Of a DNA stretch of 64,000 nucleotides, positions 1 through 64,000 are shown piece by piece. The stretch is from assembly GCA_963720465.1 (NCBI GenBank), contig OY970393.1, positions 1,152,001 through 1,216,000 of the forward strand, written 5' to 3'. A program made the translations under genes and the position numbers. Numbering within the stretch: the first letter of the stretch is position 1; each line of letters opens with the position of its first letter. A model generated the notes under the pieces. The model worked only from the letters and a program-made list of their open reading frames with translations. It ran no database searches and was not told the origin of the DNA. This DNA is from Methanobacteriota archaeon. Lineage in GTDB: Archaea > Halobacteriota > Bog-38 > Methanoflorentales > Methanoflorentaceae.

Positions 1-10
1 GCCGCGGTGC

Positions 11-1372
11 CTATTCTGTTCGCTCTGCTGCGAGAGAGTCACCGCCCAAACCGACCGCACTAAATATTAGCCTCTCGCGGAACTGCAGTGGGTCAAAAAT
101 TCGCCGAGCGTCGACCACCACCGCCTTAGCCATATGTTCAATGAAGTCATCTGGCGTTAACGCTTTGAATTCCTCCCATTCCGTTGCTACAACACAACAG
201 TGAGCTCCGGTTAAACAGACGGAAATCGAGTCTGCGCATTCGAGCGCCTCAAATCCTGGGAGGAGGATCTCCTTAACAACGGGATCGTACGCGCTCACGT
301 GCGCTCCGGCGGCCATAAGCTGCTTGGCGATCTTCAAAGACGGCGCTTCCCGCAGGTCATCAGTGTTCGGCTTAAATGCGAGACCAAGAAGGGCCACTTT
401 CTTGCCTTCGGGCGCACCGAGAGAGGAGAGAGCCAGCTGTGCGATGTGGCGCGCTTGCGCTTCGTTGACGGTCAAGACCGCGCGCAACAGAGGCGCTCGA
501 TAGCCGCGTCCTTCGGCAAAGTTGCACAGCGCCCTGGCATCCTTAGGCAAACATGAACCGCCAAACCCGGCCCCAGCCTTGAGAAACTGCGGACTAATTC
601 GCGGATCCAGTCCGACGCCTGCCATGACCTGCGAAACGTCAACCCCAGCGACCCCCTCGCAGACATTTGCCATCTCGTTTGCGTAGGATATCTTCGTCGC
701 GAGAAACACGTTGCTTGCGTATTTCACCATTTCTGCCGATTCGAGGCCCATTTTCAAGACAGGAACGGAGCGAGCGTGAAAGTCATCAAGCAGATCCTCA
801 AGCAATTCCCCCGATCTTCTGTCGTACTCACCGATGATGACGCGGTCCGGATACAGCGTATCCTCGAGTGCCGAGCCCTGCCGCAAGAATTCAGGGTTTA
901 CGCAGAGCCCAAAGTCGCGTCCAGCAGCGAGACCTGACGTTCTCTCGATCGCTGGCTTCACGACCTCTCGTGTCGTGCCTGGGGTGACGGTACTCTTGAC
1001 CACCACTACGTGGTAGGTGTCCTCTTTCCGCAATGCCCTGCCGATGTCCTCACTCGCGCTGATGACACAACGCAGATCTATCGTTCCATCTCGCTGACTG
1101 GGCGTCGCAACGGTTATGAAGCTGACATCAGTTTCAGAAACGGCTTTCGCGCGACTGATTTCAGCACGTAGGTGTTTTGATCGGATGCAGTGCTTAACGG
1201 CATCATCCAGTCCTGGCTCGTAAAACGGCGCTCGCTCAGCGTTGATCGTCCGCACGCGCTCTTCGTTCTGCGTGGAAGCAATAACGTGATATCCACGAGA
1301 TGCAAAACCGATGGCCGTGCTCAATCCAACGTAACCTGTCCCAACGATCGATACGCGTCGCATCGAATTCAC
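11..1372 (-). CDS. ugd: UDP-glucose/GDP-mannose 6-dehydrogenase
   Basis: GTGYVG Rossmann motif, VKSTVTPGT, NPEFLRQG, catalytic GFGGSCLPKD, GLAFKPNTDDLREAP. Confidence 0.93.
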   Translation of the reverse strand: MNSMRRVSIVGTGYVGLSTAIGFASRGYHVIASTQNEERVRTINAERAPFYEPGLDDAVKHCIRSKHLRAEISRAKAVSETDVSFITVATPSQRDGTIDLRCVISASEDIGRALRKEDTYHVVVVKSTVTPGTTREVVKPAIERTSGLAAGRDFGLCVNPEFLRQGSALEDTLYPDRVIIGEYDRRSGELLEDLLDDFHARSVPVLKMGLESAEMVKYASNVFLATKISYANEMANVCEGVAGVDVSQVMAGVGLDPRISPQFLKAGAGFGGSCLPKDARALCNFAEGRGYRAPLLRAVLTVNEAQARHIAQLALSSLGAPEGKKVALLGLAFKPNTDDLREAPSLKIAKQLMAAGAHVSAYDPVVKEILLPGFEALECADSISVCLTGAHCCVVATEWEEFKALTPDDFIEHMAKAVVVDARRIFDPLQFRERLIFSAVGLGGDSLAAERTE

Positions 1373-1669
1373 GTGCGTGACTATTCACTTAAATATTGCG
1401 TTGAGGTTGAGTGCACCGATACGGTCTCCGCGGCCATTGCAGACCGCACCGCAAATCACAAAGCTTTTCAAGACAGGCCATTCTAGAGTCCTTGGCGTAC
1501 TTCAGCCGCGAAGGCACGTCAACCTCGTCAAGTTGCTGGCTTTGCACGAACAAAAGGGTCGTCTTGTGTGAAACAAGCGACCATTAATGCGTGGCGCAGC
1601 TCGACCGCGGACTGAGTGCGGTCGCAGCAATGAAGGCCGGGCGAGCGCGCCACAGTCAGGGAGAGGCTA

Positions 1670-2545
1670 ATGATAAAAAAAGCGGTAATACCGGCAGCCG
1701 GGTTGGGCACGCGGTTTCTTCCCGCCACCAAGGTACAGCCGAAAGAAATGCTGCCTATTGTGGATAAGCCGGTCATCCAATTTGTCGTTGAAGAGGCAAT
1801 CGCATCCGGGATTGATGACATCATCATCATCACCGGACGAGGAAAAAGGACGATCGAGGACTACTTTGACCTCTCTCCGGAGCTCGAGAGTTATTTGCTC
1901 AACACAAGTAAGCATCAGCAACTCGACGAGGTACGAACGATCTCCACGTTAGCTGATATACACTACATACGACAGAAAGAGCCACGAGGACTTGGGGATG
2001 CTATTTTAAAAGCAGAAAAGCACGTCGGCGCTGTGCCGTTTGCCGTGTTACTGGGCGATGATATCATACGATCTGACGTTCCTTGTATTAAGCAACTCAC
2101 GAACCTTTTTGCGAAGAAGAGCAACCCGCTGATTGCTGTGGAAAACGTTACACAAGACAAGATACCAAACTACGGCATAATCGAAGGGGAACGAGTGAGC
2201 AATTCGCTTTATCGCCTCAACAACGTTATTGAAAAGCCGACGCTACAGCAAACTCGCTCGCGCTTGGGCATCGTCGGCCGGTATCTGATGACTCCTGACC
2301 TCTTTGATTGCATCAGAGAGGTTCCTCATCGCGTGAAAGACGAACTGCAGCTGACTGATGCAATTAAAATCCTCCTGAATAAGCGCGACGTCTACGCGCA
2401 TGTGATAGAGGGAAAACGATACGACGCAGGGGATAAGATTGGTTATCTAAAAGCAGTGATTGACTTTGCGTTGGAACGAGACGATTTGAGGGGTGAATTA
2501 GCTCAATACCTAGCCGAAAAGGCTTCCGTTTCAAAGGACCACTGA
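1670..2545 (+). CDS. galU: UTP--glucose-1-phosphate uridylyltransferase
   Basis: KKAVIPAAGLGTRFLPATK...PKEMLPIVDKP, RQKEPRGLGDA, VLLGDD, IEKP; GGGAGAGG RBS upstream. Confidence 0.96.
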   Translation: MIKKAVIPAAGLGTRFLPATKVQPKEMLPIVDKPVIQFVVEEAIASGIDDIIIITGRGKRTIEDYFDLSPELESYLLNTSKHQQLDEVRTISTLADIHYIRQKEPRGLGDAILKAEKHVGAVPFAVLLGDDIIRSDVPCIKQLTNLFAKKSNPLIAVENVTQDKIPNYGIIEGERVSNSLYRLNNVIEKPTLQQTRSRLGIVGRYLMTPDLFDCIREVPHRVKDELQLTDAIKILLNKRDVYAHVIEGKRYDAGDKIGYLKAVIDFALERDDLRGELAQYLAEKASVSKDH

Positions 2546-2702
2546 AATGTCTGCACTGAGTACAATTTACTGCACGCGCCCTCCACGTCGTTTTGGAGCT
2601 GCTGACACTAGGACGATGCGAGTAAGCACTACGCGGCCGTTTACAAAGAGAGCCAACGCTGAGTTGTGCAATGAAGAAGCGCATTGAAAAACCAGTGCTC
2701 CT

Positions 2703-2809
2703 GTCGCTTTAACGAGAATAACCTCATCAACGCTGTCTTCGTTGTGCGCGCGCTGCAGCAAGTAGTGGGCATCGCCTTCGAGCACCTCGTAGAGCTCCGG
2801 ATACGTGTA
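2703..2809 (-). pseudogene. Isolated internal fragment of a cupin glucose-6-phosphate isomerase
   Basis: Encodes YTYPELYEVLEGDAHYLLQRAHNEDSVDEVILVKAT, matching 4922-5028 of pgi; the flanks are non-homologous. Confidence 0.9.
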
Positions 2810-2955
2810 TACATCGAGCTGCCGGCGTCGTAGGGCTACTCAAGCCAGCGGCGCATCAATAAACCCTTTTTAGGCAATACACATCGCCGACTCATTATCG
2901 CACATAGGCGTTTCAGCACGTCACCTACTTGTAAAGAAAGAGAAGAGGGATGGGA

Positions 2956-4206
2956 TTAGCTCTGCCTTCTCACTATGTAAGCGGCGATTACGAGTCCGAC
3001 AAAAAAGAGTCCGACAAAAACGATGGCGACCTCGAAGCCGGGCGTCGCGCCCTGACTTGTTGCCGCAGCTGCGTTGCCGATGGCGTAGACGTTGTTCTCC
3101 GCGCTCCCCACGTACACCGTGCCGTTGGCGACGGCGGGAGAGGCGACCACGAAGTGTCCAGTCGTGTAGTTCCAGAGCTGGGCCCCGGTGGTGGCGTTGA
3201 GGGCGTAGACGTTGCCATCAAGGCTCCCGACGTAGACCACCCCGTTGGCAGCGGCGGGAGAGGAGAGCACCTCATCTCCGGTCGCGTAGCTCCAGCGCTT
3301 CGCCCCGGTGGTGGCGTTGAGGGCGTAGACGTTGTTATCCTCGCTTCCCACGTACACCGTGCCGTTGGCGACGGCCGGGGATGAATAAACCTCGGCTCCT
3401 GTCGTATAGTTCCACAGCTTCGCCCCGGTGGTGGCGTTGAGGGCGTAGACGTTGTTATCCTCGCTTCCCACGTACACCGTGCCGTTGGCGACGGCGGGGG
3501 AGGAGACCTCCGCGCTTCTGGTCGTGTAGTTCCAGAGCTGGGCCCCGGTGGTGGCGCTGAGAGCGTAGACGTTGTTGTCATTGCTCCCCACGTACACCGT
3601 GCTGTTGGCGACGGCGGGAGAGGAGACCACCGCGCTTCTGGTCGTGAAGCTCCACACGAAGACCCCGGTGGTGGCGTTGAGAGCGTAGACGTTGTTATCC
3701 TCGCTTCCCACGTAGACCATCCCGTTAACGACGGCAGGAGAGGAAAGAACGGGGTCTCCGGTCGTGTAGTTCCACAGCTTCGCCCCGCTGGTGGCGTTGA
3801 GGGCGTAGACGTTGCGGTCCTCGCTCCCCACGTAGACGACGCCGTTTGCAATGGCGGGGGAAGAAGGGGAAGAGTACACATTGTTTCTCGTCGCGAAGCT
3901 CCACGTCTGCTTGCCGGTGGTGGCGTTGAGGGCGTAGATGTTGCCATCATCGCTCCCAACGTAGACGACGCCGTTTGCAATGGCGGGGGAGGATTCCACC
4001 GCGCCACTGGTTGTGTAGGTCCACTTCAACTGGATGTTTGGCTGAACAGACCCCGCCACGGGGCTGTAATCGCCGGTGTGCTGGGCGCTGTAGCGGAACT
4101 GCATCGTATCGTACTGCGCTGCTGCGGGAACGGTTGCAACGCCTGCAAATAGCACGGCAATGAGAAGAATGACTACAGAAAATGAAACGGTTTTGTATAC
4201 GCGCAT
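2956..4206 (-). CDS. PQQ-like (BamB-type) beta-propeller surface protein with signal peptide and PGF-CTERM anchor
   Basis: Likely start MRVYKTVSFSVVILLIAVLFAG at 4206, behind a TATA-like element; the longer track ORF runs through non-coding DNA. About 8 SSPAVANGTVYVGS..NVYALNATTG..W repeats; C-terminal TPGF + TM helix + RR (archaeosortase A substrate). Confidence 0.9.
   Translation of the reverse strand: MRVYKTVSFSVVILLIAVLFAGVATVPAAAQYDTMQFRYSAQHTGDYSPVAGSVQPNIQLKWTYTTSGAVESSPAIANGVVYVGSDDGNIYALNATTGKQTWSFATRNNVYSSPSSPAIANGVVYVGSEDRNVYALNATSGAKLWNYTTGDPVLSSPAVVNGMVYVGSEDNNVYALNATTGVFVWSFTTRSAVVSSPAVANSTVYVGSNDNNVYALSATTGAQLWNYTTRSAEVSSPAVANGTVYVGSEDNNVYALNATTGAKLWNYTTGAEVYSSPAVANGTVYVGSEDNNVYALNATTGAKRWSYATGDEVLSSPAAANGVVYVGSLDGNVYALNATTGAQLWNYTTGHFVVASPAVANGTVYVGSAENNVYAIGNAAAATSQGATPGFEVAIVFVGLFFVGLVIAAYIVRRQS
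3075..3995 (-). repeat. About 120-bp tandem repeats encoding 40-aa propeller blades
   Basis: ccccggtggtggcgttgagggcgtagacgttg recurs with a 120-nt period (3181, 3301, 3421, 3541, 3661, 3781). Confidence 0.92.
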
Positions 4207-4224
4207 GACTCGAACGTTCGTTGG

Positions 4225-4345
4225 CCTAAAAAATGTCAAAGGATAATAAAGGCTCCGATTTGAAACCGGTAGCGAGAGGCAGCACTCAATGCGCTCTGGG
4301 CCTTGAAATCGAAAAAGAAATAATGAGCTAGGAACTACGGAGAGG
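4225..4345 (-). promoter_or_regulatory. Conserved upstream element copy 1 with TATA-like CCTTTATTAT
   Basis: ataaaggc..tgaaaccggtagc.agaggcagcactcaatgcg..ggccttgaaat-A-tract is shared with 11135-11240 and 14630-14750. Confidence 0.7.
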
Positions 4346-4354
4346 CTTCGCTCC

Positions 4355-4522
4355 TGAGAGAGCGTTGTGCCGCTACTCAAGGTGGCGTTGAAGGTGACCT
4401 GCTGGTTGACAACGGGAGTGCGGTTTGACGCGGTGAGGGTGAGCGCGGTCGACATCTTAGTGACGTTCACGTTCACCGTGTTGCTCGTGGCGTTCAGGTA
4501 CGTAGCGTTGCCGTCGTAGCGG
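4355..4522 (-). pseudogene. Orphan fragment of Ig-like stalk modules
   Basis: YDGNATYLNATSNTVNVNVTKMSTALTLTASNRTPVVNQQVTFNATLSSGTTL matches the B/A module junction of the surface proteins at 11.4-24.8 kb. Confidence 0.85.
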
Positions 4523-4569
4523 TGCATTGGGCGTCCTCGTCGGCCGCTTATGCCCCCCATCGCCTCAGC

Positions 4570-5337
4570 TTAGCGATTGTAGAGTTCCTGAAAGAGCTCG
4601 GTGTGCCTCTCTGGCACCGTAAGGAACTCCAGGAGGTGGGGCTCTTCGATAAGCTCGTACATCGGTTTTCGTTTTATCAGCCCTTGGTCGGGCACCTCGA
4701 CCGGGTAGGCGACCCTGATCTCCGGCACGCGATGATACGCTCTGTTGTGCAACAATCTGCCGTTGATGAGCTCATAGTACGCGCCGCCGTGGAGAGCGGC
4801 GTAGGGCTCGTAGAGTGACTCGAACGACCGGCACACCCAATTGGCCATTTTGAGCGTTCGTTCAGACGGATTGATCGTCACGTGACCGTAATTCGGCGGG
4901 ATGATGACCTTGTCGCCCCGCGTCGCCTTAACTAGAATAACCTCATCAACGTTGTCTTCGTTGTGCGCGCGTTGCAGCAGGTAGTGGGCGTCTCCTTCGA
5001 GCACCTCGTAGAGCTCCGGATACGTATACCGAAGCTTCGGATTGACGCGCGGGTGGTAGTGCCCGTACGTCTTGACGAACTCAAGCCCCATGTTGAACGG
5101 GGGGATGATCGTAATGTCATAGCGGAGCTGATGATGTACAATGGTCTCCGAGTCCGCGGGGGTAAGCGTAAGGTCACGATACATGTAGTACGCATCGCGA
5201 TCCGGCGCCGCCTCAAACCACGCACTGTCGAAGGCGACGTCACGAAGGCCGTACAGCCGCCTGACGTCCGGTTCGATCAGCTGTTCTCCAAACTTGAGCT
5301 TCATGACTTTTTCGCTCCCAAACCGAGGAATGGCCAT
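4570..5337 (-). CDS. pgi: Glucose-6-phosphate isomerase, archaeal cupin type
   Basis: YYMYRD, LRYDITIIPP, KTYGHYHP, YPELYEVLEG, IPPNYGHVTINP; the start may be MKLKFG at about 5304. Confidence 0.9.
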   Translation of the reverse strand: MAIPRFGSEKVMKLKFGEQLIEPDVRRLYGLRDVAFDSAWFEAAPDRDAYYMYRDLTLTPADSETIVHHQLRYDITIIPPFNMGLEFVKTYGHYHPRVNPKLRYTYPELYEVLEGDAHYLLQRAHNEDNVDEVILVKATRGDKVIIPPNYGHVTINPSERTLKMANWVCRSFESLYEPYAALHGGAYYELINGRLLHNRAYHRVPEIRVAYPVEVPDQGLIKRKPMYELIEEPHLLEFLTVPERHTELFQELYNR

Positions 5338-5813
5338 TCAATTTCTCACCGCTCCCTTAACTACCTTTCCGTTTTCGGACGTTGCTCCATAGGAGAGACG
5401 TAGCGATGCCGTGCGGCAGTCGAACAGTCGACAGCAAAAAACTACGGATGCTTATGCCAACGCACAGAGGACATTAATCGGAGATGCGTGCCGCGAGTTG
5501 AATTTTTTGAGGAATCTAGCAATGCTAATTTATCTTCAGCCCGTAGAATCTGCTCATAAGCGAGCTTGTTGTCAACCTTAAGTAATTTCTTTGAATACTG
5601 AGTAGGTAGATTTATGCTTGCCGGTTTCAATAACAGTGTGTTTTCGCCCCCACGGGTTGTGTCGCAGCGTTTGCGGATAGTTCATCCGAGGCAGCACGGA
5701 GAGCACCAGCAGGCAGCACGGCTGAAAGATTGAATTTGTCAACTTTGCTATGCTAGGCTTTCATTTTTCAATACCAACGATCAAACTGGACATTCACGAA
5801 TGATGACGCAACG

Positions 5814-6905
5814 ATGAGAGAAGTTTGCGCAACAACAGTCGCCTACAACAATCCAAAAGAACTCACGCGCCTGCTCTTGTCACTTGCAAATCAAGGGCCG
5901 GCCTTAAGTGGACTCATCGTGATCGATAACTCAGATCATTGGAATGCAGCAGAAAACAGGAAAGTATTCGACACTCACTCTAAGCAATACCCATTTGCCC
6001 TCTATTATAAAACCAAAAGCAACGTGGGCTCAGCCGGCGGCTTCTACCGCGGAATGAAGATTGCCCACGAGAACGGTTTCGACTGGGTATGGCTCTTAGA
6101 TCAGGACGGAGTTATATCAGACCTCTGTCTGACTAAGTTGCTGAAGCGCGCCAGCAATGGCGATATTCTTTGTCCAAAATGGGTCGATATAGACCGGCCT
6201 GAGGTGATTTTAACATATGAGAGAGGCAAGAAAAACTTTTTTGGTCATTTGTGTCCCGTTCATTTGAGTGCGGACAAGTGCCAAATAGACGTTTTTGCAA
6301 CGCACGGGGTTCTAATTTCAAAGAAAGTCATGGACTCGATCGGGTATTATGACGGTTGCAACTTCTTTGTGGGATACGAAGATTACGATTACGCGCATCG
6401 AGCGCGAGAGGCGAAATTTGCGATTATAGCTGTCGATGCAGCTGAAGTCAGGCATCCGGAGACCCTCGCCGCAAAAAAGCGCAGAGAGGCTTTACTCAAA
6501 CAAGATGCAACCGCTCTACAAAAATCTGATCTAAACACGGTAAGCTCCACGAGGGTTGCAATTGGAGATGAGTTAAAGTCTGCGCTTGTCGCCAAGCTAC
6601 GTCCAGTGCGTCCAGCACATTTAGGTTACATAACTAATCCCAGTCGCAATCAGCGCTGTTGCCAGAAGGATAAGTCCTTAACGACCTTTTCAATGTTCTA
6701 TTTTTTCACTGAAAGCCTAAAAAGTTGGCAGTTTGCTATCGCATTTTTGTTCTCATGTTGTGAGCTGTTCAGCAAATTCGCAAGAGGAAATGAAATATGC
6801 GTGAAAAAAACGCTGAATGCTTACGTGAAATGCCTCGCGTCGAACAAGAGAAAGGAGTGGCCTTACGGCTGCGTTGAAGAATTCTGTCGGCACATCCTTG
6901 AATAG
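5814..6905 (+). CDS. Glycosyltransferase family 2 (rhamnosyl/galactofuranosyltransferase-like)
   Basis: VIDNS, NVGSAGGF, WVWLLDQD (DxD), FFVGYEDYDY. Confidence 0.88.
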   Translation: MREVCATTVAYNNPKELTRLLLSLANQGPALSGLIVIDNSDHWNAAENRKVFDTHSKQYPFALYYKTKSNVGSAGGFYRGMKIAHENGFDWVWLLDQDGVISDLCLTKLLKRASNGDILCPKWVDIDRPEVILTYERGKKNFFGHLCPVHLSADKCQIDVFATHGVLISKKVMDSIGYYDGCNFFVGYEDYDYAHRAREAKFAIIAVDAAEVRHPETLAAKKRREALLKQDATALQKSDLNTVSSTRVAIGDELKSALVAKLRPVRPAHLGYITNPSRNQRCCQKDKSLTTFSMFYFFTESLKSWQFAIAFLFSCCELFSKFARGNEICVKKTLNAYVKCLASNKRKEWPYGCVEEFCRHILE

Positions 6906-7123
6906 AGTTAGGCTTTGCACGAAGCCAGCAAGGTGCAAGCAAATGACCGTCGGCTTGAAAGCGTTTAACAATCGCTTAAAAGTTTTTTAAGTTGAGACGG
7001 TAAAAAGCTGCATTTCCTCGCGGCTCACTACTAGTTTTGCATTTGATTTATTTAGGTTGACGTGTCGGTCAAGGGAACTCATTAGATAAGAAGTATCTGT
7101 CGAGTTTGAAGCTGCGAATCACC

Positions 7124-8575
7124 TTAGTAAGTGCCCCTGTAAATCCCATAAATGAGTTTGAGCTCTCGTATGGTGAAACCCCGCAGCGCAAGCAAAATAG
7201 CCAGATAGAGTACTGCGGCAAGTGCGATCGATACGAGTATGCTCAGGAGCCCAGAGGGATTCCATAAGAGTAAAAATAGGGCCATAATACTCGAGCCGCA
7301 GACACTTTTCACGATGAATCCTTTGCTCACGTCAAACGTAAAATATCTTAGCGAGTAGTGTGTAGTCAACAGGAAAGCGAGCAGGAATGCGAGGAAAGTG
7401 GTCAGTGCGGCAGCTACGAGGCCCAGATAGGGGATAAGTACTAAGTTTAGACCGAAATTCAACACGGCACTGAGTAGCCATATCGTGCCAATGACGGCAG
7501 TCTTCTTTTTTAATGCGATTATCGTAACAAGCACCCCGTACGCTCCAATGAGCGCAAATCCTGCTGCAACAAACGGAGTGACTAAATAGCCGTTTGTTGC
7601 AATCTGCTGCGTGGTTAACACAAGCAAAAGAGGCTTTGACAAAACCGACAAGGCAAAAACGCAAGGTAATGCTATTCCCGCATAATACTTCAGTGAATAC
7701 GTCAAGATCGTGCGTACATCCGCTATATTGTTGTCGTCGTAGTATTTTGAGAGGACCGGCGGAAGCAGTGTCGCTAATGGTGCTGAGACCATGCCGATGG
7801 CAGCCCCTAGGTTATATCCCGGCGAATAATAGCCGACCGCTGCGGCACCTAAAAAAAACGCAATGAGATAGCGATCGCTTGAATTTACGACCCAAACCGA
7901 TAGATTGCCCGGCACTAAAGGTAAGCCATAAGCGAGGTATTGTCTCGCGTGCTTAAAGGTGGGGATCGCAAAACCAATCTCCGCGGCGATGGGATACATT
8001 ATCACGGCCAATACCACAAGTTGCTGGATTAAGAGTGCGATCACCGCGCCCTCCAATCCGTAACCCGAAAGAACGAAATAAGCAACCAGAGCCGTGTTTA
8101 GGTACGCGTTGAAAAAGCTTAGGACAGCGTACCGTTTGATCTGCTGGAATGTTACAAAATACTGCATGACATAAACAGTCAGGCACGCAATGAAGACGTT
8201 CGGTACAAGCAGCAGGGCTATGGCCGTATTGTTATGAAATAAGCTTGCCGCGATTTGTGGCACAAATAAAAAGAGCAGCACAGAAATAATCGAGCTTGTA
8301 AGCACTACGATGAATCCCATGGAGTAGAACGCCTCGCGGATGTCACGTTTGTCCGTCGCTGCAGCAAGAAATCGAGTCATTGCGGCTGGTAGCCCTAAAC
8401 TCACAAGCACAGGCAATAGGCTGATTGTAATAAGGATCAAAGCCCAAGCTCCATAGTCAGCTATAGGGAGGGTTTTTGTCAGAATAGGGAGCAGAATGAT
8501 ATTGCTGAGATATACAAGTGGAGATATTAACGAGGTCAACCCCAGTCGCCGAACAGTGAGTGTATATTTTGCCAT
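7124..8575 (-). CDS. Oligosaccharide flippase (Wzx/MOP superfamily)
   Basis: Many TM segments, LPILTKTL..DYG, SLGLPAAMTRF, SSDRYLIAFFLGAAAVGYYS. Confidence 0.9.
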   Translation of the reverse strand: MAKYTLTVRRLGLTSLISPLVYLSNIILLPILTKTLPIADYGAWALILITISLLPVLVSLGLPAAMTRFLAAATDKRDIREAFYSMGFIVVLTSSIISVLLFLFVPQIAASLFHNNTAIALLLVPNVFIACLTVYVMQYFVTFQQIKRYAVLSFFNAYLNTALVAYFVLSGYGLEGAVIALLIQQLVVLAVIMYPIAAEIGFAIPTFKHARQYLAYGLPLVPGNLSVWVVNSSDRYLIAFFLGAAAVGYYSPGYNLGAAIGMVSAPLATLLPPVLSKYYDDNNIADVRTILTYSLKYYAGIALPCVFALSVLSKPLLLVLTTQQIATNGYLVTPFVAAGFALIGAYGVLVTIIALKKKTAVIGTIWLLSAVLNFGLNLVLIPYLGLVAAALTTFLAFLLAFLLTTHYSLRYFTFDVSKGFIVKSVCGSSIMALFLLLWNPSGLLSILVSIALAAVLYLAILLALRGFTIRELKLIYGIYRGTY

Positions 8576-9143
8576 TTACTTGGCCTGTCCTGCGCGATAC
8601 AATGCGATCGGTGGCTTACTGTAATATTCGGCCGTTTTTTTACCTGCCGTTGTCACGCAAAGCTCGCGCTAGATCACAAAGATGGTGGAGTTGACCTTCA
8701 ATCCATCTTCGCGTAGTCTCTCTTTTTCGCAATGTCTTTAACTCTCCCAGCGTACGTCGCTAGCCTTTGAAAGAGTACCTGGGATAATGCACCGTTTATA
8801 CCTCTTCACGAAATGCGTGCGCTATATTTGATTCTTCATTCTAATAGCAAGCAAATTAACAAATACCCATTGGTTAGAATTGATACTGACATACAAAAAC
8901 ACCAAATTACTTTAACGATTGTTCGGCTCTGTCATTTTGATGCAGCCCGGAAGAGGTTACTTTTGGACGAGTCTAAGGAACAAAATCAAATACAGGCGTT
9001 TGCCGAAGCTCAAATTCATTGGCTTTATGCTCTTCTTACTCAAGGCAGTGCTTGCATTAAACTAAATCGACCTGCAAACAGCACGTCCAGGGCGTCAGGT
9101 TCCTCAATGCTCGCTCACCTTCCGTATCGTTTGTGCACATGCG

Positions 9144-10595
9144 TTATCGCTGTCTCACGAGAAAACTGCTGAAGAAACGTACCTCGCTTGCGGTAAATCC
9201 TTTGAGGACAAACAGGATCGCTGTGTAGGCGACGGCGCAGGTCACGATCAGCGCGGAGACGCTCAACAATCCGGAGGCGTGCCATACCAGAACAAACGAC
9301 GATACCACGATCGATGCAAAAATACTTTTTAAAATGAAGCCAAAGTCCACATCGAGCGTCATATGTCGAACAGAATAAATCGCCGTAACCCCGAAAACAA
9401 AGCCGTAGCCCAGCACCGTCGTCAGAGCCGCAGCTATGATTCCAAAATAGGGAACGAGGACCAGATTAAGTCCGATGTTTAATGTCGCACCCAGGACCCA
9501 CATCGTGCCGATAATCGCCGTCCTTTTTTCAAACGTGAGCACGATCATGATTATAGACCACACTCCAAACAGCAGAGAGCTCAACGCGGTGAACGGCGTG
9601 ACCAGATAGCCGTTCGCAGCTATTGCAGGGGTCGTTAGTACCAGCAGTATAGGCTTCGACAGAACTGAAAACACGAACGCTGCGGGCACGGCAACGGCGA
9701 GGAAGTATTTTACCGAGTACCTGATAATCGTCTTCACGTCCGCAATTCTGTTTGCCTCATAATGCTCGTAGAGAGCCGTCGGAACTAGAATCGTAAAGGG
9801 CGTCGCCAAAACACTGATCGTCCAGCCAAGCTGGTACCCTGGGGAGTAGTACCCGACCCACGCGACACCTAAGAAGAACGTAATGATGTACCGATCGCTG
9901 ACACCTAACGCCCAACTCGACACGCTGCTGGGCACAAAAGGTAGGCCGTATTTTAGATACGCCTTTAGCTCAGAGAAACTCGGCATGGTCACCCCGATAT
10001 CTCTCAGGACGTAATAGGTCGAGATCAGGGCTATGAGTAGCAAAGTGATGAGATACCCGAAAACAGCTCCGGCGAGTCCGAGACCACCCACCACGAACGC
10101 TGCGATGAGTATAACGTAGAGAGCGGCCTGAAGCAACGAGACAATCGAGTATCGTTTCGCCTGTTGAAATGTCCTGAAGTAGGTCTGTGGCACGTAGTTG
10201 TACGCGGCCAAAAACGTGATTAATGGCAATAAGAGGGCGACGGTACGGTTACCGCCGAGCAAATGAGTAGCGACCGAATGTCCAAAGAAGAGAAGAAAGA
10301 GACTCGAAACAAAACCTACACCGAGAACAACGAGAGCGATAGAGTAGTAGCCTTCACGTATCTCGTCTTTGTTTTTTACCGGAGCTAGAAACCGTACCAT
10401 TGAATTCGGTAGGCCTAAAAGCACCACCATTGGCACAAAGTTGGCTGTAACGACGATTAACGACCAGATCCCGTAATCCTGAATTGTCAGGATCTTCGTC
10501 AGGATCGGTAGCAAGAGGACAGGACTGAACGAAACCACAAGGTTAGCTAGTCCCGTCAGCCCGATTCGTTTGACCAAAAGCTCGTAGTCACTCAC
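9144..10595 (-). CDS. Oligosaccharide flippase (Wzx/MOP superfamily), paralog of 7124-8575
   Basis: Same length (483 aa) and motifs: LPILTKIL..DYG, SDRYIITFFLG..VGYYSPGY. Confidence 0.9.
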   Translation of the reverse strand: MSDYELLVKRIGLTGLANLVVSFSPVLLLPILTKILTIQDYGIWSLIVVTANFVPMVVLLGLPNSMVRFLAPVKNKDEIREGYYSIALVVLGVGFVSSLFLLFFGHSVATHLLGGNRTVALLLPLITFLAAYNYVPQTYFRTFQQAKRYSIVSLLQAALYVILIAAFVVGGLGLAGAVFGYLITLLLIALISTYYVLRDIGVTMPSFSELKAYLKYGLPFVPSSVSSWALGVSDRYIITFFLGVAWVGYYSPGYQLGWTISVLATPFTILVPTALYEHYEANRIADVKTIIRYSVKYFLAVAVPAAFVFSVLSKPILLVLTTPAIAANGYLVTPFTALSSLLFGVWSIIMIVLTFEKRTAIIGTMWVLGATLNIGLNLVLVPYFGIIAAALTTVLGYGFVFGVTAIYSVRHMTLDVDFGFILKSIFASIVVSSFVLVWHASGLLSVSALIVTCAVAYTAILFVLKGFTASEVRFFSSFLVRQR

Positions 10596-11124
10596 GGTGC
10601 CTCAAGATACGATAAACTACGGCAAGAACCACGCGCGGCCAGCCCCACAAGGTTTCGGTTTCTGTGATTGCACCGAGGCTCTGGGGTGCCCCGTCGCGAT
10701 TTATCATGAGGATCTCCTCGATCGCCTGGGAATGCAGCGGCGTCCTCATCTGCGCCATTTTCTGGTGAGCGCTGCTCACGAATGACGGCGTAGCTGCGTG
10801 TATTTCGGCGACATAGGCCGTGCGATTCGCATGCGGGAGTTCATCTTTTTTGTGTCAACAAACAGATTTAAAGCCTCCGCTTCGGACCGCGTTTCTACTC
10901 TTGTGCGATGGGTGGAAAGACGCACAGCACACTGCGAACATCCTCACGTTGATCGTGCGAGCGAACCGGGGGTTTACGGTCATACGCCAGAAGCGCGTTG
11001 AGGTTAGTCATATAGTAGTCCTGAGATGTGAAGGAACGAGCGCAACCTCGAAACACGCGCGCAGCTTGCTCGCCAGAATGGGAATCGGATCTGCGAACGA
11101 GTGAGACCATGACGCATACGAGCG

Positions 11125-11466
11125 TGTCAGAAGATACGATAACGGCTACGGTCTGAAACCGGTAGCCAGAGGCAGCCCTCAATGCGCCCTAGGGCCTTGA
11201 AATAAAAAAAAGATAATGCGCTAGGAGCTACGAAGAGGCGAACAGAAACACGCTGCGCTATCCCTGTGACCTCTGCTAACTCGCCGTCACCGTCGCGTAC
11301 TTGGGCGCCATCGAAGCGCGCAGGCGCGTTCCTTGATACTTCGTGATGAATGCGTAGGTGCCGATATTCGGCTTCTGCGCGGTGAGCGAATACCAGCTGG
11401 TAGTGTTGGTCTTCGCGGTCGCCTCGTGCGTTATGCGCAAACAACACCCTCGCTAACGTGTCTCGA
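11125..11466 (-). repeat. Conserved intergenic unit (downstream element + upstream element), copy with degenerate TATA
   Basis: Collinear with 14630-14975; the part at 11380-11455 also matches 19440-19530. Confidence 0.8.
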
Positions 11467-14400
11467 TTAATGTACGGTGATCGCCAGGACCGTGCTTGTC
11501 GATGCATTATACCACGTGTCGCCCGCGAAGGTGGCGTAGTAGTAGCGTGTGCCGGCTGATGTCCACTTCTGTGTGAACGTGGCCGTGCCGCTCGCGTTCG
11601 TATATATCGTTGTGTCGTTGTAGCGCACGCCGTTGAGGGTGTGCCAGATCTGTATCGGCTTGCCGCTCGCAGTGACGGCCACCCATTGGCTGGTTGCGGG
11701 GTTCCACCACGAGAGCGTGGCGGTGAAGGTGACGGACTGGTTGACGGCGGGGGTGGTGGTGGACGGGGTTAGGGTGACGTTGGTCTTGGCGGTGACGTTC
11801 ACCGTGACGACGCCGCACGTCGATGCTTGATAGGAGCTGTCACCGGCGAAGGTGGCGTAGTAGGAACGTGTGCCAGGAGAGGCCCAGCTTGTGGTGAGGG
11901 TGATCTGGCCGGTGGAGTTGGTGACGTTGGTGGTGTCGTTGTAGCGAATGCCGCTAAGGAGGTGGTAGATCGTAACGTTCTCTCCTGAGAGAGAGGCCCC
12001 ACTGCTACTCAAAGTGGCGTTGAAGGTGACCGGTTGGTTGACGAGGGGGGTGGTGTTTGACGCGGTGAGGGTGAGCGCGGTCGGCATCTTGGTGACGGTG
12101 GTGACGTTGATGGTGACGACGCTGCTTGTCGAGTTCTGATAGGAGCTGTCACCGGCGAAGGTGGCGTAGTAGGTGCGTGTGCCGGGAGAGCCAAAGCTCG
12201 TGGTGACGGTGATCTGACCGGTGGAGTTGGTGGTGTTGGTGGTGTCGTTGTAGCGGACGTTGTTGAGGAGGTGGTAGACCGTAACGTTCTCTCCTGGGAG
12301 GGGCGTTGTGCCGTTACTCAAGGTGGCGTTGAAGGTGACCGGTTGGCTGACGGCGGGGGTGGTGTTTGACGCGGTGAGGGTGAGCGCGGTCGGCATCTTG
12401 GTGACGGTGACGTTGACGACGTTGCTCGTGGCGGTGGTGTACGTGGCGTTCTCGTCGTAGGCGGTGCGGTAGTAGTACGTGCCCGCAGCTGACTCGTTGT
12501 TACTGAACTGATAGCCGCCCGTCGCATTGGTCACGTTCGTTGTGACGTTGTACCACGTGACGTTGTCTGTGGAACGCTGCAGGGTAATGGTCGCGTTACC
12601 CATCCCAACAGCGCTGGCACTCAGCGTGCCGTTGACGGTGAAGTTCTGGTTGACGGATGCTGTGGATGGGACGCTGACGGTGAGCGCGGTCGGCATCTTG
12701 GTGACGGTGACGTTGACGACGTTGCTCGTGGCGGTGGTGTACGTGGCGTTCTCGTCGTAGGCGGTGCGGTAGTAGTACGTGCCCGCAGCTGACTCGTTGT
12801 TACTGAACTGATAGCCGCCCGTCGCATTGGTCACGTTCGTTGTGACGTTGTACCACGTGACGTTGTCTGTGGAACGCTGCAGGGTAATGGTCGCGTTACC
12901 CATCCCAACAGCGCTGGCACTCAGCGTGCCGTTGACGGTGAAGTTCTGGTTGACGGATGCTGTGGATGGGACGCTGACGGTGAGCGCGGTCGGCATCTTG
13001 GTGACGGTGGTGACGTTGATGGTGACGACGCTGCTTGTCGAGTTCTGATAGGAGCTGTCACCGGCGAAGGTGGCGTAGTAGGTGCGTGTGCCGGGAGAGC
13101 CAAAGCTCGTGGTGACGGTGATCTGACCGGTGGAGTTGGTGGTGTTGGTGGTGTCGTTGTAGCGGACGTTGTTGAGGAGGTGGTAGACCGTAACGTTCTC
13201 TCCTGGGAGGGGCGTTGTGCCGTTACTCAAGGTGGCGTTGAAGGTGACCGGTTGGCTGACGGCGGGGGTGGTGTTTGACGCGGTGAGGGTGAGCGCGGTC
13301 GGCATCTTGGTGACGGTGACGTTGACGACGTTGCTCGTGGCGGTGGTGTACGTGGCGTTCTCGTCGTAGGCGGTGCGGTAGTAGTACGTCCCGGCGGCAC
13401 TCTCATTCCTGCTGAAGGCATATCCCCCGGTGCCGTTGGTGGTGTTTGCCATCGGTGGAGTGACGTTCGTCCACGTGGCGTTGTTCGTAAAGCGCTGCAG
13501 CGTAATGTTCCCGTCCGCAATGCCGGTAGTGTCGGTACGCAGCGTGCCGTTGATGGTGAAGTTCTGGTTAACATAGGCGGTGGCCGTAGAGACCGTGGCG
13601 TTGAGGGCAATCGCTGGGTAGTAAGTTTGTAGATTCGCGACTATCTGTGGGAATTCTAGGTTAGTATAATCATTAAGCGCGTTGGCATCATTGCCACACC
13701 ACACGCAAAACTGATTGAAGCCGATACCATTAGCATACGACCAATTCAGCATTGAAAGATATGATGGTGTGCTGCTGCTGCCGGGAAGTGAGTTGGCATA
13801 TATCTGGTTGTCGCTGTTGACGTTGGCCCACAAGCCTGCCATGACGCCGTTCTGGATGCCAAGCGCCGCGGCGTCTTTTGATCCATTTTGGATGTAAGGC
13901 CACTCAGATGGGTAGTAGCTCTCCCAACTGTTCAGGACCGTGAATGGGTTTATATACAAGTTTTGCCACAGGCCACAGTCGTCGCAATTGTAGTTTACGT
14001 ATGCCTTGAAAAAATTCTGCATGTAAGCAAGATCGGTCGAGTTGAGCCCCTCGGAGGCAACATATTCCCACCCGGCGTTTTCGAGTGATTGAAAGTAGGC
14101 ACGAAAACTGGTTATAGGGGTATTTTGAAGCTTTCCGCCGTTCCAAATGACCATTTCAACATCAATAACCGGCTGCATGCCAAGCGCTTTGATAGTATTG
14201 AGCTCGGCCTGGTATGTTCCATTGTCGGGAACTACCAGTTCTACGATGGAAAACCCGTATCCCTTAAAAGAGGCAAGTGACGAGCCATCATCTACCATCG
14301 ACGGCGGACCCGCGATAGCGTACTGTATCGGGTGCGTGGTGGCGCCTACGGTAGGGCTCGCGTTCGCCGTCGGACTTGGTAAACTCGCGGCATTTGCCGT

Positions 14401-14520
14401 CGCCGTTGTAATAGAAAGCAAAACCACAGCCAGAAGTAAAAAAGTCGCATATTTTCTACCACGCCGACTCCAAATGTGCGTGCGAGCGTGCGTTTTTCTA
14501 TGAGGGACTGACTTGTTCAT
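11467..14520 (-). CDS. Secreted surface glycoprotein: putative TIM-barrel (glycoside-hydrolase-like) head + 7 Ig-like stalk modules
   Basis: Basic N-region + hydrophobic signal; about 250-aa alpha/beta head (ASEG, SWES glutamates); modules in order B-A-B-B-A-A-A; no C-terminal TM. Confidence 0.8.
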   Translation of the reverse strand: MNKSVPHRKTHARTHIWSRRGRKYATFLLLAVVLLSITTATANAASLPSPTANASPTVGATTHPIQYAIAGPPSMVDDGSSLASFKGYGFSIVELVVPDNGTYQAELNTIKALGMQPVIDVEMVIWNGGKLQNTPITSFRAYFQSLENAGWEYVASEGLNSTDLAYMQNFFKAYVNYNCDDCGLWQNLYINPFTVLNSWESYYPSEWPYIQNGSKDAAALGIQNGVMAGLWANVNSDNQIYANSLPGSSSTPSYLSMLNWSYANGIGFNQFCVWCGNDANALNDYTNLEFPQIVANLQTYYPAIALNATVSTATAYVNQNFTINGTLRTDTTGIADGNITLQRFTNNATWTNVTPPMANTTNGTGGYAFSRNESAAGTYYYRTAYDENATYTTATSNVVNVTVTKMPTALTLTASNTTPAVSQPVTFNATLSNGTTPLPGENVTVYHLLNNVRYNDTTNTTNSTGQITVTTSFGSPGTRTYYATFAGDSSYQNSTSSVVTINVTTVTKMPTALTVSVPSTASVNQNFTVNGTLSASAVGMGNATITLQRSTDNVTWYNVTTNVTNATGGYQFSNNESAAGTYYYRTAYDENATYTTATSNVVNVTVTKMPTALTVSVPSTASVNQNFTVNGTLSASAVGMGNATITLQRSTDNVTWYNVTTNVTNATGGYQFSNNESAAGTYYYRTAYDENATYTTATSNVVNVTVTKMPTALTLTASNTTPAVSQPVTFNATLSNGTTPLPGENVTVYHLLNNVRYNDTTNTTNSTGQITVTTSFGSPGTRTYYATFAGDSSYQNSTSSVVTINVTTVTKMPTALTLTASNTTPLVNQPVTFNATLSSSGASLSGENVTIYHLLSGIRYNDTTNVTNSTGQITLTTSWASPGTRSYYATFAGDSSYQASTCGVVTVNVTAKTNVTLTPSTTTPAVNQSVTFTATLSWWNPATSQWVAVTASGKPIQIWHTLNGVRYNDTTIYTNASGTATFTQKWTSAGTRYYYATFAGDTWYNASTSTVLAITVH
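12379..13009 (-). repeat. Exact 300-bp tandem duplication (module B)
   Basis: Lines 12421-12660 and 12721-12960 are identical. Confidence 0.95.
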
Positions 14521-14629
14521 GGATGGCTCTGGCGAAAAAAGCTGCGACGCCTACAAATACCACGGTAATCAGAGTGGCTGCAAAAAACGAGACGATGTTG
14601 CATGCGCGCATGGCTCGAAAAACGTTCTT

Positions 14630-14975
14630 AGCCCTAAAAAAAATGTTAAAGGATGATAAAGGCTGCGGTCTGAAACCGGTAGCGAAAGGCAGCACTCAAT
14701 GCGTCTAAGGCCTTGAAATCGAAAAAAAAAGGAATGACGAGCCGCTAAGGAGGGGATTAAAGGAACACGCTCTGATAATGTGTGACCTCTGCTAACCCTC
14801 CCACCATCACGGTAGCTTATCGTGTCGCCGACCGGGTCCATTGATACTTCGGCAGGAACGCGTAGGTGCCGACGATATCGGCTCCCGCTCGGTGAGCGAA
14901 TACCAGCTGGTATTGTTGGTCTTCGCGGTCGCCTCGCGCGTTATGGCAAACAACGCCCTCGCTCGCGGGTCTGGA
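14630..14975 (-). repeat. Conserved intergenic unit with T-tract and TATA-like CCTTTATCAT
   Basis: Homologous to 4225-4345, 11125-11466 and 19440-19530. Confidence 0.8.
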
Positions 14976-17687
14976 CTAATGAACGATGATCGTCACGACC
15001 GTGCTCGTCGTTGCCTGGTAGGAGCTGTCGCCGGCGAAGGTGGCGTAGTAGGTGCGTGTGCCGGGAGAGCCGAAGCTCGTGGTGACGGTGATTTGGCCGG
15101 TGGCGTTGGTGGCGTTGGTGGTGTCGTTGTAGCGGACGTTGTTGAGGTAGTGGTAGATGGTGACGTTCTCAGACGGGAGGGGGGTTCCACTGCTCGTCAA
15201 AGCGGCGTTGAAGGTGACGGATTGGTTGACGGTGGGGGTGGTGGTGGACGCGGTGAGGGTTACGCTCGTTTGAGGCTTGGCAGTGACGTTGACTGTGACG
15301 ACGCTGCTCGTTGAGTTCTGATAGGAGCTGTCGCCGGCGAAAGTGGCGTAGTAGGTGCGTGTGCCGGGAGAGCCGAAGCTCGTGGTGACGGTGATTTGGC
15401 CGGTGGCGTTGGTGGTGTTGGTGGTGTCGTTGTAGCGGACGTTGTTGAGGTAGTGGTAGATGGTGACGTTCTCAGACGGGAGGGGGGTTCCACTGCTCGT
15501 CAAAGTGGCGTTGAAGGTGACGGATTGGTTGACGACGGGAGTGGTGGTGGACCCGGTGAGGGTGAGCGCGTTCGCCGCCTTGGTGACGTTGACGGTGACG
15601 ACGCTGCTCGTGACGTTGCCGTACGTGGCGTTGCCGTCATAGGCGGTGCGGTAGTAGTATGTGTTCGCCGCCGACTCGTTGTTGCTGAACTGGTAGCCGC
15701 CCATCGCGTTCGTCACGTTCGTCGTGACGTTGCTCCACGTGGCGTTGTTCGTGGAACGCTGTAGGGTAATGGTCGCGTTACCTATCCCAACAGCGCTGGC
15801 GCTCAGCGTGCCGTTGACGAAGAAGTTCTGCTTCGTCAGTGCTGATCCCGGCGCGGCAATGGTGAGCGCGGTCGCAGCCTTAGTGACGCTGGTGACGTTG
15901 ACGGTGACGACACTGCTCGTCGATGCTTGGTAGGAGCTGTCACCGGCGAAGGTGGCGTAGTAGGTGCGTTGTCCGGGAGAGCCAAAGCTCGTGGCGACGG
16001 TGATCTGGCCGCTTTGGTTAGTGGCGTTGGTGGTGTCGTTGTAGCGGACGTTGTTGAGGTAGTGGTAGATGGTGACGGACTCCGACGGTAGGGCCGTTCC
16101 ATTGCTACTCAAGGTGGCGTTGAAGGCGACGGACTGGTTGACGGCGGGGGTGGAGTTGGACTCGGTGAGGGTGAGGGTGGTCGGCATCTTGGTGACGGTG
16201 GTGACGTTGATGGTGACGACGCCGCTCGTCGAGTTCTGATACGAGCTGTCGCCGGCGAAGGTGGCGTAGTAGGTGCGTTGTCCGGGAGAGCCGAAGCTCG
16301 TGGTGACGGTGATTTGGCCGGTGGCGTTGGTGGCGTTGGTGGTGTCGTTGTAGCGGACGTTGTTGAGGTAGTGGTAGATGGTGACGTTCTCGCCTGAGAG
16401 GGGGCTTGTCCCGTTACTCAAGGTGGCGTTGAAGGTGACCGGTTGGCTGACGGCTGGGGTGGTGTTTGACGCGGTGAGGGTGACGGTGGTCGGCATCTTT
16501 ACCGCCATGAAGACAGCCTCAAGCCATCCGTCTGAATTAACCTGGACTGTGGTGGGGTCAGCGTTTATGTTAGCGACGTAGACTCCGCTTCCAGAGGAGC
16601 CACTATGGCCACTGTACTCCCAATGATCGAATTGATAGCCGGTTGGAGCGTTTGCAGTAGCTTGATAGTTATTATCTGCATACTCCGCAGTCTGACCGTT
16701 AGAATAAGTTTGGCCACTAAAGGTAATCGTTCCCGGAGAAGCAGCAAAGCTTGTAGGATCCGTCTCAAATACTACAGTTGCCAGGGGATTGTGCACAAGC
16801 ACAGAGTTACCACTTATAATCACCGCTACGTTGCTTGGAGCCCCGCTGGACCAGGAAGTCCAGGTTGCAGCGTTTTCACCGCCACCGGTCGGTACCCAAT
16901 AGTTGTCGTAGAAGTAGAAGTCAAAGGCCGGAGAACCTCCAGAGGTGTCAGTCTGCCAGATCTCCTCATAGTCCGTATAGTTATAGTATCCCGAATAAAG
17001 GGAAGATACAACCAAGTAGTTTCCACCAGTAGGCGCGTCAAGGGACCAAACCTGTGTTGAATTTTGATAGGCAATGAACTGGGTGACGCCACCTTCGGTG
17101 GTAATGCTAAACGTGTAGGTAGCTCCTACGGACAGAGCCATGGCATTTGATGAATAATGATAGGTGGGATTACTTGCCGGACCACTTGTCCATGAGTAGC
17201 TTAATCCCCAGGTACCATACGTGTTAGAAAATCCGAGCTGATCGTAGCTTCCATTACTATCCCAAGCTGAAAGGATTACGTAATAGAATTCATCTGACAA
17301 AGGTGCAGAATAGGGAACCCTAATAGTCACGTTAATGGTCTGCGCAGTTTCGCTAGACCCCTGGTAGTCGCTCCCAGCATACCAGTGAGTACTATATTCT
17401 GGGGGAGAAACAGATGCTGAAGCAGATACAGGCGGTGCAAGTGTAGGATATATGGTACGCCCGCTAACCACGGGGAAGGACTGCCCCTGGGTCCAAGACA
17501 ACGCAGGTACCAGTCCGACCGTGCCGCCAAGCGTTTGCGAGACCGCAACTCCTGCGGCTTTCTGACCACTTGCTCCTCCTACGTTGCCCCCCGCGCTTAC
17601 GCTTGCAGAGCTGACACAGACTGCACAGAGGGAGACGAGCACGATAGTCGCTAAGACGATACTAATAAAACTTCGTTTATGATTCAC
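14976..17687 (-). CDS. Secreted surface glycoprotein: beta-sandwich head (possibly glutamic peptidase G1-like) + InlB-B-repeat-like domain + 5 Ig-like modules
   Basis: Signal peptide, GGAGGGGAG RBS; HWYAG / YDQLG / YEEIW spacing; APTGYQFDHW; modules A-A-B-A-A. Confidence 0.75.
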   Translation of the reverse strand: MNHKRSFISIVLATIVLVSLCAVCVSSASVSAGGNVGGASGQKAAGVAVSQTLGGTVGLVPALSWTQGQSFPVVSGRTIYPTLAPPVSASASVSPPEYSTHWYAGSDYQGSSETAQTINVTIRVPYSAPLSDEFYYVILSAWDSNGSYDQLGFSNTYGTWGLSYSWTSGPASNPTYHYSSNAMALSVGATYTFSITTEGGVTQFIAYQNSTQVWSLDAPTGGNYLVVSSLYSGYYNYTDYEEIWQTDTSGGSPAFDFYFYDNYWVPTGGGENAATWTSWSSGAPSNVAVIISGNSVLVHNPLATVVFETDPTSFAASPGTITFSGQTYSNGQTAEYADNNYQATANAPTGYQFDHWEYSGHSGSSGSGVYVANINADPTTVQVNSDGWLEAVFMAVKMPTTVTLTASNTTPAVSQPVTFNATLSNGTSPLSGENVTIYHYLNNVRYNDTTNATNATGQITVTTSFGSPGQRTYYATFAGDSSYQNSTSGVVTINVTTVTKMPTTLTLTESNSTPAVNQSVAFNATLSSNGTALPSESVTIYHYLNNVRYNDTTNATNQSGQITVATSFGSPGQRTYYATFAGDSSYQASTSSVVTVNVTSVTKAATALTIAAPGSALTKQNFFVNGTLSASAVGIGNATITLQRSTNNATWSNVTTNVTNAMGGYQFSNNESAANTYYYRTAYDGNATYGNVTSSVVTVNVTKAANALTLTGSTTTPVVNQSVTFNATLTSSGTPLPSENVTIYHYLNNVRYNDTTNTTNATGQITVTTSFGSPGTRTYYATFAGDSSYQNSTSSVVTVNVTAKPQTSVTLTASTTTPTVNQSVTFNAALTSSGTPLPSENVTIYHYLNNVRYNDTTNATNATGQITVTTSFGSPGTRTYYATFAGDSSYQATTSTVVTIIVH

Positions 17688-18244
17688 CCACTCCCCTCCC
17701 CGCTGCAGCGAACAGTCAGGCGCCGCTTCCGTGTGAAATCAGAAACTAAAACATATAAGCTTAAGCACATCCGCGATAAAGATTATGTGACGCGGGATTT
17801 TCACCATATGTGCAGACGGCGCCATTTACGTATTGAAGTTTGGTTTGCGCTCAACGCTTAGAATACGGCCTTTTTGACTCTAATGACAGCGTCAGAGCAA
17901 AGCGATCATGTAATGTGAGATGCAGTGTATAGGTAACGACCAGGAGGGGAAAAATGATTTTACAGGGCGTATTTCTAACTGAGGGCGATGCAGAGCTTTT
18001 TAGTCGTGCGCTGGCAGAAGTGAAGACAAGGTATGTGCAGGCTCCGACACGAGCTTGGATAATACCTAGGACTAAATGCGCTCGTTTCAAGCTTCAGAAC
18101 CGCTGCGAAAACAGGACGAGAGCCTGAGAGATCTAGATTCAAGCGCCCGAAAGTAGACTCGCTGAATAAACTCAATCCATTGTTATGTTTAAATAGATCT
18201 AAAGATTTTTTATAAGAAGCTTTCACTTCAAGAGATGATGCAAT

Positions 18245-18751
18245 GTGAACAAGGTTCTTATTGCCTTGTCTTCTATCGCTGTTCTTGTGGCACTAGCGGC
18301 AGTTGTCGTGTTTGCCGCTCAACATGCACAGCCGCAGACAGCTCGAACGACTACTGGAACGACTACAACTATGGCAACAAATGTGGCGGGGCTTCCCCCT
18401 TTCGCAAACCCCGATTTCGACGTACTGCTACGTCCGTCTATTGCCGCTATTCCAGACAGCGGGGGATCAGTCAGTGTATCTATCACATTGAAAGCGACAC
18501 ACCTGAATACTAGCGAATTGCTAGTTCTTGAGACGCATTCCAAGATCCCAGGATATGTGGCTGACTTCAAGCCCACATCAGTAACGCTCCATCCTGGTGA
18601 TTTGACCAGTGCAGAATTAACGGTCGTTATCCCTAGCGGGATCCAGAATGGCACCTACCCAATATCTATTGTGGCGAGGGGGGAAACGACTCAAGGCGGA
18701 AGCTGGTTGATACTTGTAGTTGGTCTCGCACAGCCAATCCCGCCACCCTAG
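18245..18751 (+). CDS. Membrane-anchored or secreted protein with a single Ig-like (NEW3-like) domain
   Basis: N-terminal hydrophobic helix, Thr-rich linker, PTSVTLHPG..AELTVVIPSGIQNGTYPISIVA; TTTTTATA at about 18206. Confidence 0.75.
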   Translation: MNKVLIALSSIAVLVALAAVVVFAAQHAQPQTARTTTGTTTTMATNVAGLPPFANPDFDVLLRPSIAAIPDSGGSVSVSITLKATHLNTSELLVLETHSKIPGYVADFKPTSVTLHPGDLTSAELTVVIPSGIQNGTYPISIVARGETTQGGSWLILVVGLAQPIPPP

Positions 18752-18809
18752 CAATTCGACGCATAAAATTCACTTCTTTGTCAGAGTGCGCGGCATCGTT
18801 CAACATGAG

Positions 18810-19042
18810 CCATAGCGACGGCCGGGGAAGAGTCAACCAGTTTCCGGTCGTGAAGTTCCACAGCAGCCTTCTGTTCGACGACACTGGCCCTCCAACCGGG
18901 CTATAATCACCAGTGTGCTGGGCGTTATAATGAAACATCATCGTATCGGCCTGTGCGCTGCAGGAACGGTTACAGCGCCTGCGAATAAGACAGCAATGAG
19001 AAGAATGACTATAGAAAATGGCACGATTTTGCACGCGCGCAT
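18810..19042 (-). pseudogene. Frameshifted, truncated PQQ-propeller paralog
   Basis: MRACKIVPFSIVILLIAVLFAGAVTVPAA, then a frameshift to AQADTMMFHYNAQHTGDYSPVGG..LLWNFTTG, matching the N-terminus of 2956-4206; ends before the first blade. Confidence 0.88.
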
Positions 19043-19530
19043 GAGTACCTCTTGCAATGTTCGCAGACGCTAGACGCCTAAAAACGTCCAGAAGAAACTA
19101 TAAAGGCTTCGGTTGAAATGTGACCGCAGAAACTGTGCATGGTGTTCAAGTGGTCAAAAAATGAATACGTTCGAGCGATCAGACACGCGTTTGATCGCCA
19201 TTCTTTCCGCCTTCGTTGCGGCCGCTTACCGGTGCCTTTTTTCTTGGTAGGTTCTCCTTTGTTCGGAGTGTGCTGCGCAGCCAGTAGTTGAAACGCTGCT
19301 ACCGCGACGGCGCTTCATTTACGCCCCCCAACACCTTGTTTGCGACAGCCGTACTCTTCCTTCTTTCTACCGCCGCCGAAACGTATCTCTTAAGATTAGG
19401 TCTGGCCCAGAAGCCAACCTTTGGTGCCACATTTGGCTCCCGCGTGGCGAGCGAATATCAGCTGGTATTGTTGGTCTTCGCGGTCGCCTCGCGCGTTATG
19501 GCAAACAACGCCCTCGCTCGCGGGTCTGGA

Positions 19531-22500
19531 CTAATGAACGATGATCGTCAGAACCGGGCTCGTTGTCGATGCTTGGTAGGAGCTGTCGCCGGCGAAAGTG
19601 GCGTAGTAGGTGCGTGTGCCGGGAGAGCCGAAGCTCGTGGTGACGGTGATTTGGCCGGTGGCGTTGGTGGTGTTGGTGGTGTCGTTGTAGCGGACGTTGT
19701 TGAGGTAGTGGTAGATGGTGACGTTTTCTCCTGAGAGAGGGGTTCCACTGCTCGTCAAAGTGGCGTTGAAGGTGACGGATTGGTTGACGGTGGGGGTGGT
19801 GGTGGACGCGGTGAGGGTTACGCTCGTTTGAGGCTTGGCAGTGACGTTGACTGTGACGACGCTGCTCGTTGAGTTCTGATAGGAGCTGTCGCCGGCGAAA
19901 GTGGCGTAGTAGGTGCGTGTGCCGGGAGAGCCGAAGCTCGTGGTGACGGTGATTTGGCCGGTGGCGTTGGTGGTGTTGGTGGTGTCGTTGTAGCGGACGT
20001 TGTTGAGGTAGTGGTAGATGGTGACGTTCTCAGACGGGAGGGGGGTTCCACTGCTCGTCAAAGTGGCGTTGAAGGTGACGGATTGGTTGACGACGGGAGT
20101 GGTGGTGGACCCGGTGAGGGTGAGCGCGTTCGCCGCCTTGGTGACGTTGACGGTGACGACGCTGCTCGTAGCGTTGGTGTAGGTGGCGTTGCCGTCATAG
20201 GCGGTGCGGTAGTAGTAGAGGTTCGCCGCCGACTCGTTGTTACTGAATTGGTAAGCACCGGTCGGGTTCGTCACGTTCGTCGTGACGTTGCTCCACGCGG
20301 CGTTGTTCGTGGAACGTTGCAACGTTATAGTCGCGTTACCTATCCCAACGGCGCTGGCGCTCAACATGCCGTTAATCGTGAAGTTCTGCTTCGTCAGTGC
20401 AGATGCTGGCGCGGCAATAGTGAGCGCGTTCGCCGCCTTGGTGACGGTGATGACGTTGACGGTGACGACACTGCTCGTCGATGCTTGGTAGGAGCTGTCG
20501 CCGGCGAAGGTGGCGTAGTAGGTGCGTGTGCCGGGAGAGCCAAAGTTTGTGGTGACGGTGATCTGACCGGTGGAGTTGGTGACGTTGGTGGTGTCGTTGT
20601 AGCGGACGTTGTTGAGGTAGTGGTAGATGGTGACGTTTTCTCCTGAGAGGGGCGTTGTGGCGTTACTCAAGGTGGCGTTGAAGGTGACGGGTTGGTTGAC
20701 CGTGGGAGTGGTGGTGGACGCGGCGAGGGTGAGGGTGGTCGGCATCTTGGTTACGTTGACGGTGACCGTGTTGCTCGTGGCGTTGCCGTCATAGGCGGTG
20801 CGGTAGTAGTAGGTGCCCGCAGCCGACTCGTTGTTGCTGAACTGGTAGCCGCCCGTCGTGTTCGTCAGGTTCGTCGTGACGTTCGTCCACGCGGCGTTGT
20901 TCGTGGAACGTTGCAACGTTATAGTCGCATTCGCAGTGCCTGTCGTACCGGTGCTCAGCGCTCCGTTTATCGTGAAGTTCTGCTTGATGGTAACCGTCGT
21001 CGGTGAGGCACTCGCCGTAAGGGAGAAGGAGGATTGCGACTCAAACGCGTGAATGTTGGCGACATAGGAGTTTGTTGCGCCGTAGGCTACTGCTAGGTCG
21101 CTCCACGTCGTTCCGTCTAGACTTTCGAAGCTTTGCCCGGCTACAGCATTTGGCGCGTTGCTATCATAGCCAGACACCCGCTGCTGTACAGGAAGCGGAT
21201 AGTCGTCTCCTGGCGTACTGAACTTGATCACGACAGCAAACGTCTCACCCTTCGTCAGATTCACAGTCGGGCTCAGGCTCTCGGTGTAGTACCCTGCATA
21301 AGAGACCGTGCCCGAGATGGTCGACATAAGGGTACCGCTCGTCGGGATGTTGGAGTTTGTGGGGTTAACGTAGACCTGTGCCGTATACTGGGTTCCCTGG
21401 ACGGGTGCCCAGAAGCTTACCGCTTTAAGCGTCCCAGTGGAGTTGGCCGTAAAGACGTTCGCTCCGTAGGCGGTAGGAGAAGACCCCGATCCAATGGTGC
21501 TTTCCATTCCAAAGGGGTCATACTGGTAATTCGCCGTGTAGTTCGTCGTTGGTTCAGCGGTGAAGACCGTGTTTTCCCGGTAGCCCATGTTGAGGTCGTA
21601 GTACGACACGTAGAAGTACCCGGACTGACCAAACTGCGTGCCCCAGCTGTTCTTGCAGATCCATGCACCGTTTCCGGGCGGGGTTGCAGAGAAGTTCTTC
21701 GCGGAGAAGTTATCATTCCAGCCCACTATGGTCACAGCGTGGTTGGCTCCCGTTGTGCTCCCATCGTAGTAGGCCGCTGTCGCTTGATTCCAATAGGAGG
21801 TGGTTGAAGAGGCAGCCCCCTCCCACTGGAAGGCGGTATATACGCCGCCATACGTCATCAGCGCAGACTTTATGGCGTTGTTGTCCAGTGCTGACTGCTT
21901 CAGCGGCAGGAAATACACGTTTTGAACGTGCATCGCTATCTGAGACGTGGTCGCACTGGAGGTGCACGACGAATCACTGTATGGGTCAGACGCGCTCGTC
22001 ACCGGCCCTCCGTGGATCGTGGAGCCAGTGGCATCCGTCTGGGTGGTGCCCCACCGGGCGAGGTAGGCGGTTGACATCGCTGAATCGCCGCCGGCACAGC
22101 ACGTGTAGTCGAAATCGGCTAAGTTCTTTAGGTTGTTCTCTGAATATTGCGTGGTCACCCCAGGCAACAGATACGATTCGAGCGAGCCGAACGTGGCAAA
22201 CGTCCAGCAGCTTCCGCACTGGCCCTGATTCTCCACAGGGCTCACCTTGTTTAAGGTGCGAAGGTCGTACGTCGTCGGGTACTGCTGCGCCTGCGCAAGG
22301 CTTGTAGCGGTGGGCAGTTTCGAAAGTTCATAGGGTGGCGGGACCCATCCGAGACCGAGTCCGTCAACGGTTTGCGTCGCCACTTTTCCGGCCGACTTGT
22401 TCTGCTGATATTGCACAAAGGCGGGGTTTAGCGGCTCTTTCTGCAGCGCTACCGGAAGCGACGCGCTTGTCTGCGCAACGGGGGCGCTGCTGTTATTTTG

Positions 22501-22584
22501 TGCGAGCACCAGCCCCGTGGTTCCCAGAGAACCTAACAGAAGGATCACCAGGACGAGTGCGGCCCATTTTGTTCGTAATTGCAT
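19531..22584 (-). CDS. Secreted papain-family (C1A) cysteine protease with lectin-like domain + 5 Ig-like modules
   Basis: YDLR, NQGQCGSCWTF (Gln/Cys), NHAVTIVGW (His), KNSWG (Asn), YQYDPFG; start MQLRTK at 22584; modules B-A-B-A-A. Confidence 0.93.
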   Translation of the reverse strand: MQLRTKWAALVLVILLLGSLGTTGLVLAQNNSSAPVAQTSASLPVALQKEPLNPAFVQYQQNKSAGKVATQTVDGLGLGWVPPPYELSKLPTATSLAQAQQYPTTYDLRTLNKVSPVENQGQCGSCWTFATFGSLESYLLPGVTTQYSENNLKNLADFDYTCCAGGDSAMSTAYLARWGTTQTDATGSTIHGGPVTSASDPYSDSSCTSSATTSQIAMHVQNVYFLPLKQSALDNNAIKSALMTYGGVYTAFQWEGAASSTTSYWNQATAAYYDGSTTGANHAVTIVGWNDNFSAKNFSATPPGNGAWICKNSWGTQFGQSGYFYVSYYDLNMGYRENTVFTAEPTTNYTANYQYDPFGMESTIGSGSSPTAYGANVFTANSTGTLKAVSFWAPVQGTQYTAQVYVNPTNSNIPTSGTLMSTISGTVSYAGYYTESLSPTVNLTKGETFAVVIKFSTPGDDYPLPVQQRVSGYDSNAPNAVAGQSFESLDGTTWSDLAVAYGATNSYVANIHAFESQSSFSLTASASPTTVTIKQNFTINGALSTGTTGTANATITLQRSTNNAAWTNVTTNLTNTTGGYQFSNNESAAGTYYYRTAYDGNATSNTVTVNVTKMPTTLTLAASTTTPTVNQPVTFNATLSNATTPLSGENVTIYHYLNNVRYNDTTNVTNSTGQITVTTNFGSPGTRTYYATFAGDSSYQASTSSVVTVNVITVTKAANALTIAAPASALTKQNFTINGMLSASAVGIGNATITLQRSTNNAAWSNVTTNVTNPTGAYQFSNNESAANLYYYRTAYDGNATYTNATSSVVTVNVTKAANALTLTGSTTTPVVNQSVTFNATLTSSGTPLPSENVTIYHYLNNVRYNDTTNTTNATGQITVTTSFGSPGTRTYYATFAGDSSYQNSTSSVVTVNVTAKPQTSVTLTASTTTPTVNQSVTFNATLTSSGTPLSGENVTIYHYLNNVRYNDTTNTTNATGQITVTTSFGSPGTRTYYATFAGDSSYQASTTSPVLTIIVH

Positions 22585-22941
22585 TTGATCGCCGACGTGG
22601 TATCGTTCGGTTAGTCTTACGTGCGACAACGGTTGTTGTTGGCCATCGTGCTTCGGTTACTTTCTACGCACGTCCAACCGACACACTTATGCGCGATTTC
22701 GCGGTGAACTCGGTATACCGTTCTGCTTCCCTACGGAAGTGCTTTGCGGCAGACGCAGGGTGTCGCGGCCCTAAGGTGCCGCTCGCAATGCTTAATCACT
22801 TTACGTTCTACACATAAAGCATTATCACGCGCACCTGTGCGCCGCAGAAGCTCGCTCGGAAGCATGGTCGTGGTGAAGCGGTGGCATTCAAAGAAGCTGG
22901 CCAGAAAGCCTCTCAAGAGTGCAAAACAAGTAACTTGATGG

Positions 22942-23127
22942 TTAGCGAACAGCTTCGCCGTTGCGTTCGAGGAGCCACATAACCAAAACGAATAGCGCGA
23001 TCCCAACCCCCATGACGGGTCGCGTCAAAATATCAACGAAGCGCTCTTTTAGCCGATCAAGCCATCCGATCTCGGCTTCAAAAGGCGCATCAATGACGTG
23101 CCTCGAATCAATTTCGTATTTTTCCAT
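22942..23127 (-). CDS. Small 61-aa putative single-pass membrane protein
   Basis: ATG start, one hydrophobic segment VMGVGIALFVLVMWLL, TTTATATA box about 50 bp upstream (23175-23182). Confidence 0.5.
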   Translation of the reverse strand: MEKYEIDSRHVIDAPFEAEIGWLDRLKERFVDILTRPVMGVGIALFVLVMWLLERNGEAVR

Positions 23128-23851
23128 AGCACTGTCTTCCGGTCGAAAGCCCTTTTTAATCGTCTCATTGCGTATTATATAAATCTTGCGAAAATAACTA
23201 ATACAAGATCAACAAAGTTTGTCAATATTGTCTTTTGATGACAACTCGCCGACATATCTGATCTCTAACGGTAGTCGAGCAGATGACCGCAAATGCCCGG
23301 GCGTTGGTGGGGTGGCGTCCGCAACTCCATAAAACACGCTTTCATTTCGTCGCCTTTCAAAGCACGCCCCTCGTAATCCGAATCATAGCAACCGCGAGTG
23401 CCACGCGAAACGCTCTGTCGCAAAAAGTGCGGAGATCAGCCTCATTAGCAACGAAAGAAGCTCCACATTGCACGCTTTTTATCCGCTGTTAGAGCGGCAC
23501 TATGTGTCGACGTGAGCAGCAAAGAGATTACAGATAGCCTATTTCTTGTGGCCTGTGTAAGTCCGGGGTTGGATTGCGTTCACAGAGGTGTTTGTGCTGA
23601 CTGTGACAACCCCTCTGCAAGAACACGCTAAAAGTTGAAGAAAGAGGAAAGAACACCTTTTCGCGACCTGTTAATTCGCAGTTACTGTCACGGTAGCGAG
23701 CCTGGTTGCCATCAAGTGGGCATTGCCCCCCTTGAAACTCAAAGGTGGCAGCTTAAGGCCCTTTCCCGACGAGCAAATAGCAGCCGGTGCGTAGATCTTC
23801 GCAGTCGACTCGTGTTTCGTGCACAAAAACGCTTTGGCTAGCGTGTCTGCA

Positions 23852-25990
23852 CTATTGAACGGTGATCGTCACGACGGTGCTTGTCGATGTTAGATAGGTG
23901 CTGTCACCGGCGAAGGTGGCGTAGTAGGTGCGTGTGCCGGGGGAGCCGAAGCTCGTGGTGACGGAGATCTGGCCGGTGGCGTTGGTGGTGTTGGTCGTGT
24001 CGTTGTAGCGGACGTTGTTGAGGTAGTGGTAGATAGTGACGGACTCAGACGGGAGGGGGGTTCCACTGCTCGTCAAGGTGGCGTTGAAGGTGACAGGTTG
24101 GTTGACGGCGGGGGTGGTGGTGGACGGAGTGAGCGTGAGCGCGGTCGGCGTCTTGGTGACGTTGGTGACGTTGACGGTCACGACAATGCTTGTCGATGCT
24201 TGATAGGAGCTGTCACCGGCGAAGGTGGCGTAGTAGGTGCGTGTGCCGGGGGAGCCGAAGCTCGTGGTGACGGAGATCTGGCCGGTGGCGTTGGTGGTGT
24301 TGGTCGTGTCGTTGTAGCGGACGTTGTTGAGGTAGTGGTAGATAGTGACGGACTCAGACGGGAGGGGGGTTCCACTGCTCGTCAAGGTGGCGTTGAAGGT
24401 GACAGGTTGGTTGACGGCGGGGGTGGTGGTGGACGGAGTGAGCGTGAGCGCGGTCGGCGTCTTGGTGACGTTGGTGACGTTGACGGTCACGACAATGCTT
24501 GTCGATGCTTGATAGGAGCTGTCACCGGCGAAGGTGGCGTAGTAGGTGCGTTGTCCGGTGGAGCCAAAGCTTGTTGTGACGGTGATCTGACCGGTGGTGT
24601 TGGTGGTGTTGGTGGTGTCGTTGTAGCGGGTGGTGCTCGTGCCGATGTAGTGGTAGATCGTGACGTTCTCTCCTGAGAGTGGTGTTGTGCCGTTACTCAA
24701 GGTGGCATTGAAGGTGACCTGCTGATTGACGGCGGGGGTGGAGTTGGACGCGGTGAGGGTGAGGTTCGTCGCCGTCCTCTGCGTTGCAGTGGCTGTCGCC
24801 ACCATAAGCGTTAAGAGATGATACGAACTGTCAAGCGTGTTTACGAGGAAGGTGCCGTTTGGGTCAGTGAGTTGTGATGAGATCGCGTGCTCAAACGAAT
24901 CTTCAAATGATGTGCTATAAACTGGGAATGCTGATGACCACGAGTTATTATGCCTCACCGCGCAGTAAAGCGTGTTGTACGCCGTCCATGTGACTAGTAT
25001 ATCGCCATTGGTTGGGTTAAACGTCAGCATCGGCGACGAAACCGCTGGCTCTGCGCCGGTTGCGAGCACGACTTCGGGGGCCCACGTGCCATTCGCGTTG
25101 CGTTGTGCGTAGCGGATTTGTCCCGTCGTGGACTGATACACAAGGTGAACGATGCCGTCACCGAGACCGTCAGCAAAAATACGCCCGACGTAGGTGTTTG
25201 CATTGCTTGCGGTGTCTTCCACGGGTAGTGCGGTGATATTTCCTTCTGCGGTGAACGTGGAGCTGCCTGTGGTGCTTATATACCCTAGTGAGCGTATATT
25301 ATAGCCCCATTCATAATTCACCGTATATACCCCGCCATTGGAAAGCGGCGCTAAGATTTGATTACCTAGGAGATGGACAGGAAATCCCGACGCCGTAGCC
25401 CACGTCCCATCAGTCTTGGTATTCTTTGTAATCCAATCATTATAGCCTATCCACAGGTGCTGATTCGTGTCGATAACCATATTCGGGTCGCTTACCATAA
25501 CGGACGAGGCTATAGCAGTTTGCCAAGGCTGGTCCCAACTTATCGTTCCGTTTGACTGCAGAGAGCCACGCCGTACAATAAAGCCATAATTACCGTTGCT
25601 ACTGAGTGATGCATCAGATAGTCCAACCCACACTTTGTTATTGGTCGAGTCATACGAGACGGTAAAAACTGCGTCGTAGGCAACGTTATGGCCTAACGAC
25701 GTTGGGGACGACCACGTAGCGCCGCCGTCTGACGATGTGATATAACTGAGTGATCCGGTGCCCGCGTTCTTGGAATACGCGCCATAAAAAAACCACCACA
25801 ACCCCGCAGCGTAAAAGCTCTTGCGTTGATGGGGCAGTCTCGACACGGCCCCGTCGCCGGCGACGGTTTCGATGATAGAGACTTTAGATACGGCGACGTT
25901 AGAGGTCGCTGAAACCGTGGCTAGTTCAGCGAAGAGCGTCGTAATAAGCAGCACCGCCACAATAAAGGAGAACAATCTTGCGTGTGACAT
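23852..25990 (-). CDS. Secreted BNR/Asp-box (sialidase-like) beta-propeller + 3 Ig-like modules
   Basis: Signal peptide from MSHARLF; Asp-box SSDGGATWS; modules A-A-A with a 309-bp period (23900/24209/24518). Confidence 0.82.
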   Translation of the reverse strand: MSHARLFSFIVAVLLITTLFAELATVSATSNVAVSKVSIIETVAGDGAVSRLPHQRKSFYAAGLWWFFYGAYSKNAGTGSLSYITSSDGGATWSSPTSLGHNVAYDAVFTVSYDSTNNKVWVGLSDASLSSNGNYGFIVRRGSLQSNGTISWDQPWQTAIASSVMVSDPNMVIDTNQHLWIGYNDWITKNTKTDGTWATASGFPVHLLGNQILAPLSNGGVYTVNYEWGYNIRSLGYISTTGSSTFTAEGNITALPVEDTASNANTYVGRIFADGLGDGIVHLVYQSTTGQIRYAQRNANGTWAPEVVLATGAEPAVSSPMLTFNPTNGDILVTWTAYNTLYCAVRHNNSWSSAFPVYSTSFEDSFEHAISSQLTDPNGTFLVNTLDSSYHLLTLMVATATATQRTATNLTLTASNSTPAVNQQVTFNATLSNGTTPLSGENVTIYHYIGTSTTRYNDTTNTTNTTGQITVTTSFGSTGQRTYYATFAGDSSYQASTSIVVTVNVTNVTKTPTALTLTPSTTTPAVNQPVTFNATLTSSGTPLPSESVTIYHYLNNVRYNDTTNTTNATGQISVTTSFGSPGTRTYYATFAGDSSYQASTSIVVTVNVTNVTKTPTALTLTPSTTTPAVNQPVTFNATLTSSGTPLPSESVTIYHYLNNVRYNDTTNTTNATGQISVTTSFGSPGTRTYYATFAGDSTYLTSTSTVVTITVQ

Positions 25991-26158
25991 ACGCGTCTCG
26001 CATCGCAAACGACTTGACGCATGAAAACGTGTCAGAAGATATCATAAAGGCTGCGGTTTGAGGACATTCTAGTTTAAACGTAACGTATCTGTGCGATTCA
26101 ATGACGCTGCTATGCAAGGCGCTGTATCAGGACGCAGTTGTGAGGGTTCTAGTCTGTT

Positions 26159-27700
26159 TTACGTCACCTTCACCTTCACCGGAGCGCTCGTCGTGGACTG
26201 ATACGTCGCCGTCCCCGCGTATGACGCTCCGTAGGAGTAGATGCCATTCGTCGTCTCCTTCACCGAGAAAGTGTAGGCGCCCAGGGCTACGGCGGAGTTA
26301 TTTGTTTTCGTGGTGGCTACGGTGGTGTCGTACTTGCCACTGGTAGCGGAGTATTCAAGGAGGGTGAGGGTCGCGTTCCCGATACCCGTGTGATTGGTAG
26401 TGGCATTGTCAGTGAGCCTGCCCTGCACTTGAAAGGTCGTGTACACGCTCGCGGTCGCGGCGGCGGTGGCGTTAAGTGATGTGGGGTGCTTGACGCTCAC
26501 CATAAGCGCTAAGAGGTGATATGAACTATCAAGGGTGTTTACGAGGAAGGTGCCGCTTGGGTCAGTGAGTTGCGACGAGATCGCATGCTCAAACGAGTGC
26601 TCAAATGATGTGCTATAAACTGGGAATGCTGATGACCACGAGTTATTATGCCTCACCGCGCAGTAAAGCGTGTTGTACGCCGTCCATGTGACTAGTATAT
26701 CGCCATTGGTTGGGTTAAACGTCAGCATCGGCGACGAAACCGCTGGCTCTGCGCCGGTTGCGAGCACGACTTCGGGGGCCCACGTGCCATTCGCGTTGCG
26801 TTGTGCGTAGCGGATTTGTCCCGTCGTGGACTGATACACAAGGTGAACGATGCCGTCACCGAGACCGTCAGCAAAAATACGCCCGACGTAGGTGTTTGCA
26901 TTGCTTGCGGTGTCTTCCACGGGTAGTGCGGTGATATTTCCTTCTGCGGTGAACGTGGAGCTGCCTGTGGTGCTTATATACCCTAGTGAGCGTCCGTTCA
27001 CATCCCAAACGTAATTCACCGTATATACTCCACCGTCAGAAAGCGGCGCTAAAATCTGGTTGCCAGTCAGATGGACGGGAAATCCAGATGCCGTAGCCCA
27101 CGTGCCATTGGTGTTGGCGTTCTTTGTAATCGTGTTATTATAGCCTATCCAAAGGTGCTGATTTGTGTCAATGACCATATTGGGATCGCTCACAGCGGTT
27201 GTTGCCGCGATAGCAGTTTGCCAAGGCTGGTCCCAAGTTATCGTTCCGTTTGACTGCGGAGAGCCACATCGTACGATAAAACCGTAATTACCGTTGCTAC
27301 TGAGTGATGCATCAGATAGTCCAACCCACACTTTGTTATTGGTCGAGTCATACGAGACGGTAAAAACTGCGTCGTAGGCAACGTTATGGCCTAACGACGT
27401 TGGAGACGACCACGTAGCGCCGCCATCCGAGGATGTGATATAACTGAGTGATCCAGGAGCGTCGTCGGGGTATGCGCCATAAAAAAACCACCATAACCCC
27501 GCAGCGTAAAAGCTCTTGCGTTGATGGGGTACTCTCGAAACCGGCGCGTCGCCTACCCTGCCGGTTGTGATGATAGCGACGTGAGATACTGCGAAGTTAG
27601 AGGTCGCCGGAACCGTAGCTAGTTCAGCGAAGAGCGCGGCGATAAGCAGCACCGCCACAATTGCCGCCACAATTAAGGAAAACAATCTTTTGTGCGACAT
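26159..27700 (-). CDS. Secreted BNR/Asp-box beta-propeller paralog + 1 divergent Ig-like module
   Basis: Head nearly identical to 23852-25990; different C-terminal module. Confidence 0.82.
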   Translation of the reverse strand: MSHKRLFSLIVAAIVAVLLIAALFAELATVPATSNFAVSHVAIITTGRVGDAPVSRVPHQRKSFYAAGLWWFFYGAYPDDAPGSLSYITSSDGGATWSSPTSLGHNVAYDAVFTVSYDSTNNKVWVGLSDASLSSNGNYGFIVRCGSPQSNGTITWDQPWQTAIAATTAVSDPNMVIDTNQHLWIGYNNTITKNANTNGTWATASGFPVHLTGNQILAPLSDGGVYTVNYVWDVNGRSLGYISTTGSSTFTAEGNITALPVEDTASNANTYVGRIFADGLGDGIVHLVYQSTTGQIRYAQRNANGTWAPEVVLATGAEPAVSSPMLTFNPTNGDILVTWTAYNTLYCAVRHNNSWSSAFPVYSTSFEHSFEHAISSQLTDPSGTFLVNTLDSSYHLLALMVSVKHPTSLNATAAATASVYTTFQVQGRLTDNATTNHTGIGNATLTLLEYSATSGKYDTTVATTKTNNSAVALGAYTFSVKETTNGIYSYGASYAGTATYQSTTSAPVKVKVT

Positions 27701-28280
27701 GGGCAGACAAAATGACTTGAGGAATGAAAAAGCGAAGGAGCGCAGATAAAGATTGTGGTGTGACGTAGCTCACAAAAAAATAGAACCGCGTGCAATCGCA
27801 TAAAAAACTATTATTTTTTCAGCACGCGGATTAGGCTCTCGATGGGCTGTTTCCAAAAAATGTGATTACGATGAGCCGCCAAATGTGACAAATTACGTGC
27901 ATTGGAGGCTGAGAGTCGACAAAGAGCGCTTTTTATATAGCGACGGATCCCGCGTCCGCGTATTTTTCGTGGACCAGTCGCACAACCGCAGAAACAGTGG
28001 GAGTAACAAAAGACGAATTTCTCAGAAAACACTGCGCATCTGCGTTGGGGAGCTGCAGCACTTGGATAAGAGCCGAACCTGCGATCCCCATCTGCCCCCT
28101 CAAATAAGTATCGGCCGCGAATTTCTCAGCGTTTTTCAAGTAAGCGGGCGGCCGCAGTGCAAGCGCTTCAAGCCGTTGCGGCACAGCCGTTGCTTTGACG
28201 CAACGCCCTCTCAGTGCAGTGCTGTCAAACAAGGACGATTGGGGTAAAGTGCTTTATGCTAGAGGCACAATGGTTCTGGT

Positions 28281-28559
28281 ATGTCAGTGATACTCACGCT
28301 GACGGCGACTACGACCGGCGGCGCGATGACCTCTACGACGTCTGGGATTGCACTGCCAGTCATACTGGAAGGCGCCGCTATTGCCAGCATAGCGCTTCTC
28401 GCGTCACTTGTCGCCACTGAACTGCTATCGTCGCGCGAAGGATGGACCTTCCCTTTTCGCTATAGCAAGAAGGCAGCCGCAGCGGTGCTCTGGATCAATG
28501 TGACGCTCCTGATCATCTTTTGCGTCTCTGTGGCATTCAATGCGGCACAGCTAGTATAG
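28281..28559 (+). CDS. Small Thr-rich two-helix membrane protein
   Basis: TLTATTTGGAMTSTTS N-terminus, two hydrophobic helices, TTTATG about 25 bp upstream. Confidence 0.65.
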   Translation: MSVILTLTATTTGGAMTSTTSGIALPVILEGAAIASIALLASLVATELLSSREGWTFPFRYSKKAAAAVLWINVTLLIIFCVSVAFNAAQLV

Positions 28560-29859
28560 GCAAGAAGGGGAGCACCCCGAACAGGAGTATGTTGTTCACC
28601 GCGTGCATGGTGATGACAAACGGCAGGTTCTTTGTTTTGTAATATGCGACGCCAAAAAGGAGCCCTACCCCAGATGCGAAGAGCAGCTCGTAGTAGTTGG
28701 CGAAGCCTGATTGCATCGCACCAAAGATGATGCTTGTGATGAGTATGCCGACAACCGGCCCGCTGCGTTGCACAAGCTCCGGTTGCAACAGGGCTCGAAA
28801 GAGCAGCTCTTCTACGACCGCGACAACGAAGATCATCAGGACGCTGAGCTCGAGAAGCCCGACGAGCGAGTACGAGGGTATAAGGGCGGGATTTGCGAGA
28901 ATTTGGTACTCGATGAGCGCCAGCTCTACGCCTATGAGGGCGCCGAACGGAATCAGGTACGTCAACTGTAGCCCGCCTGTGAGACCAAGGTCGTGACGGC
29001 TCAGCTTTCGGTGAGCAACGACCCCAATGATCGGGAGGAGCATTACGCCGTAGATCGCCACCAACCAGTAGAGGGTCATCGTCGGGATGAACGCAAAGGA
29101 GAGGTTGACGACACGCAGCAACGACACCAAAGCAAGCACCTCTAAGAGCTCGATACGTTCTCCGTTCAGCACTCCTATCGCGACGATAATCACGACGAGG
29201 TTCAACGCCTGCACGGCGACTCCAGCGACGCGGTGCCCACTGAAGAGCAAGCCCTCGCCGGCGAGAATAAGGAATATGGCGAGGAGCTCATACCACGCCA
29301 AGTTGAAAACAAGCGATGTCCTAGCGGCTTGAGCGAGCGTTGTTCGGGTGGTGCCGAGGAGACGCGAAGAATGATACGTCACCGGCACTTCGGTGCTCTG
29401 TGCTTGGCTGTATTTGCTGCGACCCTCCGCGCATACGATGTACGTATGTCTGGCCGGTGCGCTATCGGTGACCGTAAACTTATAGCGCCCGAAGGCGTCG
29501 GTGATGGTGGTGGCCGTGCGCATCTTGTTTGTCGGATCATCCGTGTTGTAGAGCGCGACGGGCACTGCCACCATCTGCGCGCCGCCGCCGCTTGTGAGGC
29601 GTCCTGCGATCGCGATGTCGTACCCGATAAGCTGGTGCCGGGGGGTGGCGGTGGCGGTGATGGTCGTGAGGCTTTCTACGCGTCTTGAGCGTCTTTGCGC
29701 AACGTCTCTGCTGGAGGCACCACGCGTTCCAGTTCTCTCAGCGCTTACAGTCGTGTCCCATCTCTCGAAAGCAAGAGCAGATTCGCCTGAGGTCGAGAAG
29801 CCATCTTGTTGTCTCTGCTCTTCTTCCCCCGGCAATTCGGCGGCCCCCTTATATTTCAA
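28537..29859 (-). CDS. CPBP/CAAX (Abi) intramembrane protease homolog with N-terminal Ig-like domain
   Basis: VEELLFR, IFGAMQ, MHAVNN; multiple TM; start uncertain. Confidence 0.85.
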   Translation of the reverse strand: MKYKGAAELPGEEEQRQQDGFSTSGESALAFERWDTTVSAERTGTRGASSRDVAQRRSRRVESLTTITATATPRHQLIGYDIAIAGRLTSGGGAQMVAVPVALYNTDDPTNKMRTATTITDAFGRYKFTVTDSAPARHTYIVCAEGRSKYSQAQSTEVPVTYHSSRLLGTTRTTLAQAARTSLVFNLAWYELLAIFLILAGEGLLFSGHRVAGVAVQALNLVVIIVAIGVLNGERIELLEVLALVSLLRVVNLSFAFIPTMTLYWLVAIYGVMLLPIIGVVAHRKLSRHDLGLTGGLQLTYLIPFGALIGVELALIEYQILANPALIPSYSLVGLLELSVLMIFVVAVVEELLFRALLQPELVQRSGPVVGILITSIIFGAMQSGFANYYELLFASGVGLLFGVAYYKTKNLPFVITMHAVNNILLFGVLPFLPILAVPH

Positions 29860-29923
29860 AAATCGAAGTATAAGCCTTTTATCGTGGATAGATTCTACAT
29901 CGACGATAGAATATAATACTACC

Positions 29924-30970
29924 TCATTGAGCGATCGTAGCTCGCGCAGCAGAGCGCCGCACTATGTAGTTGCTGATGGTAAAACACAGTGCGGTGGCAA
30001 TCGCTCCGACGAGAACAAACTGTAAAAGCAGCGGAAGTGCACTTTGGATAAAGATCCACTGCACGCCCAAAACAATGGGAAACTGCAGGAGATAGACGGC
30101 GTACACGTTTTGAGCGAGTACCGTCACGACCCGCCCTGCGGTGTTCCACCGCTTCTTGAAGATGATGAGCGCACACACACAGATGCCGATACCAATAAAC
30201 GCCTCCCAAAACGAGAACAACAGTGATGCGAGCGTGAATCCGCCTTGTTGAAGCGCGTTTCCAAATGCTGCAGACAGGATGCCAAGCCCAAACAAGCATA
30301 TGACGACGACGATTCCCCACAGCCGCGCGAGTGAAGCGGGAAGAGCCGCAAGCCAATTATTTCGGTACGCGAGTATGCCCGCAATGATGAGCAAGATGTA
30401 GAGCGGGGCGTGCGCGGGCTCAACGGTGTGGTACAGCTTCCAATTATCAAGCGGATACCTGCAACGTACGATGAAGTTAGCGGCACCAAGAGTCAGCGCC
30501 GCGACGACTAGTGTCCCGTTCCCCGGGCACGCCACTTTGCGGACCGTAAGCCGACACCGCCGCCAAGCGCTGTACGCTAGCGCCATGATGATCAGTATGA
30601 CGATGAACCAGAGGTAACTAAACCAGAGCGCTGTGCCCGTAAGGTACCCAATAAGCGGGATTATGGACGCCATAACGATAATGAGCGGGATGCCAAGCCG
30701 GATGAAACGATCTTTTAGGAAGCGTTTCCCTCCTTTCCGATCGAACGAACCGGGAAGAAAGTACGCTGAGATGAAGAAGAAGAGGCCCATGAAAAACGAA
30801 GTGCTTATCGTGAGAAAGGCGCCGACAATCAAAATGTCCGCGAACGAAAATGGCACAGGAGCCGTGATGGGCCATGCGGCGGCAGGGCCGTAGGGTTGGG
30901 CGGCGTGCACCCAGATGACAATAACAATAAGGAGTATCTTAATGTTATCAAGATAGTGGAGTCGTGGCAT
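29924..30970 (-). CDS. Acyltransferase family 3 (OpgC/MdoC-like)
   Basis: Start MPRLHYLDNIK, VIWVHAAQPY, FFMGLFFFISAYF, DRFIRLGIP, YLWF, YAVYLLQ. Confidence 0.88.
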   Translation of the reverse strand: MPRLHYLDNIKILLIVIVIWVHAAQPYGPAAAWPITAPVPFSFADILIVGAFLTISTSFFMGLFFFISAYFLPGSFDRKGGKRFLKDRFIRLGIPLIIVMASIIPLIGYLTGTALWFSYLWFIVILIIMALAYSAWRRCRLTVRKVACPGNGTLVVAALTLGAANFIVRCRYPLDNWKLYHTVEPAHAPLYILLIIAGILAYRNNWLAALPASLARLWGIVVVICLFGLGILSAAFGNALQQGGFTLASLLFSFWEAFIGIGICVCALIIFKKRWNTAGRVVTVLAQNVYAVYLLQFPIVLGVQWIFIQSALPLLLQFVLVGAIATALCFTISNYIVRRSAARATIAQ

Positions 30971-31305
30971 GCTACTACACCCACATTCGAGGTGTAAAAG
31001 CTGCTTTACGTATAAGCTTGCTGGCTTCTTTTTAAGTGCGCGCGTGCGCTGTGCCGTTCTAGGTGTTAACTGGAAGCAAAAAGGGTACGAAAAAGCTAGA
31101 GCAGTTGTTCCTAAACCGCGCGTGCAAGTATGACAAGTGGTACCTCTCAAGCGCAGATTCGAGTTTCTTGGGAACGCGCTCTGCGGGAAGCTTTTTGTTG
31201 GTTTTTATTATCTCAGACTCGATGCGATGACCGAAACTTTGTAAAACTTTTATTCTTCAAATTATTTCCAAAAAAGAGTCCTAGAAATATCAAACAGTCA
31301 ATATT

Positions 31306-32454
31306 TCATGTGTCGATCACGGACTGATATATCCGAACGGTTTTTTCTGCTATGGCATCCCATGATAAATGCTGAAGCGCTCTTTGTCGGACCATTTTTC
31401 CAAGATCCTCTCGTAGTGTCCTGTTCTCAAGAAGGGAGCGAATACCCAAAGCAAGAGCGGGGGGGTCATTCGGAGGAACATACATACCCGTGTCACCTAA
31501 ATATTCTGAACTCCCTCCGAGGGGGGTTGCGATCACCGGGGTCCCGTTCATCATAGCTCGCGTGATAATATTGCTCGCCCAAACTGGTACGCTATAGATG
31601 GCGAATGTGAAGATGCTCTCCTGCATTTTTTCATCAAATTCTGATTCACTCAAACTGCCACACCACCGGATCTGATCCGCCACGTCATTCCGTCTTGCCT
31701 CCTCTTTCGCTGTTTGTTCTTCCTCCTTCCCATAGATACCGTACACTTCTAGGTTGATCTTAATCCCTTCTTCACGCAAGATTCGGAGCGCTTTGAGAAG
31801 GGTAAAGAAGCCTTTGTGTTGCACAGGGCTCCCAAAAAAAGTAACTCTGGTCCTCACCAATCCCCAGAGGTTAACCTGGCGGCCACCATGGAATACCACA
31901 TGAATTTTGTCTTCTGGAATTCCATCCTGTATCATGCTATTTTTTTGTTGCTCGGAATGAACGATGACCGCATCAGCATATTGATACACTCGATGAAGCA
32001 AGCGGATACCTGGCCGGTAGTTATACAGATTGTGAATGGTCACTACCTTATGCGGGACTTTCGTTTGCGTGAGAAGAGTCAGCAGCGGCAACTCCCCAAA
32101 AGAGAAAATTGAGCTTTGTTGGTAATGAAGAATATCGGAGTCTCTACACTGCTTTGCGTAGCGCAGACCAAGAGGAATCCTGCTTGCACGATAGGTGATG
32201 CCTTGAATCCTGGATCGGTCAGGTTCATCCCCGTAAGAATCAAACGGCGAGGTAACGAGGCAGTATTTTCCATCAAAAAGGGAGGAGGAGCCACGATATT
32301 TATATTTACACACGCAATGACTCGTTACGACCTTGACTGAAACGTCTCTTCTTGTTAGTGCATCAATAAGATTCTCCGAATAATTGGCCATAGAAATATT
32401 ATGATACCAGCAGGTTATCATGCAAACAGACAGATTTTTAGTCACAATCACCAA
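31306..32454 (-). CDS. Glycosyltransferase family 4
   Basis: VVTIH, ADAVIVHS, HKGF, AMMNGTPVIAT, VPPNDPPALA. Confidence 0.85.
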   Translation of the reverse strand: MVIVTKNLSVCMITCWYHNISMANYSENLIDALTRRDVSVKVVTSHCVCKYKYRGSSSLFDGKYCLVTSPFDSYGDEPDRSRIQGITYRASRIPLGLRYAKQCRDSDILHYQQSSIFSFGELPLLTLLTQTKVPHKVVTIHNLYNYRPGIRLLHRVYQYADAVIVHSEQQKNSMIQDGIPEDKIHVVFHGGRQVNLWGLVRTRVTFFGSPVQHKGFFTLLKALRILREEGIKINLEVYGIYGKEEEQTAKEEARRNDVADQIRWCGSLSESEFDEKMQESIFTFAIYSVPVWASNIITRAMMNGTPVIATPLGGSSEYLGDTGMYVPPNDPPALALGIRSLLENRTLREDLGKMVRQRALQHLSWDAIAEKTVRIYQSVIDT

Positions 32455-33020
32455 TTAAATCGGTATTTTTTGGTATTTATTGAATTGTAATAATAAGTTT
32501 CTTACGCTAAATCGCGACACGAAGACGAGCGATAAAAAATGATTTCCATTTATTGTGTTTGACAATTCGGAATGCAGTGGCTTAACCGGACTATTTGAAA
32601 TTACCGCATTGCCTGTTGCAATGTTCTCACGCGTAAAAGCGTGCCAGAAGACACCATAAAGGATTCGGTGCGCGTTACCGTGGACCCGTGCTACGGTGTT
32701 GAAATAGTCTAAAAATTAATACATTCGAGCGATGGGATGTCCATACGATCATCCCTCTTCCTCCACTGCCACGCTGCGTAACTGAGGATCCCTTATTCTT
32801 GGCGGGTTCTTTCTCTTTCGGAGCGCTTCTCAGCGAAGAAGTCCCCTCTACAGCAACCCACAGCCTGCGTTGCTTCCGGCGCGCATTCCGCTCCCTGACC
32901 CTAAAGGTCACTCGCCGTATGCTATCTCAGACGGCGCACTGAGGCCATGACGAGTCAAGGGACAGAGGATGGGTTTGAAAGCAATTAAATAGGTTAGATG
33001 CTTAGCTATCGGCGAACGCA

Positions 33021-33962
33021 ATGAAAGGCAAGAAGGTAATCGTCACTGGCGGTTTAGGCTTCATTGGTTCGCACTTAGTGGAAGCACTTGTGGAAAAAAA
33101 CGACGTCACGGTAATCGACGACCGGTCGACGGGGAAGTTGGAGAATATCGATCATTTGGGTGACGCACGCCCGGAAGTGATCGAAGGGGACGTCACTGAA
33201 CTCAATTTACCAGAAATCTTCGACGGCTATGAGTACGTTTTTCATGAGGCAGCGCTTCCCAGCGTTCAGCGCAGCATCGACGAACCGCTGATGTCAAACC
33301 AGTCCAACGCCACTGGGACCTTGAAGGTTTTGATCGCCGCCAAAGAATCGGGTGTAAAAAAGGTGGTCTATGCTTCGTCATCATCCGTGTACGGCGACAC
33401 CGTGGAGCTCCCGAAACGGGAAGACATGTGTCTTTCACCAAAATCCCCGTACGCGGTCACGAAGGCAACTGGTGAGCTCTACAGCACGGTGTTTCACCAA
33501 GTCTACGGCCTTCACACCATATCCTTGCGCTACTTCAACGTGTTCGGACCGCGGCAAGACCCATATTCCCAGTACGCTGCCGTAATTCCTAAATTTATAA
33601 CGGCGATTCTCAGCGGTAAACCGCCGACGGTTTTCGGGGATGGCACACAGAGTAGAGACTTCACTTTCGTGAAACACGTCGTTGAAGCAAATATTCGTGC
33701 GTGCGAATCCAGCGAGACCGGAACATTCAACATCGCCTGTGGCCGCAGCATTACCCTGAACGAGTTGATTGCCCTTCTCGCCAAGATCACTGGCAGCGAT
33801 GTTAAGCCAATCTATGCCGCGCGTCGGCCAGGAGACATAAGACACTCGCTCGCTGCTATCTCAAAGGCGCGAGTATTTGGTTACGCGCCGCATAGCAATT
33901 TCGAGGACGAGCTTCAAGAGACCGTAAGGTGGTTTGAGGGTGGAATTGTACGAGAAGATTAA
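33021..33962 (+). CDS. NAD-dependent UDP-HexNAc(A) 4-epimerase (WbpP/TviC-like SDR)
   Basis: TGGLGFIGSH, HEAALPSV, ASSSSVYG, PYAVTK, RYFNVFGPRQDP, GDGTQSRDF. Confidence 0.9.
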   Translation: MKGKKVIVTGGLGFIGSHLVEALVEKNDVTVIDDRSTGKLENIDHLGDARPEVIEGDVTELNLPEIFDGYEYVFHEAALPSVQRSIDEPLMSNQSNATGTLKVLIAAKESGVKKVVYASSSSVYGDTVELPKREDMCLSPKSPYAVTKATGELYSTVFHQVYGLHTISLRYFNVFGPRQDPYSQYAAVIPKFITAILSGKPPTVFGDGTQSRDFTFVKHVVEANIRACESSETGTFNIACGRSITLNELIALLAKITGSDVKPIYAARRPGDIRHSLAAISKARVFGYAPHSNFEDELQETVRWFEGGIVRED

Positions 33963-35277
33963 GAGCAAATCTGCGCGCATCGCTGTCATAGGGTTGGGCT
34001 ACGTCGGACTCCCGACAGCAGTCAACTTCGCTGAGAACGGGTTCAGCGTGATCGGAGTCAATAGGACACAGGAGAAAGTTGACATCATCAATGCGGGGGG
34101 GTGCTATCTTACCGACTTGAATATCGACGAACGCGTGCGAAGACTCGTCGGCCTTCGCAAGCTCACGGCCACTATCGACACAGCTGGCGCTACACGAGAA
34201 AGCGACGTGATCATCATCACCGTCCCAACGCCGATCACGTCGTTTAAGCGACCTGATCTATCATTTATCGTTTCCGCGGGTCAGGCCATTGCCCAAGGCC
34301 TGGGTCGCAACAAGCTCGTCGTCCTGGAATCGACTGTGTACCCGGGAGTGGTTGATGACGTGCTGAAGCCGTTGCTCGAAGAGTCAGGGTTGAAAGCCGG
34401 GACCGATTTTGGACTCGCCTACTGTCCGGAGCGATATAACCCGGGAGATGCCGATCACAATATTAGGGACGTGGTCCGAATCGTTGCGGGCATCACGCCG
34501 GAATGGGCTGAAGCAACAGCGCAGTTATACCTCAGCAACGCGAAGGACGTGGTCACGGTCAAGGATATCAAAACCGCTGAGGCGGCGAAAGTCATTGAAA
34601 ACATCCAGAGAGATCTCAATATCGCGCTCATGAATGAGCTCGCGCTGATCTTCGAACGCTTGGAGATTGACATCCAAGACGTGATCGAAGCCGCTTCGAC
34701 GAAGTGGAATTTCAACGTATATCATCCGGGGGCCGGAGTCGGCGGCCACTGCTTACCCGTCGACCCATACTACCTCGTTCATAAAGCCGAGGAGCTCGGG
34801 TACCACTCCCAGGTCATTACGGCCGGCAGGGCCGTCAATGATTACATGCCACTGCACGTTTTCCAGTTGACCGTCGACGCCCTCAACGAAAGAGCGCGAG
34901 CGGTCAACAAGTCGAAAATAGTCGTGCTTGGCCTGTCCTATAAGGAGAACGTGGGCGACTACCGCGAGAGCCCGACAGCTGTTGTGATTAACGAGCTTAC
35001 AAAGAGGGGCGCGATCGTCCATATCGTCGATCCATTCATCGAAGAGGACGTCCTGCGACGGTATGCGCAACCAGAAGCGACCGCATATGACGCTCTTTCC
35101 AACGCAGATGCTCTCGTCCTTATGACTGCCCACCGGGAGTTCTTGGGGCTTGACTTGGATCGCATCAAGGCAGAAATGCGCACCGCGATCATCGTCGACG
35201 GCCGGCGGTGCTTCGACCCAGAGATCGTCGAAAAACTCGGGATCGTGTATCGAGGGGTTGGGGCCAAGAACGGGTGA
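33934..35277 (+). CDS. UDP-N-acetylhexosamine 6-dehydrogenase (WecC/WbpA/WbpO family)
   Basis: GLGYVGLP, ESTVYPG, PERYNPG, KVIENIQRD, GVGGHCLPVDP, YKENVGDYRESP. Confidence 0.92.
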   Translation: MRVELYEKIKSKSARIAVIGLGYVGLPTAVNFAENGFSVIGVNRTQEKVDIINAGGCYLTDLNIDERVRRLVGLRKLTATIDTAGATRESDVIIITVPTPITSFKRPDLSFIVSAGQAIAQGLGRNKLVVLESTVYPGVVDDVLKPLLEESGLKAGTDFGLAYCPERYNPGDADHNIRDVVRIVAGITPEWAEATAQLYLSNAKDVVTVKDIKTAEAAKVIENIQRDLNIALMNELALIFERLEIDIQDVIEAASTKWNFNVYHPGAGVGGHCLPVDPYYLVHKAEELGYHSQVITAGRAVNDYMPLHVFQLTVDALNERARAVNKSKIVVLGLSYKENVGDYRESPTAVVINELTKRGAIVHIVDPFIEEDVLRRYAQPEATAYDALSNADALVLMTAHREFLGLDLDRIKAEMRTAIIVDGRRCFDPEIVEKLGIVYRGVGAKNG

Positions 35278-35643
35278 AGGATCCGAGGTCCGCAGAGACC
35301 ACAGCGCGATAGCGACGCGGCTCGACAATAGGCTATATTGCTTGAGTATCCCAGCTGTCTCGAATCGATGCGGTTATCTGTTTTTTGGCCGGCGTATCGT
35401 CGCCCGGCACCGCACCATACCTTATGGGGCCTCGGGGGGCGTATGACCACCACTCGAAGAGGGGCAACTCCGTTCACTCTTTACAAGATACTTCGTGCGC
35501 GTTGGATCCACAGTGCGAGACCGCTTGTCAGCAAATGCTCCAAAATTGCGGGGAAGCTTTGACCTCATATTACGGATCTTCTATCTCATTAACGCTGTGG
35601 TTCAACGTCTGAGGGGGACGCTGCTGCGAAGAACGCGCTTGTC

Positions 35644-35656
35644 ACAAAAGTTAATA
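35644..35656 (+). promoter_or_regulatory. Candidate BRE/TATA (ACAAAAG-TTAATA) upstream of the tRNA
   Basis: Purine-rich BRE-like run followed by TTAATA about 65 bp before the tRNA 5' end. Confidence 0.4.
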
Positions 35657-35720
35657 GCCAGTCCGGTACACACAAGAGTTGGCTGACGATATTGTCTGCA
35701 CTCTGTTTGAACACTGGAAC

Positions 35721-35792
35721 GCCTCGGTAGTTTAGTAGGAAAAGCACTTGCTATCCAAGCAAGACTCGTTGGTTCGAATCCAACCCGGGGCA
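35721..35792 (+). tRNA. Non-canonical tRNA-Gly(TCC)
   Basis: GCCTCGG TA GTTT AGTAGGAA AAGC A CTTGC TATCCAA GCAAG ACTC GTTGG TTCGAAT CCAAC CCGGGGC A. All four stems pair; T8/A14, G15/C48, G18G19 and TTCGAAT are present; anticodon TCC at 35754-35756; A73; no CCA; position 33 is A. Confidence 0.88.
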
Positions 35793-35984
35793 TATTTGCA
35801 GCATTGAAACTTCCGATGCTGAGCGCCCCGTAAGCAGTTTCAGAAGTTCGAGGTTCCACGTTAATTCCTACAGCGGTCGCTTCCCAAGTCCGAGCTTCTC
35901 GCCTGCGCTGTTCAATTCACATCCGCGCCATAACAATGTTACCGAGGCGTATTTAATTTCGTCGAAAGCACTGCGATGTTTGAA

Positions 35985-36095
35985 CAAGCAAAAAAACTGT
36001 GCTTTGTGATGCGCGTCGGTTTTGCCAACATAGCAATGCGGTTCTCACACCGAATCAAATTTCGATTTGAATCTGGAAAGACGCGGAAAGGGCGC
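35985..36095 (-). pseudogene. C-terminal relic of the FemAB/GNAT-like family
   Basis: Translates APFPRLSRFKSKFDSV*EPHCYVGKTDAHHK versus AWPEHLSRFKSKFDPELKPYCYVEKTDEFYK in 39711-40727; stop at 36045-36047. Confidence 0.85.
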
Positions 36096-36698
36096 TTACG
36101 TGTTCGATGCCGGTTTGCACGCCTTAAACCTCCTACCGCGACCTCAGATTCGTCAAGAACCTCCTTTCCATCGCTCTCTCGTCGCCCGGGCTTTAGCGGC
36201 GTGCTTGCGTACCCCAGGGACGGCGTACCATCGGGAGCTAGCACTCCTGTCCCGCGCCTTGCGTTTGTAAAAAGAAGCGACCTGGCTGCCCTAGGCTCAG
36301 CGTCGCGCAGGTGTCCTCCTTAACTGACACGGGGCCGCCGCGGATTTTCATTGGCTCACGACGCTGAATGTGCAAAGTGCGGTGTTTTTGCGGCGGTCAT
36401 AGGTAAAGCGCTTTACTCGTGCACGATGCTGTAGATATGTCCGTGATCTTGACCCTGACGTCGACCGTGACAGGAAGCGGCGAATGACCTCGAGCACAAG
36501 TGATCGCGCAGAAAGATATACCAAGGCGCCCTCATGGCAAACGGGCCATTGTCGTCTTACTCGCGTTACACTATTTGATGTCTGACTGACTCTCGGAACA
36601 AGAACAGACTGGCAACCTTGTAGGCCCTCTGCGCGCCCCTCATTGTCGGGTTTTGCGCCTCCCTCGTGTTCACAGCTGCACATTATCAGCGAGGGCGC

Positions 36699-37796
36699 TC
36701 AATGCAGCAGGACTAGTGGCAAAAATGGGAGCACCCCAAACAGGAGTATGTCGTCCACCGCGTGCATCGTGACGACAAACGGCAAGTTTTTTGTCTTGTA
36801 AAATGCTACGCCAAAGACGACACCCGCCCCGGTCGTGAAGAGGAGTTCGTGGACGCTACCGTAGCTCGCGTGCATGGCGCCGAAGATCACGCTCGTGATA
36901 AGGATTCCCCCGACCGCACCGCTTCGCTCCATGAGCTGCGGCTGCAGCAGGACACGAAAGAGGAGCTCCTCAACGAGCGCCACAAAGAAGATCATAACGA
37001 TGCTTAACCCGATGAGCTCTGAGGCTGACGCATTCGGGATAAGTGGTGGATTGCGAAGAATAGCGTATTCAATAAGCCCGAGCCCAAGGCCAACGAGGGC
37101 GCCAAACGGAATGAGGTACGTCAATCGGAGACCTCCCGTGAGCCCAAGGTCGTGGCGGCTCAGCTTTCGGTGTGCAACGATCGCTATGATCGGTATAAAC
37201 ATCACGCCGTAAATCGCCAGCCAGTAGTACAAGGCTACCGTTCGGATGATCAAGACGAGAGGGAAGTACATCACCCAGACGATGATGAACCAGTAGACCG
37301 CTGGCAGGAGCGCAAATGAAACGATGATGACAAGAGACACCGATAGCAAACCGAGCACTTGGAGCAGCTGTACGCGCTTACCATGCGGCACCGCCACGAT
37401 GACGGCAACCGCGATGATGTTGAGCGTTTGCACGCCGACGCCGAGCGCAGTGTGGCCTGCAAAGAGCAAGCCCTCGCCGGCGAGGATAAGAAATATGGCG
37501 AGGAGCTCATACCACGCCAAGTCGAAAACAATTCGGGCCCTAGCTGCAGAAGCTAGCGCGGCTCGTATGGTGTCAGGGAGGCGCAAAAACTTTTCCTCAA
37601 CACTGTGACTTTTCGCGGTTAAAGATACTACGTACTTCGGATGTTTTGCTATTTCTGCGATATCTGGCGTTCTATTCGTTAAACTTGTCGTACTACTTAC
37701 AAGCTGGTTATTTCTGGGCTGTTTTTCCTTATGCCACAATCGCAGCAAGCCTGTCTCGGAAAAATAACATCGTAAACGGCTGCTCATTCCGAACAT
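36699..37796 (-). CDS. CPBP/CAAX (Abi) intramembrane protease, paralog of 28537-29859
   Basis: VEELLFR, IFGAMH, MHAVDD; start uncertain. Confidence 0.87.
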   Translation of the reverse strand: MFGMSSRLRCYFSETGLLRLWHKEKQPRNNQLVSSTTSLTNRTPDIAEIAKHPKYVVSLTAKSHSVEEKFLRLPDTIRAALASAARARIVFDLAWYELLAIFLILAGEGLLFAGHTALGVGVQTLNIIAVAVIVAVPHGKRVQLLQVLGLLSVSLVIIVSFALLPAVYWFIIVWVMYFPLVLIIRTVALYYWLAIYGVMFIPIIAIVAHRKLSRHDLGLTGGLRLTYLIPFGALVGLGLGLIEYAILRNPPLIPNASASELIGLSIVMIFFVALVEELLFRVLLQPQLMERSGAVGGILITSVIFGAMHASYGSVHELLFTTGAGVVFGVAFYKTKNLPFVVTMHAVDDILLFGVLPFLPLVLLH

Positions 37797-38521
37797 CTCG
37801 GCTGCGACCAGATTGGTTTTGTTTTTTTTTGGTTATTTCGTACTACTTCAACAGCTTAAAGATACACCGTCTTAAGCATTATTACGCGTACGTAAAAAAC
37901 GCGGCCCTGATAGCTTATTTTACCTTTTGGGGTCACCGATTCAAATGCGCTGCGATAGCACTCTTAATTCAGCAACTTGGGGTGTTCGTCTGTTTTCGCC
38001 TATCGACAGCTGCGCTGTGAGTGAGTCCGATCTCTCTAAAAATCCGCTGGCAGGAAGGCACGTTAGCGTAAGCGTGCGAGAGCAGGGCCTTAAGACGGGC
38101 TGGAATTCTTTCAACTGGCACGATGTCGTAATGTCGCGTTGTATGACGGTGTTACACTACGCTCGACGCATCGCAGCTGTAGCAAATCAATAACGTTGCC
38201 TTTCAAAGTTTCGCGCTCCCGAGCTGCGCCTCCACCTGAATCGTCGGCCGTCCGAACGCTTTGGCAGCGAGCCAAGGTGTAGTTATGGCACTATGCTGTT
38301 AAGACGCTACGCAATGCGTAGCCAGTGAACGTATCCTGCGTGCCGCGAGGCCTCGCGAGAGGCATATCCTCCTTTTCGTCACTTTGAGATCGGTTATAAA
38401 GGGTCACACCGCGTTCAGTACCGGCTTTAATCGGGAATCCCCGCAAATGGCCATCGACGGTATCCATTTGCATAACAAGCTCTCGGTTTGCGAGGTTTTA
38501 GGCTCTAGGTTAGTTGCTATG

Positions 38522-39586
38522 TCAGTTTCGAGTCTCCGATTCGCCGTTCGACTCACGTCCACGCCGCCGAGGCAAGATATGCTTCTCTCCCAGCGCTGAG
38601 AGCTTTGAGTAAACAGACAGGGCGATTTTGCCAAGCGCGTCGGTTTTGTCAACATCGCAATACGGTTTGAGCTCTGGATCAAATTTTGATTTGAACATGT
38701 TAAGACGCTGAGGACCATTCGCGCCAATCAAATCCAGCATCTTAAAGCCCTCTGTTTTTGCGTGCTGAATTATCTCCCATAAGAGAAACTCGTTCGTATT
38801 CAATTCTGGGCGTGCGTTAACGCCACCGAACCAAAAGCCATAGCGGTCCTCACGCAGCGCACAGCACGCGATTGCGCCAGCGATGCTTCCGTCAATGCTG
38901 ACGGTGTGGACCGTCACACGCTGAGGAAATGCATCCACAACCTCCTCTAGATACCTATCACTAAAGAGATTCTGTCTTTCCCCGCGTTCTTTTCTTCGTT
39001 CTCGCCACATGCGAAGCACCGAGCTGACATCGCTTGTGTGCTCTACGTGAGGTGATAGTGCGCTTACGTGTTTGATGCCCTGTTTGCATCTTTTGCCGAA
39101 ACCGCCCCAGATATCGTCGAGGGGTTTTTCCAGGTCTATCGCGTACGTAAACTTGAGCTGGACCGCGTAGTTCTTCCACTCAAACGTCCGTACGTCGATG
39201 AAACTTGGAACAGTTATAAACGACAGGAAGTTGGGAGAGATCTTGTCGATTTCCGTGCACAGCTCGTCAGTCACTTGCGCAAAGACCTTCTCCTTTTTAT
39301 GTGCCCTCAGCCCGGCCACGCTGGGATCAAAAACGGGTCCTAAGTAGGGAATTTGCGCGTCTGGCGGCGGGGAGTACATTAACGTCAGCCCCCGGCGTCG
39401 AGTAACAAAAAAAGGGAGTATGCATCTGAGTTTGTTGCCTGAATATATGGCATACGGCACAAGCCGGTATCCGGAATGTCTCTCAACAATATTCAAAAAA
39501 TCCCACGTATGGAATAACGTCCCCTGTGGGCTGTTTTCGACAAACTGGTCCCAGATCTTTTTATCGTCTAGCACTTCAGCGGCCAT
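38522..39586 (-). CDS. FemAB-like / GNAT (Acetyltransf_6-type) protein, copy 1
   Basis: WDQFVENSPQGTLFHTWDFL, YLGP, TYAIDL, NEFLLWEIIQHAKTEGFKMLDLIGAN, FKSKF; start MAAEVL. Confidence 0.85.
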   Translation of the reverse strand: MAAEVLDDKKIWDQFVENSPQGTLFHTWDFLNIVERHSGYRLVPYAIYSGNKLRCILPFFVTRRRGLTLMYSPPPDAQIPYLGPVFDPSVAGLRAHKKEKVFAQVTDELCTEIDKISPNFLSFITVPSFIDVRTFEWKNYAVQLKFTYAIDLEKPLDDIWGGFGKRCKQGIKHVSALSPHVEHTSDVSSVLRMWRERRKERGERQNLFSDRYLEEVVDAFPQRVTVHTVSIDGSIAGAIACCALREDRYGFWFGGVNARPELNTNEFLLWEIIQHAKTEGFKMLDLIGANGPQRLNMFKSKFDPELKPYCDVDKTDALGKIALSVYSKLSALGEKHILPRRRGRESNGESETRN

Positions 39587-39710
39587 TGCGCCACCCCACA
39601 CGGTTTTCGCCACAAATCATCCAGGCACATTTCTTGCTCTGCGTTAGTCCTCTGTCGTTTATCTCCCAAGTCTCAGGTTCTCACCAGGCGCTGTTCTACT
39701 CACGTCCAAT

Positions 39711-40727
39711 CTACCGAAGCAAGACTCGTTCTCTCGCAGTTTTGACAGCGTTGTAAACTGAACTCTCTATTTTGTAAAACTCGTCGGTTTTTTCAACATA
39801 GCAATACGGTTTGAGCTCTGGATCAAATTTTGATTTGAATCGGGAAAGATGCTCAGGCCACGCGCCAAAAAAATCCAGCGTCTTAAAGCCCTCTAATTTT
39901 GCGAGCTGAATGACCTCCCATAAAAGAAACTCATTCGTATTCAGGTCTTTGCGGGCGTTAACGTTGCCGATCCAATAGCCATACCGGTCGTCACGCAGCG
40001 CACAGCACGCGATTGCGCCAGCGATGCTTCCGTCAATGCTGATGGTGTGGACCGTCACACGCTGAGGAAATGCATCCACAACCTCCTCTAGATACCTATC
40101 ACTAAAGAGATTCTGTCTTTCCCCGCGTTCTTTTCTTCGTTCTCGCCACATGCGAAGCACCGAGCTGACATCGCTTGTGTGCTCTACGTGAGGTGATAGT
40201 GCGCTTACGTGTTTGATGCCTCGCTTGCATCTTCCAGCGAAACCGCCCCAGATATCGTCGAGGGGTTTTTCCAGGTCTATCGCGTACGTAAACTTGAGCT
40301 GGACCGCGTAGTTCTTCCACTCAAACGTCCGTACGTCGATGAAACTTGGAACAGTTATAAACGACAGGAAGTTGGGAGAGATCTTGTCGATTTCCGTGCA
40401 CAGCTCGTCAGTCACTTGCGCAAAGACCTTCTCCTTTTTATGTGCCCTCAGCCCGGCCACGCTGGGATCAAAAACGGGTCCTAAGTAGGGAATTTGCGCG
40501 TCTGGCGGCGGGGAGTACATTAACGTCAGCCCCCGGCGTCGAGTAACAAAAAAAGGGAGTATGCATCTGAGTTTGTTGCCTGAATATATGGCATACGGCA
40601 CAAGCCGGTATCCGGAATGTCTCTCAACAATATTCAAAAAATCCCACGTATGGAATAACGTCCCCTGTGGGCTGTTTTCGACAAACTGGTCCCAGATCTT
40701 TTTATCGTCTAGCACTTCAACAGCCAT
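39711..40727 (-). CDS. FemAB-like / GNAT protein, copy 2
   Basis: Near-identical to copy 1 over the first about 240 codons (offset 1141 bp). Confidence 0.85.
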   Translation of the reverse strand: MAVEVLDDKKIWDQFVENSPQGTLFHTWDFLNIVERHSGYRLVPYAIYSGNKLRCILPFFVTRRRGLTLMYSPPPDAQIPYLGPVFDPSVAGLRAHKKEKVFAQVTDELCTEIDKISPNFLSFITVPSFIDVRTFEWKNYAVQLKFTYAIDLEKPLDDIWGGFAGRCKRGIKHVSALSPHVEHTSDVSSVLRMWRERRKERGERQNLFSDRYLEEVVDAFPQRVTVHTISIDGSIAGAIACCALRDDRYGYWIGNVNARKDLNTNEFLLWEVIQLAKLEGFKTLDFFGAWPEHLSRFKSKFDPELKPYCYVEKTDEFYKIESSVYNAVKTARERVLLR

Positions 40728-40848
40728 GGTTACACGACCACGCGGCGGGTAATCGCTTTGCCGCACAATTGCTTGATCTGGGATCTGGCAAGCTAAGTTA
40801 TACCACTTGTTTCACGTTCCACCTTTTTAAGGTTTCTTGGGCTCTGCG

Positions 40849-42102
40849 TCAGCTCCTACGTCGGCCGCTTCCGCAATCGCAGGCGCGCGTGGAAACAGCT
40901 CGATTCACATACCGCGCCGAGGCAACATGCGCTTGACACTGAGTACCTGAGCTGGCTAGCTTTGAGCGTGCAAAGTTGGCAATCTTGGCCAGCATGTCAG
41001 TTCTCTCGACATAGCAAAATGGCTCTACGGCTGGATTAAATCGAAATTTGAACTCAGAAATACGCTGATTAGGGGCACCAGTCAAATCTAGCTTTTTGAA
41101 GCCCTCTGACTTTGCGCGCCGAATGATTTCCCATTCAAGATACTCAACCACACCCAGGTCTCTACGCGCACTAACGCCACCGATCCAACTACAATATCGC
41201 TCCTTTTGAATGGCACAGTACGTGCTTGCGGTAGCGAGCCTTCCGTCGATGCTGACGTTGTACACGGTCACGTCCTGGGGAAACGTAGCCACAAGCTCCT
41301 TGAGATAACTCTCGCTTAGCAGCGGCTCTTCTTTTGCACATTGGCGGAATCGTTCTCGCCAGATGGCAAGCAAGGAACTAACGTCGTTAGTTTGTTGTAC
41401 CTCAGGAGAGTAAGCGCTCACACGCTTAATCTTCTGCCTGCAGCCTCTACTAAATGATGCCCAGATCTCATCGACGGATTTTTCCAAGTTGATAGCGGAC
41501 GTGAACATCAAGTGCGCCGTGAAGTTCTTCCAAATAAAGGAGCGCACGTCAAGAAAATTTGGGACCGTCCTAAAATTCATGAAATTTGGAGCGATCTTGT
41601 CAACTTCGCTGCACAGCTCCCCAGTCACTTGCTCAAAGATCTTCTCCTTTTTATGTGCCCCCAGCCCGGCCACGCTGGGATCAAACGCGGGTCCTAAGTA
41701 GGGAATTTGTGCATCAGGTGGCGGGGAGCGCATTAGCGTCAGTCCCTGGCGTCGAGTAATAAAAAAAGGGAATACGCACATAAGTTCGTTACCTGAAAAT
41801 ATGGCATACGGCACAAGCTGGGACCCAGAATGTTTTTCAACGATCTTCAAAAAATCCCAGGTATGAAATAACGTTCCCTGTGGGCTGTTTTCGACAAACT
41901 GGTCCCAGATCTTTTTATTGTCTAGCACTTCAACAGCGATTTTTGCGTGTCCACATACTGATAGTATCAGTCCGTGCGCTAATCCGACCGGCAAGAGGAA
42001 GCAGTTCCCTAATACAATAGACGGGAGTACCACGCAAATAGCTAGAACAGCTACGCTGATGACAAGTTTTGTTAATGCGGACCCAGGTTTAACTAAGTCC
42101 AC
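40849..42102 (-). CDS. FemAB-like / GNAT protein, copy 3, with hydrophobic N-terminal extension
   Basis: Same motifs; the paralogous ATG is ATC at 41938-41940; GTG at 42102 is preceded by GGGGGG. Confidence 0.75.
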   Translation of the reverse strand: MDLVKPGSALTKLVISVAVLAICVVLPSIVLGNCFLLPVGLAHGLILSVCGHAKIAVEVLDNKKIWDQFVENSPQGTLFHTWDFLKIVEKHSGSQLVPYAIFSGNELMCVFPFFITRRQGLTLMRSPPPDAQIPYLGPAFDPSVAGLGAHKKEKIFEQVTGELCSEVDKIAPNFMNFRTVPNFLDVRSFIWKNFTAHLMFTSAINLEKSVDEIWASFSRGCRQKIKRVSAYSPEVQQTNDVSSLLAIWRERFRQCAKEEPLLSESYLKELVATFPQDVTVYNVSIDGRLATASTYCAIQKERYCSWIGGVSARRDLGVVEYLEWEIIRRAKSEGFKKLDLTGAPNQRISEFKFRFNPAVEPFCYVERTDMLAKIANFARSKLASSGTQCQAHVASARYVNRAVSTRACDCGSGRRRS

Positions 42103-42219
42103 TTAGTCCCCCCTTTTTTCCATGCTTGCCCTTGACGGGAAAATTAATCAAAGCGCAAACGGAGCGCGAAAGCTTAAGTGTTGCTGTCCACCCTGTGTGA
42201 CCGAGGGGGTCAGCCCGCC

Positions 42220-42545
42220 ACGCGCCGTGACTAAACCTAGGTTACGGCGCACCCACGAGTAGGGGCAATCAAAACAGATAAAAACGAGAGAGCGTTGCAT
42301 AGCGTTCAGGGTCAAGGGCTCCGGCAGGCAAAGATAGATGCTGGAATGGGGTCGGTAGCACCTCAACAAGCTTGGACAAAGGACTTGAAAGAGGCGAAGA
42401 ATACTTTTTACCGAAACGTCCACGTCTCGATGGCAGTGACTTCAGCGGCAGGGTCTTTGAAAATCGCCGTTTATGGCGCTCTCTTGAAGTTATAGAGAGC
42501 GCTTCGTCATCGCCGATGCCTCCAGAAGCGGGGGCGGCTTCTCTT
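42220..42545 (+). mobile_element. Possible degenerate IS200/IS605 (tnpB) remnant
   Basis: Hairpin gcgccgtgac-N9-gttacggcgc (42222-42250); SVAPQQAWTKDLKEAKNTFY resembles the TnpB N-terminal S.ALQQ..KDL..A..NFF motif. Confidence 0.3.
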
Positions 42546-42567
42546 GTCTATGCGCTAGCTGCTGATT

Positions 42568-43302
42568 TCAAAGTCTGTGCAGGCGGTTAGCCCCCATTAG
42601 TGCAAGTTCATAAATCTTCGAATAATACTTCGTATAGTCGTAGCGCTCGACAAGGTCTCCCCCAAAACCTTTCTTCCAAGCACTATACCCAACTTCTTGT
42701 AAGTCGCCATCTTTAACGTAATATCTTCCGAGGTCGAATTCTCGCAGTCCCTTGGCCTTCGCGTACTTTATCGTCTCCCACACGAGCAACTTGTTCGCGT
42801 TGCCAATCAAAGAGGCTCTGTCGCGATCAACGAGTCGCTTTGATGCTGCTAGCCTCCCCAATATAGTGTGGCCATCGGCAAAACAAGCGTGGCCGCACAG
42901 TATATCTCCATCGTACTCTGCAATGAACAGCGGACCGCTTCGTTTTAAAACACTCGTCTTCTCGAAATCAGGGTAAATCCCTTTTTTCTTTCGAAACGAA
43001 TCATTCAGTTCTTGGAATTCATCATAATCTTCATTAAGTTTGACTCTGACACCAGCCCGTTGAGCGCGCTTTATATCTCTTCGAGTTGAGCTCTTGCTCA
43101 TTTTTTTCCAGATTGTGTCAAGGTCTTGCGCTAAATCTATCACTAAGTTTGTCTTGGATCTCATCTGAAAACCCGCGAGGTCTACCTTATACTTAGTGTC
43201 GGTGAACTTGACGCAGTGATAGCCCTTTACGTCAAAGGGGTACGAGCTAAACCAGACCTTTTTGGTTTTGAACCAATATCGGCGACTTTCTAACTCCAAC
43301 AT
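42568..43302 (-). CDS. Short FemA/FemB/FemX-like GNAT protein
   Basis: VIDLAQDLDTIWKKMSKSSTRRDIKRAQRAGV, ANKLLVWETIKYAKAKGLREFDLG, WKKGFGG (FemABX FK.GFG-type motif). Confidence 0.85.
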   Translation of the reverse strand: MLELESRRYWFKTKKVWFSSYPFDVKGYHCVKFTDTKYKVDLAGFQMRSKTNLVIDLAQDLDTIWKKMSKSSTRRDIKRAQRAGVRVKLNEDYDEFQELNDSFRKKKGIYPDFEKTSVLKRSGPLFIAEYDGDILCGHACFADGHTILGRLAASKRLVDRDRASLIGNANKLLVWETIKYAKAKGLREFDLGRYYVKDGDLQEVGYSAWKKGFGGDLVERYDYTKYYSKIYELALMGANRLHRL

Positions 43303-43872
43303 GGTGTTTGTCGAGAACTGTCGAAAGAGCCTATAATGCGACCTACATGCGACATCAGATTAATGTTCCAGCCGCTTGAAAGGTTTTAAGCGGAAATCAG
43401 ACGTCCTGGTGTATTTTGCTCTTGATGTATTAATAAATAGTCCTGTTAATCGATACTTCGGCGATTGACGAGAAGCATTACAAGTGCACAAGTTGAGGTT
43501 GGAACCTTTCTTGTCAAATCAATAGAGATTCCGAGCAAAATCGGGACGCTTGTTGCTCAATCCCAGCGATTTGAAAGTCAAACTGTGTCGGATCGCTTGC
43601 AGCTAGAGTGAATGGCTTCCTCAGTACACACCTCTTGTCCATCGCCTGCCCCCTCAAAAACGGACGAGGCTTTCTGTCGACAATTGATGTTGTTTCCTAC
43701 AGATTTGGCGCCTTCACCACGGGCTTCTCGCACATCTCGTTCGACAATCTGAAGGCGGTACAGTTTGAGGGGCTGCCAAATACTGCGGCTCGACGCAAGC
43801 AAGCCTCCATCTTTGAGGATAAAATCAGTCGGATACATCATCAACGGCGTCAACTAATTGTGACCTTGCTCT

Positions 43873-45408
43873 TCAATATGCTCGCAGCTGCCTCAAATAT
43901 GATTGGATTACACTGGACGCGGCGGCGTAAGCTTCCAAGCGGAACGAGCGCACGAAAATGAAGTAGAACGCGGCGCCGAAACTTACTTGGAGAGTCAGAT
44001 GCGCGGCATACGACCAGCTGTTTGGCAGTAGGAGGCCGAACGCCCAAACAGCTAGCGCCATCGTTGCTGCGGCGTAAAACTGAGGTGCCAGCTTTCTCAG
44101 CATGGTGGCGAAGTTCAAATCAATGAGGCGAGCTGGAATTGACCAGTTGGGGTGCCACAGCAGGAAATTAGCCACAGTATAGGCGACAGCAACGCCCAAC
44201 GCCCCCCAGCGTAGTCCCACGACGAACGAAATGATGTAGATGGATCCGACCACGAGCCCCCACCTGAACATGATGTCGGTTCGGCCCTGAGACTGATAGA
44301 GCCAAGAACCGGTGATGCCTATAGACTGAATAGCGCTAAGAATGCTAAAAACTTGAATGATGGGAATCATCCCAGCCCACGTGTCACCAAATAATGTGAG
44401 CACTAATGGGCGTGAAAGAACTAGCAGTCCCAACGAGACAGGAAACGCCACGAGCGAGATAACGCTGATTGATCGCAAATAGAGAGCCCTCACCCGTTCT
44501 ATGTCGTTTTGGATCTTTGAGAGAGCGGGAAACATGACGAATGTAATGACGCTCGCTATCTGGGTCAGCGGCAGCACTAGAATGGCGTACGAACGGGAGT
44601 AAATCCCCAAGGGTGCTGATCCTAAGTAGCGGCCGATCAACAAGTTGTCGCAATTTAGCGTCCAGTAGTTGGAAATGGCAGCACCGAGGTAGTTAGTGCC
44701 GAACTTAGAAAGATCCTTAACTGCGCTCAGTTGCAGTGAGAAATCGGGTCGCCACGGCGCCAGGACCCACACCATGGCGACGTAGACGATCGCATTAAGA
44801 ACGTACAGGGCAACGATGCTCCACACCCCAAAACCGCTCAAAGCTAAGTATATCGCGGCGGCACCCGGAATCACAGAGCTGGTCAGCCCAGCGATTGCTA
44901 GCGTACGAAAATCCATCGCTTTTTGGACGAGAGATTGCGTTATCGTACCAAATGAGTTGATGATGAAGATCGGCGAAATTGCGATGGTGAGGGACTGGAG
45001 CTCCGGGACACCATAAAAGGATGCGATGTAGGGAGCCGCTGCAGCAAAAATCAGTGTTAGTAGCACTCCCACAGCAATGCTGACCCAAAATACCGCATTC
45101 TTGTGGCGCTGTTCCACGTCCACTTTTTGAATCAAGGCTGCACCAAACCCCATATCAGTAAATAACATTGCAAACCCCGTAAAAACGACGACCATCGCAG
45201 CTAGTCCGAAGTCTTGTGGAGACAAAAGATGCATCAGGATGACGGTTACCACTAGGGAAATTAGCTGACTGCCCGCTTGCGCGATACCGCTCCACGCCAG
45301 GCCAACGCGGATTTCGCTTTCTAAGTCCTGCATTTTGACCGGAATTGCATTACCTCGTTTTGCAAAGGTTTGGTCTGCCGTGGCGCTTCTAGCCGATTCG
45401 GTGACCAC
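43873..45408 (-). CDS. Polysaccharide flippase (WzxC-like)
   Basis: LLSPQDFGL, DMGFGAALIQ, DNLLIGRYLG..LGIYSRSY, VMFPALSKIQND; alternative start at 45333. Confidence 0.9.
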   Translation of the reverse strand: MVTESARSATADQTFAKRGNAIPVKMQDLESEIRVGLAWSGIAQAGSQLISLVVTVILMHLLSPQDFGLAAMVVVFTGFAMLFTDMGFGAALIQKVDVEQRHKNAVFWVSIAVGVLLTLIFAAAAPYIASFYGVPELQSLTIAISPIFIINSFGTITQSLVQKAMDFRTLAIAGLTSSVIPGAAAIYLALSGFGVWSIVALYVLNAIVYVAMVWVLAPWRPDFSLQLSAVKDLSKFGTNYLGAAISNYWTLNCDNLLIGRYLGSAPLGIYSRSYAILVLPLTQIASVITFVMFPALSKIQNDIERVRALYLRSISVISLVAFPVSLGLLVLSRPLVLTLFGDTWAGMIPIIQVFSILSAIQSIGITGSWLYQSQGRTDIMFRWGLVVGSIYIISFVVGLRWGALGVAVAYTVANFLLWHPNWSIPARLIDLNFATMLRKLAPQFYAAATMALAVWAFGLLLPNSWSYAAHLTLQVSFGAAFYFIFVRSFRLEAYAAASSVIQSYLRQLRAY

Positions 45409-45665
45409 AAGCTAAAAAATCGGAGTCTCGAACAGCTCAGGCACGTCTTAATATATGACGTTTTACGTTTTAGTCCCGCAGCCGACTCAGGTCCGCGGAT
45501 AGGGCGACGAGATTCCGATCGCAGGATCGCTCTTCTTGCACCAGGCCACTCATCGAAAATGGCATCGCGGCCCAGAATCAGCAGCTGCCATCAAACGCAG
45601 GCGTTTGCAGTTGGCGCAAAAATGGCGACAAGCTCCCACACACGTTTGTACCAAATACGACCGCT

Positions 45666-46568
45666 TCAAGTACTCACGTTCACAAGTAGATACAGCTGCC
45701 TATAAGGCGATCCGGTGAGGTCGTCGAGGTACAGCAGAAAATCAATGCGCATGTTGTTGCCGGCACGATTAGGAGTCAGTGACAGATTTTTTTCGACCGT
45801 CTGACCGTTTGCAACGGTCTGGCGCCCTGAGTACAACGTGGTTGAGGTGTTGCCGTTCGTGAGACTGACCACAAGCAGATAGTTCTCATCTCGATTTTCA
45901 TGATTCGCGATCGCGACAGTCGCTGGTTTCGTCTGACCGACTGAGAAGTTTGTCGGGTACCCCTGCATTGTGCCTCCCGGACCAAGGAGGTACATCTCAG
46001 TGTAGTTTTCTCGGGGTTCGGGAGTCGCCAGCGAGTACAGCAGCACCGAGGCCGAAAAAAGAACGGAAAAGGCAACAAATATGGTCAGGGCCCGCGGTAC
46101 GCGGCCCGCTCTTTGCGCGCGAAGCGCTTGCATAAAATCCACGACACGCTCACTGCTCACGTCCATCCGCTGGGCAGGCGTGAGCGTGTGTCGTCGCACG
46201 TACGCAGACGCGGTCACCACCAAGATGAAGAGGGTCGCACTTGTCGCCACTGATTGGACGCTCAGCCCCCAGTCAGTGTAGTTGAGGGCCAATGCCAATA
46301 CCGGCACGATCACGGTGCTGAGGCCAAACGAAAACGCCGCGCGTTCAACACTGGTGATATCACCGTTTCGCGGAAAAAGCGCTGCGATGAAGGAATACCC
46401 GGGCACAAACAGCACGATCGGAATAACTACAACTGATCGGAGGACGCTATTGCTGAGCAAGGGCGCTGTGGCGAATACAAAGACTGCAATGCCTACTGCT
46501 AACGCAAGCAGCAAATCAACGTCCGAAATGCTGGCTCTGGATCGCGCGCCGGAGCGAGTGGATTCCAT
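45666..46568 (-). CDS. DUF1616-like membrane protein
   Basis: LFVPGYSFIAALFP, ERAAFSFGLS, LNYTDWG, ENYTEMYLLG, YPTNF, IANHE, PYRQLYLLVNV. Confidence 0.85.
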   Translation of the reverse strand: MESTRSGARSRASISDVDLLLALAVGIAVFVFATAPLLSNSVLRSVVVIPIVLFVPGYSFIAALFPRNGDITSVERAAFSFGLSTVIVPVLALALNYTDWGLSVQSVATSATLFILVVTASAYVRRHTLTPAQRMDVSSERVVDFMQALRAQRAGRVPRALTIFVAFSVLFSASVLLYSLATPEPRENYTEMYLLGPGGTMQGYPTNFSVGQTKPATVAIANHENRDENYLLVVSLTNGNTSTTLYSGRQTVANGQTVEKNLSLTPNRAGNNMRIDFLLYLDDLTGSPYRQLYLLVNVST

Positions 46569-47371
46569 TTGTATTCCTAGCAATTTTTAGCACAAGCCCC
46601 GAAACGCGGTGGATATGGACTTGAAGTTCCCTGTACATTTGATCAACGTTTGCTGCAATGTCATTGTTGACGGCAGTGCGCGCTCCACGTGCTTCGGTCC
46701 TCGCCTGGACTCCATTACTTGGAAACGACTTTAAAGTTTAAATATGTCGACTATAACGATATCCTCGAAGCGACCGAAGTAAAAATGATGTTCACTCCTG
46801 TCGTCTATCGGCTTCGTATGATTCAAATGCCGTTGATAAGCGACGTGCGCGAACGAGTACGAACCTGCAGGATGCGCACGTATCCGTCCATACGCTGCCA
46901 GAATCAGGCGGATGGTTTGCCTCCGTTGGAGCACTCAGGCAGGCGCACGGGGTTTTGTCGGGCTTTCAGGCGGCCATCTGGGAACAGTTTTGGTCGAAGT
47001 CAAAGACAACTAACGTTAGGGCGGTTCTGAGAGAGAACACAACGCGCGACCATCAAAGGAATAAGATCGTTTGCCAGTGCAAAAATGGTGTGGCCGACAT
47101 CACCATCGTAAAGCGGGCAGCTTGCCCGAGGTGTTCCCGCAAGATCGGTTTGCATGTTCATCCGAGCCCGAGCGATCGGAGCGCGACGGCTGAGCTACGT
47201 TATTTACCGGTTGCCTAACTCAAGGGCCACCCAAACGCGAGCCGTGAAGTCTAAGAACTGCCAACGCGAGATGCCCAAAAAATGGCCGATAAAGGCGATT
47301 CGAATGCGCACCCGTACGAACTTCAGAGCGCCCTCTTTGCAGAAATCGATTCGAGGGGCCAGAGCAGGACG

Positions 47372-49345
47372 CTAGCTAAGGATCGTACTGAAGTAGACCG
47401 GACTAACGTTGTAATATGCGTTTACTGACCCTGAATTGTAGATCAGCGATCCGGATGAGTTGACTAGTACGACAGAGCCATACGGTACAGTTTCACCGAC
47501 AACTCCCTCTACGCTCGGCTTTCCTGCCATCTCTGTTCGAATAACGAGGAGGTCGTTAGGAGTCGCGTTTAGCTGGTAGAACGTGACGAAGGTCGTGGTA
47601 GTTTTGTTGAAATAATACGTTGAGGCCGTTGTGTAATAGGCATCACTCACCAAGTGCCCTGAGCTTTTTTGCGTCAGCGTACCCATTGCTTGTAACTCTG
47701 AAGCAGTGAGCGAGGCCCGCAGCGTGTTCGGCGTTAAGATACGGTTATCGAGGTTTGCCGCAGGACTAAGGATGAGCAACAGGGCCAGACAAAAAACGAC
47801 AACTCCAAGGAACACTGGTCTCGTCCGGCTACCGCGCACGAGCTGAGCGAAAAGCAACAGCGTTAACGCCAAAGGTACCGCCAGGATCTCCTGTGCAAGA
47901 GCAAGCCATCTGTCAGATAACAAATAAAGGCCAGAAAACTGCGAAAATGCCAAAAAAGCTAATGGAAGTGCCATGAAAACGAAAACAAAAGTACGTGCAT
48001 TCCCAAATTTTTTCGATACAAGGTAGAAGCATCCCATCAACGATAGCGCGACAAACGAAGTGGAACCGACGAAATCGAATATCCGTTCCACCAATGATTG
48101 ATTCACAACAGTCGCGCTACTCGCTGCTTGCAACGGAGCTAGCTCAAGGTTCTGTAAATGTCCCACGAGCAGCGCCAAGCTCCCCGACCCATACGTCCAC
48201 CATAACAACATGGCGACGGCAAAAGTCGCGGCAATAGTAAAGGAGAGATATGTTTGCGCTTCGCGACCGTAAAACCTACGATAAAGCAGCGTTGCGAATA
48301 AACCTGAGAAAAGCACGAGGGTCATGGCGAGGGCAGAAAGCGTGTGCGCAAGGATCAAGGACCCCATTACGATAAGCAACAGGGCTAAGCTGCGAATCGG
48401 ATTCCGGCCCTTCAATTGGACTACGAGATAAATCCCGATCAGGAGATATGTAGCTCCGAGTGTGTTTGGTATGGTCCAGTATCCAAAATAGATTATGTTG
48501 TTCGCAATAACGAATAGCAATGCTCCGAGCAATCCCACTTTCTCACTAACCAACGACTTGCCGATGAGAAAAACAAACAGCGCGCCGACAACAACGAGCG
48601 AGAGCCCAACCGACAGCATGACAGACAGTTTGTAGTCGAGCGAGGACAGCAAGGACGTTGCCGCGACGTAAAGAGGGAACATCGGAAGGTTTGTATACTG
48701 AGAACCCGCAGCGATGTGACCCAGCAGAAGTGTCTGGGAGACGAACCATTGGTAATTCCACGGGTCGATCCCGACGACGTTCGGATAAATTAGGAGCTCG
48801 GACGCCTGTAGACTAAATCCAATGATCGCACTTTGAGCCAGAATTACTGATCTGCACGTCCAATTGGAGATCGATATCACGACCTCTGCCCCAACAGCAC
48901 TCGCCATCAACGCCGTGAAAATGAAGTATGCGATTGGACGGACGTAGACCTCCGGCCTGAGGTGTAATGAGAGGACTGAGCAGCCAAAGAAGAGGAAGAA
49001 AAACCCGCTGATGAGCCAAAAAAGCTTTTCGTTGCTCAGCCGTTCCACGTTTTTTAGTGTGTCTATATTGCGCACCCACAACCACTTTTCGTTGCTGAGT
49101 TCGACGTTCTTTAGAGTGTCTAGGTTGCGCACGCGCACCCAAATCGCGCATAAGGCAGCGACGAGCAAAGCTACCAAAATGACGTTCGGATTCCTAGTGT
49201 GTGAGACGAGCTCGTAAGCGAGCAACAAAGCAGAGAGGACGATTCCTGCGAGAGCAGCAACCTTGTCAACGTTGTCGGTGCAGAGTATACTTCCTGCGAG
49301 AGCAGCAACCTTGTTAACGTTGTTACTTAAGCGATTTCGTTTCAT
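47372..49345 (-). CDS. Large polytopic membrane protein (DUF2206-like; candidate GT-C/polysaccharide polymerase)
   Basis: Many TM segments, GIDPW loop, YTNLPMF, LAHTLS, C-terminal LIYNSG. Confidence 0.65.
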   Translation of the reverse strand: MKRNRLSNNVNKVAALAGSILCTDNVDKVAALAGIVLSALLLAYELVSHTRNPNVILVALLVAALCAIWVRVRNLDTLKNVELSNEKWLWVRNIDTLKNVERLSNEKLFWLISGFFFLFFGCSVLSLHLRPEVYVRPIAYFIFTALMASAVGAEVVISISNWTCRSVILAQSAIIGFSLQASELLIYPNVVGIDPWNYQWFVSQTLLLGHIAAGSQYTNLPMFPLYVAATSLLSSLDYKLSVMLSVGLSLVVVGALFVFLIGKSLVSEKVGLLGALLFVIANNIIYFGYWTIPNTLGATYLLIGIYLVVQLKGRNPIRSLALLLIVMGSLILAHTLSALAMTLVLFSGLFATLLYRRFYGREAQTYLSFTIAATFAVAMLLWWTYGSGSLALLVGHLQNLELAPLQAASSATVVNQSLVERIFDFVGSTSFVALSLMGCFYLVSKKFGNARTFVFVFMALPLAFLAFSQFSGLYLLSDRWLALAQEILAVPLALTLLLFAQLVRGSRTRPVFLGVVVFCLALLLILSPAANLDNRILTPNTLRASLTASELQAMGTLTQKSSGHLVSDAYYTTASTYYFNKTTTTFVTFYQLNATPNDLLVIRTEMAGKPSVEGVVGETVPYGSVVLVNSSGSLIYNSGSVNAYYNVSPVYFSTILS

Positions 49346-49660
49346 GGCCCGTGCATATCATTTCCAGCGTGGCGGTGCTTAGGCAAATCGGCAGCTGGCA
49401 AAAAAGATGTAAAGCAACGGCGTTCGCTGTTCTTTCTCCATCCATTGTCGAAAGCCCCACTTCCTGCCATTTCAACAGCGTATATCTGTTGGATAAAACG
49501 AGACAGTGCCCTTTGGATGTTGTCCTTATATCAAGCTTCGTATTAAACCATTAAGCGCGTCCTCCCTCCCTTTTCGATGCTCCGGCCATCCTGGCTGCGT
49601 GCGTAAGGCGCCGAATCCGCTCAGCTATAAATATGGCGGGGAGGTACAAGAGATCACCAC

Positions 49661-51391
49661 ATGTACGCCGTGTTACAGATAGATGATGGGGCCCTTATTG
49701 ACGTTCGGGACTTCGAGCACGTGGTCAGCAGCGACCGTCGGACGTTCTATTTTGATGGGACGATCGATGGATTTATTCGAAGCGACTACGCGGTTGAGCA
49801 CAGCGTTGATGCGCCCGCACTGATTAGCGAGCTTCCCAAGTGCTTGGCGAGAATTAGCGGCCAGTACGCCGGCGTTTCTATCAAAGACGGTGCGCTGGAA
49901 TTCGCTTCCAGTGATATCGGGGCCAAGCAAGAGCTATACTATGCGACGACCGATTCTGAGCTCATTATCTCAACAAATTTCTTCGACCTCGCAAAAACGG
50001 TCGGACAGCTTGAATATGACTCTATGGAGCTACCCTATTTTCTCGCTGGCGGCTACTGTCGTCACGGGAAAACGACCTTCAAGGGGATATACCAGTTGCC
50101 ACCGGGCGAAACGCTACGTCACAGTCCACAGGGCTCGATTGTTACGGAGAGCTATTTAGATGATTTCAGCGGGATCAAAGTGACGTTTGGCGTTTTCAAG
50201 AACGCGATTCTGCAGGCGATCCGTACCGCTATCCAACAGGACCCCGCCTTCGACGAGGTTGTCATGTTGTCAGGCGGCGTCGATTCTTCAGTCTTGTGCG
50301 CCTTGATCAAAAAAGTCAAGGATGTGTCCGCCGTAACCTACCGCTTTGTCCCCGCCATTTCTTGGAATCGTGCAGACGAAATCAAGTCCGAAAAAATGGC
50401 AAAAAAAATACAGGTGAAGCACGAGATAGTAGACGTCAATTTAGACGATATCAACCTCGATTACCTAGACGATGTGATAATTTCAATGCCCTTCGCGGCA
50501 CATCTTGGCGTCAATTACAAAAAGATCTTCAGTTTCGAATCTTCGGTGAATCGGAAGCGCCGGCTGTGGTGCGGACAGGACGTGGACAGCTTATACAATT
50601 ATGCTGAGACGGCACCCCTTGCAATAGCTTCACGTTTCATGTTTTCTGACACGTACGCGAGAATGCTGCGAGGTATTAATGGCTATGCAAAGTACGGATC
50701 GGCTAAGCAAGCGCTTGACCTAGTTCTCACGTCTCTGTTTCGCAGCAAGTACAGACGGCGTTTTGAAACACCTGCGTCGTTTGATGAGCTTCTGCTCGGA
50801 GTTGCGCGATCGAGGGACAAATACCCTCCCGCCTTGCGGCCCGTCGGCGAGGAGACTGAAGCTCAAAATGGTAGGGTCGACACACGTGAGCCTATCACTG
50901 TCCCTGAAATACGAAAACGCTTGGTTGATGAAATGCTCAAGACCAACCTCTCTGACGGTACACATTACATTCAGTTACAAGCGCAAAGGCTCTTCCACTT
51001 GAACAACATTTTGCTCTATTCAACCCCGAGCGTCGTTCATTTGTTTCGGCAGCTGCGATTGTCTTTGCTCGACGTGGCTTTCAGCAAGCGCCTCTTGTAT
51101 CGATACGCGCGAGAGCTCGGCTTGCCAAAAAGCGATTTTCGGTCAGTTGACTACTCTCCAAAACCGGCGCAGAGGCCGCAAGACTGGTTGGAGGTATTTG
51201 AATCGACCACTTTCGGAGGAGAACTGAGAGAGCGCGCATCGAAGTTGGCACATCAAATGGACCTCAAATGGACCCCGTCAGGAGCGAGCACCTGGGATGA
51301 GGCAGCAAGGCTCTTGTGGCTAAACAACGTCTGGTTGAAGTTGACAGAAGGCGGCGTAGATCTGAAGTGGCCCACCTTCGGGACGCGATAA
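49661..51391 (+). CDS. Asparagine-synthetase-like ATP-dependent amide ligase
   Basis: GQYAGV, TTFKGIYQLPPGE, PP-loop MLSGGVDSS, CGQDVDSLY; lacks the N-terminal Cys; TATAAATA upstream. Confidence 0.8.
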   Translation: MYAVLQIDDGALIDVRDFEHVVSSDRRTFYFDGTIDGFIRSDYAVEHSVDAPALISELPKCLARISGQYAGVSIKDGALEFASSDIGAKQELYYATTDSELIISTNFFDLAKTVGQLEYDSMELPYFLAGGYCRHGKTTFKGIYQLPPGETLRHSPQGSIVTESYLDDFSGIKVTFGVFKNAILQAIRTAIQQDPAFDEVVMLSGGVDSSVLCALIKKVKDVSAVTYRFVPAISWNRADEIKSEKMAKKIQVKHEIVDVNLDDINLDYLDDVIISMPFAAHLGVNYKKIFSFESSVNRKRRLWCGQDVDSLYNYAETAPLAIASRFMFSDTYARMLRGINGYAKYGSAKQALDLVLTSLFRSKYRRRFETPASFDELLLGVARSRDKYPPALRPVGEETEAQNGRVDTREPITVPEIRKRLVDEMLKTNLSDGTHYIQLQAQRLFHLNNILLYSTPSVVHLFRQLRLSLLDVAFSKRLLYRYARELGLPKSDFRSVDYSPKPAQRPQDWLEVFESTTFGGELRERASKLAHQMDLKWTPSGASTWDEAARLLWLNNVWLKLTEGGVDLKWPTFGTR

Positions 51392-51751
51392 CTAGAAGGA
51401 ACAAGGTCCGACGTATTCACTTCGTCGGACGGCACGTAAAAGGCGGAAATGAAGTTTATCGTAGTTTTTGTAAAGCCGATAAACGCGGCAATGCAAGCGT
51501 TTCTTTGGGCCGTTGTACGTGAGTCGCATTAAGATGAGATCACGGTTTTATCTGACAATGCTATATTGACATTATGGAATAGAAGCACGTAGCCGCTGTA
51601 TCCCTAGCGTCGGCAGGGCCAAATTGTATACAAAACTGTCTCACTTGTCCACTTTTTTTGTTGTACCCTTTGTTTCTAGAGATACGTCCTAGTTGATTCT
51701 GGTATCAAATCTGCTGGAGCGCACCGCTCCATTTTTCCTATCCCAAACAAC

Positions 51752-52525
51752 CTAGTCTTGGTCACCGCGCGCTAAAACCAGCAAGTTAAAATGAGGGAAA
51801 ATTGCGGCAGCCAAACCAGGGTCGAACCGGAACATATTCTTTCGAATCTGAAAAATCATTCTTGCCTCAAATCCCCGCAAAGTATTTTGCCGGATTTCAT
51901 CGTCAAACGTGTAAAAATAATCAACAACTTCATAACCAAGATTGGCGAGTGTAGCCAGCGCAGTTTCCTTCGAGAAATAATGCAAATGCCCGTATCTCTT
52001 CCGCATGTAAAGCATGTAATTCGATTTGCTCAGGATAGTCCGCGCGCACATATCTAATGGAATGTGAAAAATCACCCATTTCGTTTTTTTTCGTAGTGCA
52101 TCCAGAAAACCAAGATAATCGGGAACATGCTCAAATACATCTAACAAAAGTACAAGGTCTGCTGAAGCCACCTTAGCCTTTAGAAAATCGTCGTTATAGA
52201 ATTTCAGGTTGGCATCCTCCTTCGATCTTGCAATTTCAATGGCCTGCGGAGAGATGTCAAAACCAGCTAATGCTACATCACGATTGATTTCTTTTTGCAA
52301 TTCAACCAAGATTTGGCCAGCACCACATCCGATATCATAGATGGACTCACAAGTCAGGTGATTTTTTTCCATCATCTGCAATACTTTGGAGGCCTTCCAA
52401 GGTGAATCGCCGACATGACAATCTTGAACCTTCTCTAGGTATGTTCCGTCTGCGTACTGCGCGGCAGAAACTCTAAAATCAGTGAGCTCTATTTGTACAC
52501 CGCGGCCGCTTCGTCGGTCCGCCAT
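51752..52525 (-). CDS. Class I SAM-dependent methyltransferase
   Basis: YDIGCGAG, GFDISPQA, DVFEHVPD, GHLHYF. Confidence 0.88.
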   Translation of the reverse strand: MADRRSGRGVQIELTDFRVSAAQYADGTYLEKVQDCHVGDSPWKASKVLQMMEKNHLTCESIYDIGCGAGQILVELQKEINRDVALAGFDISPQAIEIARSKEDANLKFYNDDFLKAKVASADLVLLLDVFEHVPDYLGFLDALRKKTKWVIFHIPLDMCARTILSKSNYMLYMRKRYGHLHYFSKETALATLANLGYEVVDYFYTFDDEIRQNTLRGFEARMIFQIRKNMFRFDPGLAAAIFPHFNLLVLARGDQD

Positions 52526-52955
52526 ACGCCATCCCCCCCGGGAAACGTTAACAGATAATAGCACGCTGGCGCAATTTAAAGGTTATCTTTTCTCGAAGCG
52601 TTATCCGTACACTCTCAATTGTAGTCAATTTTATTCGATCGATCGGAGCGGATACAGGCCGCTCCAAGCAAAAAAATACCAATTTTTTTAACCCGAAGAT
52701 TATATAACTTAACTTCTTATAACGCCCGTTATTCGCTTCATTTTTTTATTTAAACCGCGTTAATGACCCTTAGAGAGATGCTTTCTTTTTCCAACCTATA
52801 CGCTGGATTTCCATGTCTCTCTTGCATCAGAAATCGGAACGCATAAGAAGTCGCCTATGTGCCACCACGCCTCCAGGCATCTCTCTGGCCGTGAGTTTCT
52901 TCTTTTTCGGCTTAGTGAGGCCAACAAACAGCGCGGCCCATTTGATCAACGAGGC

Positions 52956-54110
52956 TCAGCGCAAGGTGCCTTCCTGGACTGACAAGGCCCGCGCCCACGC
53001 TTCAACGGCACGTTCATAACGAAAATCTCTCTCGACCACTGTCCGCGCATTTCTGGCAGTTTCGCTAAGACGCGGATAGGACAAGCTCTCGTTGATACCC
53101 TCTGCAATGCCTTCCGGTGAATTATCGCGAATCAAGAAACCGGTCTCTTTATCCTCTATTACGTATGGCACTGCGCCGACAGGCGTGGCAAGAACGGGCG
53201 TCCCGCACGCCATGGCTTCCAGCACGACGTTCGGAAGCCCTTCCGTGTACGAGGGGAGCACGAGCAGTTTCAGTTTCGCAAGATACAAGGGAATTTCCGC
53301 GTGAGGGACCCACGTCTTGAGGGTCACCTTGCTGCGCAGAGGCTCACGATCCACCAACGTTCGAATTTCATCCTCGAGGTTGCCTTCGCCGATAATGAGA
53401 GCCCGTAGGTCAGGCCGCGTCTCGAGCGCTTTTGGCAATGCTTCGACAAAGTTGAGTACGCCCTTTTCTGCGTCTAACCGACCGAAATACCCCACGACCG
53501 GAGCTCTCTCTTGAAGATCGTTTTTGAAAATAAATTCGTCAAAGTTGAGAAAATGCCGATCAGCGATCACGACTTTCTTGTTGTAGGGTTCCAAATTCCA
53601 TTCTGCGGCCAAGTCAGCATATAGGATGATCCGATCCGAAAAACGCAAGTTAGCTTCTTGTAGGATTGCAATGACGCGTGGGAAGCTAGACGTCGCGGCA
53701 GAAATCTCGCAAGACGATCCGGAAAGCGCTACGAGCAATATTCTACCTAATGCTTTTGCCGCAAGCCCTGCGAGGGGCAAGCAATCTGCACCTATAAAGA
53801 ACACCCACACGTCGACCCGCTTTCCCACCTTCGCGAGCAGACGGGCGGCTTGCATTTGCATCTTGATATATCTGAAGATCTGTTGCGCTAGATGACCGCG
53901 GGGTTCGGTCGACCAAGATTCGCGAAATTCGCAGATTCGCACCCGTTTGTCGTTCTTGAAGCGATCATATGCATTTTTTCCTGTAATGAGGTAGATATCG
54001 CGGGCATTTGGGTATATAACGTCTATCAGGTTAGATAAGGGGGGAATTCCTGCTGCGGCCAGAGATGCGGTGAGAATCCCGACGCAGAGTTTTTCTCGAT
54101 GTTCATCCAT
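52956..54110 (-). CDS. Glycosyltransferase family 4
   Basis: GRLDAEKG, LPSYTEGLPNVVLEAMACGTPV; TTATATAA about 30 bp before MDEHREK. Confidence 0.92.
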   Translation of the reverse strand: MDEHREKLCVGILTASLAAAGIPPLSNLIDVIYPNARDIYLITGKNAYDRFKNDKRVRICEFRESWSTEPRGHLAQQIFRYIKMQMQAARLLAKVGKRVDVWVFFIGADCLPLAGLAAKALGRILLVALSGSSCEISAATSSFPRVIAILQEANLRFSDRIILYADLAAEWNLEPYNKKVVIADRHFLNFDEFIFKNDLQERAPVVGYFGRLDAEKGVLNFVEALPKALETRPDLRALIIGEGNLEDEIRTLVDREPLRSKVTLKTWVPHAEIPLYLAKLKLLVLPSYTEGLPNVVLEAMACGTPVLATPVGAVPYVIEDKETGFLIRDNSPEGIAEGINESLSYPRLSETARNARTVVERDFRYERAVEAWARALSVQEGTLR

Positions 54111-54465
54111 GGTTTCGAGGATGATTTCACGCGCATTTATATAAGCCCATGGCTTTGCGGCGGGTCTAAGAAGGCTACTTTCCTGAATCGAGAGGCTGGT
54201 AGCTTCGCATGCTAGGACCAATTCTTGCATACTATTTGGTCAACGGTATTGCCGCCATCCAGCGAAATTTGGCAACGTACCCATCTATTAGGTTTTGGAC
54301 TCGATCTGCCTATTGATAACCGTGGGATGCAGAGCTGGCACTCAAATCTTTCCTTGACGCCGTTAGCAAGAAAAGATGTGCTCGCTCTACATAGTGACCA
54401 ACTCCAAAACGTTGCAGCTGCGAGGTAATGAGTACGAGCTATCGAGAGTAACCATTCCTTTTTTA

Positions 54466-55386
54466 TTAGACGCACAATCGTGAATTTTGGTTATTCAAAT
54501 CGAGTAGATCTAAGATATTGCTATCTATTTCCGTGTCAAATTTTCTCGCAAAAAATTTTTCCGAGTTTAAAATGCCGTTGATATTTTTAGTGCGGAGTAT
54601 TTGCGGACCGGGCCAAACAAGGTATCTGAGATTATCATTAACAATTTGAGATTTAAAAGGAGAATTTAGAAGGATTGTCTGAAAAAAATGCTCATCAGGA
54701 ATGAGAACCGTTGAAAAAAGTTTGATATAATCAGGATTATTTTTTATAAAATCCAAAATATATTTAACGTGACCTTTATACAAGCAAAACCACATAGATC
54801 CAACGTATAAATCAAAAGAGCGCAACATTTTTTTATTTAGTCGAGGAATTTTAATAAATAGGGTGGTGTCCTTCCTTAAATTCCTCAATCCTTGTAGAAA
54901 TTCAATTGGGCCCCAATTGGGAATGGGATAATAACAATATTCAAATCTGTAATGAAATCGTGTCGTGGGCGGGCAATAAATTTTCTTATCCTTTTCATAC
55001 TCAGTATAGCCAAGCATTTTGTGAAAATCAACATAAGAGCAGCTACTTTTTGAAAGCACCTCTTTAATCGATCTCGTCGATTTAATGGGGTAACATTGTC
55101 CACTTAAATTGATAAAATAGGAATAATTAGAACTCTTAAAATGCTCCATGGCATCGATGGTCGCTTTTACCAGACCAAATGTGCCCCACGCATTAGAATG
55201 TCTAAATATAAAGGAAACGTTGCTTTTTTCAAATGATTTCAGATAGTCCATCCACTCTGCACGTTTCTTATCGGAATCAACTCCAAAAATGTTGATGTAA
55301 TAAAGATCCTCTGGAGAATATATTGCATGCATCAATCTACTAACTTGTTCAGGGTTTTTGTGAACTGACACATCGTATGCAATCAT
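54466..55386 (-). CDS. Core-2/I-branching beta-1,6-N-acetylglucosaminyltransferase family (GT14)
   Basis: IAY...HK, WGTFGLVKAT, INLSGQCYPIK, GSMWF, PDEHFFQT, NDNLRY, FFARKF; visibly AT-rich. Confidence 0.9.
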   Translation of the reverse strand: MIAYDVSVHKNPEQVSRLMHAIYSPEDLYYINIFGVDSDKKRAEWMDYLKSFEKSNVSFIFRHSNAWGTFGLVKATIDAMEHFKSSNYSYFINLSGQCYPIKSTRSIKEVLSKSSCSYVDFHKMLGYTEYEKDKKIYCPPTTRFHYRFEYCYYPIPNWGPIEFLQGLRNLRKDTTLFIKIPRLNKKMLRSFDLYVGSMWFCLYKGHVKYILDFIKNNPDYIKLFSTVLIPDEHFFQTILLNSPFKSQIVNDNLRYLVWPGPQILRTKNINGILNSEKFFARKFDTEIDSNILDLLDLNNQNSRLCV

Positions 55387-55944
55387 CGATTCGAATTAAT
55401 TTTTATGACTATTTAATGACCTCGATTCAAGGCAAAAAAACTATCAAAAAATGGTTTTTGGCTCTGTAGAGTTTCTCAACGATAACCGAAACGGGGAATC
55501 TTTCATTAATCTTGAGAGGTCTTAGTAGATCGCTTCGCAAGCGATTGCTCTGACGTGGATTGGGTATGTCGACATTTGTAAGACCCCCCCGCCCGGCTCT
55601 CCAGAATTCTTCAACCATAACTAGTCGAAAACCTATTTCATCAAGGTTTCAGACCTTACTTCATCTTCGTAAAGCGCCGTGACATGGCTCAGACGTCAGT
55701 CGACGTTCGATGCGCGGAATGTCTCAAGATCCACTACCTTCCGCTGTGCAGATGATATCTTATAGGAGTTCCTCTGGTACCTCAAAAGAAGGTTGCCAAG
55801 CAATTAAGCATGAATTCTTGACTGGCTTGAGCAGCAAGTCATGCGTCAAGCTTGCGAAAGAGCGTTGATGTGACCGTATATCCCAGGAGCGTGAAGGTCT
55901 GGTTGACGGCGGGGGTGGGGTTCTGCAAAGGAAGATTCCGTGGG

Positions 55945-58900
55945 TTAGGAGGCGCTGACTGTCTCTCTGACGGCAGCAGCAGAGGTTCCGTAGCCCGTGT
56001 CGCCGTAGAACGTCGCTTGGAGGAGGTAGCTACCCTGGGCAGGGATGCTGACGGTGAGGGAGTAAGAACCGTTGGCGGTGGTGGTGGCGGTGCCGATGGT
56101 GGTCCACTGTTTAGCGGAGTTCTCGCTGAAGAGGACGATCAGTTCGTTGGAGATGGCGGTGCCGTTGGCGATTAGGGTGCCGGAGACGGTGAAGGATTGG
56201 TTGACCGCTGGGTTGGCGTTTGAGGTGGTGACTGTGAGGGTGGTAGGTATAACGGTGCCGACAAGCACTTGACACGACGCGTATGAGGTGGCGTAGGTGG
56301 TGTCAGGTTGTGAATTGGTCTGATAGAGGTAGAGGCCCGGGGAGGCTTCGCTGCGGGTGAAGCTGTAGTAGCCGTTGGCGGTGGTCGTGGTGGTCCCGAG
56401 GTTGGACCACGCGCCTGTCGGATCTTTCCTGAGGAGGGTGATCTGCTTTCCGGAGAGGGAGGTGCCGTTGGCGGTGAGGGTGCCGGAGACGGTGAACGAT
56501 TGATTGACGGCGGGGTTGGCGTTTGAGGTGGTGGCAGTGAGGGTCGTCGGCTGGAGCGTGCCGACGGTCATGTTCAGTCCGGCGGTCGAAATGGCGTAAT
56601 CGAGATATGATTCTGACGCGACCATGTAGGAGTACTCCCCTGATAGTGGTTCGCTCCACACGAAGGAGTAGGAACCGTTCGTGCCGGTGAGCCTCGCGGC
56701 TTCCCACACCATCGGCTCACCGGAGACCTGCCTCCACAGGTCTATCTGTGCGCCTGAGACGGGATTGCCGTTTGTGTCGGTGAGGTAGCCGGAGAGCGTG
56801 AAGTTCTGGGTGGGGGCGGGGTTGGTGTTTGAGGTGTTGAGTGAGAGTGACGTTTGCGTGACGGTGCCGATGTTTTCGGTCTGTCCTGCATACGCCGCTC
56901 GGTAGTTTGCGTCACCTCCGAAGTGCGTTTCATACCAATACTGACCTGCAGATGGTTCGCTTACGGTAAAGGTGTAAAAGCCGGTCGCATTGGTGACGTA
57001 GCTCCCTATCTGAGGCCATTCGCCTCCTGGCGTCGTCGGCATCCGACAGAGCAGGGTGATCTGCTCGTTAGGGATGCCGGTCCCGTTAGCGTCCAGCAGG
57101 TAGCCATAGAGCGTGAAGTTCTGGGTGGGGGCGGGGTTGGCGTTGGTCGTGTATAGAGAGTTGGTGACGTTTTGCACATCGCCGATGGTCACGGCGGTCC
57201 ACCCGTTCAGATTTTGACACCCTGTGTAGTTTTGATCGCCGCTGAAGACGCCCCAGTAAAAGTACGCGCCTTGCGAGGATTCGCTGCGTGTGAAGCTATA
57301 TGAACCATTTACAGCGGTCGTGGTGGTAGCCAACGCCGTCTGCTGTCCCGCGGGATTCTCGCTGTAGAGGGTGATTTGTTCGCTGGCGAGGGGGGTGCCG
57401 TTGCTGTCGGTTAAAACTCCATATAAGGCGAAGGGCTGACCAACGGGCTCCGCTCCACTCGTATCAGGCTGACCGGTCGTTGAGTTTGTAATAAACATGC
57501 TGAGTTTCGTTGACTGATACGTGCCGACGAGAAGCGCGTGATACACTGTGGCAGAGGCAGCGGAGGCAGCGTAGCTGGAGTCGCCGTAGAAGGTTGCCTG
57601 GAGGATGTAGCTACCCTGGGTAGGGATGCTGACGGTGAACGAGTAGGAACCGTTGGTAGCGGTCGTGGTGGTGCCAAGGTTGGCCCACTGATTGGCAGAA
57701 TTCTCACTGAGGAGGGTGATCTGTTCGTTGGGGACGGCGCTGCCGTTCGCGGTGAGGGTGCCGGAGACAGTGAAGGATTGCTTAACGGCGGGGTTCTGGT
57801 TGTCCGTGCTAGCAGTCAGGGTGGTAGGCTGAAGGGTGCCGATTGTCTCTCTAACGGACGCAGCGGAGGCTTCATAGCTGGTGTCGCCGTAGAACGTCGC
57901 CTGGAGGAGGTAGGTGTCCTGGGTCAGGATGCTGACGGTGAAGGAGTAGGAACCGTTGGCGGTGGTGGTCACTGTGCCAAGGTTGGTCCACTGCTTGGCG
58001 GAGTTCTCACTGAGGAGGGTGATCTGTTCGTTGGGGACGGCGCTGCCGTTCGCGGTGAGGGTGCCGGAGACAGTGAAGGATTGCTTAACGGCGGGGTTGG
58101 CGTTTGAGGTGGTGGCAGTGAGGGTGGTGGGTGCCGGGGTTGCCGTTGGGGTTGGTGTTGGGGTTGCTGTTGGGTCTGCAGTCGGGGTTGGTGTTGGAGT
58201 TGGAGTTGGTGTTGGGGTTGCTGTTGGGTCTGCAGTCGGGGTTGGTGTTGGAGTTGGAGTTGCCGTTGGGGTTGGAGTTGCGGTTGGTGTTGGTGTTGGG
58301 GTTGGAGTTGCCGTTGGGGTTGGAGTTGCCGTTGGGGTTGGTGTTGGGGTTGGAGTTGCCGTTGGGGTTGGTGTTGGGGTTGGTGTTGGAGTTGGGGTGG
58401 GATCAACCGCAGCGACGGTGACGATGGCGGTCGGGCTTGTTGCGCTCGCGTAGGAGGAGCTGCCCGCGTAGGTGATGCGGTATTGGTAGGCAGCGGCGGT
58501 GGTTTCGGTCCGGCTGAAGGAGTAGGTGCCTGTGGTGGCAGTCTGCGACGCGGTGGTGGTCCAGGTGGTGCCACTGAGGCGCTGCAACGAGACGGTCTGC
58601 TTGGTGAGCGCGGCGCCGCTGGCGGTGAGCTGCCCGGTGATCGAGAAGGACTGCTTGACCTGGGCTGATGAGGGTGCAGAGATGGTGAGGGTGGTGGAGA
58701 CCGTGGCGGGCTTGACGGTGACGGTTGCGGTCGGGCTTGTTGAGCTCGCGTAGGTGGTGCTGCCCGCGGAGGTAGTGCGGTACTTGTAGGTGTTGGCGGT
58801 AGTTTCGGTCCGGCTGAAGGAGTAGGTGCCAGTGACGGTCTGTGAGGCGATGATGGTCCAGGTGTTGCCGTTGAGGCGTTGCAACGATACGGTCTGTCTA

Positions 58901-59127
58901 GCAGACGCAGCGCCATTGGCGCCGAGCTGCCCGGTGATCGAGAAGGACTGCTTGACCTGGGCTGATGAGGGTGCAGAGATGGTGAGGGTGGTGGAGATCT
59001 TTGCAGGCGTGGCCTTAATAATGCTGAAAGGTCTTGCCTCTACCATAACGTTAGCGTTACAGAACAACAATGCACAAATCACAAGCACGACTGCGACAAT
59101 AATCACTCCTCTCTTTTCTCCAAACAT
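55945..59127 (-). CDS. Large secreted all-Ig-repeat surface protein with Pro/Thr linker
   Basis: GGTGAGGAGG RBS, signal peptide, 2 modules + about 90-aa PT linker + about 7 modules; no C-terminal TM. Confidence 0.85.
58135..58402 (-). repeat. Low-complexity (Pro-Thr)n coding repeat
   Basis: gttggggttggtgttggagtt runs encoding PTPTPTATP. Confidence 0.95.
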
Positions 59128-59506
59128 TCCTCCTCACCTTGAGCGCTAACCCCGTACTCGGGCCACAAAGCCGTTCCGAGCACATAGGTACGCGCTAGAG
59201 GGGTTTTATTCTCCTTAAGCTTTCCTTTGCAAAATGGTGTCTAAATTGCCTTAGATTATCAATACAGCTTTATTTTGGCAAAGTAGTGCTTAAAGGTCGG
59301 TGCCTGTTCGCATACATCAACGCGAACGGAGGTTCGAAAAAAATCAGAGGGGGAAAAATGAGGTTAGAACGCTCTTGCTGACCATCTCAGCCTTATTCGG
59401 CTTTGAAGTCGCCATCCGTTCAGCGGCAAGCACGGCAAGAAAACGTGAGCTGTTCGTCCCAACAGGGACGTAGGGATGCCGGAGGTCGTTCAAGACTCAG
59501 GGGAGG

Positions 59507-60640
59507 TCACACCGCGCCCGCATTGACACCGATTCCTCGCGCAGTGTGGCGCTTGTTGCCCTGTCCGGCAACTGCTTCAATTTCGCTCAGAAACGCGGCC
59601 GCAGTCGCGTCCCAAGAGAACTGCCGGCTCCAGCTCAAAGCGGCCTCTGGCAATCGGCTTTGCAGATCTGTCTCACGCGCGAAACTGATTGCAGCACGTG
59701 CCAGCGCTTCGGGGGTCGGTTCCGTCAGGACACCCGTTTCGCCGTCTCTGACCGCGTCTCGGTAGCCGACGATGTCATAGGCGATGGCCGGGGTGCCACA
59801 CGCGTTGGCTTCAGTAATGACCATTCCCCACCCCTCGCGTATTCCCGGAACGAGCATAGCGTGCGCGCGTTGCATCAGGTCAACCTTGCGAGCTTCGTCT
59901 ACATACCCAAAAAACTCTACGTTCAGTCCTTTCGCCATTGCTTCGAGTTTCTCACGCTGCGCACCGCGACCCACAATCCACAGTCGGGCGTCCGGTATCT
60001 CGGATTGAATGGTCTCAAACGCTCGTATGCAGTCATCCGCGCGGTTGGCCTTTTTCAGAAGACCGACAAAGAGAAATGTCGGCACGTCTTCTTTGGTCGG
60101 CACCTCTTCCATAGGCTCATTGCCTAGTCCCTGAGGCACGACGCGCACCTTATTGATCCCAAATTTTAGCAACTCATCTCTGGTAGACTTGCTGACCGTG
60201 ACGGTGTCGACGTTGCGATAGTGCGCGTACCATCGTGGCTCCATGACGTAGTGCATAAGGTGACCAATCCCAGGCGGAAGCACCTCGAGATGCTTTGTGC
60301 CCACCACTTCGTGCACCAAGAAGATGATCGGCTCGCGCACAAACTGCGGGGCCAAGAAGGGTATGTTCGTGTACTCATCGACCACAACGTCGCAGTTCCC
60401 TCTTACGTGGTTGCGATAGTAGGTTCGCGCCTGCGACCGAACGGTCAAGTAGTTGCCCAGACGGATTACTTTGATGCCGTCAATCACTTCCTCTGGCGCA
60501 CCGCCGGCAAAATTCGAAGCGATGAGGGTGACGGAATGCCCGTGAGCGACCCACCGCTTCGCGACTTCGTGCGTAAAGACTTCAGCGCCTCCGGCGCGCG
60601 GATGCGCGTGATCCCGCAAATTCAGTATCAATATCCGCAT
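59507..60640 (-). CDS. Glycosyltransferase family 4
   Basis: RDHAHPRAGGAE, REGWGMVITEANACGTP. Confidence 0.92.
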   Translation of the reverse strand: MRILILNLRDHAHPRAGGAEVFTHEVAKRWVAHGHSVTLIASNFAGGAPEEVIDGIKVIRLGNYLTVRSQARTYYRNHVRGNCDVVVDEYTNIPFLAPQFVREPIIFLVHEVVGTKHLEVLPPGIGHLMHYVMEPRWYAHYRNVDTVTVSKSTRDELLKFGINKVRVVPQGLGNEPMEEVPTKEDVPTFLFVGLLKKANRADDCIRAFETIQSEIPDARLWIVGRGAQREKLEAMAKGLNVEFFGYVDEARKVDLMQRAHAMLVPGIREGWGMVITEANACGTPAIAYDIVGYRDAVRDGETGVLTEPTPEALARAAISFARETDLQSRLPEAALSWSRQFSWDATAAAFLSEIEAVAGQGNKRHTARGIGVNAGAV

Positions 60641-61820
60641 ATTTACTCACGTTTGAATTAGGGGCACCGCGCGAAGACTCCGCCCAAGTGCGACAGAAGT
60701 TAACTATTGTTAAAGTATTTAAATGTTGTCTAAAACTATCAATAGTTTTAATTCATATAAAGAGATAACAGAATAGTCAAAAGTTAACTTCAGTCACCTC
60801 GCATTTTTTGCTAACGACCAGTGTCATCGATCGCCTCCAAGCTTGGGGATACCAAGATGCTATTAGTAACCATTAGCTTTGGGGTGGATTGTCGCTCACA
60901 GGCGGCTGTTTAACCGCTCAAGCCGCATAACGGGCTGGAATCTATTAATAGTTTAAATCTGTGTGAAAAAATAAGGTAGGAGTTAAGAGTTAATCTAAAT
61001 CAACTATTTGCATGCAACGCGTAAGGCATAACCCTCGTTCCTGGCGATCGACGTGCATGCTTTGAGTTCCGACGCAAATTTGAACCTCACGTTTCGAAAT
61101 GAATTTGAACAGCTCGTCGATCGCAGACACAACGAGTATCCGTCATGGCCGTGCTGACCGACATCGCCGCAGTACTGGCGAAAAAAGAGCCGCGCCGATG
61201 GTCACAACACTGCGCGATCTGATTCGCCACGCACGAATCACGCTCGTCGACATTGCTGGACGAAGTGGGCCACCGGCGCACGATTGAGGACGTGCCGAAG
61301 GCCGACAATCGATTCAGTCGTTTTTGATTGTCCGGCAAGTGGGGTTCTTCTTTGACTTAGACGAAATCGTGTACGTGGAGGATAGCCGATCCGCTGCTCG
61401 CTTGTCGAGGGGTATCGCACACGGCTCGACGTGCCGGGGATACCGACGGATATCGACCATATCTTACCCAATAGTGCCCCTTGTCGGGACCTGCGCGAGC
61501 GCGCAGTGAAACACATTTACCTGCTCGCGAGCGCCAGGGTTAACTGACGGCAACGTGCGGGAACGGAATCGGCATTAAAACGTCTCAACTTTCTCTCTCA
61601 GCGTGTAATTTGCAGCCGTTTTCAGATGAGCTGCTGCCCCCACCATGAGGTATAAACGACTGGCACTTCGCGTGCATGCGGGTAGAAAATGTGCCCCCTC
61701 AATGGCTTTCTGCGCACCACTATTAAGCTCATAATATATGATGCGGCTCGGTTCATCGGCGCTACGTGCTAGTACAAATGGACACTAGTCGAAACGGAAA
61801 ATCCTTTCGAGTTTCGACAT

Positions 61821-62996
61821 TTATACACCATAAATAATTTTACGCCATCTTTCCACAGCGCCCTCGTATGAAAACTTGTTTTCGATCAGCGCACGGGCTT
61901 GCTGTGCCACTTTATCAACGTCTTTGTACGTGAGGGCCTCCAAAATACCATTTGCTATGCACTCTGGCGACTCATTCTCGAGGAGGAATCCCGTAGACTT
62001 GTCCTTTATTACGTTTGGGATTGCAGCTACTGAGGTCGTCAGCACCGGAGTTCCACAGGCCATTGCTTCAATGACAATGGTCGGCAACCCCTCCGCGGCA
62101 GAAGCGGTCGTGGGAAAAACCAGAAGCTTGAACTGATTTAAGTGATCACAGAAGTCGTCTTCCGGAATCCAGTTCAGGTAATCGATGTTCACGCCTTTCG
62201 TTTTGAGTTCATCGACTCGTGCTTCGACCTTCGCTCTCAAACGACCGTCCCCGCTGACACGAAATGGGATGTGAGCGCAGCCATTGTTAGTGAGTATTTC
62301 TGTTGCATTGAGAAAGTTCAGCACGCCCTTCTGTTCTTCCAATCGAGAGACGTATCCCACGTTGCTTCTCTGCCCAATGCCCTTCTTCACGCGGTATTTG
62401 GTGAGGTCGACGTATCGATATCCTTCAGCGGTCAACTTTGAGCCGTATGTCATAAGCTTGAGCGGCGCGATTAGTGAGTTGCACTCGGGCGAGATCACAT
62501 CCGCTGCCGCGTACATGATCCGATCTTGGAAATCATAAAATCGGTCGATAAGGCCAGTTCCCACCCGTTTACTCCTCGTAATTACTATAATCGTCTTTTT
62601 TCTCAGCAGTTTAGCAGTAATTAATGGTACGATATCGTAGGGGTACGACATGTAAAACAGAACGATGTCGATGTTTGAAGCGTCTCGGATGATCATGGCG
62701 GCTTCAAGAATCTGAGAAGTAACTGCCTTTACGGCCCACAGCGCCTTTGAGTACAGCATAGGGGTGATGTCGGTAGTATCGTGCATCTTAACGCGAATAT
62801 CCACCGCTCGCACTGTGGGCAAATCGTCAATTTCCAGGTAGTCCGTGTTGCCGCCGATAAGTGTAACAAAATGGGAAATAGGAATAAGAATCGAAACGAG
62901 TTGATCTAAGAACTTATAGATCGTCCTGCTTTTCCACGGCAAATAAACCACTGCAATTCTTTGGTCGCTTCTATCGAGTTCTTGCGCCTTTCGCAC
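61821..62996 (-). CDS. Glycosyltransferase family 4
   Basis: SRLEEQKG, EGLPTIVIEAMACGTPV; related to 52956-54110. Confidence 0.9.
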   Translation of the reverse strand: MRKAQELDRSDQRIAVVYLPWKSRTIYKFLDQLVSILIPISHFVTLIGGNTDYLEIDDLPTVRAVDIRVKMHDTTDITPMLYSKALWAVKAVTSQILEAAMIIRDASNIDIVLFYMSYPYDIVPLITAKLLRKKTIIVITRSKRVGTGLIDRFYDFQDRIMYAAADVISPECNSLIAPLKLMTYGSKLTAEGYRYVDLTKYRVKKGIGQRSNVGYVSRLEEQKGVLNFLNATEILTNNGCAHIPFRVSGDGRLRAKVEARVDELKTKGVNIDYLNWIPEDDFCDHLNQFKLLVFPTTASAAEGLPTIVIEAMACGTPVLTTSVAAIPNVIKDKSTGFLLENESPECIANGILEALTYKDVDKVAQQARALIENKFSYEGAVERWRKIIYGV

Positions 62997-63256
62997 GGAA
63001 ATGCCCTCTCTCGTGTTTCAGTGGGTGTCCAGTCCTGCGTGTCGGCGGTATTTGAAGTTATGCAGCATGAGTCCGGTTCGGACGCGATAGGCCAAAAAAG
63101 CTGATCAGAGCGAGTTTTTGGCCTCCGTTTCCTCACCATAGCGCTGTTTTATCTCTTACTCGTCTTTATCTCTAACTCGGCTGGTGCAGCGTGCTCCAAT
63201 CTCAGCTAGGCACGAAGACTGTGTGGTGCACACAGCTGCCTATCGATGCAGCGGTA

Positions 63257-64000
63257 TCACAGGTTTTCGATTATGTGACCTTCATCTCGGGCGACATTGG
63301 CCCACAGATACTTGGTGCTTCGCTTCAATCCCGTGCTTGAGAGTTCTGAGCGTCGCTGTGGATCGTGCAACAATCGTATCACAGTCTGCGCGAACGATTT
63401 TGTATCTCCTGCAGGAACATAGGTGACGTCATTCCCCCAGATGCTGCGCAGCGCGGGGAAGTCATAGACGAGCGCTGGCACGCCGCAACTCAGCGCCTCA
63501 AGGATTGCAATGCCCCAGTCGTCGGCATAGCTGGGCATCAGAAAAAGCTTGGAGTTTAGCAAGATCTCGAATTTCCTGCTTTCTTCCACGAAACCGCACA
63601 GCACAATGTTCTCCTGCAGGCGTTCCGTCTCCGTCAGCCGAACGAGTCGATCCCTGTCAGCCCCATCGCCGACAATCGCAAGTTTTGCGCGAGGGAGTGC
63701 GACCACGACGTCTTTCCATATAGCCACCAAATCTAAAACGCCCTTGTTCTGCACCAGTCGACCGACGTAGCAAGCGTCAACGGCCGGTTTTGCGGAGTTG
63801 ACCTTAAGCGGAACCGGATCAGTGCCGTTGTTGAGAAACTGGATCTTTTCTGCTCGAAGGCCGTGCGAAACCAAAAAGTCCTTCACGAGTTGATTTGTCA
63901 CAAACACCAGGTCAAAGTATCGCCTCAGCAACGCCACCGACAGCGTGTCATTCAACTTACGCGGAATATACCACCACCAGCGCGACTTTTTCACGGCCAG
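63257..64000 (-). CDS. Glycosyltransferase family 4 (probably 5'-truncated by the window edge)
   Basis: VGRLVQNKG, MPSYADDWGIAILEALSCGVP; only the C-terminal part is present. Confidence 0.85.
   Translation of the reverse strand: MAVKKSRWWWYIPRKLNDTLSVALLRRYFDLVFVTNQLVKDFLVSHGLRAEKIQFLNNGTDPVPLKVNSAKPAVDACYVGRLVQNKGVLDLVAIWKDVVVALPRAKLAIVGDGADRDRLVRLTETERLQENIVLCGFVEESRKFEILLNSKLFLMPSYADDWGIAILEALSCGVPALVYDFPALRSIWGNDVTYVPAGDTKSFAQTVIRLLHDPQRRSELSSTGLKRSTKYLWANVARDEGHIIENL

Follow-up and report, generated by a model that had tools for sequence, protein, structure and literature searches.

The archaeon studied here carries, beside a canonical copy, a second and atypical tRNA-Gly(UCC) that has A instead of U at position 33 and lies near Fem-like genes. 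In bacteria, the Fem family draws amino acids from tRNAs for cell-wall building. Its closest relative found, in a genome of a different class, is again non-U33 and again beside a Fem-like gene, which favours a real link between tRNA and Fem-like genes. We give a probability of about 45% to the reading in which this tRNA, sporadic in occurrence, borne on the cluster and impaired in translation, donates aminoacyl groups to Fem-like transferases, and it may thus feed amino acids into a surface sugar instead of proteins. The window, by which we mean the whole 64,000-nt stretch of DNA that was analysed, belongs to an extensive island of cell-surface and glycan genes in a 2.31 Mb genome, whose many tRNA introns agree with the archaeal origin proposed in the initial annotation.

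35721..35792, + strand: accessory tRNA-Gly(UCC) with A33 (ARAGORN, RF00005, comparisons with the genome's own tRNAs and with the phylum)

The tRNA is the sole ARAGORN call in the window, and it matches Rfam RF00005 over the full model (56.8 bits, E 3.7e-10; threshold 29), the lone RNA family match in 30000-48000 at E<=1. Because the anticodon loop, U32-A33-U34-C35-C36-A37-A38, was read directly from the sequence, A33 is real; the atypical tRNA-Gly suspected at the outset is indeed one, the only exception among 45 tRNA calls of the genome scored at position 33 (U33 in 44). All four stems (7, 4, 5 and 5 bp) are paired, the T-stem through G-C, U-A, U-A, G-C and G-C, and position 33 is the sole altered conserved base. 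The others are standard (U8, A14, G18G19 and the GTTCGAAT T-loop), with G18G19 retained in the D-loop AGUAGGAA and U55 in the T-loop UUCGAAU. The gene is intronless, with discriminator A73 and a GC content of 51%. U32 and A38 could pair, but both bases also occur in the native tRNA-Gly(GCC). In structure the gene does not look like a tRNA pseudogene: there are no broken stems and no truncation, and among the conserved bases only 33 is changed. Contigs of 4 public runs match 35000-36162 at every letter; since the window's DNA may itself come from the samples of these runs, they lend no independent support.

As the initial reading presupposed, a separate canonical tRNA-Gly(UCC) exists (genome 296796-296879), with U33, a 12-nt intron at 37/38 and a counterpart in 16 of 17 congeners. 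The window tRNA is not a recent duplicate of it or of any other, because it is identical to the genome's other tRNAs at no more than 53 of 72 positions; its RF00005 score falls within the range of the other 38 matches (45.6-71.6 bits). Its acceptor stem and T-arm are Thr-like, and its body is not Gly-like. With the three canonical tRNA-Gly genes it has in common G1-C72, C2-G71, A73, C35 and C36, which we take to be the elements recognised by archaeal GlyRS; the tRNA-Thr genes have U73 instead. GGA is an ordinary codon in this genome (23% of Gly codons), so a second tRNA-Gly(UCC) gene is not needed.

The genes upstream of the tRNA are on its strand, and the tRNA lies, as first described, alone downstream of an epimerase/dehydrogenase pair, 443 nt past the dehydrogenase stop.

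33021..33962, + strand: NAD-dependent sugar epimerase (Pfam PF01370, 5e-58; NCBIfam NF011728, 209 bits; cut-off 760)
33934..35277, + strand: nucleotide-sugar 6-dehydrogenase, UDP-ManNAc/UDP-GlcNAc dehydrogenase-like (Pfam three-domain UDPG_MGDP_dh; TIGR03026, 429.9 bits, above cut-off)

The two genes overlap. The best named match of the epimerase is TviC (UDP-GlcNAcA C4-epimerase), far under the model cut-off, and the dehydrogenase has orthologues in 4 of 23 family genomes (74-81% identity), with homology ending at the stop codon. No good TATA-like box was found at -20 to -60 of the tRNA; its best match has 3 mismatches and lies at -70, while in 27 of 47 tRNA calls the best match shows at most 2. 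Expression would probably come by read-through from the epimerase/dehydrogenase operon. On the other side of the tRNA lie the Fem-like genes and further members of the island.

35838..36140, - strand: relic of a Fem-like gene, 3' end (C-terminal ~50-60 codons plus downstream; tblastn, blastn, tblastx, repeat families D3/D4)
36699..37796, - strand: CPBP/CAAX (Rce1-like) intramembrane protease (Pfam PF02517, 3e-19)
38522..39613, - strand: Fem-like (Acetyltransf_6), 363 aa (PF13480, 1e-12; TIGR03019, 51.8 bits, below cut-off)
39711..40766, - strand: Fem-like, 351 aa (PF13480; 87% identical to the 363-aa copy)
40849..42102, - strand: Fem-like, 417 aa from the first GTG (PF13480, 1.5e-12; PF02388, 17.1 bits, below cut-off)
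42568..43302, - strand: short Fem-like, 244 aa, C-terminal GNAT half only (PF13480, 1.8e-7; PF02388, 25.6 bits)
43873..45408, - strand: MOP/Wzx-type flippase (PF13440, 1.7e-86; NF007773, 278 bits, above cut-off)
45666..46583, - strand: DUF1616 membrane protein (PF07760, 6.9e-74)
49661..51391, + strand: asparagine-synthase-like PP-loop ATPase (PF00733, 2e-7; weak NCBIfam asn_synth matches, below cut-off)
51752..52564, - strand: SAM-dependent methyltransferase (PF13489, 4.6e-17)

Of the four intact FemAB/GNAT-like genes originally described, all match PF13480 Acetyltransf_6 above its 22-bit cut-off (48.9, 43.6, 48.3 and 31.9 bits) and three are full length, whereas the fourth holds only the C-terminal half. 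The three long copies are 58-87% identical to one another, and the 244-aa protein is 26% identical to them. Against PF02388 FemAB (cut-off 24 bits), the 244-aa protein matches over 58 residues, the 417-aa protein scores below cut-off, and the other two have no match. The 417-aa protein has a hydrophobic N-terminal extension whose reality is uncertain. A profile built from 45 homologues matches S. aureus FemX 6snr (E 1.6e-5, ~140 residues) and, at E 0.1, "aminoacyl-tRNA-dependent peptide synthase"; no PDB match was found for the single window proteins. Atlas clusters of one homologue carry the automatic name FemA/FemB family. By these profile comparisons, the window's Acetyltransf_6 proteins are remote relatives of the Fem family. 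The donor for PF13480 proteins in this clade may be aminoacyl-tRNA, or it may instead be an acyl-CoA.

The relic noted earlier near the tRNA is likewise there. Local Fem-like proteins match 35925-36117 (- strand) in tblastn (best E 2.3e-5), covering residues ~303-351 at 42-46% identity, and over 36003-36087 the DNA agrees at 78-79% with two intact copies at their 3' ends, with tblastx traces to 35838. Its 3' end faces the tRNA at a distance of 46-133 nt. The closest Fem-like copy to the tRNA is therefore a dead one, and the intact array begins 2.7 kb away. The flippase beside the Fem-like genes is where it had been reported, and the island as a whole contains Ig-like surface proteins, glycosyltransferases, the flippase, CPBP proteases and the UDP-HexNAc-uronate pair. 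In congeners, too, the CPBP/CAAX protease gene adjoins Fem-like genes (77-80% DNA identity; loci of G003, G007 and G011). A glutamine-amidotransferase domain was not detected in the asparagine-synthase-like ATPase, which could possibly serve an ATP-dependent amidation step of the same glycan.

The pairing of tRNA and Fem-like genes did not hold up as conserved. Searches of 17 congeners, 6 other genomes of the family and 37 further relatives (60 in all) did not find the tRNA, nor did a search with its 26-nt 3' stretch find it in the 24 genomes of its class. Homologous Fem-like arrays are present in 6 of the 17 congeners, and 22 stretches (349 kb) around the Fem-like arrays of relatives contain no tRNA-Gly. 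A loop-plus-T-arm pattern search found no second intronless tRNA-Gly(UCC) like the window's among the relatives listed, Fem-array carriers included. This distribution bears on the possibility that the gene is a working spare isoacceptor, an acquired and translation-competent tRNA-Gly(UCC) that enlarges the GGA/GGG pool in archaea that tolerate A33. Such tolerance has a precedent in one family, f9, where all five genomes keep a second tRNA-Thr(UGU) with A33 beside the canonical one, with compensatory stem changes, which shows that selection maintains A33 tRNAs there; one of the five, a complete genome, has no PF13480 match. A33 alone is therefore no proof of exclusion from translation, and the window tRNA's G18G19, T-loop and standard 7-nt loop are what a working tRNA would retain. 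However, codon usage gives no need for a spare copy, every congener searched lacks it, and the repeated Fem-like neighbourhood would be left without a reason. Replacing U33 weakens ribosome binding. U33 is required for the U-turn, and position 33 stayed unchanged in tRNA selection experiments (PMC11231383). We consider a spare isoacceptor improbable.

The same sporadic distribution suits a different account, in which a foreign tRNA came with foreign DNA, on a mobile element or in a swapped glycan cassette, and is drifting to a pseudogene with no role for the Fem-like enzymes. A33 would then be the first disabling change, and closeness to Fem-like genes would reflect glycan islands rich in such genes. 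The tRNA is unique among the 60 relatives and the 24-genome class. It is unlike the native tRNAs, AT-richer and intronless where the native Gly(UCC) has an intron, it has no clear promoter box, and the ordinary GGA codon calls for no second gene. Its surroundings, 1.4 kb poor in genes and with a gene relic beside the tRNA, have no counterpart in congeners with both flanks. Ordinary tRNAs, too, at times flank Fem-like arrays: in G041 tRNAs Asn/Met/Phe lie 780 nt from a pair of Fem-like genes, and in G113 a tRNA-Ile follows immediately past an 8-copy array. Against this, the window parts examined (ORFs scanned outside 1-11,000) showed neither integrase nor transposase, nor an att-like repeat of the tRNA; phage, plasmid and viral collections gave no match, the GC of the stretch equals the genome mean, and every stem and all conserved bases but 33 are intact. 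Drift also leaves unexplained the findings on the nearest relative that follow. We regard this account as the main rival, less likely than the aminoacyl-donor reading.

How often tRNAs adjoin Fem-like genes by chance can be gauged from the phylum sample, in which 131 of 401 genomes have PF13480. An Rfam-supported tRNA within 1.5-3 kb was found at none of 98 other PF13480 loci (0/30, 0/40 and 0/28), so chance adjacency is rare; across ~125 other Fem-like stretches or loci of the phylum, tRNA-Gly was near none and an ordinary tRNA near at most 2. The best BLAST match of the window tRNA in 400 phylum genomes is a Fem-adjacent tRNA (G326:C136:3310-3382; 80% over 67 nt, E 2.7e-9). In the reverse search the window tRNA is the best non-self match (E 3.6e-9), the next ones being 76% identical. 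The G326 tRNA (RF00005, 60.4 bits) has the anticodon loop U-C33-CGU-A-A, also non-U33. On one strand, a PF01522 polysaccharide deacetylase is followed after 41 nt by the tRNA and, 78 nt on, by a PF13480/FemAB-like gene, an operon-like order; this glycan cluster further holds a flippase, AsnB and a glycosyltransferase. These are the only two cases found of a non-U33 tRNA with a Fem-like neighbour.

The two tRNAs have 26 identical 3' nucleotides, ending just before the discriminator, which is A in the window tRNA and U in G326. Anticodon and discriminator differ jointly: UCC with A is the glycine set, CGU with U the threonine set. In global alignment the window tRNA is 77% identical to the G326 tRNA and 71% to ordinary tRNA-Thr, a modest margin. 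We propose that both belong to a small, sporadically distributed tRNA lineage. The G326 tRNA is a singleton too: its sister species (90% complete) lacks it, as do 79 genomes of the same class. No tRNA was found at the 28 loci whose Fem-like genes are most closely homologous to its neighbour, and the Fem-like neighbours of the two tRNAs are ~20% identical, with no other close genes in common. For drift alone, it is difficult that the nearest tRNA in 400 genomes is also non-U33 and Fem-adjacent (against 0/98 other loci) and that anticodon and discriminator differ together. The spacing in G326 also allows for a tRNA-like processing element, an RNase P/RNase Z site whose task would be to part or stabilise the messages of the sugar-modifying and Fem-like genes and which would carry no amino acid. 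The G326 tRNA does stand between two same-strand genes with 41- and 78-nt spacers, and the window tRNA lies on the same strand 3' of the epimerase/dehydrogenase pair without a clear promoter of its own. Such an element would have no need of an anticodon and discriminator matched to each other for GlyRS or ThrRS, and the gene downstream of the window tRNA is convergent and dead. We hold this reading to be very improbable.

Under the aminoacyl-donor reading, the window tRNA would be charged by the ordinary GlyRS and, having lost the base that makes the anticodon U-turn, would take little or no part in translation. It would act as donor for the neighbouring cytoplasmic Fem-like (double-GNAT) transferases. 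Their acceptor would be a sugar, linked to a lipid or a nucleotide, with a free amino group that receives the amino acid before export by the flippase. We infer each of these elements: expression, charging, exclusion from translation, the amino acid, its acceptor and the use of aminoacyl-tRNA by the Fem-like enzymes. That glycine is what they transfer, and that they act sequentially as FemX/A/B do, both part of the original dedicated Gly-carrier interpretation, are purely conjectural. That interpretation gains from a second, A33 tRNA with Gly elements and from its Fem-adjacent closest relative; it loses in that the pairing is unconserved, the nearest Fem-like copy is dead and the staphylococcal hallmarks are absent. 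We tentatively extend the reading to a mobile tRNA lineage in the surface-glycan clusters of some archaea. Without U33 its members would no longer suit the ribosome, and anticodon and discriminator would be co-swapped so as to set the amino acid (UCC with A73 for glycine; CGU with U73 for threonine in G326). This amino acid would pass to Fem-like transferases that N-aminoacylate a de-acetylated amino sugar before it is flipped. If true, an archaeal surface would be decorated by a non-ribosomal, tRNA-dependent route that has a private tRNA of its own. The archaeal host is not expected to have murein, and the likely acceptor would be a surface glycan.

Several known systems offer partial parallels. 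The best NCBIfam match of all four window Fem-like proteins is TIGR03019, a FemAB family of XrtA/PEP-CTERM exopolysaccharide loci that likewise belongs to polysaccharide clusters and not to murein pathways. The scores (24.6-61.1 bits) are far under the 260.35-bit cut-off, so the window proteins are not members, and no tRNA partner for this family was described in the literature found. The N-glycans of Methanococcus likewise bear an amino acid on a surface-glycan sugar in a methanogen, namely threonine on a uronic acid, and the window too encodes an asparagine-synthase-like ATPase and a methyltransferase. However, in those N-glycans the amino group of Thr is bonded to the carboxyl of the sugar, which needs an ATP-dependent amidoligase and differs from Fem-type transfer to a sugar amine. 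A further parallel is offered by Fem transferases that work with ordinary tRNAs, such as Weissella FemX with Ala-tRNA-Ala. These enzymes, which the window proteins would resemble, are double-GNAT, ~330-360 aa and cytoplasmic, acting on nucleotide- or lipid-linked precursors (PMC2175331). The sequence relation to the window proteins is remote, and this ordinary-tRNA model fits the congeners, as their Fem-like arrays have no extra tRNA.

The closest parallel in kind is the non-proteogenic tRNA-Gly of staphylococci. In S. aureus (PMC13443448, PMC7826273), too, an extra tRNA-Gly(UCC) exists besides a proteogenic one, the anticodon loop is altered in a way expected to harm decoding, Fem superfamily enzymes are encoded in the genome, and charging by the normal GlyRS is presumed, as it is here. 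The staphylococcal tRNAs are without G18G19 and U55, and an additional 32-38 base pair shortens their anticodon loop (PMC13443448), whereas the window tRNA instead changes U33 to A33. That type is also marked by T-stem determinants that bind elongation factor weakly and by poor use on the ribosome. Its G18G19 and U55 are present, contrary to what a staphylococcal-type carrier would lead one to expect. It is encoded within a glycan cluster, unlike the staphylococcal tRNAs, and its lineage is sporadic (2 genomes found) and not conserved across Fem-carrying relatives, being absent from 17 congeners, 6 of them with Fem-like arrays, while the staphylococcal type occurs throughout a genus. Its sister in G326, again unlike that type, bears a threonine set.

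A single tRNA was called concordantly by ARAGORN and Rfam at 35721-35792 on the plus strand (56.8 bits), with acceptor stem GCCUCGG/CCGGGGC (including U4-G69), D-stem GUUU/AAGC, anticodon stem CUUGC/GCAAG, and T-stem GUUGG/CCAAC. The anticodon loop reads U-A-UCC-A-A, the discriminator is A, and CCA is not encoded. Of the genome's 45 scored tRNA calls, 44 have U33, and the window tRNA alone has A33; from the 52 ARAGORN calls, this count left out five that exceeded 300 nt and two whose intron was placed ahead of the anticodon. Public DNA runs numbering four, from one study and possibly from the source samples, contain no differing letter across the tRNA stretch; a search for RNA runs carrying it found none, which speaks neither for nor against expression. 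The anatomy and comparative pattern that we observed tentatively suggest that this tRNA is a cluster-borne glycine donor for the neighboring Fem-like transferases, a reading to which we assign a rough probability of 0.45 and whose every biochemical step we infer.

The genome (G000) is a single contig of 2,313,764 bp with 51.7% GC, on which the window spans C1:1152001-1216000; the organism is an archaeon, and many of its tRNA genes have introns. All of the window from about 11 kb onward is occupied by a cell-surface island, whose features are listed here with those surrounding the tRNA.

Features of the surface island and the tRNA region (window positions)
11467-14520, 14976-17687, 19531-22629, 23852-26008, and 55945-59127 (-): five large Big_3_5 Ig-like proteins with repeated domains
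28537-29859 and 36699-37796 (-): two CPBP/CAAX (Rce1-like) intramembrane proteases
31306-32454: glycosyltransferase
33021-33962 and 33934-35277 (+): epimerase/dehydrogenase pair
35721-35792 (+): tRNA-Gly(UCC) with A33
about 35838-36140 (-): relic of a Fem-like gene
38522-43302 (-): four Fem-like genes
49661-51391 (+): Asn-synthase-like ATPase (PP-loop), adjoining a methyltransferase
also in the island: GT4-type glycosyltransferases, seven in all; a branching-enzyme-like transferase and an acyltransferase_3; an MOP flippase and a DUF1616 protein

The Ig-like proteins are presumably the surface proteins that the island decorates; one of the five further contains papain-like protease and lectin-like domains. 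The Asn-synthase-like protein has no detectable glutamine-amidotransferase domain. The best NCBIfam matches of the CPBP proteases are weak and below cut-off, to C-terminal-sorting proteases of the MrtJ and MrtS types, and the protease at 36699-37796 stays beside Fem-like genes in three congeners. These observations hint that the Fem-like genes may be connected with the processing of surface proteins.

The initial annotation had counted four intact FemAB/GNAT-like genes. All four minus-strand genes match Acetyltransf_6 (PF13480), but only three are full-length, two-domain genes; the fourth consists of the C-terminal half. Two of the full-length proteins are 87% identical, and each is 59-62% identical to the third. 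For all four, the best NCBIfam match is the PEP-CTERM-associated FemAB family, far below cut-off. A profile of 45 homologues matched S. aureus FemX (6snr) with an E value of 1.6e-5, and the same profile reached an E value of 0.1 against "aminoacyl-tRNA-dependent peptide synthase." PDB searches with a single Fem-like protein, either in full or as its C-terminal 129 residues, returned nothing useful, and the Atlas clusters around a homologue are mostly archaeal and automatically named GNAT or "FemA/FemB family." The enzymes are Fem-related Acetyltransf_6 proteins, not demonstrable members of FemABX and not members of TIGR03019. A profile search of the genome contigs with the four-paralogue alignment returned two loci. 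In metagenomes, the nearest protein relatives are the Fem-like P0002 (80% identical), on a 30-kb contig, and P0009, which shares a 138-kb contig with the dehydrogenase P0095. The copy nearest the tRNA is dead: the relic holds the last 50 or so codons of a Fem-like gene plus some downstream sequence, and its 3' end faces the tRNA. There is also a likeness of 18 of 20 bases (14 consecutive) between tRNA positions 35751-35770, from anticodon loop to variable loop, and 39711-39730, the stop-codon region of a 351-aa Fem-like gene. It ends there, the paralogues differ at that site, and it is probably due to chance.

A separate, canonical tRNA-Gly(UCC), which the initial annotation had proposed looking for, does exist in the genome (296796-296879), along with tRNA-Gly genes for GCC (270311) and CCC (2186592). 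In the canonical gene, a 12-nt intron interrupts 37/38, U33 is present, and the stems are GC-rich; it also has a T-arm common to the GCC and CCC tRNAs and the box TTAATATA at -35. With its intron, it is present in 16 of 17 congeners. The window tRNA matches no other tRNA in G000 at more than 53 of 72 positions. Its acceptor stem and T-arm resemble threonine tRNAs, whereas its discriminator A is that of all three glycine tRNAs, threonine tRNAs having U. Among ARAGORN calls, the clearest same-anticodon duplicates are this tRNA-Gly(UCC) pair and two different tRNA-Cys(GCA) genes lying outside the window (genome positions 931006-931077 and 1403881-1403952).

Could the window tRNA simply be a working spare isoacceptor? 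GGA is an ordinary codon, making up 23% of glycine codons, which speaks against a translational need for a second tRNA-Gly(UCC) but gives no positive clue. A33 alone does not prove exclusion from translation, since family f9 of the phylum keeps a second tRNA-Thr(UGU) with loop C-A33-UGU-A-A in all five genomes searched (L222:1501-1575 in G041; L223:1501-1575 in G051; L220/L221 in G113 and G120; and, with an 18-nt intron, L224:1501-1593 in G031). Compensatory changes occur in its T- and anticodon stems, and it looks like a conserved non-U33 tRNA. We regard a spare isoacceptor as quite unlikely. The f9 tRNA was considered for the lineage of the window tRNA and rejected, as it resembles the window tRNA at 59-69% but the canonical tRNA-Thr(UGU) of its genus at 83%. 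It also lies amid housekeeping genes in G113 (diphthamide synthase, tRNA-splicing endonuclease, and two aaRS) and is present even in a complete genome that has no PF13480 match. In G041, 140 nt separate it from the canonical U33 gene. In another family, f8, a tRNA-Thr(UGU) with the unusual D-arm GAGCAUGGGCGGUGCAUGC recurs in four genomes (L263, L264, L272, and L273).

The pairing of tRNA and Fem-like genes is not conserved among relatives. BLAST with the window tRNA against 17 congeners, six other genomes of the family, and 37 further relatives found only a 21-nt fragment, while the Fem-like protein was matched in 12 of these 60 relatives (six of the 17 congeners), with up to 14 matches in one genome. 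With intron search on or off, tRNA-Gly was absent from 22 stretches (349,317 bases) around the relatives' Fem-like arrays; one of these stretches contains ordinary tRNAs for Asn, Met, Phe, and Ser. Co-occurrence in related genomes, as predicted by the initial annotation, was thus not found in the 60 relatives or the 22 stretches. The glycosyltransferase and the CPBP protease on either side (36699-37796 for the latter) are common to congeners at 77-82% DNA identity, and the interval between them differs. The epimerase/dehydrogenase pair occurs in four congeners, whose stretches contain no tRNA, and homology ends exactly at the dehydrogenase stop codon. Consequently, the interval 35278-36630, with both tRNA and relic, is unique to G000; the relic aside, it resembles nothing else in that genome. 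On the evidence preceding the match described below, we would have put the idea of a translation-excluded glycine carrier at about one in eight.

Such a private interval, with a dead gene copy beside the tRNA, would suit a foreign tRNA that hitch-hiked in or is decaying. The scanned window ORFs (those beyond position 11,000) included no integrase or transposase, pieces of the tRNA had no match in the viral contigs scanned, and BLAST found none in phages and plasmids. Considering also the match in a distant genome described below, we find a foreign passenger somewhat unlikely. An att site was considered and rejected, as the 3' half of the tRNA is not repeated in the window and, apart from the Fem paralogues, no repeats flank the stretch. 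In a metagenome scan with an anticodon-arm pattern (at least 120 stretches), all 80 loci returned were reverse complements of tRNA-Ser(GGA)-type arms; the free position was T in 63, C in 17, and A in none, and the result has no bearing on the window tRNA.

Among 400 genomes of the phylum, the best match of the window tRNA was G326:C136:3310-3382 (80% over 67 nt, E value 2.7e-9); all other matches were short T-arm pieces or ordinary tRNAs. The G326 tRNA scores 60.4 bits and has the loop U-C-CGU-A-A, so that U33 is absent there too, with discriminator U. On one strand, a polysaccharide deacetylase gene (PF01522) is followed after 41 nt by the tRNA and, 78 nt later, by an Acetyltransf_6/FemAB-like gene (PF13480, 52.7 bits; PF02388, 23.8 bits). 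The rest of the 12.9-kb contig encodes DUF362, a hexapeptide acyltransferase, DUF354, a flippase, a full AsnB, and a glycosyltransferase; the complete AsnB is found there in place of an Asn-synthase-like protein such as that of the window. The reverse search from the G326 tRNA gave the window tRNA as best non-self match (E value 3.6e-9), and the next matches (74-76%) were ordinary tRNAs that have U33 and lack a Fem-like gene in the vicinity. From the variable loop to position 72, the window and G326 tRNAs are identical over 26 nt, beyond which the discriminators part (A versus U) in step with the anticodons (UCC versus CGU). When this stretch was searched for with up to three mismatches, G000 was its sole carrier among the 24 genomes of its class, as was G326 among the 79 of its own. 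Globally, the window tRNA is 77% identical to the G326 tRNA versus 71% to ordinary threonine tRNAs, a narrow margin. The Fem-like neighbors share about 20% identity, and the clusters have no other close genes in common. The G326 tRNA was not found in a 90%-complete sister species, where the Fem-like homologue is only 29% identical, and no other tRNA-Thr(CGU) was found in G326 among 37 RF00005 matches or by pattern (genome 79% complete). Known cases of a non-U33 tRNA beside a Fem-like gene number only two, each a singleton in its group.

How often would such neighbors meet by chance? PF13480 is matched in 131 of 401 sampled genomes, about a third. No tRNA was found at the 30 best-scoring PF13480 loci (±1.5 kb) or at 28 loci whose Fem-like proteins come closest to that of G326 (25-56%), and at 40 further loci (about ±3 kb) none of three ARAGORN calls was confirmed by Rfam. 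Five more stretches gave one ordinary tRNA-Ile(GAU), just past an eight-copy Fem-like array (L292:16801-16897 = G113:C4:34800-34896; Rfam, 58.5 bits). This tRNA has a 29-nt insertion in its D-loop and its own AT-rich upstream box. This near-absence indicates that tRNA/Fem-like adjacency is rare. We did not count the adjacency in the window as evidence, because it had drawn attention in the first place; the one in G326 counts, since it was found blind, through tRNA similarity alone. Chance would hardly explain why the one tRNA most similar to that of the window, out of all those in 400 genomes, both adjoins a Fem-like gene and lacks U33.

The promoter scan found no good TATA-like box at the usual distance from the window tRNA, a weak and not decisive result, as a good box is also missing in 20 of 47 tRNA calls. 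Transcription, if any, may come from the upstream operon. A tRNA-shaped RNA-processing element would also fit a position on that message, but we consider this very improbable. As a glycine donor, the tRNA would be transcribed, perhaps on the epimerase/dehydrogenase message, and then matured. GlyRS would charge it via C35, C36, and A73, and the ribosome would disfavor it because A33 cannot make the U-turn. Glycine could then be handed to the cytoplasmic Fem-like transferases, which would acylate the free amine of a lipid- or nucleotide-linked amino sugar in the glycan of the cluster, before the flippase exports the aminoacylated product. For G326, the tRNA-adjacent deacetylase may create the free amine, and the tRNA may bring threonine.

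If this reading is true, the tRNA would be encoded beside its enzymes and be re-targetable to another amino acid by a change of anticodon and discriminator, and tRNA-dependent surface chemistry would be older or more widely distributed than has been assumed. The Acetyltransf_6 genes of the phylum would gain a first link to a function, and a non-U33 tRNA beside a Fem-like gene would be a simple genomic marker for further such systems.

The initial annotation knew of no such pairing in archaea, and our literature searches, on listings and abstracts, likewise found no paper pairing archaeal Fem-like enzymes with a tRNA. According to one account, dedicated translation-excluded tRNAs feeding Fem transferases have as a lineage been described only in staphylococci so far (PMC7826273). 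The logic proposed for the window is that of the staphylococcal non-proteogenic tRNA-Gly and FemXAB (PMC13443448, PMC7826273). However, the staphylococcal tRNAs are described as lacking G18G19 and U55 (PMC13443448), whereas the window tRNA keeps both. Based on these two sequence hallmarks and its lack of conservation, the window tRNA is not a member of the staphylococcal family. It would instead be an analogous solution, a second and independent invention, in archaea, acting on a glycan instead of murein.

Follow-up and report, generated by a model that had tools for sequence, protein, structure and literature searches.

An A33 tRNA-Gly beside Fem-like genes in an archaeal surface-glycan island: a candidate glycine donor outside translation

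The 64-kb window analysed here (the whole stretch of DNA under study, positions 1152001-1216000 of a 2.31-Mb genome made of a single contig of 2,313,764 nt) encodes a structurally intact tRNA-Gly(UCC) that carries A at position 33 and that lies next to an array of Fem-like genes. The host is a methane-cycling archaeon, its mcrA gene and its intron-bearing tRNAs indicating that it is archaeal, and the sources label homologs of its proteins 'Halobacteriota archaeon'. By analogy with staphylococcal cell-wall synthesis, we tentatively favour the possibility that this A33 tRNA-Gly could be a functional, non-proteinogenic glycine donor for the adjacent Fem-like transferases, kept out of translation. 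This reading is favoured because the tRNA is intact, redundant and retains the nucleotides that GlyRS is expected to recognise, because its deviations sit where a tRNA is read by the ribosome (position 33) and by the elongation factor (pairs 50-64 and 51-63), and because it adjoins the only likely non-ribosomal consumers of aminoacyl-tRNA in the genome.

According to this glycine-donor reading, the tRNA would be transcribed and then charged by the host GlyRS via the kept G1-C72, C2-G71, C35, C36 and A73. A33 would take away the canonical U-turn nucleotide, U50-A64 and U51-A63 would stand where the native Gly tRNAs have C-G and G-C, and both aEF1A and the ribosomal A site would be expected to use the charged tRNA poorly. 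As a poor substrate of both, it would give its glycine mainly to the adjacent Fem-like tandem-GNAT transferases, which we presume to use Gly-tRNA, and the A33 tRNA-Gly in particular. The acceptor of the glycyl residues that these enzymes could add would be an amine, carried by a surface glycan or by its lipid- or nucleotide-linked precursor, which the products of the surrounding gene cluster would make and flip.

The tRNA gene is 72 nt long, without an encoded CCA, and its product reads GCCUCGG/UA/GUUU-AGUAGGAA-AAGC/A/CUUGC-UAUCCAA-GCAAG/ACUC/GUUGG-UUCGAAU-CCAAC/CCGGGGC/A. The acceptor stem (GCCUCGG/CCGGGGC, 7 bp, U4.G69 among them), the D stem (GUUU/AAGC, 4 bp, U11.G24 among them), the anticodon stem (CUUGC/GCAAG, 5/5 paired) and the stem of the T arm (GUUGG-UUCGAAU-CCAAC, 5/5 paired, with G49-C65, U50-A64 and U51-A63) are all formed, the variable region is ACUC and the discriminator is A73. 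Altogether, 21 of 21 stem pairs and every tertiary nucleotide are intact, the set of U8, A14, G15-C48, G18G19, T54-A58 and C56 being complete. The anticodon loop is U32 A33 U34 C35 C36 A37 A38, with A where U33 is near-universal. ARAGORN predicts a tRNA-Gly(tcc) at precisely these 72 nt, as the sole tRNA of the window; the gene is also the sole Rfam match in the window (RF00005, 56.8 bits for a gathering score of 29, E=1.3e-9), and its minimum free energy fold is a cloverleaf of -25.2 kcal/mol (z=-2.84), equalled in stability by 2 of 200 shuffles. These results confirm the intact stems and tertiary nucleotides, as well as the UA-UCC-AA loop with A33, the U50-A64 and U51-A63 pairs and the C3-G70 pair, which an initial annotation made from the sequence had described. 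The alternative that A33 is an assembly error was also checked: in separately assembled contigs from 4 of 4 public DNA runs the gene is covered at a depth of 12-29 with 0 differences, these runs belonging to one freshwater-sediment study, perhaps the source sample, so that they are not independent populations, and contigs hiding rare variants. As all four agree, A33 is not an error of one assembly.

The canonical Gly tRNAs of the genome, predicted by ARAGORN with introns, are GCC, UCC (with a 12-nt intron) and CCC; a further call at 523647, a 'Gly(ccc)' obtained in intron mode, is dubious. The A33 tRNA-Gly is the fourth Gly tRNA and the second UCC isoacceptor of the genome, and is thus redundant. 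GGA represents 21% of Gly codons in island genes versus 23.5% genome-wide, so that codon usage provides no reason for an extra UCC decoder; the surface proteins favour GGC. All three canonical Gly tRNAs have U33 and a CCGGG/CCCGG T stem. U33 is in fact found in every confidently ARAGORN-parsed tRNA of the genome, with the A33 tRNA-Gly as sole exception; two further non-U33 rows in the genome tRNA table were discarded as intron mis-parses. Over 47 ARAGORN predictions, pair 51-63 is G-C in 34, C-G in 10, A-U in one (tRNA-Asn) and U-A in two, the latter being the initiator tRNA-Met and the A33 tRNA-Gly. U51-A63, which had been described as an initiator-type pair, is thus otherwise confined in this genome to the initiator.

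The comparison with the host's other tRNA-Gly genes therefore confirms that A33 and the T stem deviate from the U33, CCGGG natives, but it does not make the A33 tRNA-Gly a modified native tRNA. The best global match to the natives is 55/72, with 50/72 for the native Gly-UCC, and on this evidence it is no recent copy of any of them. The initial annotation had taken the unusual pairs, changed on both strands, as a sign of selection on structure; such selection is not demonstrable, because there is neither a recent native parent nor an ortholog from which a covariation series could be built. Descent from a foreign tRNA lineage could by itself account for these pair differences.

The same comparison qualifies the charging identity of the tRNA. 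Common to all four Gly tRNAs are G1, C2, G71, C72, A73, G10, U11, U13 and C25, together with G30-C40, C31-G39, C35, C36, A37 and A38; the archaeal GlyRS identity set of C35, C36, G1-C72 and C2-G71 (plus A73) is accordingly present in the A33 tRNA-Gly. The G3-C70 determinant is missing from it, as pair 3-70 is C-G versus G-C, A-U and G-C in the three natives, a pair that is not fixed in this organism. G3-C70 has been reported as a determinant for the GlyRS of Aeropyrum pernix, for which A73 is typical and not required, and C3-G70 may lower charging by GlyRS (PMC9976931). The claim that Gly charging identity is kept thus holds for G1-C72, C2-G71, C35, C36 and A73, and, owing to the departure at C3-G70 from the A. 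pernix determinant, identity is not fully retained.

The genes that could make use of such a tRNA are the Fem-like genes located a few kilobases away (Table 1). PF13480 (Acetyltransf_6) has 4 matches in the 2.31-Mb genome, and 4 of 4 lie at 2.7-7.5 kb from the A33 tRNA-Gly. All four genes pass PF13480 and are far below the TIGR03019 cut-off; with Pfam FemAB (PF02388, cut-off 24), FemD passes with 25.6, FemC reaches 17.1, and FemA and FemB give no match. FemA and FemB are 86-88% identical to each other. Calculated from coordinates, a random position would fall this near the Fem array with a chance of (4781+2x2729+72)/2,313,764 = 0.45%, a figure that has to be discounted because foreign DNA preferentially lands in hypervariable islands, where Fem arrays regularly reside; the co-location is therefore weaker evidence than this value suggests.

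FemB, as the sole copy modelled, was submitted to AlphaFold with a 63-row alignment, yielding a model of mean pLDDT 90.8. In a Foldseek comparison with the PDB, the best 12 matches of this model are all aminoacyl-tRNA-dependent enzymes (TM 0.53-0.76), comprising FemX of Weissella viridescens (TM 0.66-0.71), FemA, FmhB, the Sba18/Sbb17 peptide synthases and the aaPGS domain of MprF, versus a TM of 0.5 or less for acetyl-CoA tandem GNATs. A profile search of the PDB with the Fem-like family retrieved FmhB (E=0.009) and aminoacyl-tRNA-dependent peptide synthases (E=0.68 and 1.8) and nothing else, and a single-sequence search of PDB sequences gave no match. In the Fem-like alignment, an F-K-x-K-F motif is found in which K311 and K313 are nearly invariant and F314 is invariant. 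We take this motif to resemble that around the catalytic Lys305 of FemX. Lys305 is named in PMC12945691, where the Fem-type enzyme Orf11 is also described as glycylating an amino sugar from Gly-tRNA. The tandem-GNAT fold is thus common to the FemB model and to the transferases of the FemX/FmhB/FemA and Orf11/Sba18 types. The Fem-like genes differ from these transferase types by an identity of 11-14%, by the lack of a coiled-coil insert and by their location in an archaeal glycan island instead of a peptidoglycan pathway. As judged from this model, the Fem-like neighbours are probably aminoacyl-tRNA-dependent transferases.

Table 1. Coordinates, within the window, of the A33 tRNA-Gly gene and of the features that surround it.
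Feature	Position	Strand	Basis or remark
NAD-dependent sugar epimerase/dehydratase and UDP-sugar dehydrogenase	33021..35277	+	Pfam, homology with relatives
Weak TATA-like TTAATAGC at -70	35651..35658	+	PWM score 5.89
tRNA-Gly(UCC) with A33, U50-A64, U51-A63	35721..35792	+	ARAGORN, Rfam, MFE fold, comparison with native tRNAs
Remnant of the C-terminal part of a fifth Fem-like gene, decayed and with an internal deletion	35925..36117	-	tblastn, repeat families D3, D4
CPBP/Rce1-like intramembrane protease	36699..37796	-	Paralog of 28537-29859
FemA, Fem-like tandem-GNAT gene, 363 aa	38522..39613	-	
FemB, Fem-like gene, 351 aa	39711..40766	-	Modelled copy
FemC, Fem-like gene, 417 aa	40849..42102	-	
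FemD, short Fem-like gene, 244 aa	42568..43302	-	Second GNAT half only
Wzx-type polysaccharide flippase	43873..45408	-	Directly upstream of Fem array

Judged by its gene content, the window is throughout an island of glycan and surface-protein genes, which encode at least seven glycosyltransferases, five large secreted Ig-domain (Big_3_5) proteins, three Wzx-type flippases and two UDP-sugar dehydrogenases. The epimerase-dehydrogenase block, which is on the strand of the tRNA and ends 443 nt before it, is native to the genus: its proteins are 74-81% identical to those of four genomes, and a fragment in a fifth one reaches 89%. DNA homology with the four full-length loci of the same genus ends at the dehydrogenase stop codon, indicating that the tRNA-bearing stretch is species-specific. 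On the other side, 132 nt off the 3' end of the tRNA and convergent with it, lies the Fem fragment, matched by tblastn to FemB residues 307-351 (42% identity, E=1e-6). This fragment is equally close to metagenomic family members (52% identity over 60 aa) and to the resident paralogs (42-45%), and is too short to decide its origin. We also considered whether the CPBP protease, the Fem-like enzymes and glycine might together provide a sortase-like anchoring of the island Ig-domain proteins. This idea was dropped because 7 large secreted proteins checked all end in their last Ig-like domain, without any C-terminal sorting signal or membrane helix.

Expression signals around the tRNA gene are modest. 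The TATA-like box at -70 has a score that is matched or exceeded by 9.4% of random genomic 70-mers. Most of the native tRNA genes that stand alone are preceded by a TTTATATA-like box, at -28 to -40 and mostly with a score of 6-12; for the A33 tRNA-Gly gene, the PWM scan found no strong TATA between -25 and -40. The 3' side of the gene has a TTT run only.

No ortholog of the A33 tRNA-Gly was found in relatives. BLASTN gave no match at E<=1e-3 in any of 40 relatives, among which 17 belong to the same genus, nor at E<=0.01 in any of the 23 other class genomes, the class being represented by 24 species genomes in the searched set and many of these genomes being 59-91% complete. In 22 of these 23 genomes, the 3' half of the canonical Gly GCC gene and that of the CCC gene are conserved almost to the letter, so that it would be surprising for a native ortholog to have diverged. 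Three candidates were examined and rejected. The 'tRNA-Gly(ACC)' with A33 and A34 that ARAGORN predicts in a genome of the same genus (G001) has G2.G71 and A50.C64 mismatches and no Rfam match at E<=0.1, and it is surrounded by thioredoxin, cupredoxin and flavodoxin genes in a genome without Fem match; a pattern match in a second genome (G014) is coding sequence; and the extra tRNA-Gly(UCC) of a third one (G019) is of the bacterial type (U73), is clustered with tRNA-Leu and tRNA-Pro genes on a small contig, and is probably contamination.

The search was also extended to larger collections. An exact pattern (U32-N33-UCC-AA with NUUGG-UUCGAAU-CCAA, position 33 being left free) has 2 matches in a genome collection described as covering 185,579 species, neither of which is a tRNA. 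A looser pattern matched 31 metagenome contigs, 27 with U33, 2 with C33 and 2 with A33; among the 4 non-U33 matches, one C33 case alone is a tRNA according to ARAGORN, and none of the 31 is a close homolog of the A33 tRNA-Gly (best 51/72). The two A33 matches (L068 and L078) are not recognised as tRNAs by ARAGORN and stand on ORF-poor contigs. BLAST against phages and plasmids and scans of viral contigs gave nothing relevant to the A33 tRNA-Gly; one viral contig (L086) has a 21-nt T-arm/acceptor word in common with it, yet contains no homolog. With position 33 left free, a donor-like tRNA with the same T arm and loop is likewise absent from the species genomes and the viral contigs scanned.

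Fem-like arrays are themselves widespread: 7 of the 23 other class genomes have them at E<=1e-5, as do 106 of the 401 genomes sampled across the phylum at E<=1e-20. In 57 stretches around other Fem-like genes, no tRNA-Gly was detected: one tRNA-Ser is all that was seen in 17 such stretches from 8 relatives, and 40 more, each about 20 kb long and taken from 38 other phylum genomes, contain a single confident tRNA, for Ala, besides two dubious calls made in intron mode, again without any Gly. The Fem arrays of relatives are also neighboured by a CPBP/Rce1-like protease gene. In one of them (G003), the syntenic order is GT4, esterase, unknown, CPBP, DegT aminotransferase, small ORF and Fem, with no tRNA; this aminotransferase hints that the acceptor of the Fem-like enzymes could be an amino sugar.

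Pairs 50-64 and 51-63 act as elongation anti-determinants in vertebrate initiator tRNAs. The A33 tRNA-Gly shares U51-A63 with the archaeal and eukaryotic initiator type of T stem, and with the host initiator tRNA-Met, and is nevertheless not an initiator, being without A1-U72, the three G-C pairs at the foot of the anticodon stem and the CAU anticodon. The closest parallel is offered by the tRNA-Gly(UCC) NP1-NP3 of Staphylococcus, the donors for FmhB, FemA and FemB, which are likewise extra UCC isoacceptors beside proteogenic ones (PMC7826273). These NP tRNAs are described there as binding poorly to EF-Tu and to the ribosome and as preferred by FmhB, and glycine as adding little to EF-Tu binding, so that the T stem is decisive (PMC7826273). 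Both cases have in common a genome with several Fem-type paralogs and tRNA body features expected to weaken use by the elongation factor or the ribosome, as would be predicted here from A33 and from U50-A64/U51-A63. They differ in several respects: the staphylococcal NP tRNAs have a UGC/UGU T loop and U at 19 versus UUCGAAU and G18G19 here, and A33, present in the archaeal tRNA-Gly, is not reported for them (PMC7826273). Moreover, the NP lineage is conserved across its genus, whereas the A33 tRNA-Gly is found in one genome only, and the host is an archaeon without peptidoglycan, unlike Staphylococcus. The A33 tRNA-Gly, of the archaeal type (A73) and with no homolog found, is thus outside the staphylococcal NP lineage.

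A natural A33 is otherwise described for tRNAProX of Streptomyces and Kitasatospora, which has nothing else in common with the window tRNA-Gly (PMC11415595). tRNAProX has A34, A15-A48 and an anticodon at odds with its Pro identity, is encoded together with a synthetase paralog, and does decode (PMC11415595). By comparison, the A33 tRNA-Gly has U34 and G15-C48, its identity and its anticodon are both Gly, and there is no aminoacyl-tRNA synthetase gene in the window, none of the window ORFs scanned having such a domain. The 'anti-translation features' attributed to the tRNA by the initial annotation therefore stand in part. The combination of A33 with an initiator-type 51-63 pair is borne out, and the Fem-like neighbours strengthen a non-translational reading. 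The effect itself is deduced, as the rules for the T stem are those of bacterial EF-Tu (PMC7826273), carried over to archaeal aEF1A by analogy, and as A33 is also reported in mistranslating tRNAs (PMC11415595). Five genomes of the phylum moreover have C33 in a tRNA-Gly(CCC) that is canonical in other respects; together with the A33 reported in mistranslating tRNAs, this indicates that a non-U33 nucleotide alone is no proof of exclusion from translation.

All these results have to be weighed against a neutral alternative, which is almost equally likely as the glycine-donor reading: a foreign tRNA-Gly, viral or from another archaeon, may have been acquired horizontally in the hypervariable surface-glycan island and be silent or useless, A33 being disabling or tolerated and the Fem proximity incidental. 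Such a relic would account for the absence of an ortholog in the 23 other class genomes, for a tRNA not derived from any native one, for its position exactly at the synteny break and beside the decayed Fem fragment, for its weak promoter and absent T-run terminator, and for the 0 of 57 other Fem-region stretches with a tRNA-Gly; an island of glycan and surface-protein genes is, besides, the kind of place where foreign DNA accumulates. It accounts less well for a tRNA in which nothing is broken except A33, all stem pairs and tertiary nucleotides having been preserved, for the lack of any donor-like tRNA in the species genomes and viral contigs scanned even with position 33 free, for the lack of an integrase among the large ORFs scanned and of a tRNA repeat in the genome, and for nearest genes that form the one family of the genome expected to consume aminoacyl-tRNA outside the ribosome. 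Conversely, the glycine-donor reading has to accommodate a singleton, Fem arrays of relatives that manage without such a tRNA, a species-specific junction that also fits accidental acquisition, no strong TATA and a TTT run only, a T loop and G18G19 that are canonical, unlike those of the staphylococcal NP tRNAs, the A33 reported in naturally occurring mistranslating tRNAs (PMC11415595) and a C3-G70 pair that may reduce GlyRS charging (PMC9976931).

Two further explanations attribute the tRNA to decoding or to a mobile element. An ordinary if unusual elongator, in which A33 would be tolerated and which would provide extra GGA/GGG decoding or an altered decoding (efficiency or frame maintenance), is improbable. 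Natural A33 and G33 have been reported in mistranslating tRNAs (PMC11415595), C33 exists in the five tRNA-Gly(CCC) of the phylum, and the T loop, the D loop and the anticodon of the A33 tRNA-Gly are canonical, but the genome already has a canonical tRNA-Gly(UCC), GGA/GGG are not enriched in island genes, the gene is missing from all relatives while the true Gly decoders are nearly invariant, and its 51-63 pair is that of the initiator, unlike any elongator of the genome. That the gene might be an att site, the remnant of an integrated element or the tRNA-like end of a mobile element seems very improbable. The synteny break and the adjacent gene fragment would agree with it, but the gene is full-length instead of a 3' fragment, Pfam detects no integrase or transposase domain in the 44 larger ORFs of the window, the gene has no repeat elsewhere in the genome (no exact word >14 nt in common, only 4 chance-level 13-mer matches), and the viral, phage and plasmid collections contain no match. 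The silent viral or att-site remnant that the initial annotation had itself put forward has thus been examined without an integrase or a repeat being detected in these scans.

If the A33 tRNA-Gly is a glycine donor, it may, more speculatively, represent the first archaeal dedicated non-ribosomal tRNA, in which A33 and an initiator-like T stem would divert Gly-tRNA to a Fem-like array building glycyl, possibly oligo-glycyl, substituents on surface glycans, as a convergent reinvention of the staphylococcal tRNA-Gly/FemXAB partition; we hold this to be possible and somewhat doubtful, and the idea relies, on the present sequence data, on one gene in one genome. To our knowledge, it is only in the cell-wall synthesis of staphylococci that the sharing of one pool of aminoacyl-tRNA by the ribosome and by further users is understood. 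A spare isoacceptor unattractive to the translation machinery would then be a general solution, reachable via a different change, A33. The Fem-like arrays, present in about a quarter of the sampled phylum genomes, would be aminoacyl-tRNA-dependent glycan-modifying enzymes, and a first functional handle would be provided on Fem-like genes that are common in Halobacteriota surface-glycan islands. If it is a silent relic, the tRNA would be a minor curiosity of a hypervariable island. Searches of literature listings, which are no proof of absence, found no description of archaeal Fem-like transferases or of an archaeal non-proteinogenic tRNA. As for the Fem-like proteins themselves, their closest homologs (P0002-P0009) are encoded on metagenome contigs, with 74-78% identity.

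FemA and FemB, two of the four Fem-like genes of the window, encode proteins that are 86-88% identical, and their DNA is 92-98% identical over 300-nt blocks; set beside this pair, the FemC protein is 57-62% identical. Because of this similarity at both the protein and the DNA level, the FemA and FemB sequences point to a recent tandem duplication or gene conversion. Fem-like (PF13480) genes of the same subfamily are found in 106 of the 401 sampled genomes of the phylum, including 15/15 sampled genomes of family f22 and 13/15 of family f9. In the genomes that have them, tandem arrays of two to five such genes are frequent.

A CPBP gene also adjoins Fem-like arrays in two genomes of the same genus, G007 and G003 (stretches L018, L019, L014 and L027), which suggests that the protease and the Fem-like arrays are functionally paired. 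In G003, the CPBP gene and the Fem-like genes have a DegT/DnrJ/EryC1 sugar aminotransferase gene between them, a hint that the acceptor of the Fem-like enzymes is an amino sugar. The island further encodes six secreted proteins ending in a near-identical Ig-like domain (...YYATFAGDSSY...VTIIVH), in which N-x-T/S sequons are abundant; 5/6 of these proteins match Pfam Big_3_5.

Coordinates of features in the window and in stretches from other genomes (L-numbers)
Feature	Location	Remark
FemA/FemB	window 38522-40766	
CPBP/Rce1-like intramembrane proteases	window 28537-29859 and 36699-37796	two paralogs in the island
DegT/DnrJ/EryC1 sugar aminotransferase	L019 6486-7631 (G003:C28)	between CPBP and Fem-like genes
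Secreted proteins sharing the last Ig-like domain	window 11467-27700 and 55945-59127	
One of these secreted proteins	window 19531-22629	papain-like protease and lectin-like domains
"tRNA-Gly(ACC)"	L028 1469-1541 (G001:C68:13297-13369)	ARAGORN; same-genus genome
tRNA, anticodon "cccc"	L037 1489-1562 (G193:C8, about 891.4 kb)	ARAGORN; 8-nt anticodon loop
Hit to YrlA (Y RNA-like family)	L044 1669-1718 (G286)	sub-threshold; Rfam 33 bits vs gathering score 69
Leu-Pro-Gly tRNA cluster	L137 512-803 (G019:C144)	bacterial-type

Position 33 also varies in other tRNA-Gly genes. C33 replaces U33 in tRNA-Gly(CCC) of five genomes (L030, G179; L041, G241; L045, G206; L047, G381; L049, G226), which belong to four families of the same phylum, none of them that of the window genome. 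The anticodon loop is C-C-CCC-AA, and the rest of these genes is canonical archaeal, with a CCGGG T stem. The "tRNA-Gly(ACC)" of G001 combines, as folded by ARAGORN, A33 and A34 with the mismatches G2.G71 and A50.C64, and gave no Rfam match at E<=0.1. The genes before it encode thioredoxin, flavodoxin, cupredoxin and Ig-like-domain proteins, and no Fem gene is close by.

Two related tRNA-like sequences with imperfect stems, L068 and L078, come from one metagenome and have the same anticodon arm, GC-UAUCCAA-GC (A33), as the tRNA-Gly(UCC) of the window. ARAGORN called no tRNA in either, their contigs are poor in ORFs, and they may be tRNA-derived repeats. The "cccc" tRNA, which adjoins a tRNA-Ile(UAU), could be either a quadruplet-type or a mis-parsed Gly tRNA, and the YrlA-like sequence includes a tRNA-like module. 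Finally, the Leu-Pro-Gly cluster, whose Gly tRNA has U73, was assigned to an archaeal MAG, where its contig measures 5 kb, and is probably a contamination.
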